A DNA stretch of 64,000 bases from Selaginella moellendorffii (lineage: Eukaryota; Plantae; Lycopodiophyta), in contig NW_003314281.1 of NCBI RefSeq assembly GCF_000143415.4, positions 484,833-548,832 on the forward strand, given 5' to 3'. Below are positions 1 through 64,000 of the stretch, piece by piece. A program made the position numbers and the translations under genes. How positions within the stretch are numbered: position 1 is the stretch's first letter; every line of letters begins with the position of its first letter. The notes beneath the pieces were generated by a model, which was given only the letters and a program-made list of their open reading frames with translations, was not told the DNA's origin and made no database searches.

Positions 1-1
1 G

Positions 2-322
2 CGTCTTGTGTCACTCAATGGCATCGTTGAGCTGGTTGTGGAGGAAACCTGTAACTTAGTGCTGTATGCGAGGGGGATAAGGAGACTGTGGTCGAGTGAT
101 ACCTCTGGACAAGGTGGAGGCAGTGGATGCACGCTCACTCTCCAAAGGGATGGGAACTTGGTGTTCTTGGGACGTGATGGAAAAGGCTTCTGGGCGACGA
201 ACGTCTACTGCCAGCCGCAACCGAATTCTATCCTCTCAACTCGTTTGGTGGTCGAGGATGACGGGCATTTGTCTCTGTACCAAGAAGCGGCACCAATGCG
301 TTTGCTGTGGCGACGACCATAG
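2..322 (+). CDS. 3' part of a bulb-type (GNA/B-type) mannose-binding lectin domain protein, truncated by the window edge
   Basis: Translation shows B-lectin repeats: CNLVLY...LWSSDT, CTLTLQRDGNLV...FWATN, LVVEDDGHLSLY...LW. The frame is open from base 2 and stops at TAG 320-322, with no kinase or other domain following. Confidence 0.8.
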   Translation, partial: RLVSLNGIVELVVEETCNLVLYARGIRRLWSSDTSGQGGGSGCTLTLQRDGNLVFLGRDGKGFWATNVYCQPQPNSILSTRLVVEDDGHLSLYQEAAPMRLLWRRP

Positions 323-515
323 CTTTTTACTGCGAGAAAGAAAGTTAACCACAAGAGCACAAGAACGAAAGTAGTGGCTTACTTGATCACTGCCACCAAC
401 ATGAGAAAGACATTTTGAAGTCGTCAATAGCAGCTCACGGTCACCACACGCGTAGGCTAAGCTGGACCCACGCAAGAGCCCTCCTCAAATCCCCAGAACT
501 CCTCGAACAGTAAAC

Positions 516-2972
516 ATGGATTCGAGGAACAGCAGAAAGCTTCAAAGGGCCGGTGCCCCCAAGACTACCGTTCACTTTGCGGACGAGGTAAGCATTCAAG
601 TTCCTTCTTCCGGCTCTGCTCTCGCTTCTCCACCGTCTCCACCTTCAAGCACTAGAACCCCCAGTACCAGTGAGTTGTGGTCGGTTTTTTCTCCACATCC
701 GGAAGTCGAGCAGCAGCCTTCCACTCCCGAGCCTTCAGCTCCAGTGAAAAGGAATAATTCCCGATCACCAGAGCAGCGTCTCACTCTGATAGCTTTCAGG
801 CTCGCAGTTCTTGAAAAGTTCGCCACTGGCCTCGGGAAACTGGCCTTCGTCTGGGCAACTGTTGTTCTCCTCGGTGGATTCGTGAGCAACATTCCGGCCA
901 AAGACTTTTGGACGATATCGGCCTTGCTGCTGACTGAAGGAACGCGGGTTTTCAGTCGAAGTAGCGAGTTGGAATGGCAGCAGGCAAATTACAGCTTGGG
1001 AATTCTCGGCTTCAGCACGTTCGTGTTCGACAAGAGCGCCAGATTAAGGCAGACGTTCTCTGCAGCCTTCGACCATGACCACCCTGAACAGAACGTTAGC
1101 AGAGATCGACTTTCCAAAAATCCAGTAAAGAAAGATTTATACCAGGGATTCGGTGCCCGAAGAACTTGGTCCGTGGGAAGCGTCCCGGTCCTGCCGTATG
1201 TAAAGTTCCTCCCCACCAGGATCATCAGCCTTTTCATGTACTTCCTCCAGCTTGCTTCTGCAACAGTCACCGTATGTTTCTCAGTATATCGACTTGCCGA
1301 GCACGGCTCCAATTCCCAAGGACAAAACACTGAGCAAGCACTTACGGTGTTTTACGCGATGATGCTGGCAGAAGCGTCGCTATTCCTCCTGGAGAGAGCG
1401 TATTGGGAATTCAAGCTTCGTTACCAGAGGTTGCTGGAAGTAGTCACTCGAAAGTGTGAGCTTGATCAAGACGACATTGAAACCATGAAGCAGTACTGGT
1501 ACACATTGTACTCACGATCGCTGAACGGAAGCGTGTTTGATGGCCTGGGAATGGACCTTATCGATTTCACCGTCGAGAAGCTGCAGTCAAGCATAAGGGA
1601 AGAGCAGCTCGGTAGCGTCAACATACTGTCGGCTCTCGTCTCAAAAGGAGTTTCAAGGGAAGAAACGCGACGGAGGATTGGTACCACGCCCGGAGTTGTG
1701 GAGAGACTCTTAGAGATGATCACCTGGAAGGATCTTAGTGAGGCCGAAATCAGGAAAGCTGCAACGATAGTAATCAAGTACCTGCTTCGTCACCGCAGTA
1801 ACTGCTTCAGGATTTCCGCTATCCCTGGATCCCTGGAAGCCATCACTTCTCTTTTAACTGCAGGAGAGAAGAAAGTGCAAGAAGAACAGAGGTACGGACT
1901 CGCTATCCTCAACAGGCTAGCCGTGGACCACAGGACATGCGTGCGAATCGGTAACACCAGCGGACTTATCTCCATCCTGGTTGCGTTTCTCCAAGACGAA
2001 GACTGGAACTTCCTCGAAGTACGAACGTCGAGAAAAGTATTCCGTCGATCACTCGAGCTTTTGAGGACATTGGCTGGCGCGGGAGGAGATTCTGGACGGT
2101 CTCTGCGAAAGAAGATAGTGTCGGTAGTGTCAGCAGTAAGAAGTCTTCAAAGGATATGCAATCTCGAAGATTTGGAGCTACAAGACCTGGCAGTAGACGT
2201 GATCAAGCTGCTAGCAACCGAGGACGAGCTTAGAGATTGCATTGGTGCGACTGGAGGAGTTATCCAAAGCTTGATGGCCATATTTACGAGAGAAACCGCA
2301 CCGAACAGCCACCAGTTGAGCATCGCCATGAGAGCCGGGGAAGCCATATTTTTGCTCGTCCTCCAGTGTCCCAACAATTGCTCGAGGCTCCTCAGGCGCA
2401 AAAGCTACGGACAAGGTGGCGTTAGCAAGACCCTCAAGAGCTTGATCAACATGCTCACCAAGCCAATTGGAGTCCATGCAGCCACAATATTGCGAAGCTT
2501 GTGCGGTGACCTTAACGACGAAGAAAAGTTGGAGCTTGGAGCAGCCATATCTCGCATCATCCAGATGGTGCTGGAATCCACGGACAAGGAACAGCAGGCA
2601 GCCATCGGTTTGGCAGCAGCCATAATCCCCTGGCTCGACACACGTAACTTTGAACAAGGCGTGCTATCGCAACAATCACGGCTTTGCGAAAAAATCACAG
2701 AGCTTCTATCCCACACAGCACCTTCTAGGAGCTTGAATCGTATCCGGCGATATAGCGTAGAGCTTCTGAACAGCTTGATGGCAAAGGACGCCAGGTTCTT
2801 GCGACGTTTTAGAGAAGACGGTGAAGTGGAGGCGTCCCTGGAAGCAATGTCAGCGACTGCCTCAGACGAAGAAAACTTCTTAACGTTTTCGGGTTTTGTG
2901 GGACTTACCAAGCATTCCAGAAGCCTCGAGGAGCTCGTCAACAGCGCCCTATTGAACTTACATAGGCTGTAG
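516..2972 (+). CDS. Intronless membrane-anchored ARM-repeat protein (4 predicted N-terminal TM helices + ARM solenoid), At5g18980/At3g06210-like family; copy 1, 818 aa
   Basis: Single long ORF. Family motifs PEQRLTLIAFRLAVLEKFATGLGKLAFVWATVVLLGGF, DFW...TEGTRVFSRSSELEWQ, ERAYWE and ENFLTFSGFVGL, with helical ARM-like repeats (IGTTPGVVERL, ISAIPGSLEAI, IGATGGVIQSL). Confidence 0.85.
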   Translation: MDSRNSRKLQRAGAPKTTVHFADEVSIQVPSSGSALASPPSPPSSTRTPSTSELWSVFSPHPEVEQQPSTPEPSAPVKRNNSRSPEQRLTLIAFRLAVLEKFATGLGKLAFVWATVVLLGGFVSNIPAKDFWTISALLLTEGTRVFSRSSELEWQQANYSLGILGFSTFVFDKSARLRQTFSAAFDHDHPEQNVSRDRLSKNPVKKDLYQGFGARRTWSVGSVPVLPYVKFLPTRIISLFMYFLQLASATVTVCFSVYRLAEHGSNSQGQNTEQALTVFYAMMLAEASLFLLERAYWEFKLRYQRLLEVVTRKCELDQDDIETMKQYWYTLYSRSLNGSVFDGLGMDLIDFTVEKLQSSIREEQLGSVNILSALVSKGVSREETRRRIGTTPGVVERLLEMITWKDLSEAEIRKAATIVIKYLLRHRSNCFRISAIPGSLEAITSLLTAGEKKVQEEQRYGLAILNRLAVDHRTCVRIGNTSGLISILVAFLQDEDWNFLEVRTSRKVFRRSLELLRTLAGAGGDSGRSLRKKIVSVVSAVRSLQRICNLEDLELQDLAVDVIKLLATEDELRDCIGATGGVIQSLMAIFTRETAPNSHQLSIAMRAGEAIFLLVLQCPNNCSRLLRRKSYGQGGVSKTLKSLINMLTKPIGVHAATILRSLCGDLNDEEKLELGAAISRIIQMVLESTDKEQQAAIGLAAAIIPWLDTRNFEQGVLSQQSRLCEKITELLSHTAPSRSLNRIRRYSVELLNSLMAKDARFLRRFREDGEVEASLEAMSATASDEENFLTFSGFVGLTKHSRSLEELVNSALLNLHRL

Positions 2973-3424
2973 CTTCACCTTTTCCAAAAAAAAAAAACCA
3001 AAAATCATACCTCGATTGTAAAAATACAAATTCAGTTTCAGCAACTTGCTCACGTAAACTCTAAAAAAGAAAGAAAAAAATCAATCAACATCCAAAGAAG
3101 AAGAGGCTTACTTCATAGGAGATCTGAACTCGCAGCAACTTCGCTTACGCAATTGTAATTCACTAACAGAACTCTAAATAAGAAAGAAAACATTAATCAA
3201 CATGCAAAAATAAAGCTTCCTTCACTTCATAGAAGATCTCCTTTCTGAAATTGTGGTCACCACTCCACGCTGTTTTGAAACTTTCCAAGCATAGTGTTCG
3301 TACTTTTCCGTTGTCACGGAAGTTAGATTATTAAAATCAGAACCACGAAGAGGTGAAATAACAATAAGTTTCAGGAGCAGCAAAACCTTTCAAAGGATAT
3401 CATCCACCGCTCGAATTTGTCACC

Positions 3425-3779
3425 GACATCAAGAAGAAAGACTTCTGGAACATTTCCATCTTGCTGTTGACTGAGGTAACCCGAGTTCTTGGCGGAATTA
3501 GCGAGCTGGACTGGCAGGAGGCAAATTACATGAATACTCTCAACATCCGCTCGCTCGTGTTCGACAGAAAGCAGGCGGCTTTCGACCATAATCAGCACCC
3601 TGCACAGAATTCTAACAGTGTTACAGTTCAATTAAGAAAGATTTATACCAGGGAGTTGACGCCATGGTCTGTGGGAGTCATCCCGTTCGTAAATTTTCTT
3701 CCGACCAGGATCATCAGCCTCATTTTGTACATCCTTCAACTACTAGTCAGTGTCCCGAGGCACAAAAGGAGCTCCTCGA
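3425..3779 (+). pseudogene. Diverged fragment of the 4TM-ARM gene (relic 1)
   Basis: KKDFWNISILLLTEVTRVLGGISELDWQEANY...WSVGVIPFVNFLPTRIISLILYILQL aligns to the TM2-TM3 region of the 516-2972 protein. It has no N-terminus and ends abruptly. Confidence 0.75.
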
Positions 3780-3789
3780 ATGATCTTAC

Positions 3790-4331
3790 GTTGGTGTCAC
3801 TGAGCTCCAAGTTGTAGAAGACCATCGAATCTCGATCACCGAAGAGAGGACTAGCGTGCCAAGTTCCTTCGTTTAACTTGATGAAGCGAGGACCATCTAT
3901 CTTGAAAACCTGGACGCTTGCATGAGAGGGAGGTAAATAGTAGTGGCCACCAGCGTTGATCGAACAGCGCCCTCGTGTTGCGATGAAGGATCCACAATGC
4001 TGGGAAGAGAGACCGCCATGTACCAAGGATGAGCTCCCACTGATCCCAGACACTGCGTCACCCTGGCGTGATGCGTTATCCTTTTGAATCGCAGCCCCGT
4101 TTTCTTGAGCTCCATGAGGTAGAATCTGCGCAAAGGAACCATCACTCACCCAATCACTACTGAGCCGCTGGAAATTTCGGCCACATTTTGCCTGTACTAC
4201 CTGGGAATCCCATTCGCGAGATTGAGCTGCGCCTCTCCCGATCCATACTCGCATCCGTCGCCGATCTTTCCCAGGAGCTGGCCAAAAGGCCGGAAATTCT
4301 CCTCCGTGATCGGCACTGCTCGCAGCCCCAT
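3790..4331 (-). pseudogene. Ureidoglycolate lyase/hydrolase-like (AllA/Dal3 cupin; At2g35810-like) pseudogene, copy 1
   Basis: Exon 1 MGLRAVPITEENFRPFGQ...NGIPR and exon 2 FYLMELKK...ITHHARVTQCLGS...GTWHASPLF...FYNLELSDTN. It has a 1-nt deletion frameshift near 3957 (gttgat vs gttggat in the other copies), WHAGP changed to WHASP, and the last exon is missing. Confidence 0.8.
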
Positions 4332-4384
4332 CGAAGAACCCTAGCCCTGGCAATATCGCCCAGCGCAGGAATCGAACCCAGCAT

Positions 4385-4434
4385 AGTCAAACCATTCAAC
4401 GGTCCATTGGTCAACGATAGTCAATTGTGGTCAA
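4385..4434 (-). promoter_or_regulatory. Cluster of four W-boxes (TTGACY) upstream of the ureidoglycolate-lyase-like gene, copy 1
   Basis: RGTCAA on the + strand at 4385, 4409, 4419 and 4429, about 55-105 bp upstream of the ATG at 4331. Confidence 0.5.
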
Positions 4435-6747
4435 CAGTGTCCAAACGACATCTATCCGCTACGGGCACTGAAACTTAAAGCGTAGAAAGGATATAAGCTA
4501 TTGTAGCAGCGAATTTATGGCCAGAGAGACTTAAGGGGACAGCAACATTCTTAGAGTTTTCTCATTTTCTTCACTTTGTTCTTGGTTGTGGGCTATTTAA
4601 TCTTTGGACTGGCAATGCAGATGCCACGGTACGAGTTTAAGATGCCATCACAAGGCATTTACTATCATTGTGAAGTGCATGAAGGAACTTACAGCAATAT
4701 CTCAACATCCCCGTAAGCTCTCCTATAGCGGCAGTCTCTTTAAAACTGTGACACCCAAATCACATTTAGGGATGACAATGCAGGTCTCAAATTTGCACCT
4801 TGCAAAGCCTTGCAAAGGCATGTTTACCTTGCATTTGAAGACTAATTTTTAATTTGCCTTGCTACTTGAAAGAAATGTTCAATTTTCACTTTGCACTAAT
4901 GAAGTATAGAAATATTTTAGTGGTGCCATTTGCAGGGCAAAGAAAATTCGTACATTGCAGTATAGATAATATTCTATTGAATATTATTAAGAATATTGTA
5001 AGAATATCTTGGTGTCTAACCACTTGAATTCAATGAAGTTGACAGCAATAACATGGGATTGAAGCATTCTTTGCTATTGTGTATGGGAGGGAGAAAAGAA
5101 AGATAAATCAGCAAAATATTGCAAGGCAAGAGCTTCATGATTTTCTTTTTGGTGAAAAACTTAAAATCAGATTAGAGGATGAAGATCTTTCAACAACAAA
5201 AGAAAAAACTAATACTTCAACCAATAAAAAAAGGAAAAATAATAGAGCATTCAAAATTGAGTAGAAACTTAGTTTTCCTTAGGTGTATCTTATAGTGGAT
5301 GTTGAAGGCAAGCAAAAAATAAAATGTACGACATATGTATATGCTAAAAAGATAATCCTTTTAGTACAGATGGTTCTTTGACTCTTCAAAAACTAATTTT
5401 AAAAAAGCATAACAATTCTAAATAACATCAACTAGTTATGGTTATTTGGAAAGCAAAGAAAAAGAAAGGGTTATTTATCCCTAAATATGTTATTGCTCAA
5501 GAAGATCAATACAAGAACAGATTGATTTTCTTAATGCAATATATATACTACATTGTGAAAAAGGGATTACCTTTAGAAAGCTATAAATCTTTGTGTGAAT
5601 TCAGCAGGTTTATGGGAATGCCCTATATGCTAATCACCATAGAGTATAGGACTTGTGTAAATGTTATGAGTGAGAAAAAGTTTTTAAAATGCATAAAAGA
5701 TGTGTGATGGAAAGATGTTTGCCACAAGCTAGTCCTTAATTTTTTATTATAGTGGATAACAATACTGATAGAAGTTTGAAAGCTCATTTTATCATATACA
5801 TCTCTTTCCATATGCAAGAAGAAAAAAAAACTCTAAATAAAACTTTTTTTTTTAAATTGATAGTAACTAAAGGTTATAAGTAAATATGAGGCCATCAAAA
5901 GGTTTTGGAAGAAATGAACTTTAAAAAGGGAAAATGTGTTGCTATTAGAACTGATAGAGCTTTTATTATGGTTGGAGAACAATTTAGTCTAGTGACAAGA
6001 TTGAAACATAACATTTTACACTTGCTTGGAGTGCATTACTTAGCACATAGATAAAGTTTAGTGGCTATTGAAGTTGTGCATACATTTCTTAAGTTTGTGG
6101 TTGTTCAAAAGTTGTGCAATCAAATTTATAAATAGTTGCATACTTTTAGAAAAAGAGTCATAGCTTTTAAGCCTCTAGAAGATTCTATGAATATATTTGC
6201 ATTTGGTATGCTTCAAATCCATGGTGTACATTGGTTATCTCATGGGGGAAGTCTTAAAGAGAATGAACATTATAATACCAAGTCTTCTTATAGAATTTCA
6301 ATTCTCTTCTATGAAGATATATCAATTTTTGATAAATTACACAATGCAATTTGCTATTTATATACTATCTAATATACTTCTAAAATCGAATAGTCTGAAC
6401 AAAATCTTTCAAAGCTGAAATTGTGGATATTGCTAACATTGCTAGGTATTTAAATGGTACTTTGAAAAGTATCAGAAGAAAATTTCTAAAAGAGACTCTT
6501 GGTGTGAAACACTTAATTTTGTAGAGGCTACTAAAGATGAATTTATCAAATTTATAGATGCTGAAGGGGAATAACATAAACATGCCTTACATTATACTCC
6601 TATTCGAGAGAGCAAAAGAGATGGAAGCTTGAGCTCTTGCTTAGATTTAAACAAGGAGAGTGTTTAGAAACTATACATTGATATGCTGGCCAAAATGAAA
6701 AAAGATATAGGCATGTTCAATGCTACAAAATTGTTCAGCCCAAAGAA

Positions 6748-9700
6748 TCTATCATAATAAGGTGGGAGTGCCGAACATTCTGGGCCGCCGGATCCAGCCA
6801 ATTGCAACCGTCCAATGGGGGGTAATTGTAAAGGGGTTATTTCTTTAACCACTTCTTAGCGAATAATCATGCTAATGTTTGCTCTCGGCCAATGGGAGGC
6901 AGCCAAGCTGCGTGGGGCGAGAGAAGAAAGCATTGTGATATGTGGCACATGCAAAGTGTTGACTGGATTGTGTCTTTCCTAAAATTAGAGAGCAATGCAC
7001 TCAAGTAAATGGTTAGTGAAGCTGCGGCTCCCAAACCTCCCAGGCAGAGATCTCCCACCCAAAGATCTCCCTCAATCGCCACAGCAATCTTCACGGGAAC
7101 AGGCGCCAGCAGTAGATCTGGAGCTTAATGGGATGCCTTTCTACAATCTCGCCACTGTTGCTCCCTGCATGGAAGATCTCTACCACTGCTTTAGGGAAAG
7201 GGCATAGCCCTAAAGGAGAGTGAGTAAATGGCCAGTGAAGCTGCAACTCCCAATCCCCGCGGGAATAGGCGCTAGCAGCAGATCTGGAGTGCAGGCTCTA
7301 GATCCACCATAGGATGTGAGCCCCTAGCGCCTCCACTAGTGACGACAGAGGTGAGCACTGGAAAGGAACTGGAAGATGCCACTTAACATCTCATACATTT
7401 TTCTTCTTTGTAATCCATGTATTGATGATATATTGATCGGGCAATTACAGCAATTACATATGGGCATGAAACTTACATTTCAAACATGAGGTTGACGGTT
7501 ACCATTAAACACGTTTATAAATCTTTTGACTAAGAACAAATATAGTTTATTAGGTTTTGAATTTATAGTTTGTGTTTAACATGTATATTATTTATTTTTT
7601 GTAATTCTTTTCTTAATTTTACTTGGGTCTGTGTAGTAGTATTAGTGTTCTTAATATTTTTGAGTTTAAGGGTATATATAATTTTTGATTTCTAGGTTAG
7701 ACTTTAATTTTTCAATAGTGCTGTTTTTTTTAATTGAGCAATCCTCTATGGGATCTGAGTAATATATTAATGTTCTTAAAATTTTAGTTATATATTTATT
7801 CATATTCCAAGTAAGCACATAATAATTAAATAATGATTCCATAAATTAATAATAGTTAATCTTAGTAATTCTTCTTTACATTTATTTTAGTCTGGGTAGT
7901 AATATATTAGTTTTTTTACCATTTCAGGATTCTAAATTTGTTTGACCCCAAGTAAAAACATACTTTACATGTAACATCTAATTAAGAAAACTATTTTTTA
8001 GTAATTCTTAATTTACTTTTTTTGACTAAATATATTTATAATCTAATAAATATAAAAGAATTATTCTTAACAATTTTTGTTTTTACTTAAGTTTCATAAA
8101 ATTTTAATATTTTAAATATATTCATATTTCCAAGTAGTACTTTGCATATATTATATTTATTACTAATATTTACTTACTAATTTTTCTTTTCTCACTTTAG
8201 GGATATATTAGTATTCTAAATATATGGTCTATGTTATATAGTATTGTGTGTGTATATAGAGATATCAAAAGGAAAAAACGGTATAAAATTATTGATTTTT
8301 ATACTCACTTAGCATTTGCTAGGCAACATATCACATGCAAAGTGTTAACCGGTATTAACATTCAACCTTTTGTAATGAAGACCCTTTGAAATTGAGAAGG
8401 TAAGTTCTAAAGTTTAGTGGAGAGTGTTTACTGTGATAGCAAACCTGACTATTGGTGCCTTTAAATTGTGATTCAAGCTTAATATGTGAATTTCTTTCCC
8501 TTAATTTAGGGTTTTGTGAGCTTTGGCATGTGCTCTTGCCAATCCCTAGCAATGGCACCTCACATTCATCTCAAATGTGCAAATTCCTACATGACACCCT
8601 TTTTTTCTCACTATAGCTACTGGTTTGCTACCTATTTTGGGAATTGAGATGAGCTATGATGCCATTGGAGTTGCTGTTGTAACTTGATTTTCTTATAGTG
8701 AGATTGCATTTTCTCAAACTTCTTATCAAGTCACTAGCGATGGAAAGATTTTAGGAGAGTCACTAAGATTGTAGATACTTTTTTTCTCTCTTCTTCATTT
8801 TTATTTTGTCTTGTTTTGTTTCTTTGGATTCAAGGCAAAGTTGCTTTGACAGTATGGTGGTCTGATGCCTCTAGCAACATGTCTAAACCACAAGCTTGCA
8901 GCAGTAGCTGTGGCAATTGATCCTTAGCTTAAATTTATGCTTGGATGGTGACATTCTTTGTGATCTTTCTATTGGGAGGATTATGTTGGGCACCATATTG
9001 AAGAATTGCTTGGCATGTAGTTTCTCAACCACTGGCATCAGAGGAGCAGCTTACATTCTTCTTATTGTGGCAGATTCACATGGCCACCAAAATGGTAAGA
9101 TTTTTACTTTCTTTATAATTCATAGGTGCAAAGATTGGGACATTAGGTCTTGAGTGCTGACCAAACTTTGACAGTAGGTTCTATCTCTTGTTAGGAAGTG
9201 TGGTATCAAAAGATTTTATGTTATTCAGATGGCAATGTATAGTGCTCTTGCTAATTTAACCAATGACAAGTTGTACCCATGATAAATGATGTATATCTTT
9301 GGTGGCATCACCAGATCAAAATCCAAAACTGCCAGAGATTTGAATTCTGTTTAACAGGTTGAGTGAATATTTATTTTTAAGTGAACAGCTTTATTTTTAA
9401 TGCTTTACTAATAAATTAATCAACTTTACCTAAACTTATTTTTTTATAAATTATTATAATATTTGAATATTTTATGTCACAATTAACTTTTATAATTTAA
9501 TTTAACAGAATTTGTAAATATAATAAGAAAACTATATTCTAGGATAATCTTATTTCATAAATATTAAACTAGAATATATTAGATGGCCTATTTAAATATC
9601 ACTATAATATATGAAACCCAACACCAAGTGATGGTATATCAAATGTGGGTTGACTTAATTTTATAAATGTGTAGGATCATGATCAAAATTTCAAGTGTTA

Positions 9701-10430
9701 ATATAAGAAAATTAAACAATTTCAACATATTATATTTTTATATGTAGCCTTAGTTATTTAAAATCTAACTCATTATCAGAAAAAGCTAAGATAATGTATA
9801 CAGTATTTGATTAAACAGTAATATTTAAAATTATTTTTTCTAACTGTAAGTATAGTTTATTAGTACATAATACTATGGAATTACAGTTTCTATAGCATAT
9901 ATATTTAAAAAATATTTTTTTAGTAATTATTTTCATGACTGGATCTGGGTAGTAATATATTAATGTAAACTTATTGTTTTATATTCTAAGTAAAAACCAC
10001 AATTAAGTAATGTCTTGCTAATAAAAATGAGTAATAATTATTCTTAGTAATTATTCTCTTCTGTTTGATAAAATCTTAAAATAAGTTTATCCCAACTAAA
10101 TATATAATTTACATATAACATATTATTAATAATAGAAATTTCATTTTTACTTTTTCTAGGTTGGGTATTTTTCCAAATATATTCATATTTCCAAATAATA
10201 ATTTGTATATATTATTTTTGTTTATGGATATTTATTCTTACTTATGCCTAGGAATATCTTTTGTTCTAAATATTTATATTATCAAGTTTACAAGATTTGA
10301 TTATTGTATTCACCCAATTCTTCTTTCAAAGTGGAACACAATATTTGTTTTCTTATACTATTCCAATTTAATTTTTAATATAAAAAATAATATTTTGCTA
10401 ACTGGGCAGCATATGTTAAGCAAGTGCTAG
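6748..10430 (+). mobile_element. Non-autonomous Helitron inserted in the hAT transposase
   Basis: Absent from hAT copy 2 (compare ~37561-37580). It starts with TC (TCTATCAT), ends with CTAG (caagtgCTAG), sits between A and T (caaagaa|ttactcaaatga) with no TSD, and has an imperfect subterminal hairpin ttgctaac...gttaagcaa at ~10395-10423. No Rep/helicase ORF is seen. Confidence 0.8.
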
Positions 10431-12120
10431 TTACTCAAATGATGAGGAAAAATTAGATAACAACTTTGTAACTATTATGCAAAGTAATTTGTTAACAAAA
10501 AATGGGCTAGTGGCTTGGCAGATATACAGAAATGATATTTCCATGATAGATATATATTCTAATTTAATGGAACTATGGAAAATTATTTCTTTGATACTTA
10601 TGAGCACTACTTGTGTTGAATATAAATCGTGGGATCAGTATTTGACAAACATTCTTCCACTTGTCTGAGCTGAGTTTGCCGAACACTTAGCTCGCGTACA
10701 AGTGGGACAACAATGGCACTACAACTCCTATCATTGTCCACCTGTGAAGTACAAAGTAGATGATTTGGTGTTAGTCCATTTTCCCCATCTTATGGTACAT
10801 GGTTTATCTAAGGGGCTCCTTGCATAGTGGAAAGGACTGTATCGGGTGTTGCAGCAAGTTGGACCACAAGTTTATAAGGTTGGACATGACATCCAACAAG
10901 CCAATCCTCCCGAGATTTTGCATGTACAGTGGTTGAAATGCTTCATACAAAGGGATCAGGAACAGTTAATACCACTTACAGATCTGCCGATGCCTCTTCC
11001 TGAGGTTCCTCCAGATCCCGGCCCATCTACAAGAGAACCCTAATGGTCTTCCATTATTCCGAAAGGAGGGGATGATGTGAGGGCCAAATGTATGGATACG
11101 ATACCGTATACTAATATTAGCGTAGTGGGATTTTGGTAGTGTAAGCGACTAAGTTTTCCATTCTACTTTAGTCACTTAACCACACCTCCGACCACTTGGA
11201 GGAGTCTCACTCACAACCTCCATAAGTCCTATTTTGGATTTGGGCTTTCTAGCCCCGAGAATGGCATCCTCGCCATTCAACCTTTGCACTTCGTCCAAGT
11301 GCTCCATATGTCCGATCCCATGACCGACACCCAAAGTACCACCAACATACTAGCCCGTTATGCTAGGCCATGCCCATTCACCTTGGTCACATCGGTGGTC
11401 CAACACCACATGCATTGCAACCCCGTCTCTCCAAGACCAGGCCTTCCCTCCATGGGTGGTCATCCTAGATCCACTCCTTAGCATCCTTAGGATGCCCGCA
11501 GACATGGGGAATAACCTTCCCCAACATCCCTTTGTCAGTTTCTACCAAGTCCCTTTTTCCGTCCATAGCCATGTTCGCCAACACTGCCACTAGATCAAGG
11601 CCTGCAGGCCCAGCCACTAAGTCCCATTGTCCTTTGGGACTTTCTCACCATGTGACCATATCCGTAGTCACTACACTAGAGGACTGCTCCTCCTCCTTTC
11701 CCGCATTTGGGATTTCGGGACAACATTTCAGAACACCGTGGCCCTACGCGAGCTTCGTGTGTACTCTCCCCACCCTCCGCCTTTAAGTGCTCTAGCCATG
11801 GGCTTAGAATGAAGTTTCGTTGAGCCACACCAGGTATCCAAGTAGGTAGTGCCACCCACACTTGGACTGGGAGCATCGGCCAGTCGATTGTGAGACACAA
11901 AATCCCTAGGCCCCAAAGTGGAGCCGGAAGGGCACCACATGGTAGTGGCCGAAGCGAGAGCCAAACGAGTGTAACACGTTTGGACCAAAAGCTCCGACTT
12001 GAAAAGTCAAGAGCGGGAGTGGAACTCCCAACGAAGTGCTCGAGGAACGAGCACGAAGCGAGCAAAAGGCAAGGCTCCAAAAAGGGACCCAAAAGGACCA
12101 ACACATGACACGTGGGAGTG

Positions 12121-12790
12121 TCCGAGATGGACTCGAGATGGAGTCTGAGATGGAGTCCAAGATGGACCCGAGATGGAGTCCGAGATGGAGTCCGAGATGG
12201 ACCCGAGATGGAGTCCGAGATGGATCCCGAGATGGACCCGAGATGGACCCGAGATGGATCCCGAGATGGAGTCCGAGATGGAGTCCGAGATGGAGTCCGA
12301 GGTGGACCCGAGATGGACCCGAAATGGAGTCCGAGATGGAGTCCGAGATGGATCCCGAGATGGAGTCCGAGATGGAGTCCGAGATGGAGTCCGAGGTGGA
12401 CCCAAGATGGACCCGAGATGGAGTCCGAGATGGAGTCCGAGATGGACCCGAGATGGAGTCCGAGATGGAGTCCGAGATGGACCCGAGATGGACCCGAAAT
12501 GGAGTCCGAGATGGAGTCCGAGATGGACCTGAGATGGAGTCCGAGATGGAGTCCGAGATGGACCCGAGATGGACCCGAGATGGAGTCCGAGATGGAGTCC
12601 GAGATGGAGTCCGAGATGGAGTCCGAAGTCGAGACCGAGACCGGAACCGAGACCGAGACCGAGACCGAGATCGGGACCGAGACCGAGACCGAGGCCGAGG
12701 CCAAGACCGAGCCCGAGCCCGAGTCCGAGTCCGAGTCCGAGTCCGAGTCCGAGTCCGAGTCCGAGTCCGAGTCCGAGTCTGAGTCCGGAG
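12121..12790 (+). repeat. Compound minisatellite in LTR1: GAGATGGAGTCC / GAGATGGACCC units followed by GAGACC, GAGCCC and GAGTCC hexamers
   Basis: Directly visible tandem 11-12-mers and 6-mers. They produce the low-complexity ORFs (WSPR, RDGV, MESE, ES/SP runs). Confidence 0.95.
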
Positions 12791-13794
12791 CCTGAGAGGG
12801 TGAAAGCCCAAAGCGTTCGTCTCCCAGACCCTGGGGGGTTTGGTGAGCTCCAAAAGTATAGTAGGGGGAGGACTGCAGTGGAGCCAGTTTGGCCAGGAAA
12901 GGCCAGTTTGGCCCAGGAAGGCCGGACCCAGTGTTGGGTGATGAGATGCCCACTGGGAAGTCCAAGACTAGAGTGAACACGGACTGACAAGCGGGGTAGC
13001 TTGGTGAAGTGTTCAAGAGCCGGCTCTAGTTCCCCCGGGAGATCGACTGGCCGATGCTCCCAGTCCAAGTGTGGGTGGCACTACCTACTTGGATACCAGG
13101 TGTGGCTCAACGGAACCTCGCTCTAAGCCCATGGCTAGAGCACCTAAAGGCGAAAGGCGGGGAGAGTACCCAGGTGGCTTGCGTAAGGCCACGGTGTTCC
13201 GAAATGTTGTCCCAAAGGCCTAGACTGTGGAAAGGAAGGGGAGCAGTCCTCTGGGGTAGTGACCAAGGACACAGTCGTGTGGTGAGGAAGCCCCAGAGGA
13301 CCATGGGACTTAGTGGTCGGGCCTGTGGGCCTCGATCCAGTGGCAGTGTTGGCAAACACGGCCAGGGGCAAAAAGGGACTTGGTAGGAATTGACAAAGGG
13401 ACTTTGGGGAAGGCGATTCCCCAGGTCTGTGGGCATCCTAAGGATGCTAAGGAGTGGATCTAGGATGACCACTCGTGGACCGATAGCCCAGTCTTGGAGA
13501 GACGGGATGGTGATGCAAGTGGTATTGGACCACTAGTGCAGCAAAGGTGAATGGGCATGGCCTTAGCGTAACGGGCCGAGATGTCAGTGGTACCTTTGGG
13601 TGTCGGTCTTGGGACCGGACACGTGGAGCACTTGGACCAGGTGCAAGTGTTGAGTGGCATGGATGCCATTCTTGGGGCTAGCAAGTCCCAAGTCCTGAAT
13701 TGGACTTAAGGAGGTTGTGAGTGAGACTCCTCCAAGTGGTCGAAGGTGTGGTTAAGTGACTAAAGTAGAATGGAAAAATTAGTCACATACAATT

Positions 13795-13806
13795 TGGTAT
13801 CGGAGC
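13795..13806 (+). other. Primer-binding site (tRNA-iMet type) of the family A element
   Basis: TGGTATCGGAGC lies 3 nt after the LTR1 end, one mismatch from the canonical plant TGGTATCAGAGC. It is absent after LTR2 and LTR3. Confidence 0.8.
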
Positions 13807-16800
13807 TGTTCCTTAGTCCGACTTTTATTGGTGCTCAAGTATATCACCACTAGTGTTGGCATCGGAAGGTCCGAGGAGTGGGCCTATCCTTGAGGAGTAG
13901 CAAGTCTGGAAGACATGGCTCTCCATTACAGTTCATGTGTGAACTTGTAGATGAGGTGGTGGATAGAAAAGGGCCAATAATGGAACAACTTTGGGATCTT
14001 GGGAACAGTGCAAGGTTTTCCTCATTGAGTTGAGGATGTGATCCGGATGAGCATTTGTGTCAGCAAATTGGCTTAGGTTGTTGTGGTAAACAACTAAAGT
14101 TGGGATCACGGGAAAGATAGAGACTCCAAAACAATAAAGGAGTCACAAGATTATCCTCATATAGTTGAGGTTGGTGCTCATGAATGTGAGACCAAAGGTA
14201 ATGACCGTGGAAGGTCAAATACAGAAGAGGACTCAAGTCCTTGAAATGGTAGCCGGGGCTACCTCTAATAAATGCTGGAACAACCCAAAGAGTTGGGGGT
14301 GTATTAAGTGGATGAGTTGGTATTCTCATCACATGGACAAGTAGTCCTAAGGGGCAAAGGTTGCCCCCAGAGAACAAAATCAAGTGTCGGAGTAACACTT
14401 GTGAAAATAGTCCTTTTGAGTAGGACCGGAATGCAAGATGTGTATTCCAGTGAGCTAGTGCCTCACAAGTAGGACCTTACGGGTCGGTGGATTAACCAAG
14501 TCCAAAACTGCTAGACGACTCAAGTAGAGTCAAGGGATGGTCCTAAAAGGACTGAATGAAGCATTTGGACTGAGGTGCATTGTACCCCACAAAGGATGGG
14601 GGGGGATCATAGGATCCAAGGATGAGAACAGAGAGTATCTCATCGATGGCAATGTGCCATGCTAAAGTTATGGGAAAGGTGTTCCCAGAAGAAAACAACT
14701 TTGACATAAAGTTGTGTGTGACCTCTATGGGGCAGTGCTAACAGATGGTTGGCATGAGAAAGAGCGGTGTTGGTCTTGGCAAAGACTTAGACACGAATGG
14801 AAATGTCATAGAGGTAGGCTCGTGGAGCCGATGGTGTGGAGACACCAAATGTGCCAAGGTGTGATACCTTGAGGCTATGTTGGTGGGTTCATTAGAACCC
14901 CTTGCCAAAGGAATCCCAATGGAAATGGGAATGGCATAGCCTAAGCTGCAGAGCATGCAGTTGGAGTGTGGTGACCCAGATAGTGATGGAGGTGTGAAAG
15001 CACCAAGCAATGAGTTGTAGGACTTGACAACTATGAGGCAACTAAGCAAGAGGTGGAAAATAACTGGTTAAATGGGTAGAAGGTAGCTACCCAAGACTTC
15101 TAGTATAGGGAAGTCAGATATACCCTTACGGGGGATAAGTTGCTTATGTTGCAATATAGTAAGTCAATGTCATAAAAGGAAATACTCATTGTCAAGAAAG
15201 CCATCATTGGGACACCCGAACACTCTAGAACACCATAAAGTGGTGTTTGATGTCGCGAGGGCAATGGATAAAGCCCAAGGGACTAAGTCCCTAGCGAATG
15301 ATGGATAGAAGGTGCTATCCAAATGTCCAAGGTTGCGGAGACAGGAGAGGACTGTCTACCCAAGTTGGACAAAGCCAAAAATGGAATTTTGGCAAGGCTA
15401 GTGATGGGCATGTAAAGGCCCATAAGCAACAATGTAACCCCAGTGTGTGGGATTATAAGCTGAGCATACCTGGATTGAGGAACCACTCCCTGGGCTATTG
15501 GGTAGGTTCATCCCTAAGAATACTTGCTAAGGCATGATAGAAAGTGCAAAGCTATCCTCCTGGTCTGGAGGAGAATGACCGAAGGAAAGGTGTGAAGCCA
15601 AAGGCAAGTAGTGTTGGGATGGAACTGAACCATAGAAATCAAAGGGCATATCCAACAGTGGTTATGAAAGTTGGGAGTGGAGAATCAAGAGGGTGCTCGA
15701 GGATGTTGTTGCTAGCAACCGTGATGCCATGGAGAGTCTAAAATATGGAATTGTCCATGTTAGATTATATGGCAACTATAAAGCTTGCGAAAGGGGAGGC
15801 CTTAGCAAGCTGAGGGACAGAGTTCCTTCAAGGTTCCCAAAGACGATTCTAGGTAGCGTAGTACCTAGAAAGGCCAAGGGTAAATGGTTCATGGAACGCG
15901 CGAAATCAGAGTGGCGCAGCAGAAGCGTGGTCTTGAAGCTTGCCATGAGGCAAGGTTATCAAGGTTAGGGAAGTAGTTCCCGAGTGTTCAAAGAGAGGGC
16001 TTTGAACGAAAGTCGATGGTCAAGGACTTTCACGCTTATGCAGGAACCATGTTACAATGGTCGGAGGACTTGCCAAGCGAGATTGGCACGTCGGGGGAAC
16101 AAAGACCCTTGTTGAAGGTGATATCTTCAAAAAGGGTGGGCCAGGGGGCCGAGCATGGAGGAGTCCATGCATGATCACAGACATGTCAAGTGAGAGGACT
16201 TGGCAGTGTGGAGGAACTAGGTTCCTAAGCTGTGATCTGTAGCGCGCTTTAAAAATAGGTTGGTGCACCGGCGTGGGGAGTCACGCCAGGCATCTAGTGT
16301 GATGCCGTCCGTAGATGCATATACGGAGGTTGGGTTCGAGTCCCGACCCTCTAGTGCTTGGGTTCGAGTCCCAAATCACTAGGGCGTGGTGATGGTTTGG
16401 AATATGAGGACACTCATATTTCGGTGGTCATGGACTCTCAGTGGGGAGACTGGTTTGGGCACACCGCCAAGCGAGGGATGCCTCGGAGTCGTGATGCACG
16501 GTTAGATTGCTTAGTGTGAAAGCTCAGCATATCTAACTTGAACGCTTTGGTGCAAGTGGCACCAAGGTCGTGGTGAGTGAGATGGGGACACCTAATCTCA
16601 GTTGCTATGAACCCTTGGCCGTAAGGGCTAGCTTGGGTGCACCGCCAAGTGTGGGGGATGCCCCCGGGGTTATAGTCAACAACTTGGAGGTCTAGAAAAC
16701 CAAGTACCTCTTGGCAACTCTGTTAAGGTGCCAAGGTGAGATCACTAGGTGATCTTATGGCCAGATAAGGACAAGGTCCTTGGTTGGCTAAGGAATGAAG

Positions 16801-18069
16801 TTCCTGGTTCAAAATGTTGAAATTGAACTGTTTAAGGTGGTGTGGCTTGGTCGTGATAACCAAGTGGGAAGAGCACCTAAGGGAAATAAACTATGTCCGT
16901 GCGATGGCATAGTGAGTCTGAGGAAAGTAGTCTCTATAAAAGACCCATGGGACGGTCACGAAGTTGGGCCGTGGATAGAGCCCATAGCAGAAGATGCTAA
17001 AGAGACGTACTAGGGGTGAACGTCCTCCGGACTTGGCAAAGAAGAGTCTTTGCTATGGAACCGAAACAATACCTCAAGGAGGGAGGTAGAGATTCGATGT
17101 TGCTTGGTGCAACAATCAACGGATAGGAGCAAAAGATGAGTGGCCAAGATAGGGCTGTGGAATCCCTTGGAAGGAATCCAAGTGACAAAGTTAGGCGAGG
17201 AACACTAATGTGTTGGACGCTAACAAGTTGCGGGAAAGGATTTGTGTTTCCAAGGAGGGATTCCGAAATGCTCCGAGTTGGCGAAAGTGGAAGCTCCAAG
17301 GGAGGGAGTGGTAAGGTAGCCAAATGATAGGGCCATGAACAGCCCTAGCACAAAGCATGATAACTGGAACTTTGGCACGAAATAGAAGAGAGGATGATGG
17401 TGCCCTCGAGTAGAGAACTTCCTAGGATGGGAAGTGGAGTTGCACAAAAGGTGCAAGGCAAGGTGTCGGAGACACCTAGGAAATTGACTCCAAGAAGTCA
17501 AAAATTCAAAGTTCCAAAGTGCAAAGGTTATATCGATGGAAATTGAGACTACTCGAGAAGGAGTAGTGGGATTGACTTAGAGAAGGGTCTCTAAGAGGTT
17601 TAGTGAGAACTAAACCAATAAAAGGATGAACCATTACATGTGGTCCAATCAGTCTCTAAATTGGAGAGACTACGCTCCTTAAAGGATGGACAAGGCATGG
17701 TGAGCCTTTGATGTCAAACCATAGACAAAGATTGGCTAGGTGCCAAAGATGGAAATGGTAACACATGTGGGTGTTACTTTATGAAAGGGTTTACCGTTCG
17801 ATGAGGACATCGAACTTCGTCTATGGGTGGTGGAGTTGTGAGACACAAAATCCCTAGGCCCCAAAGTGGAGCCGGAAAGGGTGCCACGTGGTAGTGGCTG
17901 AAGCGAGAGCCAAACGAGCGTAACACGTTTGGACCAAAATCTCCGACTTGAAAAGTCAAGAGCGGGAGTGGAACTCCCAAAGAAGGGCTCGAGGAACAAG
18001 CATGAAGCGAGCAAAAAGCGAGGCTCCAAAAAGGGACCCAAAAGGACCAACACATGACACGTGGGAGTG

Positions 18070-18443
18070 TCCGAGATGGACTCGAGTTGGAGTCCGAAGT
18101 GGAGTCCAAGATGGACCCGAGTTGGAGTCCGAAGTGGAGTCCGAGATGGAGTCCGAAGTGGAGTCCGAGGTGGACCCGAGATGGAGTCCGAGGTGGAGTC
18201 CGAGATGGACCCGAGATGGAGTCCGAGATGGAGTCCGAGATGGAGTCCGAGGTGGACCCGAGATGGACCCGAAATGGAGTCCGAGATGGAGTCCGAGATG
18301 GACCCAAGATGGAGTCCGAGATGGAGTCCGAGATGGACCCGAGATGGACCCGAGATGGAGTCCGAGATGGAGTCCGAGATGGAGTCCGAGATGGAGTCCG
18401 AGATGGAGTCCGAGATGGAGTCCGAAGTCGAGACCGAGACCGG

Positions 18444-18487
<44 letters not shown>

Positions 18488-18600
18488 TCGGGACCGAGAC
18501 CGAGACCGAGGCCGAGGCCGAGACCGAGCCCGAGCCCGAGTCCGAGTCCGAATCCGAGTCCGAGTCCGAGTCTGAGTCCGAGTCCGAGTCTGAGTCCGGA
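18070..18600 (+). repeat. Same compound minisatellite in LTR2 (shorter)
   Basis: Same units, fewer copies, with GAAGTGGAGTCC variants. Confidence 0.95.
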
Positions 18601-21600
18601 GCCTGAGAGGGTGAAAGCCCAAAGCGTTCGTCTCCCAGACCCTGGGGGGTTTGGTGAGCTCCAAAAGTATAGTAGGGGGAGGACTGCAGTGGAGCCAGTT
18701 TGGCCAGGAAAGGCCAGTTTGGCCCAGGAAGGCCGGACCCAGTGTTGGGTGATGAGATGCCCACTGGGAAGTCCAAGACTAGAGTGAACACGGACTGACA
18801 AGCGGGGTAGCTTGGTGAAGTGTTCAAGAGCCGGCTCTAGTTCCCCCGGGAGATCGACTGGCCGATGCTCCCAGTCCAAGTGTGGGTGGCACTACCTACT
18901 TGGATACCAGGTGTGGCTCAACGGAACCTCGCTCTAAGCCCATGGCTAGAGCACCTAAAGGCGAAAGGCGGGGAGAGTACCCAGGTGGCTTGCGTAAGGC
19001 CACGGTGTTCCGAAATGTTGTCCCAAAGGCCTAGACTGTGGAAAGGAAGGGGAGCAGTCCTCTGGGGTAGTGACCAAGGACACAGTCGTGTGGTGAGGAA
19101 GCCCCAGAGGACCATGGGACTTAGTGGTCGGGCCTGTGGGCCTCGATCCAGTGGCAGTGTTGGCAAACACGGCCAGGGGCAAAAAGGGACTTGGTAGGAA
19201 TTGACAAAGGGACTTTGGGGAAGGCGATTCCCCAGGTCTGTGGGCATCCTAAGGATGCTAAGGAGTGGATCTAGGATGACCACTCGTGGACCGATAGCCC
19301 AGTCTTGGAGAGACGGGATGGTGATGCAAGTGGTATTGGACCACTAGTGCAGCAAAGGTGAATGGGCATGGCCTTAGCGTAACGGGCCGAGATGTCAGTG
19401 GTACCTTTGGGTGTCGGTCTTGGGACCGGACACGTGGAGCACTTGGACCAGGTGCAAGTGTTGAGTGGCATGGATGCCATTCTTGGGGCTAGCAAGTCCC
19501 AAGTCCTGAATTGGACTTAAGGAGGTTGTGAGTGAGACTCCTCCAAGTGGTCGAAGGTGTGGTTAAGTGACTAAAGTAGAATGGAAAAATTAGTCACATA
19601 TACTACCCAAGACTTCTAGTATAGGGAAGTCGAATATACCCTTACGGGGGATAAGTTGCTTATGTTGCGATATAGTAAGTCAATGTCATAAAAGGAAATA
19701 CTCATTGTCAAGAAAGCCATCATTGGGACACCCGAACACTCTAGAACACCAGAAGGTGGTGTTTGATGTCGCGAGGGCAATGGATAAAGCCCAAGGGACT
19801 AAGTCCCTAGCGAATGATAGATAGAAGGTGCTATCCAAATGTCCAAGGTTGCGGAGACAGGAGAGGACTTTCTACCCGAGTTGGACAAAGCCAAAAATGG
19901 AATTTTGGCAAGGCTAGTGATGGGCATGTAAAGGCCCATAAGTAACAATGTAATCCCAGTGTGTTGGATTATAAGGTGAGCATACCCGGATTGAGGAACC
20001 ACTCCCTAGGCTATTGGGTAGGTTCATCCCTAAGAATACTTGCTAAGGCATGATAGAAAGTGCAAAGCTATCCTCCTGGTCTGGAGGAGAATGACCAAAG
20101 GAAAGGTGTGAAGCCAAAAAGTAAGAAGTAAGGGGATAGAACCGAACCATAGGAATCAAAGGGCATAACCAAGGTTGGTTATGAAAGTTGGGAGTGGAGA
20201 ATCAAGAGGGTGCTCGAGGATGTTGTTGCTAGCAACCGTGATGCCATGGAGAGTCTAAAATATGGAATTGTCCATGTTAGATTATATGGCAACTATAAAG
20301 CTTGCGAAAGGGGAGGCCTTAGCAAGCTGAGGGACAGAGTTCCTTCAAGGTTCCCAAAGACGATTCTAGGTAGCATAGTACCTAGAAAGGCCAAGTGTAA
20401 ATGGTTCATGGAACGCGCGAAATCAGAGTGGCGCAGCAGAAGCGTGGTCTTGAAGCTTGCCATGAGGCAAGGTTATCAAGGTTAGGGAAGTAGTTCCCGA
20501 GTGTTCAAAGAGAGGGCTTTGAACGAAAGTCGATGGTCAAGGACTTTCACGCTTATGCAGGAACCATGTTACAATGGTCGGAGGACTTGCCAAGCGAGAT
20601 TGGCACGTCGGGGGAACAAAGACCCTAGTTGAAGGTGATATCTTCAAAAAAGGTGGGCCATGGGGCCGAGCATGGAGGAGTCCATGCATGATCACAGACA
20701 TGTCAAGTGAGAGGACTTGGCAGTGTGGAGGAACTAGGTTCCTAAGCTGTGATCTGTAGCGCGCTTTAAAAATAAGTTGGTGCACCGGCATGGGGAGTCA
20801 CGCCAGGCATCTAGTGTGATGCCGTCCGTAGATGCATATACGGAGGTTGGGTTCGAGTCCCGACCCTCTAGTGCTTGGGTTCGAGTCCCAAATCACTAGG
20901 GCGTGGTGATGGTTTGGAATATGAGGACACTCATATTTCGGTGGTCATGGACTCTCAGTGGGGAGACTGGTTTGGGCACACCGCCAAGCGAGGGATGCCT
21001 CGGAGTCGTGATGCACGGTTAGATTGCTTAGTGTGAAAGCTCAGCATATCTAACTTGAACACTTTGGTGCAAGTGGCACCAAGGTCGTGGTGAGTGAGAT
21101 GGGGACACCTAATCTCAGTTGCTATGAACCCTTGGCCGTAAGGGCTAGCTTGGGTGCACCGCCAAGTGTGGGGGATGCCCCCGGGGTTATAGTCAACAAC
21201 TTGGAGGTCTGGAAGACCAAGTACCTCTTGGCAAATCTGTTAAGGTGCCAAGGTGAGATCACTAGGTGATCTTATGGCCAGATAAGGACGAGGTCCTTGG
21301 TTGGCTAAGGAATGAAGTTCCTGGTTCAAAATGTTGAAATTGAACTGTTTAAGGTGGTGTGGCTTGGTCGTGATAACCAAGTGGGAAGAGCACCTAAAGG
21401 AAATAAACTATGTCCGTGCGATGGCATAGTGAGTCCGAGGAAAGTAGTCTCTATAAAAGACCCATGGGACGGTCACGAAGTTGGGCCGTGGATAGAGCCC
21501 ATAGCAGAAGATGCTAAAGAGACGTACTAGGGGTGAACATCCTCCGGACTTGGCAAAGAAGAGTCTTTGCTATGGAACCGAAACAATACCTCAAGGAGGG

Positions 21601-22585
21601 AGGTAGAGATTCGATGTTGCTTGGTGCAACAATCAACGGATAGGAGCAAAAGATGAGTGGCCAAGATAGGGCTGTGGAATCCCTTGGAAGGAATCCAAGT
21701 GACAAAGTTAGGCGAGGAACACTAATGTGTTGGACGCTAACAAGTTGCGGGAAAGGATTTGTGTTTCCAAGGAGGGATTCCGAAATGCTCCGAGTTGGCG
21801 AAAGTGGAAGCTCCAAGGGAGGGAGTGGTAAGGTAGCCAAATGATAGGGCCATGAACAGCCCTAGCACAAAGCATGATAACTGGAACTTTGGCACGAAAT
21901 AGAAGAGAGGATGATGGTGCCCTCGAGTAGAGAACTTCCTAGGATGGGAAGTGGAGTTGCACAAAAGGTGCAAGGCAAGGTGTCGGAGACACCTAGGAAA
22001 TTGACTCCAAGAAGTCAAAAATTCAAAGTTCCAAAGTGCAAAGGTTATATCGATGGAAATTGAGACTACTCGAGAAGGAGTAGTGGGATTGACTTAGAGA
22101 AGGGTCTCTAAGAGGTTTAGTGAGAACTAAACCAATAAAAGGATGAACCATTACATGTGGTCCAATCAGTCTCTTAATTGGAGAGAATACGCTCCTTAAA
22201 GGATGGACAAGGCATGGTGAGCCTTTGATGTCAAACCATAGACAAAGATTGGCTAGGTGCCAAAGATGGAAATGGTAACACATGTGGGTGTTACTTTATG
22301 AAAGGGTTTACCGTTCGATGAGGACATCGAACTTCGTCTATGGGTGGTGGAGTTGTGAGACACAAAATCCCTAGGCCCCAAAGTGGAGCCGGAAGGGCGC
22401 CACATGGTAGTGGCCGAAGCGAGAGCCAAACAAGCGTAACACGTTTGGACCAAAAGCTCTGACTTGAAAAGTCAAGAGCGAGAGTGGAACTCCCAACGAA
22501 GTGCTCGAGGAACGAGCACGAAGCGAGCAAAAGGCGAGGCTCCAAAAAGGGACCCAAAAGGACCAACACATGACGCGTGGGAGTG

Positions 22586-23258
22586 TCCGAGATGGAGTCC
22601 GAAGTGGAGTCCGAGATGGACCCGAGATGGAGTCCGAGATGGAGTCCGAGATGGACCCGAGATGGACCCGAAATGGAGTCCGAGATGGAGTCCGAGGTGG
22701 ACCCGAGATGGAGTCCGAGATGGAGTCCGAGATGGACCCGAGATGGACCCGAGATGGAGTCCGAGATGGAGTCCGAGATGGAGTCCGAGGTGGACCCGAG
22801 ATGGACCCGAAATGGAGTCCGAGATGGAGTCCGAGATGGACCCGAGATGGAGTCCGAGATGGAGTCCGAGATGGAGTCCGAGGTGGACCCAAGATGGACC
22901 CGAGATGGAGTCCGAGATGGAGTCCGAGATGGACCCGAGATGGAGTCCGAGATGGAGTCCGAGATGGACCCGAGATGGACCCGAAATGGAGTCCGAGATG
23001 GAGTCCGAGATGGACCTGAGATGGAGTCCGAGATGGAGTCCGAGATGGACCCGAGATGGACCCGAGATGGAGTCCGAGATGGAGTCCGAGATGGAGTCCG
23101 AGATGGAGTCCGAAGTCGAGACCGAGACCGGAACCGAGACCGAGACCGAGACCGAGATTGGGACCGAGACCGAGACCGAGGCCGAGGCCAAGACCGAGCC
23201 CGAGCCCGAGCCCGAGTCCGAGTCCGAGTCCGAATCCGAGTCCGAGTCCGAGTCCGGA
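22586..23258 (+). repeat. Same compound minisatellite in LTR3
   Basis: Same units; shares the GGACCTGAG variant with LTR1. Confidence 0.95.
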
Positions 23259-26200
23259 GCCTGAGAGGGTGAAAGCCCAAAGCGTTCGTCTCCCAGACCC
23301 TGGGGGGTTTGGTGAGCTCCAAAAGTATAGTAGGGGGAGGACTGCAGTGGAGCCAGTTTAGCCAGGAAAGGCCAATTTGGCCCAGGAAAGCTAGACCCAG
23401 TGTTGGGTGATGAACTGACCACTGGGAAGTCCAAGACTAGAGTGAACACGGACTGACAAGCGGGGTAGCTTGGTGAAGTGTTCAAGAGCCGGCTCTAGTT
23501 CCCCCGGGAGATCGACTGGCCGATGCTCCCAGTCCAAGTGTGGGTGGCACTACCTACTTGGATACCAGGTGTGGCTCAACGGAACCTCGCTCTAAGCCCA
23601 TGGCTAGAGCACCTAAAGGCAAAAGGCGGGGAGAGTACCCAGGTGGCTTGCGTAAGGCCACGGTGTTCCGAAATGTTGTCCCAAAGGCCTAGACTGTGGA
23701 AAGGAAGGGGAGCAGTCCTCTGGGGTAGTGACCAAGGACACAGTCGTGTGGTGAGGAAGCCCCAGAGGACCATGGGACTTAGTGGTCGGGCCTGTGGGCC
23801 TCGATCCAGTGGCAGTGTTGGCAAACACGGCCAGGGGCAAAAAGGGACTTGGTAGGAACTGACAAAGGGACTTTCGGAAAGGCGATTCCCCAGGTCTGTG
23901 GGCATCCTAAGGATGCTAAGGAGTGGATCCAAGATGACCACTCGTGGACAGATGGCCCAGTCTTGGAGAGACGGGATGGTGATGCAAGTGGTATTGGACC
24001 ACTAGTGCAGCAAAGGTGAATGGGCATGGCCTTAGCGTAACGGGCCGAGATGTCAGTGGTACCTTTGGGTGTCGGTCTTGGGACCGGACACGTGGAGCAC
24101 TTGGACCAGGTGCAAGTGTTGAGTGGCATGGATGCCATTCTTGGGGCTAGCAAGTCCAAGTCCTGAATTGGACTTAAGGAGGTTGTGAGTGAGACTCCTC
24201 CAAGTGGTCGAAGGTGTGGTTAAGTGACTAAAGTAGAATGGAAAAATTAGTCACATATACTACCCAAGACTTCTAGTATAGGGAAGTCGAATATACCCTT
24301 ACGGGGGATAAGTTGCTTATGTTGCGATATAGTAAGTCAATGTCATAAAAGGAAATACTCATTGTCAAGAAAGCCATCATTGGGACACCCGAACACTCTA
24401 GAACACCAGAAGGTGGTGTTTGATGTCGCGAGGGCAATGGATAAAGCCCAAGGGACTAAGTCCCTAGCGAATGATAGATAGAAGGTGCTATCCAAATGTC
24501 CAAGGTTGCGGAGACAGGAGAGGACTTTCTACCCGAGTTGGACAAAGCCAAAAATGGAATTTTGGCAAGGCTAGTGATGGGCATGTAAAGGCCCATAAGT
24601 AACAATGTAATCCCAGTGTGTTGGATTATAAGGTGAGCATACCCGGATTGAGGAACCACTCCCTAGGCTATTGGGTAGGTTCATCCCTAAGAATACTTGC
24701 TAAGGCATGATAGAAAGTGCAAAGCTATCCTCCTGGTCTGGAGGAGAATGACCAAAGGAAAGGTGTGAAGCCAAAAAGTAAGAAGTAAGGGGATAGAACC
24801 GAACCATAGGAATCAAAGGGCATAACCAAGGTTGGTTATGCCAGCTGGGAGTGGAGAATCAAGAGGGTACTCGAGGATGTTGTTGCTAGCAACCGTGATG
24901 CCATAGAGAGTCTAAAATATGGAATTGTCCATGTTAGACTATATGGCAACTATAAAGCTTGCGAAAGGGGAGGCCTTAGCAAGCTGAGGGACAGAGTTCC
25001 TTCAAGGTTCCCAAAGACGATTCTAGGTAGCATAGTACCTAGAAAGGCCAAGTGTAAATGGTTCATGGAACGCGCGAAATCAGAGTGGCGCAGCAGAAGC
25101 GTGGTCTTGAAGCTTGCCATGAGGCAAAGTTATCAAGGTTAGGGAAGTAGTTCCCGAGTGTTCAAAGAGAGGGCTTTGAACGAAAGTCGATGGTCAAGGA
25201 CTTTCACGCTTATGCAGGAACCATGTTACAATGGTCGGAGAACTTGCCAAGTGAGATTGGCACGTCGGGGGAACAAAGACCCTAGTTGAAGGTGATAACT
25301 TCAAAAAAGGTGGGCCATGGGGCCGAGCATGGAGGAGTCCATGCATGATCACAGACATGTCAAGTGAGAGGACTTGGCAGTGTGGAGGAACTAGGTTCCT
25401 AAGCTGTGATCTGTAGCGCGCTTTAAAAATAAGTTGGTGCACCGGCATGGGGAGTCACGCCAAGCATCTTGTGTGATGCCGTCCGTAGATGCATATACGG
25501 AGGTTGGGTTCGAGTCCCGACCCTCTAGTGCTTGGGTTCGAGTCCCAAATCACTAGGGCGTGGTGATGGTTTGGAATATGAGGACACTCATATTTCGGTG
25601 GTCATGGACTCTCAGTGGGGAGACTGGTTTGGGCACACTGCCAAGCGAGGGATGCCTCGGAGTCGTGATGCACGGTTAGATTGCTTAGTGTGAAAGCTCA
25701 GCATATCTAACTTGAACACTTTGGTGCAAGTGGCACCAAGGTCGTGGTGAGTGAGATGGGGACACCTAATCTCAGTTGCTATGAACCCTTGGCCGTAAGG
25801 GCTAGCTTGGGTGCACCGCCAAGTGTGGGGGATGCCCCCGGGGTTATAGTCAACAACTTGGAGGTCTGGAAGACCAAGTACCTCTTAGCAACTCTGTTAA
25901 GGTGCCAAGGTGAGATCACTAGGTGATCTTATGGCCAGATAAGGACGAGGTCCTTGGTTGGCTAAGGAATGAAGTTCCTGGTTCAAAATGTTGAAATTGA
26001 ACTGTTTAAGGTGGTGTGGCTTGGTCGTGATAACCAAGTGGGAAGAGCACCTAAGGGAAATAAACTATGTCCGTGCGATGGCATAGTGAGTCCGAGGAAA
26101 GTAGTCTCTATAAAAGACCCATGGGAGGGTCACGAAGTTGGGCCGTGGATAGAGCCCATAGCAGAAGATGCTAAAGAGACGTACTAGGGGTGAACGTCCT

Positions 26201-27242
26201 CCGGACTTGGCAAAGAAGAGTCTTTGCTATGGAACCGAAACAATACCTCAAGGAGGGAGGTAGAGATTCGATGTTGCTTGGTGCAACAATCAACGGATAG
26301 GAGCAAAAGATGAGTGGCCAAGATAGGGCCGTGGAATCCCTTGGAAGGAATCCAAGTGACAAAGTTAGGCGAGGAACACTAATGTGTTGGACGCTAACAA
26401 ATTGCGGGAAAGGAAGTGTGTTTCCAAGGAGGGATTCCGAAATGCTCCGAGTTGGCGAAAGTGGAAGCTCCAAGGGAGGGAGCGGTAAGGTAGCCAAATG
26501 ATAGGGCCATGAACAGCCCTAGCACAAAGCATGATAACTGGAACTTTGGCACGAAATAGAAGAGAGGATGATGGTGCCCTCGAGTAGAGAACTTCCTAGG
26601 ATGGGAAGTGGAGTTGCACAAAAGGTGCAAGGCAAGGTGTCGGAGACACCTAGGAAATTGACTCCAAGAAGTCAAAAATTCAAAGTTCCAAAGTGCAAAG
26701 GTTATATCGATGGAAATTGAGACTACTCGAGAAGGAGTAGTGGGATTGACTTAGAGAAGGGTCTCTAAGAGGTTTAGCGAGAACTAAACCAATAAAAGGA
26801 TGAACCATTACATGTGGTCCAATCAGTCTCTAAATTGGAGAAACTACGCTCCTTAAAGGATGGACAAGGCATGATGAGCCTTTGATGTCAAACCATAGAC
26901 AAAGATTGGCTAGGTGCCAAAGATGGAAATGGTAACACATGTGGGTGTTACTTTATGAAAGGGTTTACCGTTCGATGAGGACATCGAACTTCGTCTATGG
27001 GTGGTGGAGTTGTGAGACACAAAATCCCTAGGCCCCAAAGTGGAGCCGGAAGGGCGCCACATGGTAGTGGCCGAAGCGAGAGCCAAACAAGCGTAACACG
27101 TTTGGACCAAAAGCTCCGACTTGAAAAGTCAAGAGCGAGAGTGGAACTCCCAACGAAGTGCTCGAGGAACGAGCACGAAGCGAGCAAAAGGCAAGGCTCC
27201 AAAAAGGGACCCAAAAGGACCAACACATGACACGTGGGAGTG

Positions 27243-27787
27243 TCCGAGATGGACTCGAGATGGAGTCCGAGATGGAGTCCGAGATGGACCCGAGATGGAG
27301 TCTGAGATGGAGTCCGAGATGGAGTCCGAGGTGGACCCGAGATGGACCCGAGTTGGAGTCCAAAGTGGAGTCCGAGATGGACCCGAGATGGAGTCCGAAA
27401 TGGAGTCCGAGATGGAGTCCGAGGTGGACCCGAGATGGACCCGAAATGGAGTCCGAGATGGAGTCCGAGATGGACCCGAGATGGAGTCCGAGATGGAGTC
27501 CGAGATGGAGTCCGAGGTGGACCCGAGATGGACCCAAAATGGAGTCCGAGATGGAGTCCGAGATGGACCCGAGATGGAGTCCGAGATGGAGCCGAGATGG
27601 ACCCGAGATGGAGTCCGAGATGGAGTCCGAGATGGAGTCCGAAGTCGAGACCGAGACCGGAACCGAGACCGGGACCGAGACCGAGACCGAGATCGGGACC
27701 GAGACCGAGACCGAGGCCGAGGCCAAGACCGAGCCCGAGCCCGAGTCCGAGTCCGAATCCGAGTCCGAGTCCGAGTCCGAGTCCGGA
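27243..27787 (+). repeat. Same compound minisatellite in LTR4
   Basis: Same units, different copy number. Confidence 0.95.
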
Positions 27788-29086
27788 GCCTGAGAGGGTG
27801 AAAGCCCAAAGCGTTCGTCTCCCAGACCCTGGGGGGTTTGGTGAGCTCCAAAAGTATAGTAGGGGGAGGACTGCAGTGGAGCCAGTTTAGCCAGGAAAGG
27901 CCAATTTGGCCCAGGAAAGCTAGACCCAGTGTTGGGTGATGAACTGACCACTGGGAAGTCCAAGACTAGAGTGAATACGGACTGACAAGCGGGGTAGCTT
28001 GGTGAAGTGTTCAAGAGCCGGCTTTAGTTCCCCCGGGAGATCGACTGGCCGATGCTCCCAATCCAAGTGTGGGTGGCACTACCTACTTGGATACCAGGTG
28101 TGGCTCAACGGAACCTCGCTCTAAGCCCATGGCTAGAGCACCTAAAGGCAAAAGGCGGGGAGAGTACCTAGGTGGCTCGCGTAAGGCCACGGTGTTCCGA
28201 AATGTTGTCCCAAAGGCCTAAACTGTGGAAAGGAAGAGGAGCAGTCCTCTGGGGTAGTGACCAAGGACATAGTCGTGTGGTGAGGAAGTCCCAGAGGACC
28301 ATGGGACTTAGTGGTCGGGCCTGTGGGCCTCGATCCAGTGGCAGTGTTGGCAAACACGGCCAGGGGCAGAAAGGGACTTGGTAGGAACTGACAAAGGGAC
28401 TTTCGGAAAGGCGATTCCCCAGGTCTGTGGGCATCCTAAGGATGCTAAGGAGTGGATCCAAGATGACCACTCGTGGACAGATGGCCCAGTCTTGGAGAGA
28501 CGGGATGGTGATGCAAGTGGTATTGGATCACTAGTGCAGCAAAGGTGAATGGGCATGGCCTTAGCGTAACGGGCCGAGATGTCAGTGGTACCTTTGGGTG
28601 TCGGTCTTGGGACCGGACACGTGGAGCACTTGGACCGGGTGCAAGTGTGGAGTGGCATGGATGCCATTCTTGGGGCTAGCAAGTCCCAAGTCCTAAATTG
28701 GACTTATGGAGGTTGTGAATGAGACTCCTCTAAGTGGTTAGAGGTGTGGTTAAGTGACTAGAGTAGAATGGAAAAATTAGTCGCTTACATCCTCCAAGTG
28801 GTCGGAGGTGTGGTTAAGTGACTAAAGTAGAATGGAAAAATTAGTCCCTTACATCGATCTCCCAGGGGATCTAAAGCCGGCTCTTGAACACTTCACCAAG
28901 CTACCCCGCTTGTCGGTCCATGTTCACTCTAGTCTTGGACTTCCCAGTGGGCAGCTCATCACCCAACACTGAGAACAACCTTCCTAGGCCAAACTGGCTC
29001 CACTGCAATCCTCCCCTTACTATACTTTTGGAGCTCACCAAACCCCCCAGGGTCTAGGAGGCGAACGCTTTGGGCTTTCACCCTCT

Positions 29087-29556
29087 CAGACTCGAACTCG
29101 GACTCAGAGTCAGACTCGGACTCAGACTCGGACTTGAGCTCGGGCTCGGGCTCAGTCTCAGCCTCGGTCTTGGTCTTGGTCCCGGTCTCGATCTCGGTCC
29201 CGGTCTCGGTCTCGGTCCCGGTCTCGGTCTCGGTCCCGGTCTCGGTCTCGGTCTCGGTCCCGGTCCTGGTCCCGGTCTCAATCTTGGTCTCGGTCGCAGC
29301 CCGGTTGGGGTCTCGGTCCCGATCTCGGTCTCGACCTCGGACTCCATCTCGGGTCCTTCTCGGACTCCATCTCGGACTCTGTCTTGGTCCATCTCGGACT
29401 CCATCTTGGGTCCATCTCGGACTCCGTCTCGGTCCATCTCGGGTTCATCTCAGACTCCATCTCGGTCCATCTCGGACTCCGTCTCGGTCCATCTCGGGTC
29501 CATCTCGGACTCCATCTCAGATTCCATCTTGGATTCCATCTTAGACTCCATCTCAG
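29087..29556 (-). repeat. Same minisatellite, reverse-complemented and more diverged, in the outer solo LTR
   Basis: GGACTCCATCTC, GGTCTC and GGACTC units. Confidence 0.9.
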
Positions 29557-31099
29557 GCACTTCCACGTGTCATGTGTTCATCTTTTGGGTCCCTTTTTTA
29601 GAGCCTCGCTTATTGCTCACTTCGTGCTTATTCCTCGAGCACTTTGTTGGGGGTTCCACTTCTGCTCTCGACCTATCAAGTCGAAGCTTTTAGTCCAAAC
29701 GTGTTACGCTCGTTTGGCTTTTGCTTTGGCCACTACCACGTGGTGCCCTTCCAGCTCCACTTTGGGGCCTAGGTATTTTATGTCTCACAGGTAGCTGTCA
29801 AATTGGTTTAAATCCAGACCACTTGCTCCTATATATAAATTAGGGTTTTTGAGCTAATTGATATGCATATTTTTTATATTCCCTTTCCATATTCCAAGCA
29901 CTCACAAGAGGTATAAATTAATTTTTATCTTCCACAATGAAAAACAATTGTAATATTCACAAGAAGGAAAAGAAAGTTTGCCCTGCAAAATGCTAAACTT
30001 AATTGCCCTGCAAATTTGAAGCTTGTGGCAGTGGCAATAGTGTTCAGTAGCTTTGCATTCGTTACACCATGAGCCAGCACAAGGTTCTTAAGTATACAAT
30101 AGAAACATCACTATGTGAGAAGAAATACTCCAGTTTTTTCTTTCCCAAGTAGGTGGCAAACTATAAGACCTGGTTGAAAGGGAGAGTTCTGCACAGTACA
30201 CACTAGAAGATGGCCATGCTGCGTGTTTGAAGCCAACTTTTCTCTAGGCCTGGAAGAAGAAGCTTTAAGTTTATGGAATTTATAGAGCAAGAGTACGAGA
30301 TACAACAGGTTTCTATATACTATTATTCCCTTCCACGGCTGTGCAATAGTTTGTTGTGCAACAGTAGAAAGGGCGCTACCGAGACGAAGAAAACAGTCTT
30401 GTGTGTGTCAGATCATTGTTGTCAAACAACATTGATCGATCTGGAATCACAGCACTAGTGCCAGATCGCTCCAGTTTCTCGTCTGACCGTTTGTCGTGTG
30501 AAAGTTTTATGAAGTTGCTCTCTCCACTCATCTTCACAGACAGCAGTAATTAGCTCCTTTCTTCGTCTTCTTCATTGATTCTTCTTCGCTTTCTTCTCTA
30601 CTTTTTCTTTCTTCCCCCTGTGTAGTTCGTGCTGCTTCTGTGGAGAGCACCAGCCCAAGCTATACCACAAAGTCCATCCTACTGTAGCGATAGTCATCAA
30701 CAGTATAGTGGTCATGTTCTTGAGAGATCCTACCGCGATTTAACGAGCAAGAAAGGGAGTGATGTTTGCATGGCGGGACAAGCATGGCACAGGTTTTGTA
30801 GATCCCTATACGAGTCTTTAGCTTCCTTTCGTTGAGGGGTCAAAAAATTCAAGCTTTGTTCTTTTCTCATGAATATTTTTTCTTGGTCCTGGTCCCTTGT
30901 GTGTCTGAAGCATCTATCTCATAGCTAGGAACATTTTCAAGAGACCAGCAGAGCGGAAAACATTGATTTAAAACAAACATCTCGTATATAACACCCAGCG
31001 TATTCTTCTCGTCCCAGTCGAACTTCATCCTGTGTTCTTCCCAAAGCTTCCACAGGCATTTTCTAGTTTCTGTTCTTCTTTTTTCTTGTTGATGGTGCC

Positions 31100-31277
31100 A
31101 TGCAGATGGGTCGATCTCCTTGCTGCGAGAAAATCGGTCTCAACAGGGGTCCATGGACTCGTGAAGAAGACACGCTCCTCACGCAGTATGTCAACGAGCA
31201 CGGCGAAGGGTCTTGGAGAACGCTTCCAAAGGCCGCAGGTTTGATCCGCCCAAATCTCATTCCACTCCTTGTCTCTA
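31100..31277 (+). pseudogene. Truncated R2R3-MYB: exon 1 (31100-31238) and start of intron 1 only, fused to the ARM copy 2 upstream region
   Basis: [27 protein letters not shown]...KAAG|GT is near-identical to 51058-51196. The intron breaks off at ~31277 into sequence matching ~377-515. Exons 2-3 are absent. Confidence 0.85.
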
Positions 31278-31413
31278 GCTTACTTGCTTATGCCAGCAAC
31301 ATGAGAAAGACATTCAAGCGGCTTTGAAGTCGTCAATACCACGGTCACCAGTCTTAGCTGGACCCACGCAAGAGCTGCCTCCTCAAATGCCCAGAACTCC
31401 TTGAACACTAAAC

Positions 31414-33874
31414 ATGGATTCGTGGAACAGCAGAAAGTTTCAAAGGGCACAGTCTGCCGGTGCCCCCAAGAGTACCGTTCACTTTGCGGACGAGGTAACC
31501 ATTCAAGTTCCTTCTTCCGGCTCTGCTCTCGCTTCTCCACCTTCAAGCACTAGAACCCCCAATACCAGTGAGTTGTGGTCGGTTTTTTCTCCACATCCGG
31601 AAGTCGAGCAGCAGCCTTCCACTCCCAAGCCTTCAGCTCCAGTGAAATGGAGTTATTTAAGACGACGAGGGCAGCAGTCTTCCACTCCCGAGCCTTCAGC
31701 TAATTCCCAATCACCAGAGCAGCGTCTCAATCTGATAGCTTTCAGGCTCGCAGTTCTTGAAAAGTTCGCCACTGGCCTCGGGAAATTGGCCTTCGTCTGG
31801 GCAACTGTTGTTCTCCTCGGTGGATTCGTGAGCAACATTCCGGCCAAAGACTTTTGGACGATATCGGCCTTGCTGCTGACTGAAGGAACGCGGGTTTTCA
31901 GTCGAAGTAGCGAGTTGGAATGGCAGCAGGCAAATTACAGCTTGGGAACTCTCGGCTTCAGCTCGTTCGTGTTCGACAAGAGCGCCAGATTAAGGCAGAC
32001 GTTCTCTGCAGCCTTCGACCATGACCACCCTGAACAGAACGTTAGCAGAGATCGACTTTCCAAAAATCCAGTAAAGAAAGATTTATACCAGGGATTCGGT
32101 GCCCGAAGAACTTGGTCCGTGGGAAGCGTCCCGTTCCTGCCGTATGTAAAGTCCCTCCCCACCAGGATCATCAGCCTTTTCATGTACTTCCTCCAGCTTG
32201 CTTCTGCAACAGTCACCGTATGTTTCTCAGTATATCGACTTGCCGAGCACGGCTTCAATGCCCAAGGAAAAAACACTGAGCAAGCACTTACGGTGTTTTA
32301 CGCGATGATGCTGGCAGAAACGTCGCTATTCCTCCTGGAGAGAGCATATTGGGAATTCAAGCTTCATTACCAGAGGTTGCTGGAAGTAGCACTCTAACGT
32401 GTGAGCTTGATCAAGTCGACATTGAAACCATGAAGCAGTACTGGTACACATTGTACTCACGATCGCTGAACGGAAGCGTGTTTGATGGCCTGGGAATGGA
32501 CCTTATCGATTTCACCGTCGAGAAGCTGCAGTCAAGCATAAGGGAAGAGCAGCTCGGTAGCGTCAACATACTGTCAGCTCTTGTCTCAAAAGGAGATTCA
32601 ATAAAAGAAACGCGACGGAGGATGGAGTTGTGGAGAGACTCTTAGAGATGATCACCTGGAAGGATCGTAGTGAGGCCGAAATCAGGAAAGCTGCAACGAT
32701 AGTAATCAGGCACCTGGTTCATCACCGCCGTAACTGCTTCAGGATTTCCGCTATCCCTGGATCCCTGGAGGCCCTCACTGCTCTTTTAGCCGCAAGAAAA
32801 GAAGAGGAAGTGCTAGAAGAAAAGAGCTACAGACTCACTATCCTCAACGGGCTAGCCGTGGACCACAGGATATCCGTGCGAATCGGTAACACCAGCGGAC
32901 TTATCTCCATCCTGGTTGAATTTATCCAAGACGAACGAAGGAAAGAAGTATGCCGTCAATCACTCAAGCTTTTGAAGAAATTGGCTCGCGTGGGAGGAGA
33001 TTCTGGACGGTCACTGCGAAAGAAGATGGTGTCGGTAGTGCCAGCAGTAAGAAGTCTTCAAAGGATGTGCAATCTCAAAGATTTGGAGCTACAAGGCCTG
33101 GCAGTCGACGTGATCAAGCTGCTAGCAACCGAGGACGAGCTTAGAGATTGCATTGGTGCGACTGGAGGAGTTATCCAAAGCTTGATGGCCATATTTACGA
33201 GAGAAACCGCACCGAAGAGCAAACAGTTGATCATCGCCATGAAAGCCGGGGAAGCCATAATTGTGCTCGTTTTCCAGTGTCCCAACAATTGCTCGAGGCT
33301 CCTCATGCACAAAAGCTACAGACAAGGTGGCGTTAGCAAGACCCTCAAGAGCTTGATCAACATGCTCACCAAGCCAGTTGGAGTCCATGCAGCCATAATT
33401 TTGCGAAGCTTGTGCGGTGACCTTAACGACGAAGAAAAGTTGGAGCTTGGAGCAGCCATATCTCCCATCATCCAGATGGTGCTGGAATCCACGGACATGG
33501 AACAGCTGGCAGCCATCGGTTTGGCAGCAGCCATAATCCCCTGGCTTAACTTTGAACAAGGCGTGCTATCGCAACAATCACGGCTTTGCGAAAAATTCAG
33601 AGAGCTTCTATCCCACACAGCACCTTCTAGGAGCTTGAATTGTATCCGGCGATATAGCGTAGAGCTTCTGAACAGCTTGATGGCAAAGGACGCCAGGTTC
33701 TTGCGACGTTTTAGAGAAGACGGTGAAATGGAGGCGTCCCTGGAAGCAATGTTAGCGACTGCCTCAGACGAAGAAAACTTCTTAACGTTTTCGGGTTTTG
33801 TGGGACTTATCAAGTATTCCAGCAGCATCGAGGAGCTCGTCAAGATCGCCCTATCGAACTTACACAGGCTGTAG
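31414..33874 (+). pseudogene. 4TM-ARM gene copy 2, frameshifted
   Basis: Colinear with 516-2972 but split into three ORFs (31414-32397, ~32398-32645, 32630-33874) by a 1-nt indel near 32390 and a deletion removing the IGTTP codons near 32623. Confidence 0.85.
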
Positions 33875-34327
33875 CTTCACCTTTTCCAAAAAAAAAGAAC
33901 CTCGAATGTGTCATGCTGTTAAGAATAAAATACAAATTCAGTTTCAGCAACTTGCTCACGTAAACTCTAAAAAAGAAAGAAAAAAATCAATCAACATCCA
34001 AAGAAGAAGAAGGTTACTTCATAGGAGATTTGAACTCGCAGCAACTTCGCTCACGCAATTGTAATTCACTAACAGAACTCTAAATAGGAAAGAAAACATT
34101 AATCAACATGAAAAATAAAGCTTCCTTTACTTCATAGAAGATCTCCTTTCTGAAATTGTGGTCACCACTCCACGCTGTTTTGAAACTTTCCAAGCATAGA
34201 GTTCGTACTTTTCCGCTGTCACGAAAGTTACATTATTAGAATCAGAACCACGAAGAGGTGAAATACAAGAAGTTTCATGAGCAGCAAAACCTTTCAAAGG
34301 ATATCATCCACCGCTCGAATTTGTCAC

Positions 34328-34720
34328 CGACATCAAGAAGAAAGACTTCTGGAACATTTCCATCTTGCTGTTGACTGAGGGAACCCGAGTTCTTGGCGGA
34401 ATTAGCGAGCTGGACTGGCAGGAGGCAAATTACATGAATACTCTCAACATCCGCTCGCTCGTGTTCGACAGAAAGCAGGCTTTCGACCATAATCAGCACC
34501 CTGCACAGAATTCTAACAGTGTTACAGTTCAATTAAGAAAGATTTATACCAGGGAGTTGACGCCATGGTCTGTGGGAGTCATCTCGTTCGTAAATTTTCT
34601 TCCGACCAGGATCATCAGCCTCATTTTGTACATCCTTCAACTACTAGTCAGTGTCCCGAGGCACAAAAGGAGCTCCTCGACAACTTGATGGCAAGGGACA
34701 TGAAATTCTTAGCTCGCAAG
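34328..34720 (+). pseudogene. 4TM-ARM relic 2 (N-terminal fragment joined to a C-terminal fragment)
   Basis: Near-identical to 3425-3779 and continuing into ELLDNLMARDMKFLARK, which resembles C-terminal ELLNSLMAKDARFLRR of the full protein. Confidence 0.75.
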
Positions 34721-34748
34721 TTCTACAAGCTCGATCGAATGATCTTAC

Positions 34749-35297
34749 GTTGGTGTCACTGAGCTCCAAGTTGTAGAAGACCATCGAATCTCGATCACCA
34801 AAGAGAGGACCAGCGTGCCAAGTTCCTTCGTTTAGCTTGATGAAGCGAGGACCATCTATCTTGAAAACCTGGACGCTTGCATGAGAGGGAGGTAAATAGT
34901 AGTGGCCACCAGCGTTGGATCGAACAGCGCCCTCGTGTTGCGATGAAGGATCCACAATGCTGGGAAGAGAGACCGCCATGTACCAAGGATGAGCTCCCAC
35001 AGATCCCAGACACTGCGTCACCCTGGCGTGATGCGTTATCCTTCTGAATCGCAGCCCCGTTTTCTTGAGCTCCATGAGGTAGAATCTGCGCAAAGGAACC
35101 ATCACTCACTCAATCACTACCGAGCCGCTGGAAATTTCGGCCACATTTTGCCTGCACTACCTGGGAATCCCATTCGCGAGATTGAGCTGCGCCTCTCCCG
35201 ATCCATACTCGCATCCGTCGCCGATCTTTCCCAGGAGCTGGCCAAAAGGCCGGAAATTCTCCTCCGTGATCGGCACTGCTCGCAGCTTGAGCCCCAT
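34749..35297 (-). pseudogene. Ureidoglycolate lyase/hydrolase-like copy 2, last exon deleted
   Basis: Exons 1-2 are in frame (MGLKLRAVP...GTWHAGPLF...LELSDTN). About 0.2 kb present in copy 3 (~48680-48888, including exon 3) is missing. Confidence 0.75.
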
Positions 35298-35744
35298 CGA
35301 AGAACCCTAGCCCTGGCAATATCGCCAGCGCAGGAATCGAACCCATTATAGTCAGCCAAGTCAACGGTCCATTGGTCAACGAAAGTCAATTCTGGTCAAC
35401 AGTGTCCAAACGACATCTATCCGCTACGGGCACTGAAACTTAAAGCGTAGAAAGGATATAAGCCATTGTAGCAGCGAATTTATGGCCAGAGAAACTTAAG
35501 GGACAGCAACATTTTTAGAGTTTTCTCATTTTCTTCACTTTGTTCTTGGTTGTGGGCTATTTAATCTTTGAATTGGGAATACAGATGCCATGGTACAAGT
35601 TTAAGATGCCATCACAAGGCATTTACTATCACTGTGAAGTGCATGAAGGAACTTACAGCAATATCTCAACATCCTCATAAGCTCTCCTATAGCAATAGTC
35701 TCTTTAGAACTGTGGCACCCAAATCACATTTAGGGATGACAATG

Positions 35745-38042
35745 TAAGCCTCAAATTTGCACCCTGCAAAGCCTTGCAAAGGCATGTTTACCTTGCATTT
35801 GAAGACTGATTTTTAATTTGCCTTGCTATTTGAAAGAAATGTTCAATGTTCACTTTGCACTAATGAAGTATAGAAATATTTTAGTGTTGCCACTTGCAAG
35901 GCAAAGAAAATTTGTACTACAATGTAGCGATAGCAACAACAATAACATGGGATTAAAACATTCTTTGCTATTGCCTATGGGAGGGAGAAAAGAAATATAG
36001 ATCAGCAAAATATTGCAAGGCAAAAGCTTCATGATTCCTTTTTTTGTGAAAGATTTAAAATCAGATAAGAAGATAAAAAATTTTCAATAACAGAAGAAGA
36101 AACTAATACTTCAACCAATAAAAAGAGGAAAAAAAATAGAGCATTCAGAACTGAATGGAAACTCAGTTTTCCTTGGATGTATTTTATGGTGGATGTTGAA
36201 GGCAATCAAAGGATAAAATGTACAATATATGTATATGCTAAAAAGGATAATCCTTTTGGTAAAGATCGTTCTTTGACTTTTCAAAAAACTAATTTTAAAA
36301 GAGCATAACAATTCTAAACAACATTAACTAACTATAGTTATTTGGGAAGCAAAGAAGAAGAAAGGGTTATCTATCCTTAAAAATTTACTGCTCAAGAAAA
36401 TTAACACAAGAATAAATTGATTTTTTTAATGCAACACATGTACTTCATTGTGAAGAAGGGATTACCTTTAGAAAGCTATAAATTTTTGTGTGAATTCAAT
36501 AGGTTTATAGGAATGTTGTATATGCCAATCACTGTACAGTATAAGACTTGTGTAAATACTATAAGTGGGAAAAAGTTTGTAAAATGCATAAAAGATATTT
36601 GATGGATAAATGTTTACCAAGATATTTAAATTAGTCCTTATTTTTCTATAATGGTGGATAACAATACTGATAGAAGTTTGGAAGCTCATCTTATCATATA
36701 CATCTCTTTCCATATGCAAGAAAAAAAAACTCTGAATAAAACTTGTTTTTTGAAATTGATGGTAACTAAAGGCTGTAAGTAATTATGAGGCCATCAAAAA
36801 GGTTTTGGAAGAAATGAACCTTAAAAAGGGAAAATGTGTTGCTATTAGAATTAATAAAGCTTTTATTATGGTTGGAGAATAATTTGGTCTAATGACAAAA
36901 TTGAAACATAATATTCCACACTTGCTTGGAATGTATTGCTTAGCACATAGATAAAGTTTAGTGACTATTGAAATTATGCATGCATTTCTTAAGCTTATGG
37001 TTGTTCAAAAGTTATGCAATCAAATTTATAAATGTTTGCATACTTCTAGAAAAAGAGTCATGGCTTTTAGGCCTCTAGAAGATGCTATGAATATACTTAT
37101 ATTAGGTATGCTTCAAATCCACAGTGTACGTTGGTTATCTCATAAAGAAGTCTTAAAGAGAATGATTATCTATTCATATGCTACTTAATATATTTCTAGA
37201 ATTGAATAGTCTAAACAAAATCTTTCAAAGTTGAAACTGTGGATATTGTTAGCATTGCTAGGTATTTAGATAGTATTTTGAAAAGTATCAAAAGAAAATT
37301 TCTAAAAGAGACTCTTGGTGTGAAACACTTAGGTAATTTTGTAGAGGCCACTAAAGATGAATTTATCAAGTTTATAAATGCTGAAGGGGAATAACATAAG
37401 CATGCCTTAGATTATACTCCTATTCCAAAGAGCAAAAGAGATGGGAATGTGAGCTCTTGCTTAGATTTAAACAAAGAGTGTGTTCAGAAACTATACATTG
37501 ATATGTTGGCCAGAATGGGAAAAGATATAGGCATGTTCAATGCTACAAAACTGTTCAACCCAAAGAATAAATCAAATGATAAGGAAAAATTGGATAACAA
37601 CTCTTACAAATGGCTAAATATTTTATTGAACTAGATTGGTGCTCTTGTTGATGGGAAAAATGCAAAGGAGAACTCACAATTGTAATTATTATGCAAAATA
37701 ATCTGTTAACAAAAAATGAGCTAGTGGTTTGGCAAATATACAAAGATGATATTTCCATGATAGATATATATTCTAATTTAATGGAACTATGGAAATTATC
37801 TCTTTGATACCCATGAGCACTATTTGTGCTGAATGTATATTTTCTTATCAAAATCAGTTGAAAACTACTTCAAGATGCTCTCTAAAGATTGAAACTTTAG
37901 ATGATTTGATATTCATCTATTTAAATAGTGATAATGACTACAATAAGATCAATTAGGGGCATGTTTATGATGCATGGCATCAAAAAAAGGAAAAAAGGAT
38001 TTTGTGTGATTGAATTATTTGTATTAAATTTTTATATATATA

Positions 38043-38101
<59 letters not shown>

Positions 38102-38196
38102 GGGAGGTATACATTAATTTTTATCTTGCACAATGAAAGACAATTGTAATATTCACAAGAAGGAAAAGAAAGTTTGCCGTGCAAATTTGAGGCTTG
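35745..38196 (+). mobile_element. Degenerate hAT DNA transposon, copy 2 (uninterrupted, ~2.45 kb)
   Basis: TIRs taagcctcaaatttgcac / gtgcaaatttgaggcttg. TSD tgacaatg (35737-35744) / tggcagtg (38197-38204). Transposase remnants KKGLPLESYK, LLGMYCLAHR and HSVRWLS. Same insertion site as copy 1. Confidence 0.88.
38033..38098. repeat. (TA)n microsatellite inside hAT copy 2
   Basis: About 30 TA units with one interruption. Confidence 0.95.
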
Positions 38197-38762
38197 TGGC
38201 AGTGGCAATAGTGTTCAATAGCAGTCTGCCCTGTCCAAGCTTTGCGTTCGTTACACCACTTCGTAGTACTACTCCTCAAGCCAGCAGAAGGTTCTTAAGT
38301 ATAAGATATAAACATCACTATGTGAGAAGGAACACTCCAGTTTTTTCTTTCCCACCACCTAAGCCTAGTAAGTGGCAAACTATAAGACCTGGTTGAAAGG
38401 GAGAGTTCTGCACAGTACACACTAAAAGATGGCCATGCTGCGTGTTTGAAGCCGACTTTTCTCTAGGCCTGGAAGAAGAAGGTTTAAGTTTATGGAGAAT
38501 TTATAGAGCAAGAGTACAAGATTATATACTATTATTCCCTTCCACGGCTGTGCGATAGTTTGTTGTGCAACAGTAGAAAGGGCACTACCGAGACGAAGAA
38601 AACGGTCTTGTGCGTGTCAGATCATTGTTGTCAAACAACATTGATCGATCTGGAATCGCAGCACTAGTGCTCCAGCGGAAAACATTGATTAGGTCAGCAG
38701 GCTTAGCTGGAACCACGCAAGAGCCGCCTCCTCAAATGCCCAGAACTCCTTGAACGCTAAAC

Positions 38763-41059
38763 ATGGATTCGAGGAACCGCAGAAAGTTTCAAAGGGCACA
38801 GTCTGAGAATGGAGGACGCCCTCAAGATCCAGCAGCAATTGCCGAGATGGAACGTTACGCGATCCTCTCCGGCTATGCGGGAGATATCCACTCTCGTGGG
38901 CATTGCGGCGAGCACAGCTCGAGCCTCGATCACGCGGCCATTGCGAGCGTAAGCGTGAATCAAACTCCTCCAGCAGCAATTCACGATCTCTTCCGGGATG
39001 CTGTCAAACGATCGCATCTTGCGGCCTGGAACTTGATGATGGAAGCATATGCCCAAACTGAGCAAGCCATCCAACTCTTCCACGAGGCCACGCCCGACGG
39101 TGGAGTGAGGATCGATCTTGTGTCGTTCATCACCATCCTCTCGGCTTGCAGCCATTTGGGGAAGATCCAAATCGCCCGCGATCAATGGTCGCCTATGATC
39201 GCGAGAACCAAAACTTTGGGTTTAGAGAGCAATGTCGGGGGCGAATGACTGCTGCGATCACAGGGCTAGAGGAGCGGCATTTCCTGGCCGTGGCAAGGGT
39301 ATTTTCTTCGCCAATCTCCTCATCCAGTTGTATGGGCGCTGCGGCAGCGCTCTGGATGCGCGATCTCTCTTGATCGCCGAAATACTCCTGGGAACACCTT
39401 CAATGCCGCCGAGCTCTTCGATCGCATCCCGGCTCTTTGATCGAATGTGCCATCGCGCGAAGTGCCAGGGAGGGGAATATTGCGCGATCCAAGAGCCTCT
39501 TTGATCGATGCCCCACTGGAATCTCTTGTTCTGCAAAGTGGTCGTGAAGTCCTATATCCGGAGCTCCAATCTCGACCAGGAAAAGAATATCTTCGATTCC
39601 ATGGCGGATCATGACGTGGCATCTTGGAACTTACACTGTATGCCCAGTTCGGACAAGTTGAGCTTGCCAAGACACTTTTGACGGGATGGAGTTTCGTGAT
39701 CTTGTCTCGTGGAACCCGATGATCGCTGGATATGTGGCGGCATCCAGATCCGGGACTGTCCGGCGGTGATCGATCGTGTCCCAGAGCTCCAGGCCGTGAT
39801 ATGGAACTCAATGATCACAGCGCTCGCGCAGGGGCAAAATCGAGGCAGCAAAATCGAGTTTTGATAGAATGCCGGCCATGTCGTGGACGAATCTACTGCT
39901 GTGCTATCCGCAGAATGATTCCTGGAAGAATTGGACAGGGCGTTCCATCGGCTCCGGAAAACTACGAGAATGCCCAAAATAGGGATTTTTCCAACGCGAG
40001 AGAGATCTTTGATTCCATGCCGGATAAGGACGTGGTGGCGTGGATGGCGATTGTGAAAGCTTAGCTTACCAAGGCTTTGTCGCCCTCGCGAAGAAAATCT
40101 TCGTTCAAATCCCGGAAAAGAATCCAGTCTGGTGGAGCGTGATGCTCCTCGCGTATGCCGAGAGTGGGCACTTTGGCGGGGCCGTGAGGTTCTTCCACGA
40201 GATCCTGCGCAAGACCATCGTCTGCTGAACAGCTCTCCCGCAAGTTTTTGAGCGATCTCGGCGCCGCCAGGAGCATGAAGATGCGCAGCTTGGTTTCCTA
40301 GATGACCTTGGTGTGGGCTTATGCTCGAAACGGGGAAGTCTTCCATCTTATGAATCTCGAACGTTCCGGAACGTTCGGACTTCGTGCAGCCATGTCGGTC
40401 TCGTGGCCTAGGACCACTTCGTCTGCTTGGGGATGGTGCCCAGGAGAGAGCGCTATTGCTGCATGAAGAACTCTGAGCACCGTCGTCAACTCGATGCCAT
40501 TCCTTCCAGACATCGTGATCTGGATGTCGCTGCTGGGAGCTTGTCGCCTGATCCACCGCGAAGCCGATTGAGCTGAGCGAGTCGCGGCGAAGATCTTCGA
40601 GGCTACACGACTGCATACGTGGTTCTCTGGAACATGTACTCGTCGATCTGGAGGAGGGACAAGGTGTCGATGATCCGGAACCTGATGAAGTCGAGGCGAG
40701 TGAGAAAAGTTCCGGGGATCAGCAACATCGAAGTTGGCAGCGAAGTTCACAGTTTCGTGGTGGGGGATCTTTCGCATCCTCACAGCGAAGATATCGTTGC
40801 GGATCTCCAGAGGCTGGCGAGAGAAATGCGGCATGCTGGCTACGTTCCCGACACGAAGGAGATCTTTCATGACGTTGGCGAGGAGCAAAAGGAGGAGCTG
40901 TTGCACTACCACGGCGAAAAGATGGCTGTGGCTTTTGGATTGATCTCGTCGCTGAGGAACTTGCGGGTGTGTGGGGATTGCCACTCGGCTATCAAGTCTG
41001 TATCCAAGATGGTGGTATCTATAACCGTGAGGGATGCTAACCGGTTCCATCACATGTAG
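38763..41059 (+). pseudogene. Degraded PLS-class PPR-E-DYW (organellar C-to-U editing factor) pseudogene, with the first codons taken from the ARM gene
   Basis: PPR motifs in shifting frames (AAWNLMMEAYAQ, VSFITILSACSHLG, FFANLLIQLYGRCGS, AREIFDSMPDKDVVAW). E/DYW segment KVPGISNIEV...HSFVVGDLSHP...GYVPDT...HGEKMAVAFGLI...NLRVCGDCH...RDANRFHH, ending before the CSC-DYW terminus. Confidence 0.85.
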
Positions 41060-41579
41060 AAACAACAAAAAGAATGATCAGAAAAAAGGAGAAGCGAAAG
41101 CCTCACCTTTAGAGCTTCAGCTCCCTTCCTTCTAGTATAACAAAACTCAAAGGAATGGAAGGAAAAATGGCAGGAACACTTCCTGTGCAGCTCAAGCTCT
41201 CGGCTCTTGAGCTGCTCCAAGACGTAGCTACTAGATCGAAAACGGCCAAGATCTCCACAAATAAAGCTAGATTGGAAAAAGGATATATACATCATTTGAG
41301 AGGCGATGTGTCCAGTCAGCTCAATCTGCGCGCGAGCTGCTTGTCGACCTGGTTTTATCTTTAAATATCACTAAAAGATTTGTGGTCGCTATTGCGTTTC
41401 TAGCTACATGGATTCGAGAACGAAAACAGCCTTCACTGTCTCCGAGATCTTTTCTGAAAAGCTATTCGTTCTAAGATGAAAGGGAAGGTGATATTTTCTA
41501 GCGGTCAATTTTCTACAAGGAGGAATATGCTGAAAACCAAACACTAGTGTATTTGAAGTTTGGGCTAAATTATTCTGCA

Positions 41580-42200
41580 ATTTGAAATTGGCAACTTCCT
41601 TGCTTCACTCCATATCTATGTACTTTGCTATCACTGGGCTATGTGGCTGGAGGTAAGCTAGATTTATTTATGGATAATTGCTTAACAATTTGTTTCAGTT
41701 GTCTGATACTCACTTCAAATACAAGTTATCCATGCTAGTTAGCTTTGCTATTGGAGGAGCTCACATATGTTTTACATTCATTGCTTTACAAGTAGCACAT
41801 GCTTATGCAGGGACATCATCAAATTATGAGATGGTGGATAGGGATACAGGAATGCACTGAGGACGAATCTACCATATGTTTCATATCAGGTATATTTACT
41901 TTTTACCCTTGATCCGGTATTTATCATAGGGTGTGGTGGGAATGGTTATAGTTAATAATGGAAGAGTATATAATTCCATATTGGATATATAAAAATGTTC
42001 TGATGCTAGTAATTTTGTAATTCAGCAGCTTTGGTTAAAAACCAAGTGTTAGTAACATATGTTGTATCCATAATCTCGCTCATTGATTCTATAGACATTG
42101 CACTGAGGATGAGTATTGGACCAGAGGATATGCCAAGCAGGGCATATGCTAAAAATCTGTCAAGCTCCTTGAGGAGTTTGGCATCCTCGTTGTATTCTTT
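41580..42200 (+). pseudogene. Unidentified intron-containing gene relic, apparent paralogue of 43590-44506
   Basis: Short exon-like blocks with GT/AG ends, e.g. ...ggctatgtggctggag|gtaagc and tag|cacatgcttatgcagggacatc...atgagatggtggata, similar to the reverse complement of ~44027-44085 and ~43800-43845. Confidence 0.35.
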
Positions 42201-42329
42201 TCATTGAAGCCTTTGTAAATTTCTATTCGATCAAATGCCTAGCTGTAATCCCAGCATTTGCCAAGATGAGGCAAATGGGTATAATTAAGGCTTTTTACGA
42301 CACTGAGCCCGAGAAAGATCTCGTGCTGT

Positions 42330-43310
42330 CGGAGCTTTCGTGCAAATCGGGAATTTGGTGGAGGTTTGAGACGATGGCGACGAGGAACTTGGCTCTGCCT
42401 TGTAGAAGGGGTCAAGAGGATGTTTTTCCGGATGCCGGACTCTCGTGTCCTGGAATGGTGATCGAGGCTCGAGCTGTTCTTGCCGCAATGCGCACGAGAG
42501 ATCTTGCGGCCTGGAACTTGATGATGGAAACATATGCTCAAAAAGGGCATTACAGGGAAGCCATCCACGACCACGCTCGATGGCGGAGTGACGATCGATC
42601 TCGTCTCGTTCATCACCGTCCTCTCGGCTTGCAAGATCCTAATCGCCCGCGATCAGTTCGTGTCTATGGTCGCCTATGATCGCTGACTATGGCATCGTTC
42701 CAATGGGATCACTACTCTCGCGAGATCGGAAGGCTTTGCGACGCCGAGAGTTTGCTCGAGACGATGTCTTCGTGCCTGCCTGCCCTCTCCCATCGGCGGA
42801 TTGGTGGAATACAAGAGATGGATCGCCGAAATCCCTCCAATGCCGCCGAGGTCTTAGATCATCCCGGCTCTTCGATCGAATGCCCCATCGCGACGCTTTG
42901 CCAGGGAGCAATCCAAGAGCCTCCTACGCCACAGTGGAATCTCGTGTCGTGCAACGAGGCCGCCTACATCCGGAGCTCCAATCTAGGCCAAGCGAAGAAG
43001 ATCTTCGTTTCCATGCCGGATCACCGTGGTCTCTTGGAACTCGCTCATTACACTGTATGCTCAGTCCGGGCATCTTGCGCTCGCCAAGAACACGTTTGAT
43101 GGGATGGCGTTCCGCGATCTTGTCTCGTATATGTGGCAGCCTCCCGGATCCGCGACTGCCAGGCTATGTTCGATCGCGTCTCAGAGTGACAGTGAACTCG
43201 ATGATCACGGAGCTCGCGCACCAGGGAGAATGCCGGCCAAGGATCTCGTGCCATGGACGAATCTACTGCTGTGCTACGCCCAGAATGGATTCCTGGAAGA
43301 CTCAGACAGG
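42330..43310 (+). pseudogene. Second degraded PPR fragment, paralogous to 38806-39930
   Basis: EARAVLAAMRTRDLAAWNLMMETYAQKGHYREAI, LFDRMPHRD, VSWNSLITLYAQSGHLALAKNTFDGM and MPAKDLVPWTNLLLCYAQNG in different frames. Confidence 0.8.
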
Positions 43311-43589
43311 GCTCGCCAACGCAGTGGGATTTGGCCAACTTATTTGTGTTTTAAACTACAATAATATCAGGCTCACTGGAAGAAGTGGCAAGGATTTTCC
43401 CCATGCCCCCCTCGCACTCTGACAGCACTGCAAATTCTTTACAAACTTTTGCATCAACCACATAATATTACACGAAAGAAGCCATATTTCTTTCTTAATC
43501 GGAAACATTTGCCACTCTTCCACTGTGTCTTTTTTTCATCAGAACCCGTGCAGCCATTTCCCCCATTAACACCACAACAACAATAGAGT

Positions 43590-44506
43590 TCATGACGCAC
43601 ACCATCCTGTTTCCCCACCTCCAGTCTGGATATAGACGTTTACAGACATAAATTATAGGTATGCAACATGGCTCACATAAAGAAAGTATAGGATATCCAC
43701 CAATCACCTCATATATGTGGTAATGATCTTGCCCTTGGCGGTCACCAAATCCATGATTTGGAAAAAGCCATCTTTTCGAGCCAGGAAAACGGGGTGTTTC
43801 TATGAACCATCTCATTATGGCTGATGTTCCTACAAGAATGTGCTATTGCAGACAAAACTTGCCAAACGATAAACCAGGAGCGATTTAAGACATATGTGTT
43901 TGCTAATGCACTCGCTGCTCCAATAAAATTACTTACCAGCATACAGCACCTGGAGTGCAAGAGAGTAAGGATTCCAATAATAGCTGTAAAAACATCTTAG
44001 AAATAATATTTATGAGACTGTCTTACCTCCAATAATATAGCCCACTGATATATATGTGGTGAGTGAAGCAAACAAGCTGCCAATATCGAGGAATTTAAGC
44101 ACAGGAATCCCTTTACCGGTAAACCATGCATTTGTCGATGGAACTTACTTCCACAACGATTGAAGCAAAATCGATGTCAAGAGAACGTGGAAACACTCAC
44201 TGGACAGTGTCTTTCAGTTGCTGTCATTGAATAGATTCTTGTAGAAACAATGCTCCGGCTTGGAAGCAAGGAAAATCTTCTGAGTGAAAATCAAAGACGA
44301 GGATCCCGCACACCAAAACCTGGCGATATCGTGAGCAGCTGGCACGGCATCGTCGTCCCACACAGCTGAATTCGCCATCCAGAAATTCACAGCCTCTGTG
44401 AAGAAATATTGCTCAATCACAAGAATGCCAGCTCACCGAGAGTAGAGCGGGACGTGAGGATTTGCTGAATACCGTGAGATTCCCAGTCGCGATGCAAGCA
44501 TCCATG
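43590..44506 (-). other. Unidentified multi-exon gene or gene relic
   Basis: Candidate ATG near 44506 (MDACIATGNLTVFSKSSRPALLS|GTGAG), several short GT-AG introns, and an exon reading HILVGTSAIMRWFIETPRFPGSKRWLFPNHGFGDRQGQDHYHIYE|GT. Family not recognised and full frame continuity not established. Confidence 0.35.
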
Positions 44507-44876
44507 GCGCTGGAGATTTAGAGTAGGGGAATATCCTAAGTAAACTGACGGAAAACTTGTAAGTGATCAACCTCATCACTTGCTTGCAATGTTGTATATG
44601 GCAAGGCTTTTTAGTAATGCCTTGGTGAAGATGATCTTGCGGAACTCGAGTAGAATCCTTCCTTTCTTCTAGAGCAAGCCGTCATGGAAGGAAATCTTCG
44701 CGTCGCTGAAGTTGTTCTCTCCTTCGAGTGCTCATCGTTGGATTAGCCCTCTATGATTTCTGGTGTGACAACTGACCGTATTCTTCTCGTCCCAGTCGAA
44801 CTTCATCCTGTGTTCTTCCCAAAGCTTCCACAGGCATTTTCTAGTTTCTGTTCTTCATTTTCTTGTTGGTGGTGCG

Positions 44877-45330
44877 ATGCAGATGGGTCGATCTCCTTGC
44901 TGCGAGAAAATCGGTCTCAACAGGGGTCCATGGACTCGTGAAGAAGACACGCTCCTCACGCAGTATGTCAACGAGCACGGCGAAGGGTCTTGGAGAACGC
45001 TTCCAATGGCCGCAGGTTTGATCCGCCCAAATCTCATTCCACTCCTTGTCTCTACATTCTCTGAGATTTTTTCTCGTGGTTGCTAGATTTCCTCTAGACA
45101 AGCCATGTTTGCGTCGTAGCTAGTTAGAACGTCCCTATTCTTTTATATACTCCGCTCAAGCTTGATGTTTGCAGTGTCTTTGTCGCAACTAGCAGCATTG
45201 TCAAACAAAGCACTCGTTTTTTATTGATTCGCTCGTGACCAGTCGCTTGAAGTGGTCAGAAGGCTCGTGCTATCATAGATTCGCTCGTGATGAGTAGCTT
45301 GAAGTGCTCGGAAGGCTCGTGCTATCATAG
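44877..45330 (+). pseudogene. Second truncated R2R3-MYB: exon 1 (44877-45015) plus most of intron 1, fused to the ARM copy 3 upstream region
   Basis: Near-identical to 51058-51460, with LPKAAG changed to LPMAAG. Homology begins at ~44778 and ends at ~45330, before the exon 2 acceptor. Confidence 0.85.
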
Positions 45331-45479
45331 AACGAAAGTAGTAGCTTACTTGCTTATGCCAGCAACATGAGAAAGACATTCAAGCGGCTTTGAAGTCGTC
45401 AATACCACGGTCACCAGGCTTAGCTGGACCCATGCAAGAGCCGCCTCCTCAAATGCCCAGAACTCCTTGAACACTAAAC

Positions 45480-47885
45480 ATGGATTCGAGGAACAGCGGA
45501 AAGTTTCAAAGGGCACTGTCTGAACTTGGAGTCTCCATTCAAGTTCCTTCTTCCGGCTCTGCTCTCGCTTCTCCACCTTCAAGCACTAGAACCCCCAATA
45601 CCAGTGAGTTGTGGTTGGTTTTTTCCCCACATCCGCCCAAGCCTTCAGCTCCAGAGCTGCAGCAGCTTTCCACTTTTTTAAAGTCTTCAGCTCCAGTGAA
45701 AAGGTATAATTCCCGATCACCAGAGCAGCTCAATCTGATAGCTTTCAGGCTCGCAGTTCTTGAAAAGTTCGCCACTGGCCTCGGGAAACTGGCCTTCGTC
45801 TGGGCAACTGTTGTTCTCCTCGGTGGATTCGTGACCAACATTCAGGCCAAAGACTTTTGGACGATCTCGGCCTTGCTGCTGACTGAAGGAACGCGGGTTT
45901 TCAGTCGAAGTAGCGAGTTGGAATGGCAGCAGGCAAATTACAGCTTGGGAATTCTCGGCTTCAGATCGTTCGTGTTCGACAAGAGCGCCAGATTATGGGA
46001 GAAGTTCTCTGGAGTCTTGGACCATGACCACTCTGAACAGAACGTTAGCAGAGATCGACTTTCCAAAACACCAGTAAAGAAAGATTTACACCAAGGATTC
46101 GCTGCCAGAAGAACTTCGTCCGCCACCAGGATCATTAGCCTTTTCATGTACTTCCTCCAGCTTGCTTCTGCAACAGTCACCATATGTTTCTCAGTATATC
46201 GACTTGCCGACAATGCCCAAGGAAACAACACTGAGCACGGCTTCAATGCCCAAGGAAACAACACTGAGCCCCAAGGAAATAACACTGAGCAAGCACTTAC
46301 GGTGTTTTACGCGATGATGCTGGCAGAAACGTCGCTATTCCTCCTGGAGAGAGCATATTGGGAATTCAAGCTTCGTTACCAGAGGTTGCTGGAAGTAGTC
46401 ATTCAAACAAGTGAGCCTGATCAAGTCGACATTGAAACCATGAAGCAGTACTGGTACACATTGTACTCACGATCGCTGAACGGAAGCGTGTTTGATGGCC
46501 TGGGAATGGACCTTATCGATTTCACCGTCGAGAAGCTGCAGTCAAGCATAAGGGAAGAGCAGCTCGGTAGCGTCAAAATACTGTCAGCTCTTGTCTCAAA
46601 AGGAGATTCAATGGAAGAAACGCAACGGAGGATTGGTACCACGCCCGGAGTTGTGGAGAGACTCTTAGAGATGATCACCTGGAAGGATCTTAGTGAGGCC
46701 GAAATCAGGAAAGCTGCAACCATAGTAATCAAGCACCTGGTTCGTCACAGCCATAACTGCTTCAGGATTTCCGCTATCCCTGGATCCCTGGAGGCCATCA
46801 CTGCTCTTTTAGCCGCAACAGAGGAGGAAGTGCTAGAAGTCCTCAACAGGCTAGCCGTGGATTACAGGACATGCGTGCGAATCGGTCACACCAGCGGACT
46901 TATCTCCATCCTGGTTGAATTTATCCAAGACGAAGAAACATCGAAAGAAGTATTCCGTCAATCACTCGAGCTTTTGAAGACATTGGCTAACGTGCGAGGA
47001 GATTCTGGACGGTCACTGCGAAAGAAGATAGTGTCGGTAGTGCCAGCAGTAAGAAGTCTTCAAAGGATATGCAATCTCGAAGATTTGGAGCTACAAGACC
47101 TGGCAGTCGACGTGATCAAGCTGCTAGCAACCGAGGACGAGCTTAGAGATTGCATTGGTGCGACTGGAGGAGTTATCCAAAGCTTGATGGCCATATTTGC
47201 GAGAGAAACCGCACCGAACAGCGACCAGTTGAGCATCGCCATGAGAGCCGGGGAAGCCATAATTGTGCTCGTTTTCAAGTGTCCCAACAATTGCTCGAGG
47301 CTCCTCATGCACAAAAGCTGCAGACAAGGTGGCGTTAGCAAGACCCTCAAGAGCTTGATCAACATGCTCACCAAGCCAGTTGGAGTCCATGCAGCCACAA
47401 TTTTGCGAAGCTTGTGCGGTGACCTTAACGACGAAGAAAAGTTGGAGCTTGGAGCAGCCATATCTCCCATCATCCAGATGGTGCTGGAATCCACGGACAA
47501 GGAACAGCAGGCAGCCATCGGTTTGGCAGCAGCCATAATCCCCTGGCTCGACACACGTAACTTTGAACAAGGCGTGCTATCGCAACAATCACGGCTTTGC
47601 GAAAAATTCACAGAGCTTCTATCCCACACAGCACCTTCTAGGAGCTTGAATTGTATCCGGCGATATACCGTAGAGCTTCTGAACAGCTTGATGGCAAAGG
47701 ACGCCAGGTTCTTGCGACGTTTTAGAGAAGACGGTGAAATGGAGGCGTTCCTGGAAGCAATGTCAGCGACTGCCTCAGACGAAGAAAACTTCTTAACGTT
47801 TTCGGGTTTTGTGGGACTTACCAAGCATTCCAGCAGCCTCGAGGAGCTCGTCAACAGCGCCCTATTGAACTTACACAGGCTGTAG
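45480..47885 (+). CDS. 4TM-ARM-repeat protein, copy 3, 801 aa, open frame
   Basis: Uninterrupted ORF colinear with 516-2972, differing by several frame-preserving indels. Confidence 0.85.
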   Translation: MDSRNSGKFQRALSELGVSIQVPSSGSALASPPSSTRTPNTSELWLVFSPHPPKPSAPELQQLSTFLKSSAPVKRYNSRSPEQLNLIAFRLAVLEKFATGLGKLAFVWATVVLLGGFVTNIQAKDFWTISALLLTEGTRVFSRSSELEWQQANYSLGILGFRSFVFDKSARLWEKFSGVLDHDHSEQNVSRDRLSKTPVKKDLHQGFAARRTSSATRIISLFMYFLQLASATVTICFSVYRLADNAQGNNTEHGFNAQGNNTEPQGNNTEQALTVFYAMMLAETSLFLLERAYWEFKLRYQRLLEVVIQTSEPDQVDIETMKQYWYTLYSRSLNGSVFDGLGMDLIDFTVEKLQSSIREEQLGSVKILSALVSKGDSMEETQRRIGTTPGVVERLLEMITWKDLSEAEIRKAATIVIKHLVRHSHNCFRISAIPGSLEAITALLAATEEEVLEVLNRLAVDYRTCVRIGHTSGLISILVEFIQDEETSKEVFRQSLELLKTLANVRGDSGRSLRKKIVSVVPAVRSLQRICNLEDLELQDLAVDVIKLLATEDELRDCIGATGGVIQSLMAIFARETAPNSDQLSIAMRAGEAIIVLVFKCPNNCSRLLMHKSCRQGGVSKTLKSLINMLTKPVGVHAATILRSLCGDLNDEEKLELGAAISPIIQMVLESTDKEQQAAIGLAAAIIPWLDTRNFEQGVLSQQSRLCEKFTELLSHTAPSRSLNCIRRYTVELLNSLMAKDARFLRRFREDGEMEAFLEAMSATASDEENFLTFSGFVGLTKHSSSLEELVNSALLNLHRL

Positions 47886-48313
47886 CTTCACCTTTTCCAA
47901 AAAAAAGAGCCTCGAATGTGTCATGCTATCAAGAATAAAATACACGTAAACTCTGAAAAAGAAAGAAAAAAATCAATCAACATTCAAAGAAGAAGAAGCT
48001 TACTTCATAGGAGATCCGAACTCGCAGCAACTTCGCTTACGCAATTGTAATTCACTAACAGAACTCTAAATAGGAAAGAAAACATTAATCAACACGAAAA
48101 ATAAAGCTTCCTTTACTTCATAGAAGATCTCCTTTCTGAAATTGTGGTCACCACTCCACGCTGTTTTGAAACTTTCCAAGCATAGAGTTCGTACTTTTCC
48201 GCTGTCACGAAAGTTATATTATTAGAATCAGAACCACGAAGAGGTGAAATACAAGAAGTTTCAGGAGCAGCAAAACCTTTCAAAGGATATCATCCACCGC
48301 TCGAGTTTGTGAC

Positions 48314-48680
48314 CGACATGAAGAAAGACTTCTGGAACATTTCCATCTTGCTGTTGACTGAGGGAACCCGACTTCTTGGCGGAAGTAGCGAGCTGGACTG
48401 GCAGGAGGCAAATTACATGAATACTCTCAACATCCGCTCGCTCGTGTTCGACAGAAAGCAGGCGGCTTTCGACCATAATCAGCACCCTGCACAGAATTCT
48501 AACAGTGTTACAGTTCAATTAAGCAGGATTTATACCAGGGAGTTGACGCCATGGTCTGTGGGAGTCAGGATCATCAGCCTCATTTTGTACATCCTTCAAC
48601 TACTAGTCAGTGTCCCGAGGCACAAAAGGAGCTCCTCGACAACTTGATGGCAAGGGACATGAAATTCTTAGCTCGCAAAG
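48314..48680 (+). pseudogene. 4TM-ARM relic 3
   Basis: MKKDFWNISILLLTEGTRLLGGSSELDWQEANY...RIISLILYILQL followed by ELLDNLMARDMKFLARK. Confidence 0.75.
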
Positions 48681-48797
48681 AACTTGTTTCATTTCCACCA
48701 TTTGCTTTTCTATACACGCAAAAAAGTGTTTAAGCTCGCCATCACCTAGCACAAAAATCACGCTCGAATATCACATGAAATGCCAAGGCTCTGTACC

Positions 48798-49464
48798 TCA
48801 ATCTTCGATCAGTACGTCGTCCTGAAACACGTGGGTAGTGTGATCCACAACCTGCAACAAAAAAAAGGAGAAAACATAAGTCATGGTAACTACAAGCTCG
48901 ATCGAATGATCTTACGTTGGTGTCACTGAGCTCCAAGTTGTAGAAGACCATCGAATCTCGATCACCAAAGAGAGGACCAGCGTGCCAAGTTCCTTCGTTT
49001 AGCTTGATGAAGCGAGGACCATCTATCTTGAAAACCTGGACGCTTGCATGAGAGGGAGGTAAATAGTAGTGGCCACCAGCGTTGGATCGAACAGCGCCCT
49101 CGTGTTGCGATGAAGGATCCACAATGCTGGGAGGAGAGACCGCCATGTACCAAGGATGAGCTCCCACTGATCCCAGACACTGCGTCACCCTGGCGTGATG
49201 CGTTATCCTTTTGAATCGCAGCCCCGTTTTCTTGAGCTCCATGAGGTAGAGTCTGCGCAAAGGAACCATCACTCACTCAATCACTACCGAGCCGCTGGAA
49301 ATTTCGGCCACATTTTGCCTGCACTACCTGGGAATCCCATTCGCGAGATTGAGCTGCGCCTCTCCCGATCCATACTCGCATCCGTCGCCGATCTTTCCCA
49401 GGAGCTGGCCAAAAGGCCTGAAGTTCTCCTCCGTGACCGGCACTGCTCGCAGCTTGAGCCCCAT
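48798..49464 (-). CDS. Intact ureidoglycolate lyase/hydrolase-like protein (AllA/Dal3 cupin fold; At2g35810-like), ~175 aa; exons 49464-49328, 49252-48916, 48851-48798
   Basis: Spliced product MGLKLRAVPVTEENFRPFGQ...AQLNLANGIPR/LYLMELKK...ITHHARVTQCLGS...KLNEGTWHAGPLF...FYNLELSDTN/VVDHTTHVFQDDVLIED*, with canonical GT-AG introns of 75 and 64 nt. Confidence 0.88.
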
Positions 49465-49517
49465 CGAAGAACCCTAGCCCTGGCAATATCGCCCAGCGCA
49501 GGAATCGAACTCAGCAT

Positions 49518-49576
49518 AGTCAACAAGGACAAACCATTCAACGGTCAATGGGTCAACGATGGTCAATTATGGTCAA
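49518..49576 (-). promoter_or_regulatory. Five clustered W-boxes (TTGACY) upstream of the intact ureidoglycolate-lyase-like gene
   Basis: RGTCAA at 49518, 49543, 49551, 49561 and 49571. Confidence 0.55.
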
Positions 49577-49922
49577 CAGTGTCCAAACGACATCTATCCG
49601 CTACGGGCACTGAAACTTAAAAGCGTAGAAAGGATATAAGCTATCGTAGCAGCGAATGATGGCCAGAGAAACTTAAGGGACAGCAACGTTCTTAGAGTTT
49701 TTCTCATTTTCTTCGCTTTGTTCTTGGTTGTGGGTTATTTAATCTTTGAACTGGCAATGCAGATGCCACGGTACGAGTTTAAGATGCCGTCACGAGGCAT
49801 TTACTATCACTGTGAAGTACGTGAAGGAACTTACGGCAATATCTCAACATCCTCGTAAGCTCTGCTATAGCGACAGTCTCTTTAGAACTGTGGCACCCTC
49901 TTTCGCGAATCACATTTGGGGA

Positions 49923-49930
49923 TGGCAGTG
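49923..49930. other. Empty hAT target site (single TGGCAGTG)
   Basis: The flanks of hAT copies 1 and 2 are joined here around one copy of the 8-bp target. Confidence 0.9.
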
Positions 49931-51057
49931 GCAGCAGTGTTCAGTGGCAGTCTGCCCTGTCCAAGCTTTGCTTTCGTTACGCCACTTCGTAGTACTACTC
50001 CTCGAGCCAGCGCAAGGTTCTTAAGTATAAGATAGATACATCACTACGTGAGAAGGAATACTCCAGTTTTTTCTTTTCCACCACCTAAACCTAGTAAGTG
50101 GCAAACTATAAGACCTGGTTGAAAGGGAGAGTTCTGCGCAGTACACACTAAAAGATGGCCATGCCGCGTGTTTGAAGCCGACTTTTCTCTAGGCCTGGAA
50201 GAAGAAGCTTTAAGTTTATGGAGAATTTATAGAGGGGGAGCAAGAGTACGAGATACAACAGGTTTCTATATACTATTATTCCCTTCCACGGCTGTGCGAT
50301 AGTTTGTTGTGCAACAGCAGAAAGGGCTTTAACGAGACGAAGAAAACAGTCTTGTGTGTGTCAGATCATTGTTGTCAAACAACATTGATCGATCTGGAAT
50401 CGCAGCACTAGTGCCAGATCGCTCCATTTTCTCGTCTGACCGTTTGTCGTGTGAAAGTTTTGGCTCTTTGAAGTTGCTCTCTCCACTCATCTTCACGGAC
50501 AGCAGTGATTAGCTCCTTTCTTCGTCTTCTTCATTGATTCTTCTTCACTTTCTTCTCTACTTTTTCTTTCTTCCTCCTGTGTAGTTCGTGCTGCTTCTGT
50601 GGAGAGCACCAGCCCAAGCTATACCACAAAGTCCATCCTACTGTAGCGATAGTCATCAACAGTATAGTGGTTATGTTCTTGAGAGATCCTACCGCGATTT
50701 AACGAGCGAGAAAGGGAGTGATGTTTGCATGGCGGGACAAGCAGGGCACAGGTTTTTTAGATCTCTATACGAGTCTCTAGCTTCCTTTCGTTGAGGGGTC
50801 AAAAGATTCAAGCTTTGTTCTTTTCTCATGAATATTTTTTCTTGGTCCTGGTCCCTTGTGTGTCTGAAGCATCTATCTCATAGCTAGGAACATTTGCAAG
50901 AGACCAGCAGAGCGGAAAACATTGATTTAAAACAAACATCTCGTATATAACACCCAGCGTATTCTTCTCGTCCCAGTCGAACTTCATCCTGTGTTCTTCC
51001 CAAAGCTTCCACAGGCATTTTCTAGTTTCTGTTCTTCTTTTTCTTGTTGGTGGTGCC

Positions 51058-52323
51058 ATGCAGATGGGTCGATCTCCTTGCTGCGAGAAAATCGGTCTCA
51101 ACAGGGGTCCATGGACTCGTGAAGAAGACACGCTCCTCACGCAGTATGTCAACGAGCACGGCGAAGGGTCTTGGAGAACGCTTCCTAAGGCCGCAGGTTT
51201 GATCCGCCCAAATCTCATTCCACTCCTTGTCTCTACATTCTCTGAGATTTTTCCTCGTGGTTGCTAGATTCCCTCTAGACAAGCCATGTTTGCGTTGTAG
51301 CTAGTTAGAACGTCCCTATTCCCTTATATACTCCGTTCAAGCTTGATGTTTGCAGTATCTTTGTCGTAACTTGCAGCATTGTCAAACAAAGCACTCGTTT
51401 TTTGATTGATTCGTTCGTGAAGTCGCTTGAAGTGGTCAGAAGGCTCGTGCTATCATAGAAACTCCAAAACTTTGATTTTCAAGTTGCATCGTTTTAAACG
51501 ATTAGTGTGATCCTTGCAGGACTCCGTCGTTGTGGGAAGAGCTGTAGGCTTCGCTGGATAAACTACCTGCGTCCCAATCTCAAGCACGGAAACATCACCG
51601 AAGAAGAAGACGAGCTTATCGTCAAACTCCATTCTTTACTGGGCAACAGGTATGGTAATATATCTCCCGTATCTTACATCTTTTCTTATATATTTTTCTC
51701 ACATAAGTATGTTTATGGTCCCCGTGATCCCTCTCACTCATCTCTCACTCATAAATCATAGGTGGTCTAAAATAGCTGCTAGGCTCCCCGGACGAACAGA
51801 CAACGAGATCAAAAACCACTGGAACACACATCTCAAGAAGAAGCTACAGGGCATGGGAATCGACCCAAACTCGCATCAGCCGTTGGATCAGCCCGGCGCG
51901 TCCGCCAACTTTCCACCCACGGAGAGTAATGAGTCGTCGTCGCCATGCAGCTGCCACCAGGACGAAAGGGTGGCGAAGCTGGCCATGGACGACGGCGACA
52001 AAGCTCAAGTTGTAACGCAAGAATGTTCGTCAACGCTGCAAGGTGGTGTCTTGCTTCAACCAGTCAGCACGCGAGTCAACCACTTGATCCAGTCCGAGCA
52101 CAGCTACTCGGAGATATCCGATACCGCTGACAGCAGCATCGCCCTCAAGGATTATTTCTTTCCGCCCGCTTTCTACTGCGATGCCACGGGCGATTCGAGC
52201 TTCATCATGGACTCGTTCCACTCGGATATGTCGTGGGACGTGGAGATTGTGAGGCCCATCGACAGCAGCGGCGTGGAAGGATCCAGCATCGTCCCCGGCA
52301 ACACCGATCACCTCTGGTTCTAA
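51058..52323 (+). CDS. R2R3-MYB transcription factor, ~274-276 aa; exons 51058/51064-51196, 51520-51649, 51762-52323
   Basis: MGRSPCCEK...GPWTREED / [19 protein letters not shown]...LLGNR / [34 protein letters not shown]. Canonical 133-nt and 130-nt exons with GT-AG introns. Confidence 0.95.
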
Positions 52324-55307
52324 ACGAGTTGAAATCCTGTTGACCTCATAAAAGTTTTAAGAGAAAGCACGCGTACTTAATGCCTTCTACCCGGCAACGT
52401 CAAGGTTGAAAGTATCAAAAACACGGTTTTGCTCCGAGTGGTCCGAGAGGAAGACAAACAGCCGTAAAGGTGGCTAGCCCCACACTGAGGGTCAGCTCAG
52501 AATTTTCATACCATATCGTTTTCGCCCAGTCTTACTGATCTTCTCTTTTCTGTGGACGTATTAAACTAACGTGGCGGATCGGTCGAAAAAGAGCTATTGT
52601 TGTGATTCATGAAAAGCTAGCGGAGAGAATCTAATGCGAATGCGAATGGATTCCCAGAGTGGATCGTCGATCAGGCATGACTCGACAAAGGAGGGAATCA
52701 TCTTCTCAAAAAACTTTTTTCCAGCTTTTGGGCCTGCTTCTCTAGTGGTTGCAATGGGGGCGGCTTACGTGCCACACCGCCTTTGCGCACAAAAGGCTTT
52801 GCTAAGTGTCGGTGCGGAGGAATGAGAATTATAGCATTTTGGGTTATTAAAATATAGTGTGCGGCATGGGCTTGGCATTGTGGCTGCAATTTTAATCATC
52901 ACAAAGTATTGATCACCAAAGCATGATGCATGCAAGGTAATCATGGACGAAACAGCCCTCGATCTCCTCTAAAGCCAGCAATGCGAACTTGCCAAGAAAT
53001 TCAATGTTTATATGAAAACGCTGCAATACACATACGGAACGAAAGAATCAAACAGGTACAAGCATTTTCTTCAATTGATTTAGATTTCTAAGAATCATAT
53101 ACTTTGCAAACTGGCCCAAGCAACATGTATCGATGGCAACGACATATTATCCGTTTCGTTTAGCGTTGAGTAACCTGGGAATCTTGCCAAGGTACACACC
53201 GACAGTGTAAGCCTCCAGCCCAACACGATGTGTATGACGCCAACTTACGGGTATTTTGATAATAATTCTGGGGTTGACAACTACGAGGTGTCGGCCGAGT
53301 TGAATGACGTTGAGTTGCCTCCCACAAGACAGGAGAGCGAGATGGAGAACTTGTTTCTATTATAAAGCAATAACGTGATAACCAACGAAGCAAGCAACAT
53401 ACTGGGAATCTAGATCATATCAAATTCATATTGAAGGTTGTATTTGGCATTCTATCTACATTGTCACTACGCTACTTGACTTGTTAATCTGGCACACCCA
53501 AGGAATGTTTGCGGGACTGATTTCTTCATGCGAACCACTGCAGCTTTTTGCACAGGGGTCTGCATGTTCAACATAAGGCGCCTTGAAGAGAATGCATTGG
53601 AATGAGAGAATGAGTGTTGAACGTAAACTTGTCCCAGATGTGAACCGGGATGAGACAACGCGATAAAAGACATGCAAGAACATAAAATAAGGCCCCTTGG
53701 GGAAGGTAGTGGTGTAAGTTTCAAGGGTCCTTGTGGTGACTGCATAACATTCGTGGGCGGATAGTCCAATCTTTCTAAGTGCATGTTAACATCACCAATC
53801 GCCCGGTCACCGAGCTGGGCTGCAAAGAGAAAAGATCTTCTTGCTTATGTGAAATTTCTTGGAGCTATTTTGTCCACGGGTCCGTGTTAGATAGCATGTC
53901 TATTCACGTAGAGTAGGCGCTCAAGGGCCTATTGCCAGGACCTAGTCGCTCTAAAACCGGGAACTGGAGGCGAAGGAGGAGAAGTGGAATCTTTTGAAGG
54001 TTTGAAAAACACTAAAGTTTGGAATGGACAAGCTCACTAGCGAGCGGCTCGAGCAACAAGGGAAAACAACAAGCGAGCTAGCAAATTACTCGAGCCGCAT
54101 GCTTCGATTACGTTCAGACAGGAACGCATGCCTCCCTGGATCATTGAATTATTCCAGTTCCCGGCCAGCGCAATGGGAGATCAAATTGTCGTACTCTCGA
54201 GCGATCTAGGAGAGAAACTTTCAAACTTTGGGGAAGAATGGAACTCCTCCAAGTACCGTACAAGAGAGCATCAAAAAGATCCAGCAATGCACGCAATGCC
54301 CCACAATGCTGTCGCAAGTTGAGTACTGTTTGTCAAATATGCCCAAACATGGCATTTTGCTGATCACAGCATGACCAAGCACATCGCAATCAATCACTCA
54401 GGTTGATCCAAGGGCCAGTAGCACAGTGACAACCCGGGGTCCCAATCTCGATCAAGCCCAATCTCGCGATTCACCGATGTGATCGAGAGGTTCACACACT
54501 TTCCCAGCAAAGCCAATCATGGAAACTATATTGCCACCACCTCCGTGGCGAAGTGTGCGTGAGCAAGAGTCCTCTTGCAATACATCCCGGGTGATGTAAA
54601 CCGCATCATCACACAAGGAGCCAGCAAAGTTTTTATTCCACATCCATCAACAAACCCACTTCGATTTTAGTTTAGACAACTCAGAGCTTTTGTACAAGAA
54701 AACAGCACTAGAGCTTCCTCCTTGGAATGCCCAGCTAAAAGATCTTGAATGAAACATCATGTAATTGTCGCCGACGAAACAAGAAAACACAAGAAACGAC
54801 CACTACCTTGAGAACTTGAGATCAAAGATCTTGCCAGAGCTCCCGACCCATCGAATCTGTGTCTCTCATTGAATTCTCTGCTTTTAAAGTGTTCCATCTA
54901 TTGTGTGTAGCTTGCAACTTGCAAATGCACAAGAACATGACCAAAAGATCTTCAGTCTTGTTTTGTTACCTCCAGCCAACTTGTTGCTGTTGTTTTTGTG
55001 AAACGTTGCTTTGTTGCTTTGGGAGATTTTGGGTTTTCCCTCCTCCCTTTAGAGCTGTGTTGTATCTATCTACGTAGACGTATGTAATGACCCACAGGCA
55101 GAGACGAGCGTGAAATGAAAAACCGTTAGCAGCAGTATTGGTTGATCGCCCGGAGATTGATCCTCGGTGACTCCACAAAATCGTACAATGTACAGGGAGG
55201 AATTAAAGAGATCTTGGAGACGAAGAAGGAGAAGAAGATCAAGGACGAAAAGATAGAGGGAGATGGTTGCGTGAGCGAGCGAGAGGGGTATATATGTATA
55301 TACACGA

Positions 55308-56882
55308 CTAGCAAAAGAGGAGCTCGTCGTGGAGGAAGTTCACCTGAGTGGCAGCAAGCGAGGAGGACGAGGAAGAAGAATTAGAGGGGGATGTGGAGGC
55401 GATGATCATGGGGAGGATCCCATCCGCGACTGGAAGGGGAGAGGAGGAAGGTGGCACCACTTGCGTGGTGGAATTGGATGCGAATTCTGTGAGACCATCC
55501 CACAAATCGGATTGGCACACGGAAGAACAGTCGGGGAGCTCGATCTTTCCCAGCGAGTCCCAAAACTGATCACCGCTACAATCCTCCTTGAACAAATCCC
55601 CGCCGGCGACGATCACGTCATCCTTTCGCAGCAGGAAATCGTCGATGAACTCGAGCATCTGGACTTGACTGCGCAGCTGGAATTGCTGCTCGTGATCGTT
55701 CCAGTCCACCGTGTGTTGACTGGTGCTCACAAGCGGAGGAGCTTGGCCAAGATCCTGGGAGCTGCTGGCGGTGTTGGATTTGGAGATTGTTGTCGGCGAA
55801 TCGCAGTTGGAGGCGGAGGCGGAGTGGGAATTGGAGGGCGAGGGCGACGGAGAATAAAGATTGAAGACCGAGGAAGGCGATGGGTAGTTAAACTTGGTGG
55901 TGTTTTGGAGATCTTGCTCTCGCTCTTCTTCCTGCCCCACTGATAGCGATGATGATTCTGTGGCTCCGTCACCAATTTTGCCTGCGCCCAAAACAGGGGA
56001 GGCACTCTTCTCCTTGGCAAGGTCCCCAAGAACAGGCATTTTGCGTTTCCTGTGTAATCGAGCACACACTTTGGGCGGTTGACACTCTGTGCGCCGGTCG
56101 CGATCGTCGCAGGACTCCTCGCATGAGCCAGTGCTGTAGGAGCTCGTGTCCAAATCCATGGTCGTCTCCCACGCCTCCTGCGGATCATCGCCCCTGCTAT
56201 GGCACGAGGGGGAATTGGAGTTGCCATCCCCCTTCTTGGTCGGGGAATTGGGCGAGGATTTGGCGACGAGGGGCTTGTGGGTCTTTGGATCCAATCCCCG
56301 GCTGGCCAGCTTCTTGCTCAGGTGCGTGTTCCAGTAGTTTTTGATCTCGTTGTCTGTCCGCCCGGGCATCCGAGCTGCGATGAGCGACCACCTGCATTCA
56401 TCAAAACCGGGGAATTGGGGATCAAAACACGATTTTGCAAAGAGCCCAGATGCGAGCGCGGCGCGATCACGGTGCCCAAGCGCACCGATTTCGCTGCCGC
56501 CACCGCATCGGATTGAATCGGGACAGAATTGGTGGGTGGTGTATCACCTGTTGCCCAGCAGAGCGTGTAACATTATGATGAGATCTTCTTCGTCCTCCGA
56601 AATGTTGCCCCTTTTCACGTTTGGTCGGAGGTAGTTCACCCATCGCAGCCGGCAGCTCTTTCCACAGCGCAGGAGTCCTGAAGAGAGGAAGATCGAAGAT
56701 CAGAGATCACACTTTTTGGAACTTTGGAAGAATTCAAATCTCGACCGACCTGCGGCTTTTGGAAGTGCCCGCCAGTTGCCTTCGCCGTGCTGCTCAATGT
56801 GCTTGGTGAGTAGCATGTCTTCTTCCGGCGTCCAGGGACCTCGATTGAGTCCAACTTTGGAGCAGCAAGGAGCTCTCCCCAT
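55308..56882 (-). CDS. R2R3-MYB transcription factor, ~448 aa; exons 56882-56750, 56677-56548, 56391-55308
   Basis: [22 protein letters not shown] / [19 protein letters not shown] / [37 protein letters not shown]. Canonical exon sizes and a long Ser-rich, acidic C-terminus. Confidence 0.95.
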
Positions 56883-59800
56883 GACGACGATCGCTTGCAA
56901 CTCCTCCAAATCCTCCTTGTGGTTTTTATATCTGGGGCGCCACGGGTCAAAAAGCAGCAGCTAAAAGCAAGTAGTCTCCTTTTATAAAACTCTGTTTGGA
57001 TCTTCGCCCCCAAGCGCTACACAACCACTGCCCGATGATTGCCTCCGTCGCCTTGCTCCACAACAGATGCCCAGCTGCGGCATTTCCTTGATTCCTTGAA
57101 AAATGGAATGGAGCGCTCTCTTTTTTCTCTTCTCTTCTCTCTCTCTCTCTCTCTCCCTCTTTTCCACCTTTGAAGTCACAAACACTCGTGGGTCATTGAG
57201 TCACCTAACAAGGGAAGCAAAGACACGCTACGTTTCGATTGCTCTAAAACCTTACTCTGGTGTGCTTGTGTCATATATAAGTTTATATATTATATAGAGC
57301 ACTTTGGCTTAACCAGAGAATTTGGATTGCGCTTCAAGACAAGTGTGAAGTGATTTCTGCCCAAAACAATCTTGAGCCCCAAACTGGATAGTGATGTATA
57401 TATACACAAAAACTCGACCACAAGGAAAGGCAGGACTTGCAAAGAGAGAGAGAGCACACGAGAGGGCAAAGTGACAACGATGGATGGTAGGCCGTCAAGG
57501 CGACTACGACCCCAAAACAAGCAAGATGGGGACTCCATCCACCTCCGAGAAAAAGATGCCAGCGAGAGATTCCAAGTGATTCCCACTGCCCAATACGTGT
57601 TGAACTTCCCCTCTTTATCTCCCGCATATTCCCGGGGAATATGCATATTCCAGCCGTACTCCGTCACCCCGTATAATCCCAGTGCCAGAGAGATTGTGAA
57701 ATGCCACGCTCTCCTACGTAGCGAGTCTTACTATCTCTCAGGTGTGGGCGATAAGATCTCCTCCTCGATTCGAGCAACATGCCACGACCTCCGCCCCTCA
57801 AGCTTTGCTTTCCGAAGGACAGGCCATCGATCCATTCGTGACCAACCAACCTGAGCTTCCTTTTTTTTTTTTTGCTTTGCCCTCTTTCCTTTGTTTCGCC
57901 AACTTTAATTTCTTTCGGGAGTGTCTCACGTCATGGGACCACTTTGGAGAGGTTGTGTGTGAGTGTGTATGTGTGTCCACTGTGACTCGTAACTCACAAC
58001 ATAGCTAAATCGTGGCATGACTGAGAGCCGGAGCCAACCGGAGATGGGCCTGGAGAGCATCAACAGCGTTTGGCAGCTGCAATTCAATTCGATCGACACA
58101 GGAAAAATTGGTTTCTAGCCCCGCATGTCGATGGGTCGTGTATAAGGGGCACACATGGCGTTCTTTTGAAGCACGGGTTCTTCGCGATATCAAAGTTGTG
58201 GGACACATTGGATATGTTGGTTGAGGAAAGAAATGAAAAGGTCACGCTTTTGATTATTCCTCCTAGGGTTCAGACTTCCAATGCGAACCAGGCCTTCGCG
58301 GAGCGTTCGCCTCGTTTTTAACTTGCGGTCAAACATTTTCTACTGCCAGTCAATTTGCTACGTCTCACGGGTTGACTTCTGCGTTTCCATCCACCATGGA
58401 AGACTGGCCTTGACGAATTATCCGAGTTGGTGGTTGATTCAATCCAGGAAATCGCTCAGACTATGGGGGCTATAGTGGTACGCCAAAATTTTCCAAAAGA
58501 GTTGCGGATGCAAGACGTGAAATTCCACTCAATTTCTCGCATCTTGATTACAGTGTTGACTAGAAAAATCATTGACATTTGGCATCCAGTAATGTGCTGA
58601 CAGGCAGCTTGTCCGCGTACCAGTGAGCCACCAAGAAATCCACATCCCCCTCAAAAACAAACGTTGACGTGGCGCCATGCTGACGTGCGGCGCACCCGGG
58701 TCGTGCGGGCGCCGCCAGTGGGCTCCCCATTGACCAGCTCTCGGGGTCACGGTGGAAGGGCGCCCGCAATGCGATTTAGCACGAATATCTCGCGGAATCT
58801 CCCTCCAATCACGCATTCAATCCAGCTTGTCCCACTGGATCCGACCAGATTCGCGTGGAGCATGAGAGAGCGCGTACGGAGATCTGGAGCTCCAACACAT
58901 ATCTTGTATGGAATCTCTCCAATCGCTGGAGCGTTACTCTCTCCTCCGGGAGATGTGAAACGATGACCTAACCTGTTGGTCCTCGCGGCATTGCTTTGTC
59001 TTGGTCGTCATCACCTTTGCAAAAAAATGTGTTGCCGGACGAGAGCGGCGTTTTGACAAGTGCGTCAACTTCAGCCGGATTTCCCGGGAGGTTCTATATG
59101 TAATTTCTTCTTCTTGGCAAGATGGGAAGCCGCTATCCTCCATGTCCAACAAAAGTCTGCCCATTCTCTCGAGCTGGCTTGTTCATTCACACTTCTTCTT
59201 TGTCTGCAATGCCTATAGGCTATTTCACTTCCCTGTTGGGAGATCCTGAGGGCCGAAGCATAACCCAGATAAATCATAAACATTGCAAGTTGTGTTCAAA
59301 AACATTAATGCACTCGTGTTCATAACAAATTTGAGTCCATCCTCAGGAAACAATTTTGAACTAAGGAAGAGTTTGCAATGGAACAGATTTACATTGTCCT
59401 GACTCAATAAACTAATGCACCATCCTGGAGATCTCCGTACACCCAAATGGAATCAATCCCAGTGACCTCACTCCCGAGCTTTTATAATATTCTACATTGG
59501 TTGAGAGTGGATCCATGAAGCAAGTGATCTCCAAACATTCCCCTGTGCTGCGAACACGAGAAACAGACGTGAGGAGTCAACTTGAGGAGAGGAGGAACCA
59601 AAAAAAGAGAAAACCATTAAATAAAAGTTGGAAAATCAGGCCCAGTGGGATATCCATCTAACTTCTTACCCAAGTTCATACGTAATGCTAACGCCATGCT
59701 CATGTTTGCAAAGGCCCAGCCTTGAAGCATCATCAGCCGTTGGGATTGAGCAATCAGCTGTCACACAAAACACTAAAAAAAAATTTCAAGTCGAATCAAT

Positions 59801-61834
59801 TTTATGGAGATCTAATAAATTTTATGGTCAGCCCTTTCTCTCTCTCTCTCTCTCGCTCTCTCTCTATCCGGACCCGTTTTCTTGTGAAAGCAAGGTTTGT
59901 TGGGTTTGGTGGTTACATCGCCAGTACTCGAGTCAATTCCCAAAATGTAGCTTAAACAATGCGTGCACAAGTTTGGAGCCCAATTTGATCTCTTTCAAAG
60001 GAGAGGCATTTGCGTGACAACCAAGTTACCCGTCCAAGTCGTGTCACTCCAAAACATGACCGATTCCTGACCACGGGGCCGTGACGCTGATGCGTGCCCG
60101 ATCAAAGCGAAGCCGCAAGCTTTCCCCAACTTCCCTTGTTCTTTCGTTTTTTTTGTTTTCTTTTTTTAGAGTTTTGTTTGTTCGTGGGTGAAGTTGCAAA
60201 ATCTGTGGCAACAGATTGAGCCCGACCCAAACGTTCGTGTGGAAAATCTCCCGCAACAAACGAAAGCAATTGAGAGAAACAGGAATATCATATATGTATA
60301 TACACTGATACGATCCTTACACTCGCATCTAAAAACGTCGGTATACACGCAAGTCTTGTTTCATCTTGATCGGGTCCGGGGAGATTGCGGATTGGACAAA
60401 GCTGGCTGGCTGTGGTTACAAGAACACACCCGCCAACTTGTGTTTAACGCGGGGTGGCGGTGCTTGCTCCTTGGGGAAACTTTGCCTGGCCCATCTCCAA
60501 ACACTATGGGACCGATCTGGGCAATTTTAATCCCTTGATCCAGCTGCAAGATGGGACCATATTGATATACTGCTTTGCCGGTGGTTACTTATATGGCGCT
60601 AAATCCCCGCATTAATCTGTGGAAACTATGTTTCTCCCTTAACAAACCTCATCACGAGTGCATGACCAGGTGATGGCATCGATTAAAGAACCATGCAAAC
60701 GTTAAGGTCAGAGCCGTGAGGTATCTGATTGTCTATTCAGGCTTGCCTGCGGGTGGTAGTACCATACATGAGATTAGCATTTGATTCTCCATACGTGACA
60801 CATCAAGCTCTGAGGAGCTGAATCGATCAGGAACGAGGCCACAGAAGCGTTTCCCAAATGCAACGTACCACACTTATAGACAGAGGTGTTGGTCTAAGTC
60901 TTTGTATTTTATCATGCTTCTCTCAATGAGATTCTCCTCTAGCTGTACCTTGGTTCGTCTGTATAACAGGAAAGAGGAATTCCTAAGCAGCTTTCTGGCC
61001 CAATGATTCCCTTGCAAGTGCGACGCCACATTTTCTATAAAAGGATGCTCGGGATAATACTTTTCGTATTATAATTGGGCTATGAGTTTGTGAGTGTTTG
61101 TGTGCTCTTTATTGTAGAGTCAAAAAAATAAAAAATAAAAACACTAGATGTTGGAGTTTTGGAGTTTGGGTATCTTGGAAAGTTTGTGCAAAAGAGATGA
61201 ACAGAATTGGGAGTGCTTTTGCTTGATTGCCATAAAATCTAGACAATCTGGAAAAGAATGAAGACTCAAAGTTCACAAGGCAGAAAGATGAGTTAATTCT
61301 GAGTTACATGTCGCAAGTTGGCTATAGTCCAAGGCAAACCCAACGACGTATGCCCTGACGTAATGTACCATTTCTGCGTAAGCACGATTGACCACAAATC
61401 GAGATGGTGGTATTTTTTTATCTTGTTGCTATCAAAGAGATTCGAGGGTCACAGTTTTTACCAGTCGCAATACAAAGATATACTTTTCTTTATTGTGTTA
61501 TGCGAAAATAGTTCTTTCCCTTTTGTCCAATTATTCCAAAGAACAAATCTCAACAAAGCTAGATTGTGCACAGCGATGAGCCAAGTCTACAAAGCAATAG
61601 ACGAACAAAAGAGACTCGCAGCGAAGACCTTGAATCTAAAGTTTCGTCACTCATGCATTTATACAAGTCGAGTAATCGCAGTATATAAAAGAATGATAGC
61701 TTTTCTCACCTCTGGATGCTCTCTAAACACAATTTTCACGACCTTTTTCTGTACACGAGTTCATCCATTCAGACGCGGAAGTGTGATTGATCATAGCTTG
61801 CCTGGGAAAAAAAAGCTTGGATCTTGACCGAAAT

Positions 61835-63309
61835 TCACGTCTCTTTGTCCGAGTCCGTCTTCCAGAGCGATGAAGCCAGTGTCGTGGCATCCTCGGCAAT
61901 GTTTTGCCTCCCATTGTCAATAACAATTCGAGGCTCTTCCTTGTGCACCTACAAAATCATGTTATAAGTATTATAAGTTTCCGAGACAATGAATAACGCT
62001 GAAAAGTTCACCTGGGATTGCGAGGATGGAGGATTTGTCGTGGCCTTTTGAGTTTCCAGGATGGAACTCAGGGAGTAGAGACCCATTCCAATCACAGCTA
62101 CCAAGATCCCGGAAATATTTCTCCAGCTGAACGGAGTCTTCAGGACGACGTAGCCAAAAGTCAATATGAGGCAGGTCTTGAGGTGCCCCAGCACCTGGTA
62201 GCTGACAGGAGAGGTTCTTCCGATCACCAAGAAGGTGCTAAAGTTGACGGACACAGCGATCAAGCAGGACAAAACTATAAACATCTACACACACCAGAAA
62301 AAACAAAAAAAAGAAAAAAGAGTGTGGTCAGAGCACTCCAAAGTGACAGGAAATCACGTTTGTTTTACCACGACTTTGGGGTTGTACTCGAAGGCAAAAA
62401 CGTTTTGCTTGGTGAGCGCAAAGTCGAAGATCGGACCCATGAGAATTAATGTCGTGACTTGATAGGGGCAGGACTGGAAGAGAAGCTGGGTGGAAGAGAC
62501 CTTGTACCCCTTCTGGATCGTGTTCGTCATCTGGTAGAACAAGGTTATATAGAAGTTCGGAAGAACTGAAACATGTACACAAGCTTACAATTTGAGCAAT
62601 GCAGGTTGTCAAAATCGCAAACAGCGACAAAACTGTTCCTTGAAAGTTAAGTTGCAGATCCGTGACTGTAGCCACGGCAACTCCGCCCAGGAGAATAACT
62701 AGCGACAGCTGAATCCTGTGGCTGGAACACCACGAGGCATTGGATTTATACTAACTTAATAAGCACAAGAAGGTACCTGAAGTGTTTCCCTAGGAAGATT
62801 GTCTCCAGTATAACTGTGCATGGGATAATCGCGAGCTTTGTCATCTGGAAAAGAAGATTAGCTTGTATAGTATGAGAACTTCAGCTTACCTGGTAGAAAC
62901 CAACTGAGTTGTAGCCCAGGCTGAGGTTGAGGAAGGCAATGGAAGATGCATTGAGTACACCGAAAGCCATGACGACGCGCATGTTAATGTGCTTTTGCTG
63001 GAAAAAGTTGAGCCAGTTTGCGATCTGGAGCGAGCAGTACGTGATCACGAGGTGCCAGCTCGAAAGAGTTGTGGCTGCCAAGATCAAACAATGAAAACTT
63101 TGAAACTTTGCACTTTGGCATCTCTAGAAGCTAAAAGCGTTGGATTTCTCAATCTAGGGGGAACGAAGGATAGAAGTTGCAAACTTACCGAAGTTGAAGC
63201 CCAGGTTTGATATGAGGGCCTTGTTGCAGATGACAATGGCCACCGCCGAGACGACGGACAAAGCCAAAGCTCCGGCCGTGCTCCAGCAAGCGCTCGATTC
63301 CGCGGTCAT
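61835..63309 (-). CDS. Nucleotide-sugar transporter of the TPT/NST family, UDP-xylose transporter (UXT)-like, multi-exon
   Basis: Exons read GALALSVVSAVAIVICNKALISNLGFNF / ATTLSSWHL...LNLSLGYNSVGFYQ / MTKLAIIPCTV / ATVTDLQLN / MTNTIQK...SSTQLL / SVNFSTFLVIGRTSPVSYQVLGHLKTCL / VHKEEP...KET*. ATG at 63309, TGA at 61835-61837. Confidence 0.92.
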
Positions 63310-64000
63310 TGCTAGTCGCAAACTTCCCAAACTCTGGGAGCGACGAGGGAAAAGGAAAAAACACCACCACCAAAGAGCTCCACGTAGAGAGAGTGATGCG
63401 ACCTAATCGATCACAATGTGTGTGGCTACTCCAATGTCCGAAACGAATAAAAGGGACAAGCTTTATTTACGAAGAAAGGAACTGGGAGATATGAGATGAG
63501 ATTGAGATGAGATGCAAGAAAAAGGAATGCAAATTTAAACTGCTAGAAACTTACGTGAGATCTGGTATGAGTTGACTCGAATTGGGCGATGGAGAGGAGT
63601 TTCTTCCTCGCTGTGATCCCCGGAGAGATTGGAGAGAAGGCAAATTCTTTCTTCTCGCTCGCCCCAAGTGTGTGTTCTTGTGACAAAACCAACTGATGCT
63701 TGTTACACGGAGGTGGAGGACCACCAGCAAGTAAGCAACATGTCGCATTCGAGAAGTTGCTCCTCCCTATCAATCAAACACCCAAAACCAAAAAAATCTC
63801 GCAAAGGAACAAAAGAGAGGGAGAGGAAACACTAAGAAATGGATGAGAGAATGAGAGATTTGACAGCAAAGCAGTGCTCCAAACATGTCTTTCGGGCTGA
63901 TGGCCAGTAGTTTTCTCTTCGTAGAGCTGAAAGCGTGCATTCTAGCTAAGATTTCTATCATAATTTAAAGGAAAGAAAGAAAGAGAGAAAGAGAGGATGG

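Follow-up and report, generated by a model that had tools for sequence, protein, structure and literature searches.

The window analysed here is a 64-kb stretch of the genome of the spikemoss Selaginella moellendorffii (contig NW_003314281.1, positions 484,833 to 548,832; coordinates below are those of the window). It contains a 17-kb complex (11889–28853) with four direct long terminal repeats (LTRs), which lies inside an older, inverted solo LTR of its own family. No copy of the LTR family was found in the other 45 kb of the window. The host LTR, H, is present on the minus strand as a 3′ part (11140–11888), which is the reverse complement of LTR positions ~1154–1903, and a 5′ part (28854–29789), which is that of positions 1–1158. 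The two parts overlap by 5 bp, and these constitute the target duplication TCGAT (11884–11888 and 28854–28858), the only one that flanks the whole complex. The sequence of H thus resumes without a gap beyond the insert, which has TCGAT at either side; this marks the entry of the outermost element into H as a nested insertion, exactly where the earlier note had placed it. H is itself bounded by a duplication of the same length, GGTAG (CTACC in the sense of H; 11135–11139 and 29790–29794), so that target duplications are 5 bp long at both levels. Its identity to the inner LTRs is about 85% (110–114 mismatches in 749 bp, 110 of them to LTR1). As H is a solo LTR with a duplication of its own, LTR-LTR recombination acts on this family; a high ratio of solo to intact elements has been described in another Selaginella species (PMC5750206).

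All components of the complex lie on the plus strand. LTR1 (11889–13791, 1903 bp) is a chimera that reads TGTGAG...CATACA. Its end, ...CACATACA, is followed by ATT and, 3 nt after the LTR, by the primer-binding site TGGTATCGGAGC (13795–13806). This site agrees at 11 of 12 positions with TGGTATCAGAGC, taken as the plant initiator-Met tRNA site. The full interior, int1 (13792–17836, 4045 bp), ends in a G-rich, polypurine-like tract, ATGGGTGGTGGAGT (17823–17836), directly upstream of LTR2, and the same tract precedes LTR3 and LTR4. LTR2 (17837–19602, 1766 bp) is of one sequence type, ‘b’, throughout. It is followed by a truncated interior that is homologous to 15087–17836 and has no primer-binding site (int2, 19603–22353), by the chimeric LTR3 (22354–24259, 1906 bp), by a further truncated interior (int3, 24260–27010), and by LTR4 (27011–28789, 1779 bp), which represents a separate, older lineage. 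The starts of LTR3 (22354) and LTR4 (27011) given here correct those of the earlier note. The last component, F64 (28790–28853), consists of the final 64 bp of a further, older LTR. LTR1, LTR4, F64 and H all end in CA, and LTR2 and LTR3 in TA. The LTR carries a variable 12-bp minisatellite, which differs in length by 128 bp between LTR3 and LTR4; the BLAST figure of 95–96% identity between units is due mainly to length changes of this kind.

The sense strand of int1 is rich in purines and in G, and it contains no open reading frame of at least 120 amino acids. The ten longest interior reading frames have no Pfam match at E values up to 0.1. A protein search found no relatives of two LTR reading frames, and a metagenome scan for family copies returned one match, by chance. 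Direct LTRs, a primer-binding site, a purine-rich tract, a duplication of fixed length and the lack of gag/pol capacity together give the element the features of a LARD-like retrotransposon.

The ends of LTR2 and LTR3 both read ...CACATATA|CTACCCAAGA, and CTACCCAAGA is also found in the first interior, where it begins at 15087. As the earlier note had observed, both LTR termini are joined directly to this interior position, and the truncated units skip 1295 bp (13792–15086), the primer-binding site included. The terminal dinucleotide at both junctions is the non-canonical TA instead of CA. Both junctions lie within a shared 887-bp tract that contains no mismatch and one indel and that includes the CA-to-TA change, which shows that they are copies of one event. 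The join point coincides with the centre (15086|15087) of a perfect 10-bp palindrome, GGTAG|CTACC (15082–15091, plus strand), one of only two such palindromes in the 4045-bp interior, and the pentamer that follows the join, CTACC, is H’s own duplication. The join point is preceded by a C-free, G-rich tract that starts with an 8-mer of the polypurine tract: ATGGGTRG has just two occurrences in the interior, one 15 nt upstream of the junction and one within the polypurine tract, 14 nt before the LTR.

A third LTR terminus, that of LTR4 (...CGCTTACA, 28789), is joined to a point 64 bp before another LTR end, as had also been claimed. Positions 28790–28853 correspond to the final 64 bp of an LTR and terminate in ...CCCTTACA, directly before TCGAT. 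F64 differs from H at 2 of 64 positions, from LTR1 at 3 and from the end of LTR4 at 5, and about half of the states that are private to LTR4 are those of the outgroup H. If deletions or duplications broke at random, a breakpoint within 2 bp of an LTR end would be expected at roughly 5 of 8000 positions; the two LTR-terminus junctions are therefore not due to chance.

Site patterns reveal the composition of the chimeric LTRs. The 3′ 1010 bp of LTR1 are identical to LTR2 except for the last-but-one base. Its 5′ ~880 bp, the minisatellite included, resemble LTR3 and LTR4: the first 231 bp differ from LTR2 at 12 sites and one indel and from LTR3 and LTR4 at four to seven sites (‘a’ type), and the minisatellite is closest to that of LTR3 (9 mismatches, versus 23 to LTR2). 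LTR3 is LTR4-like at 16 sites up to 23954 and is identical to LTR2 from 23955 to its end. At six sites between 13026 and 13291 (LTR1 coordinates) LTR3 has the state of LTR1 and LTR2, while the sites on either side, and 13152 inside, are LTR4-like, so that LTR3 is not a clean two-parent chimera. With regard to the interiors, int1 differs from int2 at 28 of 580 sites in 15087–15666, where int2 equals int3, which indicates that the interior lineage switches at the LTR2|int2 junction. Over the remaining stretch, int1 and int2 differ at 17 of 2170 sites, and int3, whose first 581 bp are identical to int2, differs from it at 28 of 2170. Outside the shared tract, the truncated units are thus 1.3% different in the interior and 2.4% in the LTR (24 of 1010 sites between LTR3 and LTR4).

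Divergence rises outwards, as successive nesting would predict. The LTRs of the innermost element, B, differ at 1 of 1010 sites (0.1%), and B looks like a discrete young element. The ‘a’-type LTRs, presumed to be the pair of an element A (the 5′ part of LTR1, and LTR4), differ by ~1.7% (4 of 231 sites), with 1.3% between LTR3 and LTR4 and 3% between LTR1 and LTR3; F64 is nearer to H than to LTR4; and H is ~15% diverged.

Combining these observations, we consider it rather probable that the locus is a pile of four generations from a single family of non-coding, presumably helper-dependent LTR retrotransposons, later reshaped by ordinary homologous recombination. Only the anatomy of the first two steps of the history proposed here (H, and an element Z in H) is read directly from the sequence; the four later steps are inferred from it. 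An old copy would have been reduced to the solo LTR H, keeping its duplication GGTAG, and Z would have integrated into H in the opposite direction, creating the TCGAT duplication. Element A would then have integrated 64 bp before the end of Z’s 3′ LTR, and the young element B into A’s interior at 15087. A crossover between an upstream LTR and B’s 5′ LTR, near the end of the minisatellite, could have deleted the intervening DNA and left the chimeric LTR1. Finally, an unequal exchange between LTR2 and A’s 3′ LTR may have copied the block ‘LTR tail | 15087...’ once, giving the chimeric LTR3, with the distal part (the rest of int3, LTR4 and F64) contributed by a diverged haplotype via an allelic crossover. 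The simplest explanation for the clustering of these insertions lies in a presumed abundance of the family and in the survival of insertions in existing repeats of a compact, gene-dense genome, perhaps with a contribution from a chromatin or sequence bias of the helper’s integrase; self-recognition is not needed.

Several observations sit less comfortably with this history. The two inner insertions (at 15087 and 64 bp before the LTR end) retain only their right-hand junctions. The absence of the left halves fits deletion by LTR recombination without proving it, and, as the left-hand duplications have gone with them, integrase action at these two insertions rests on one junction each. LTR2 and LTR3 end in TA and not in CA, LTR3 is more mixed than a chimera of two parents should be, and random nesting does not predict a junction at the centre of a palindrome. 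Furthermore, a plain molecular clock contradicts a simple duplication after the arrival of B, given 28 of 2170 differences between int2 and int3 and 24 of 1010 between LTR3 and LTR4 against 1 of 1010 between B’s LTRs, and an additional haplotype switch or gene conversion must therefore be assumed. Of the history put forward in the earlier note, nesting, LTR-LTR recombination and the copying of a unit without a primer-binding site are retained, as the predicted chimeric LTRs and outward-rising ages are both seen, whereas a simple unequal crossover between sister chromatids is not supported, as the truncated units differ by 1.3% outside the shared tract and the LTRs of the younger element by 0.1%.

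Two haplotypes may have been joined in the third unit, whether by a genuine crossover or by a mistake in the assembly. As the published genome was assembled from Sanger reads of a heterozygous plant, the two haplotypes’ copies of the block ‘int(15087..)-LTR’ could have been placed one after the other by an assembler that jumped, within the LTR repeat, from A’s 3′ LTR into the end of LTR2. On this reading, the plant itself would carry only three LTRs at the locus, and just one unit lacking a primer-binding site. Identity over 887 bp at the junction next to 1.3% and 2.4% elsewhere, versus 0.1% for B, is what a distal unit from the other haplotype would show, the two assembled haplotypes of S. 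moellendorffii differ by ~1.5%, and the switch point in LTR3 falls inside repeated LTR sequence. A real unequal exchange plus allelic crossover would give the same sequence, however, the 128-bp minisatellite difference would help an assembler to tell LTR3 from LTR4, and long-read assemblies of plants commonly contain tandem LTR-element arrays, which are polymorphic (PMC11899658), so that we regard an artefact as unlikely, if still a chance to be reckoned with. Far more doubtful is assembly of the whole complex outside the chromosome in one round, through template switches among co-packaged RNAs, recombination between multiple cDNAs or a tandem read-through transcript, followed by a single integration. 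The single duplication around the entire complex would suit such a route, and for rice both complex elements bounded by duplications and a model of recombination before integration have been reported (bioRxiv 10.1101/452573); both routes are left open in PMC11899658. But two co-packaged RNAs could not provide the four or more sequence lineages present at the locus, the outward increase in divergence is that of stepwise nesting, F64 is closer to the old host LTR than to the neighbouring LTR4, and template switching would yield complete interiors with a primer-binding site and not units that start at 15087.

The join point itself invites further readings. In autointegration, integrase attaches the LTR end to a site inside the same cDNA or inside one packaged together with it. 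The product here would be a deletion circle made up of one LTR and the interior from 15087, exactly the composition of the repeated unit, and it would then have entered a resident copy by homologous recombination. One-LTR deletion circles with the interior up to the integration site have been described for a plant element (PMC7197481), and yeast Ty1 deletion circles cluster at the central polypurine-tract flap, as related there with reference to Garfinkel 2006. The position of the join at one of two palindrome centres among 4045 positions and the pairing of ATGGGTRG with the true polypurine tract point the same way, but both coincidences were noticed post hoc, the sequence before the junction resembles the polypurine tract weakly (8 of 14 positions, equalled or bettered by ~100 interior windows), and there is no junction at the closest match to the tract (17427, 12 of 14). 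Models of a circle plus recombination also need extra conversions to reproduce the site patterns: they predict either a wholly resident-type LTR1, the 3′ kilobase of which is in fact that of LTR2, or an int2 equal to int1, which differ at 28 of 580 and 17 of 2170 sites. An origin of the junction on unintegrated cDNA is accordingly improbable in our judgement. Slightly less so is the idea that 15086|15087 may serve as an inherent hot spot of the helper’s integrase, on cDNA or chromatin, that repeatedly yields ‘LTR | 15087...’ units, a reading that draws on the palindrome centre, the C-free G-rich tract with the polypurine 8-mer and the pentamer CTACC, at which another, independent insertion of the family took place. 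If true, such units, as deletion circles or self-nestings, would seed tandem arrays and provide a path, encoded in the sequence, by which a non-coding retroelement turns into a satellite. The strong claim of the earlier note, an active preference of the family’s or helper’s integrase for its own sequence or chromatin, with arrays growing by repeated self-insertion, has a somewhat better but still small chance. Three successive insertions into earlier copies of the same family, none of which occurs in the other 45 kb, and the pentamer CTACC shared by two independent events (H’s duplication and the 5 bp after LTR2; ~6/1024 by chance among four duplications) are in its favour. Yet the window was chosen for its odd appearance, selection against genic insertions in a compact genome would lead to clustering of the same kind, chance self-nesting becomes much more likely if the family is very abundant, GCTACC is no rare hexamer (23 occurrences in the window versus 17 expected), and the other two duplications (TCGAT and TCCTC) differ from CTACC.

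Taken as stepwise nesting reshaped by homologous recombination, the locus is a well-resolved example of known processes; self-seeking by the element is not demonstrated. It preserves a clear natural history of the accumulation and trimming of LTR elements in a small plant genome: the four generations can be ranked by age, and the sites of exchange are marked by two recombinant LTRs. It also illustrates that a unit without a primer-binding site, itself incompetent for replication, can still gain copies via recombination. The locus would carry greater weight if the junction recurred across the genome or if the family landed in itself more often than its abundance predicts, which would connect the integrase’s choice of targets with the origin of tandem repeats.

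Nested insertions, solo LTRs and tandem LTR-element arrays within one duplication are already known in plants. With LARD-type elements the family shares LTRs of 1.8–1.9 kb, a 4-kb interior without gag/pol, a primer-binding site, a polypurine-like tract and 5-bp duplications, and it differs from them in the variable 12-bp minisatellite of its LTR. The resemblance to autointegration circles, known from retroviruses, Ty1 and Arabidopsis SISYPHUS (PMC7197481; PMC2644782), is one of form only: 15087–17836 plus one LTR, with a terminus joined to an interior site, is here chromosomal and arrayed, and the site patterns fit nesting better. A double transposon insertion has been proposed as a seed of satellite DNA from Drosophila population data (McGurk and Barbash 2018, PMC5932611). 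The idea is shared, in that insertions recurring at one place would yield a tandem dimer open to expansion by unequal exchange, but the present case is one locus, with two truncated units, that shows no sign of having expanded further. The earlier designation as a megasatellite is accordingly not upheld: one full and two truncated units, the latter without a primer-binding site, are present in place of many head-to-tail copies, and the 64-kb window holds no further copies of the unit. Nested insertions with later LTR-LTR recombination, which produce solo LTRs and ‘complex’ elements, are catalogued by tools such as LTRtype (PMC5379124). The insertion with intact duplication in an older LTR, the solo-LTR host, the recombinant LTR1 and the older outer layers are all of this kind, whereas the membership of all four layers in one non-coding family and the survival of two of three nestings as a right-hand junction only set the locus apart. 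Similar in outline are the tandem LTR-retrotransposons of plants, in which LTRs and interiors alternate with shared internal LTRs (LTR-interior-LTR-interior-LTR) within one flanking duplication (Morales-Diaz et al. 2025, PMC11899658), and the tandem arrays of Cassandra and TRIM elements (PMC7215508, PMC4528315). Here, too, LTRs and interiors alternate in one direction inside a single 5-bp duplication, and the inner LTRs are chimeric, in keeping with unequal LTR exchange. Unlike the repeats of those arrays, which in the sense of PMC11899658 comprise a complete interior and an LTR, the second and third units lack the primer-binding site and 1295 bp and start exactly at an LTR terminus, and the array brings together several lineages of different age instead of one element multiplied.

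The order of the parts of the retroelement complex was established on the + strand from self-comparison of the window and from alignments. The complex is hosted by an older solo LTR of the same family, H. Its inverted 3′ part (11140-11888, with TCGAT at its end) and inverted 5′ part (28854-29789, with TCGAT at its start) have exactly 5 bp of LTR sequence in common, which shows that the complex was inserted into H and that 5 bp were duplicated in the process. As H has a target duplication of its own, GGTAG, at 11135-11139 and 29790-29794, it is a solo LTR. Between its two parts lie, all in the + orientation, LTR1 (11889-13791), the full interior int1 (13792-17836) with the primer-binding site TGGTATCGGAGC at 13795-13806, LTR2 (17837-19602), the truncated interior int2 (19603-22353), which is homologous to 15087-17836, LTR3 (22354-24259), a second truncated interior, int3 (24260-27010), LTR4 (27011-28789) and F64, the final 64 bp of an LTR (28790-28853). 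In the self-comparison, the repeat family has no copy elsewhere in the 64-kb window beyond 11132-29794.

LTR1-LTR4 are 1766-1906 bp long. Each LTR contains 34-45 copies of a 12-bp minisatellite, GTCCGAGATGGA, which passes gradually into a 6-bp repeat (12120-12790, 18069-18600, 22585-23260, 27242-27790 and 29139-29554). Nearly all of the variation in LTR length stems from this minisatellite, as do long spurious ORFs on either strand. A gapless repeat comparison put the identity of the 5′ ends of the LTRs at 85%, a value discarded as the effect of a 1-bp indel. The interior contains no ORF of at least 120 aa, and Pfam gave no match for any of its ten longest ORFs, so that the element is non-coding, as the earlier note had proposed. 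Protein homologue searches with two LTR ORFs, one of 121 aa and one of 446 aa in the minisatellite, returned no match for either. A 20-nt word from the LTR end has a single exact metagenome match, at 2631-2650 of contig JACCEE011421582.1; this contig is AT-rich and without other similarity, and the match is attributable to chance.

The genes around the complex are ordinary, namely three ARM-repeat paralogues and Myb-type ORFs. The paralogues, at 516-2972 (818 aa), 45480-47885 (801 aa) and 31414-33874 (a split copy with one ORF of 327 aa and one of 414 aa), match the plant U-box ARM region weakly in Pfam, and the split copy is 1.6 kb from the retroelement pile. A 52-bp tandem duplication (45226-45347) lies just upstream of the second of these genes. 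The ORFs with a Myb DNA-binding domain, at 51652-52323 and 55308-56369, are probably exons of Myb genes. Two AT-rich stretches (8000-10000 and 36000-38000) have a GC content of 0.28-0.29, compared to 0.45-0.5 in the adjoining sequence, and a (TA)33 run occupies 38033-38098.

At both the LTR2 and LTR3 junctions, CACATATA is joined directly to CTACCCAAGA, which in int1 follows GGTAG at 15087 (GGTAG/CTACCCAAGA). The end of LTR1, CACATACA, is followed by ATT and then by the primer-binding site; LTR4 ends in CGCTTACA, and F64 ends in CCCTTACA followed by TCGAT. All three junctions at LTR termini that had been reported previously hold, with the caveat that LTR2 and LTR3 terminate in TA in place of the expected CA. 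The tract that spans both junctions (19297-20183 and 23955-24840) is 887 bp long with 0 mismatches and 1 indel, and this, together with the TA end common to both, shows that a single event was copied to give the two junctions. The flank of H also starts with CTACC, the pentamer present directly after LTR2 and LTR3 (15087-15091 in int1). A further junction of H with the interior at 15087 was considered and rejected, as there is no homology past the pentamer: the CTACC beside H is H's own duplication in the element sense.

To trace lineages, all variable sites were listed for the four LTRs, with H as the outgroup, and for the three interiors. The 3′ 1010 bp of LTR1 differ from LTR2 at one site, the terminal CA/TA, while over the 5′ 231 bp it is separated from LTR2 by 12 sites and an indel, from LTR3 by 7 sites and from LTR4 by only 4, and its minisatellite is nearest to that of LTR3. 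Judged by these site patterns, LTR1 is a chimera, exactly as predicted if a young element B (LTR-int1-LTR2) had lodged in an older copy, A, and its 5′ LTR had then recombined with an upstream LTR. Between int1 (15087-15666) and int2, 28/580 sites differ and int2 equals int3 over the same stretch, which places a lineage switch at the LTR2/int2 junction. LTR3 has 16 sites in common with LTR4 up to 23954 and is identical to LTR2 from 23955 on, a pattern that an exchange between LTR2 and the downstream LTR would yield.

The divergence of the layers gives these events an order. The LTRs of B differ by 0.1%, the presumed A pair (the LTR1 5′ part and LTR4) by 1.7%, the 5′ ends of the LTRs of this type, which includes LTR3, by 1.3-3%, and H differs from all other LTRs by ~15%; F64 differs from the LTR4 end at 5/64 sites and from H at only 2. 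The layers become older outwards, which fits stepwise chromosomal nesting and speaks against the arrival of the whole as one complex insertion. The same order argues against a 64-bp slippage duplication as the source of F64, which was rejected given that F64 is closer to H than to the adjacent LTR4 end. The chimeric LTR1 and LTR3 and the ages largely agree with the history suggested in the earlier note, in which repeated self-insertion was followed by LTR-LTR recombination and unequal crossover; a caveat has to be added, namely a haplotype switch or an assembly join in the third unit.

A simple sister-chromatid duplication of the truncated unit after the insertion of B does not fit the sites observed. 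It would make int2 and int3 at least as alike as B's LTRs, yet beyond the 887-bp tract 28/2170 sites separate int2 from int3, and 24/1010 separate LTR3 from LTR4. At that rate, ~11 differences are expected in the 887-bp tract and 13 between B's LTRs, compared to 0 and 1 observed. Furthermore, about half of the states private to LTR4 are those of the outgroup H, which identifies LTR4 as an older lineage in its own right rather than a copy that has mutated. The simplest reconciliation is a switch to the other haplotype ~581 bp into int3. It may reflect a genuine allelic crossover or else an assembly join of two haplotypes; in the latter case the third unit would not exist. At six sites within its LTR4-like part (13026-13291 in LTR1 coordinates), LTR3 has the LTR1/2 state, so that gene conversion or a mosaic parent was also involved.

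A minor rival derives the unit in which an LTR end meets 15087 from a circle or from autointegration. Ty1 autointegrates at central polypurine-tract flaps, and a plant element forms deletion circles (PMC7197481) that have the same make-up as the unit repeated here. Two features of the junction recall these cases. The position 15086/15087 is the center of a perfect 10-bp palindrome, GGTAG/CTACC (15082-15091), and only 2 such centers exist among 4045 interior positions, the other being at 15714 with arms of at least 6. The interior contains just two copies of the 8-mer ATGGGTRG, at 15072-15079, 15 nt before the junction, and at 17823-17830, within the real polypurine-like tract 14 nt before the LTR. 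However, a strong internal polypurine tract at 15072-15086 was downgraded after whole-tract comparison: the match is only 8/14, ~100 windows are equal or better, and a closer look-alike (12/14, 17427-17440) has no junction. Three circle models were compared with the site patterns and rejected, since each of them assigns LTR1, int2 or LTR3 to a lineage other than the one observed: the one-LTR circle, the end-joined (NHEJ) circle of a cDNA primed internally at a polypurine tract, and the deletion circle with subsequent recombination. The shared CTACC pentamer may hint at an integrase target preference or be due to chance; neither of the remaining duplications, TCGAT and TCCTC, matches it, and GCTACC is no rarity within the window. 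All of these coincidences (palindrome, 8-mer and pentamer) were spotted post hoc.

Four nested generations at a single spot are suggestive of self-targeting. However, the window had been selected for its odd look, and in a genome of ~100 Mb with 37.5% repeats (PMC5750206) surviving insertions tend to fall in existing repeats. The megasatellite envisaged as the product of self-targeting is not borne out, as two truncated units make no satellite here.

Plants commonly have polymorphic tandem arrays of LTR elements enclosed by a single duplication, and whether such arrays arise by unequal exchange or by complex insertion is a matter of open debate (PMC11899658). Cassandra and TRIM elements form long arrays (PMC7215508, PMC4528315), double insertion has been shown to seed satellites in Drosophila (PMC5932611), a model of recombination before integration has been put forward for rice (bioRxiv 10.1101/452573), and solo LTRs are reported to form efficiently in another Selaginella species (PMC5750206). 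To these precedents the present locus adds a unit that lacks the primer-binding site and starts at an LTR terminus, and an order of events that can be read.
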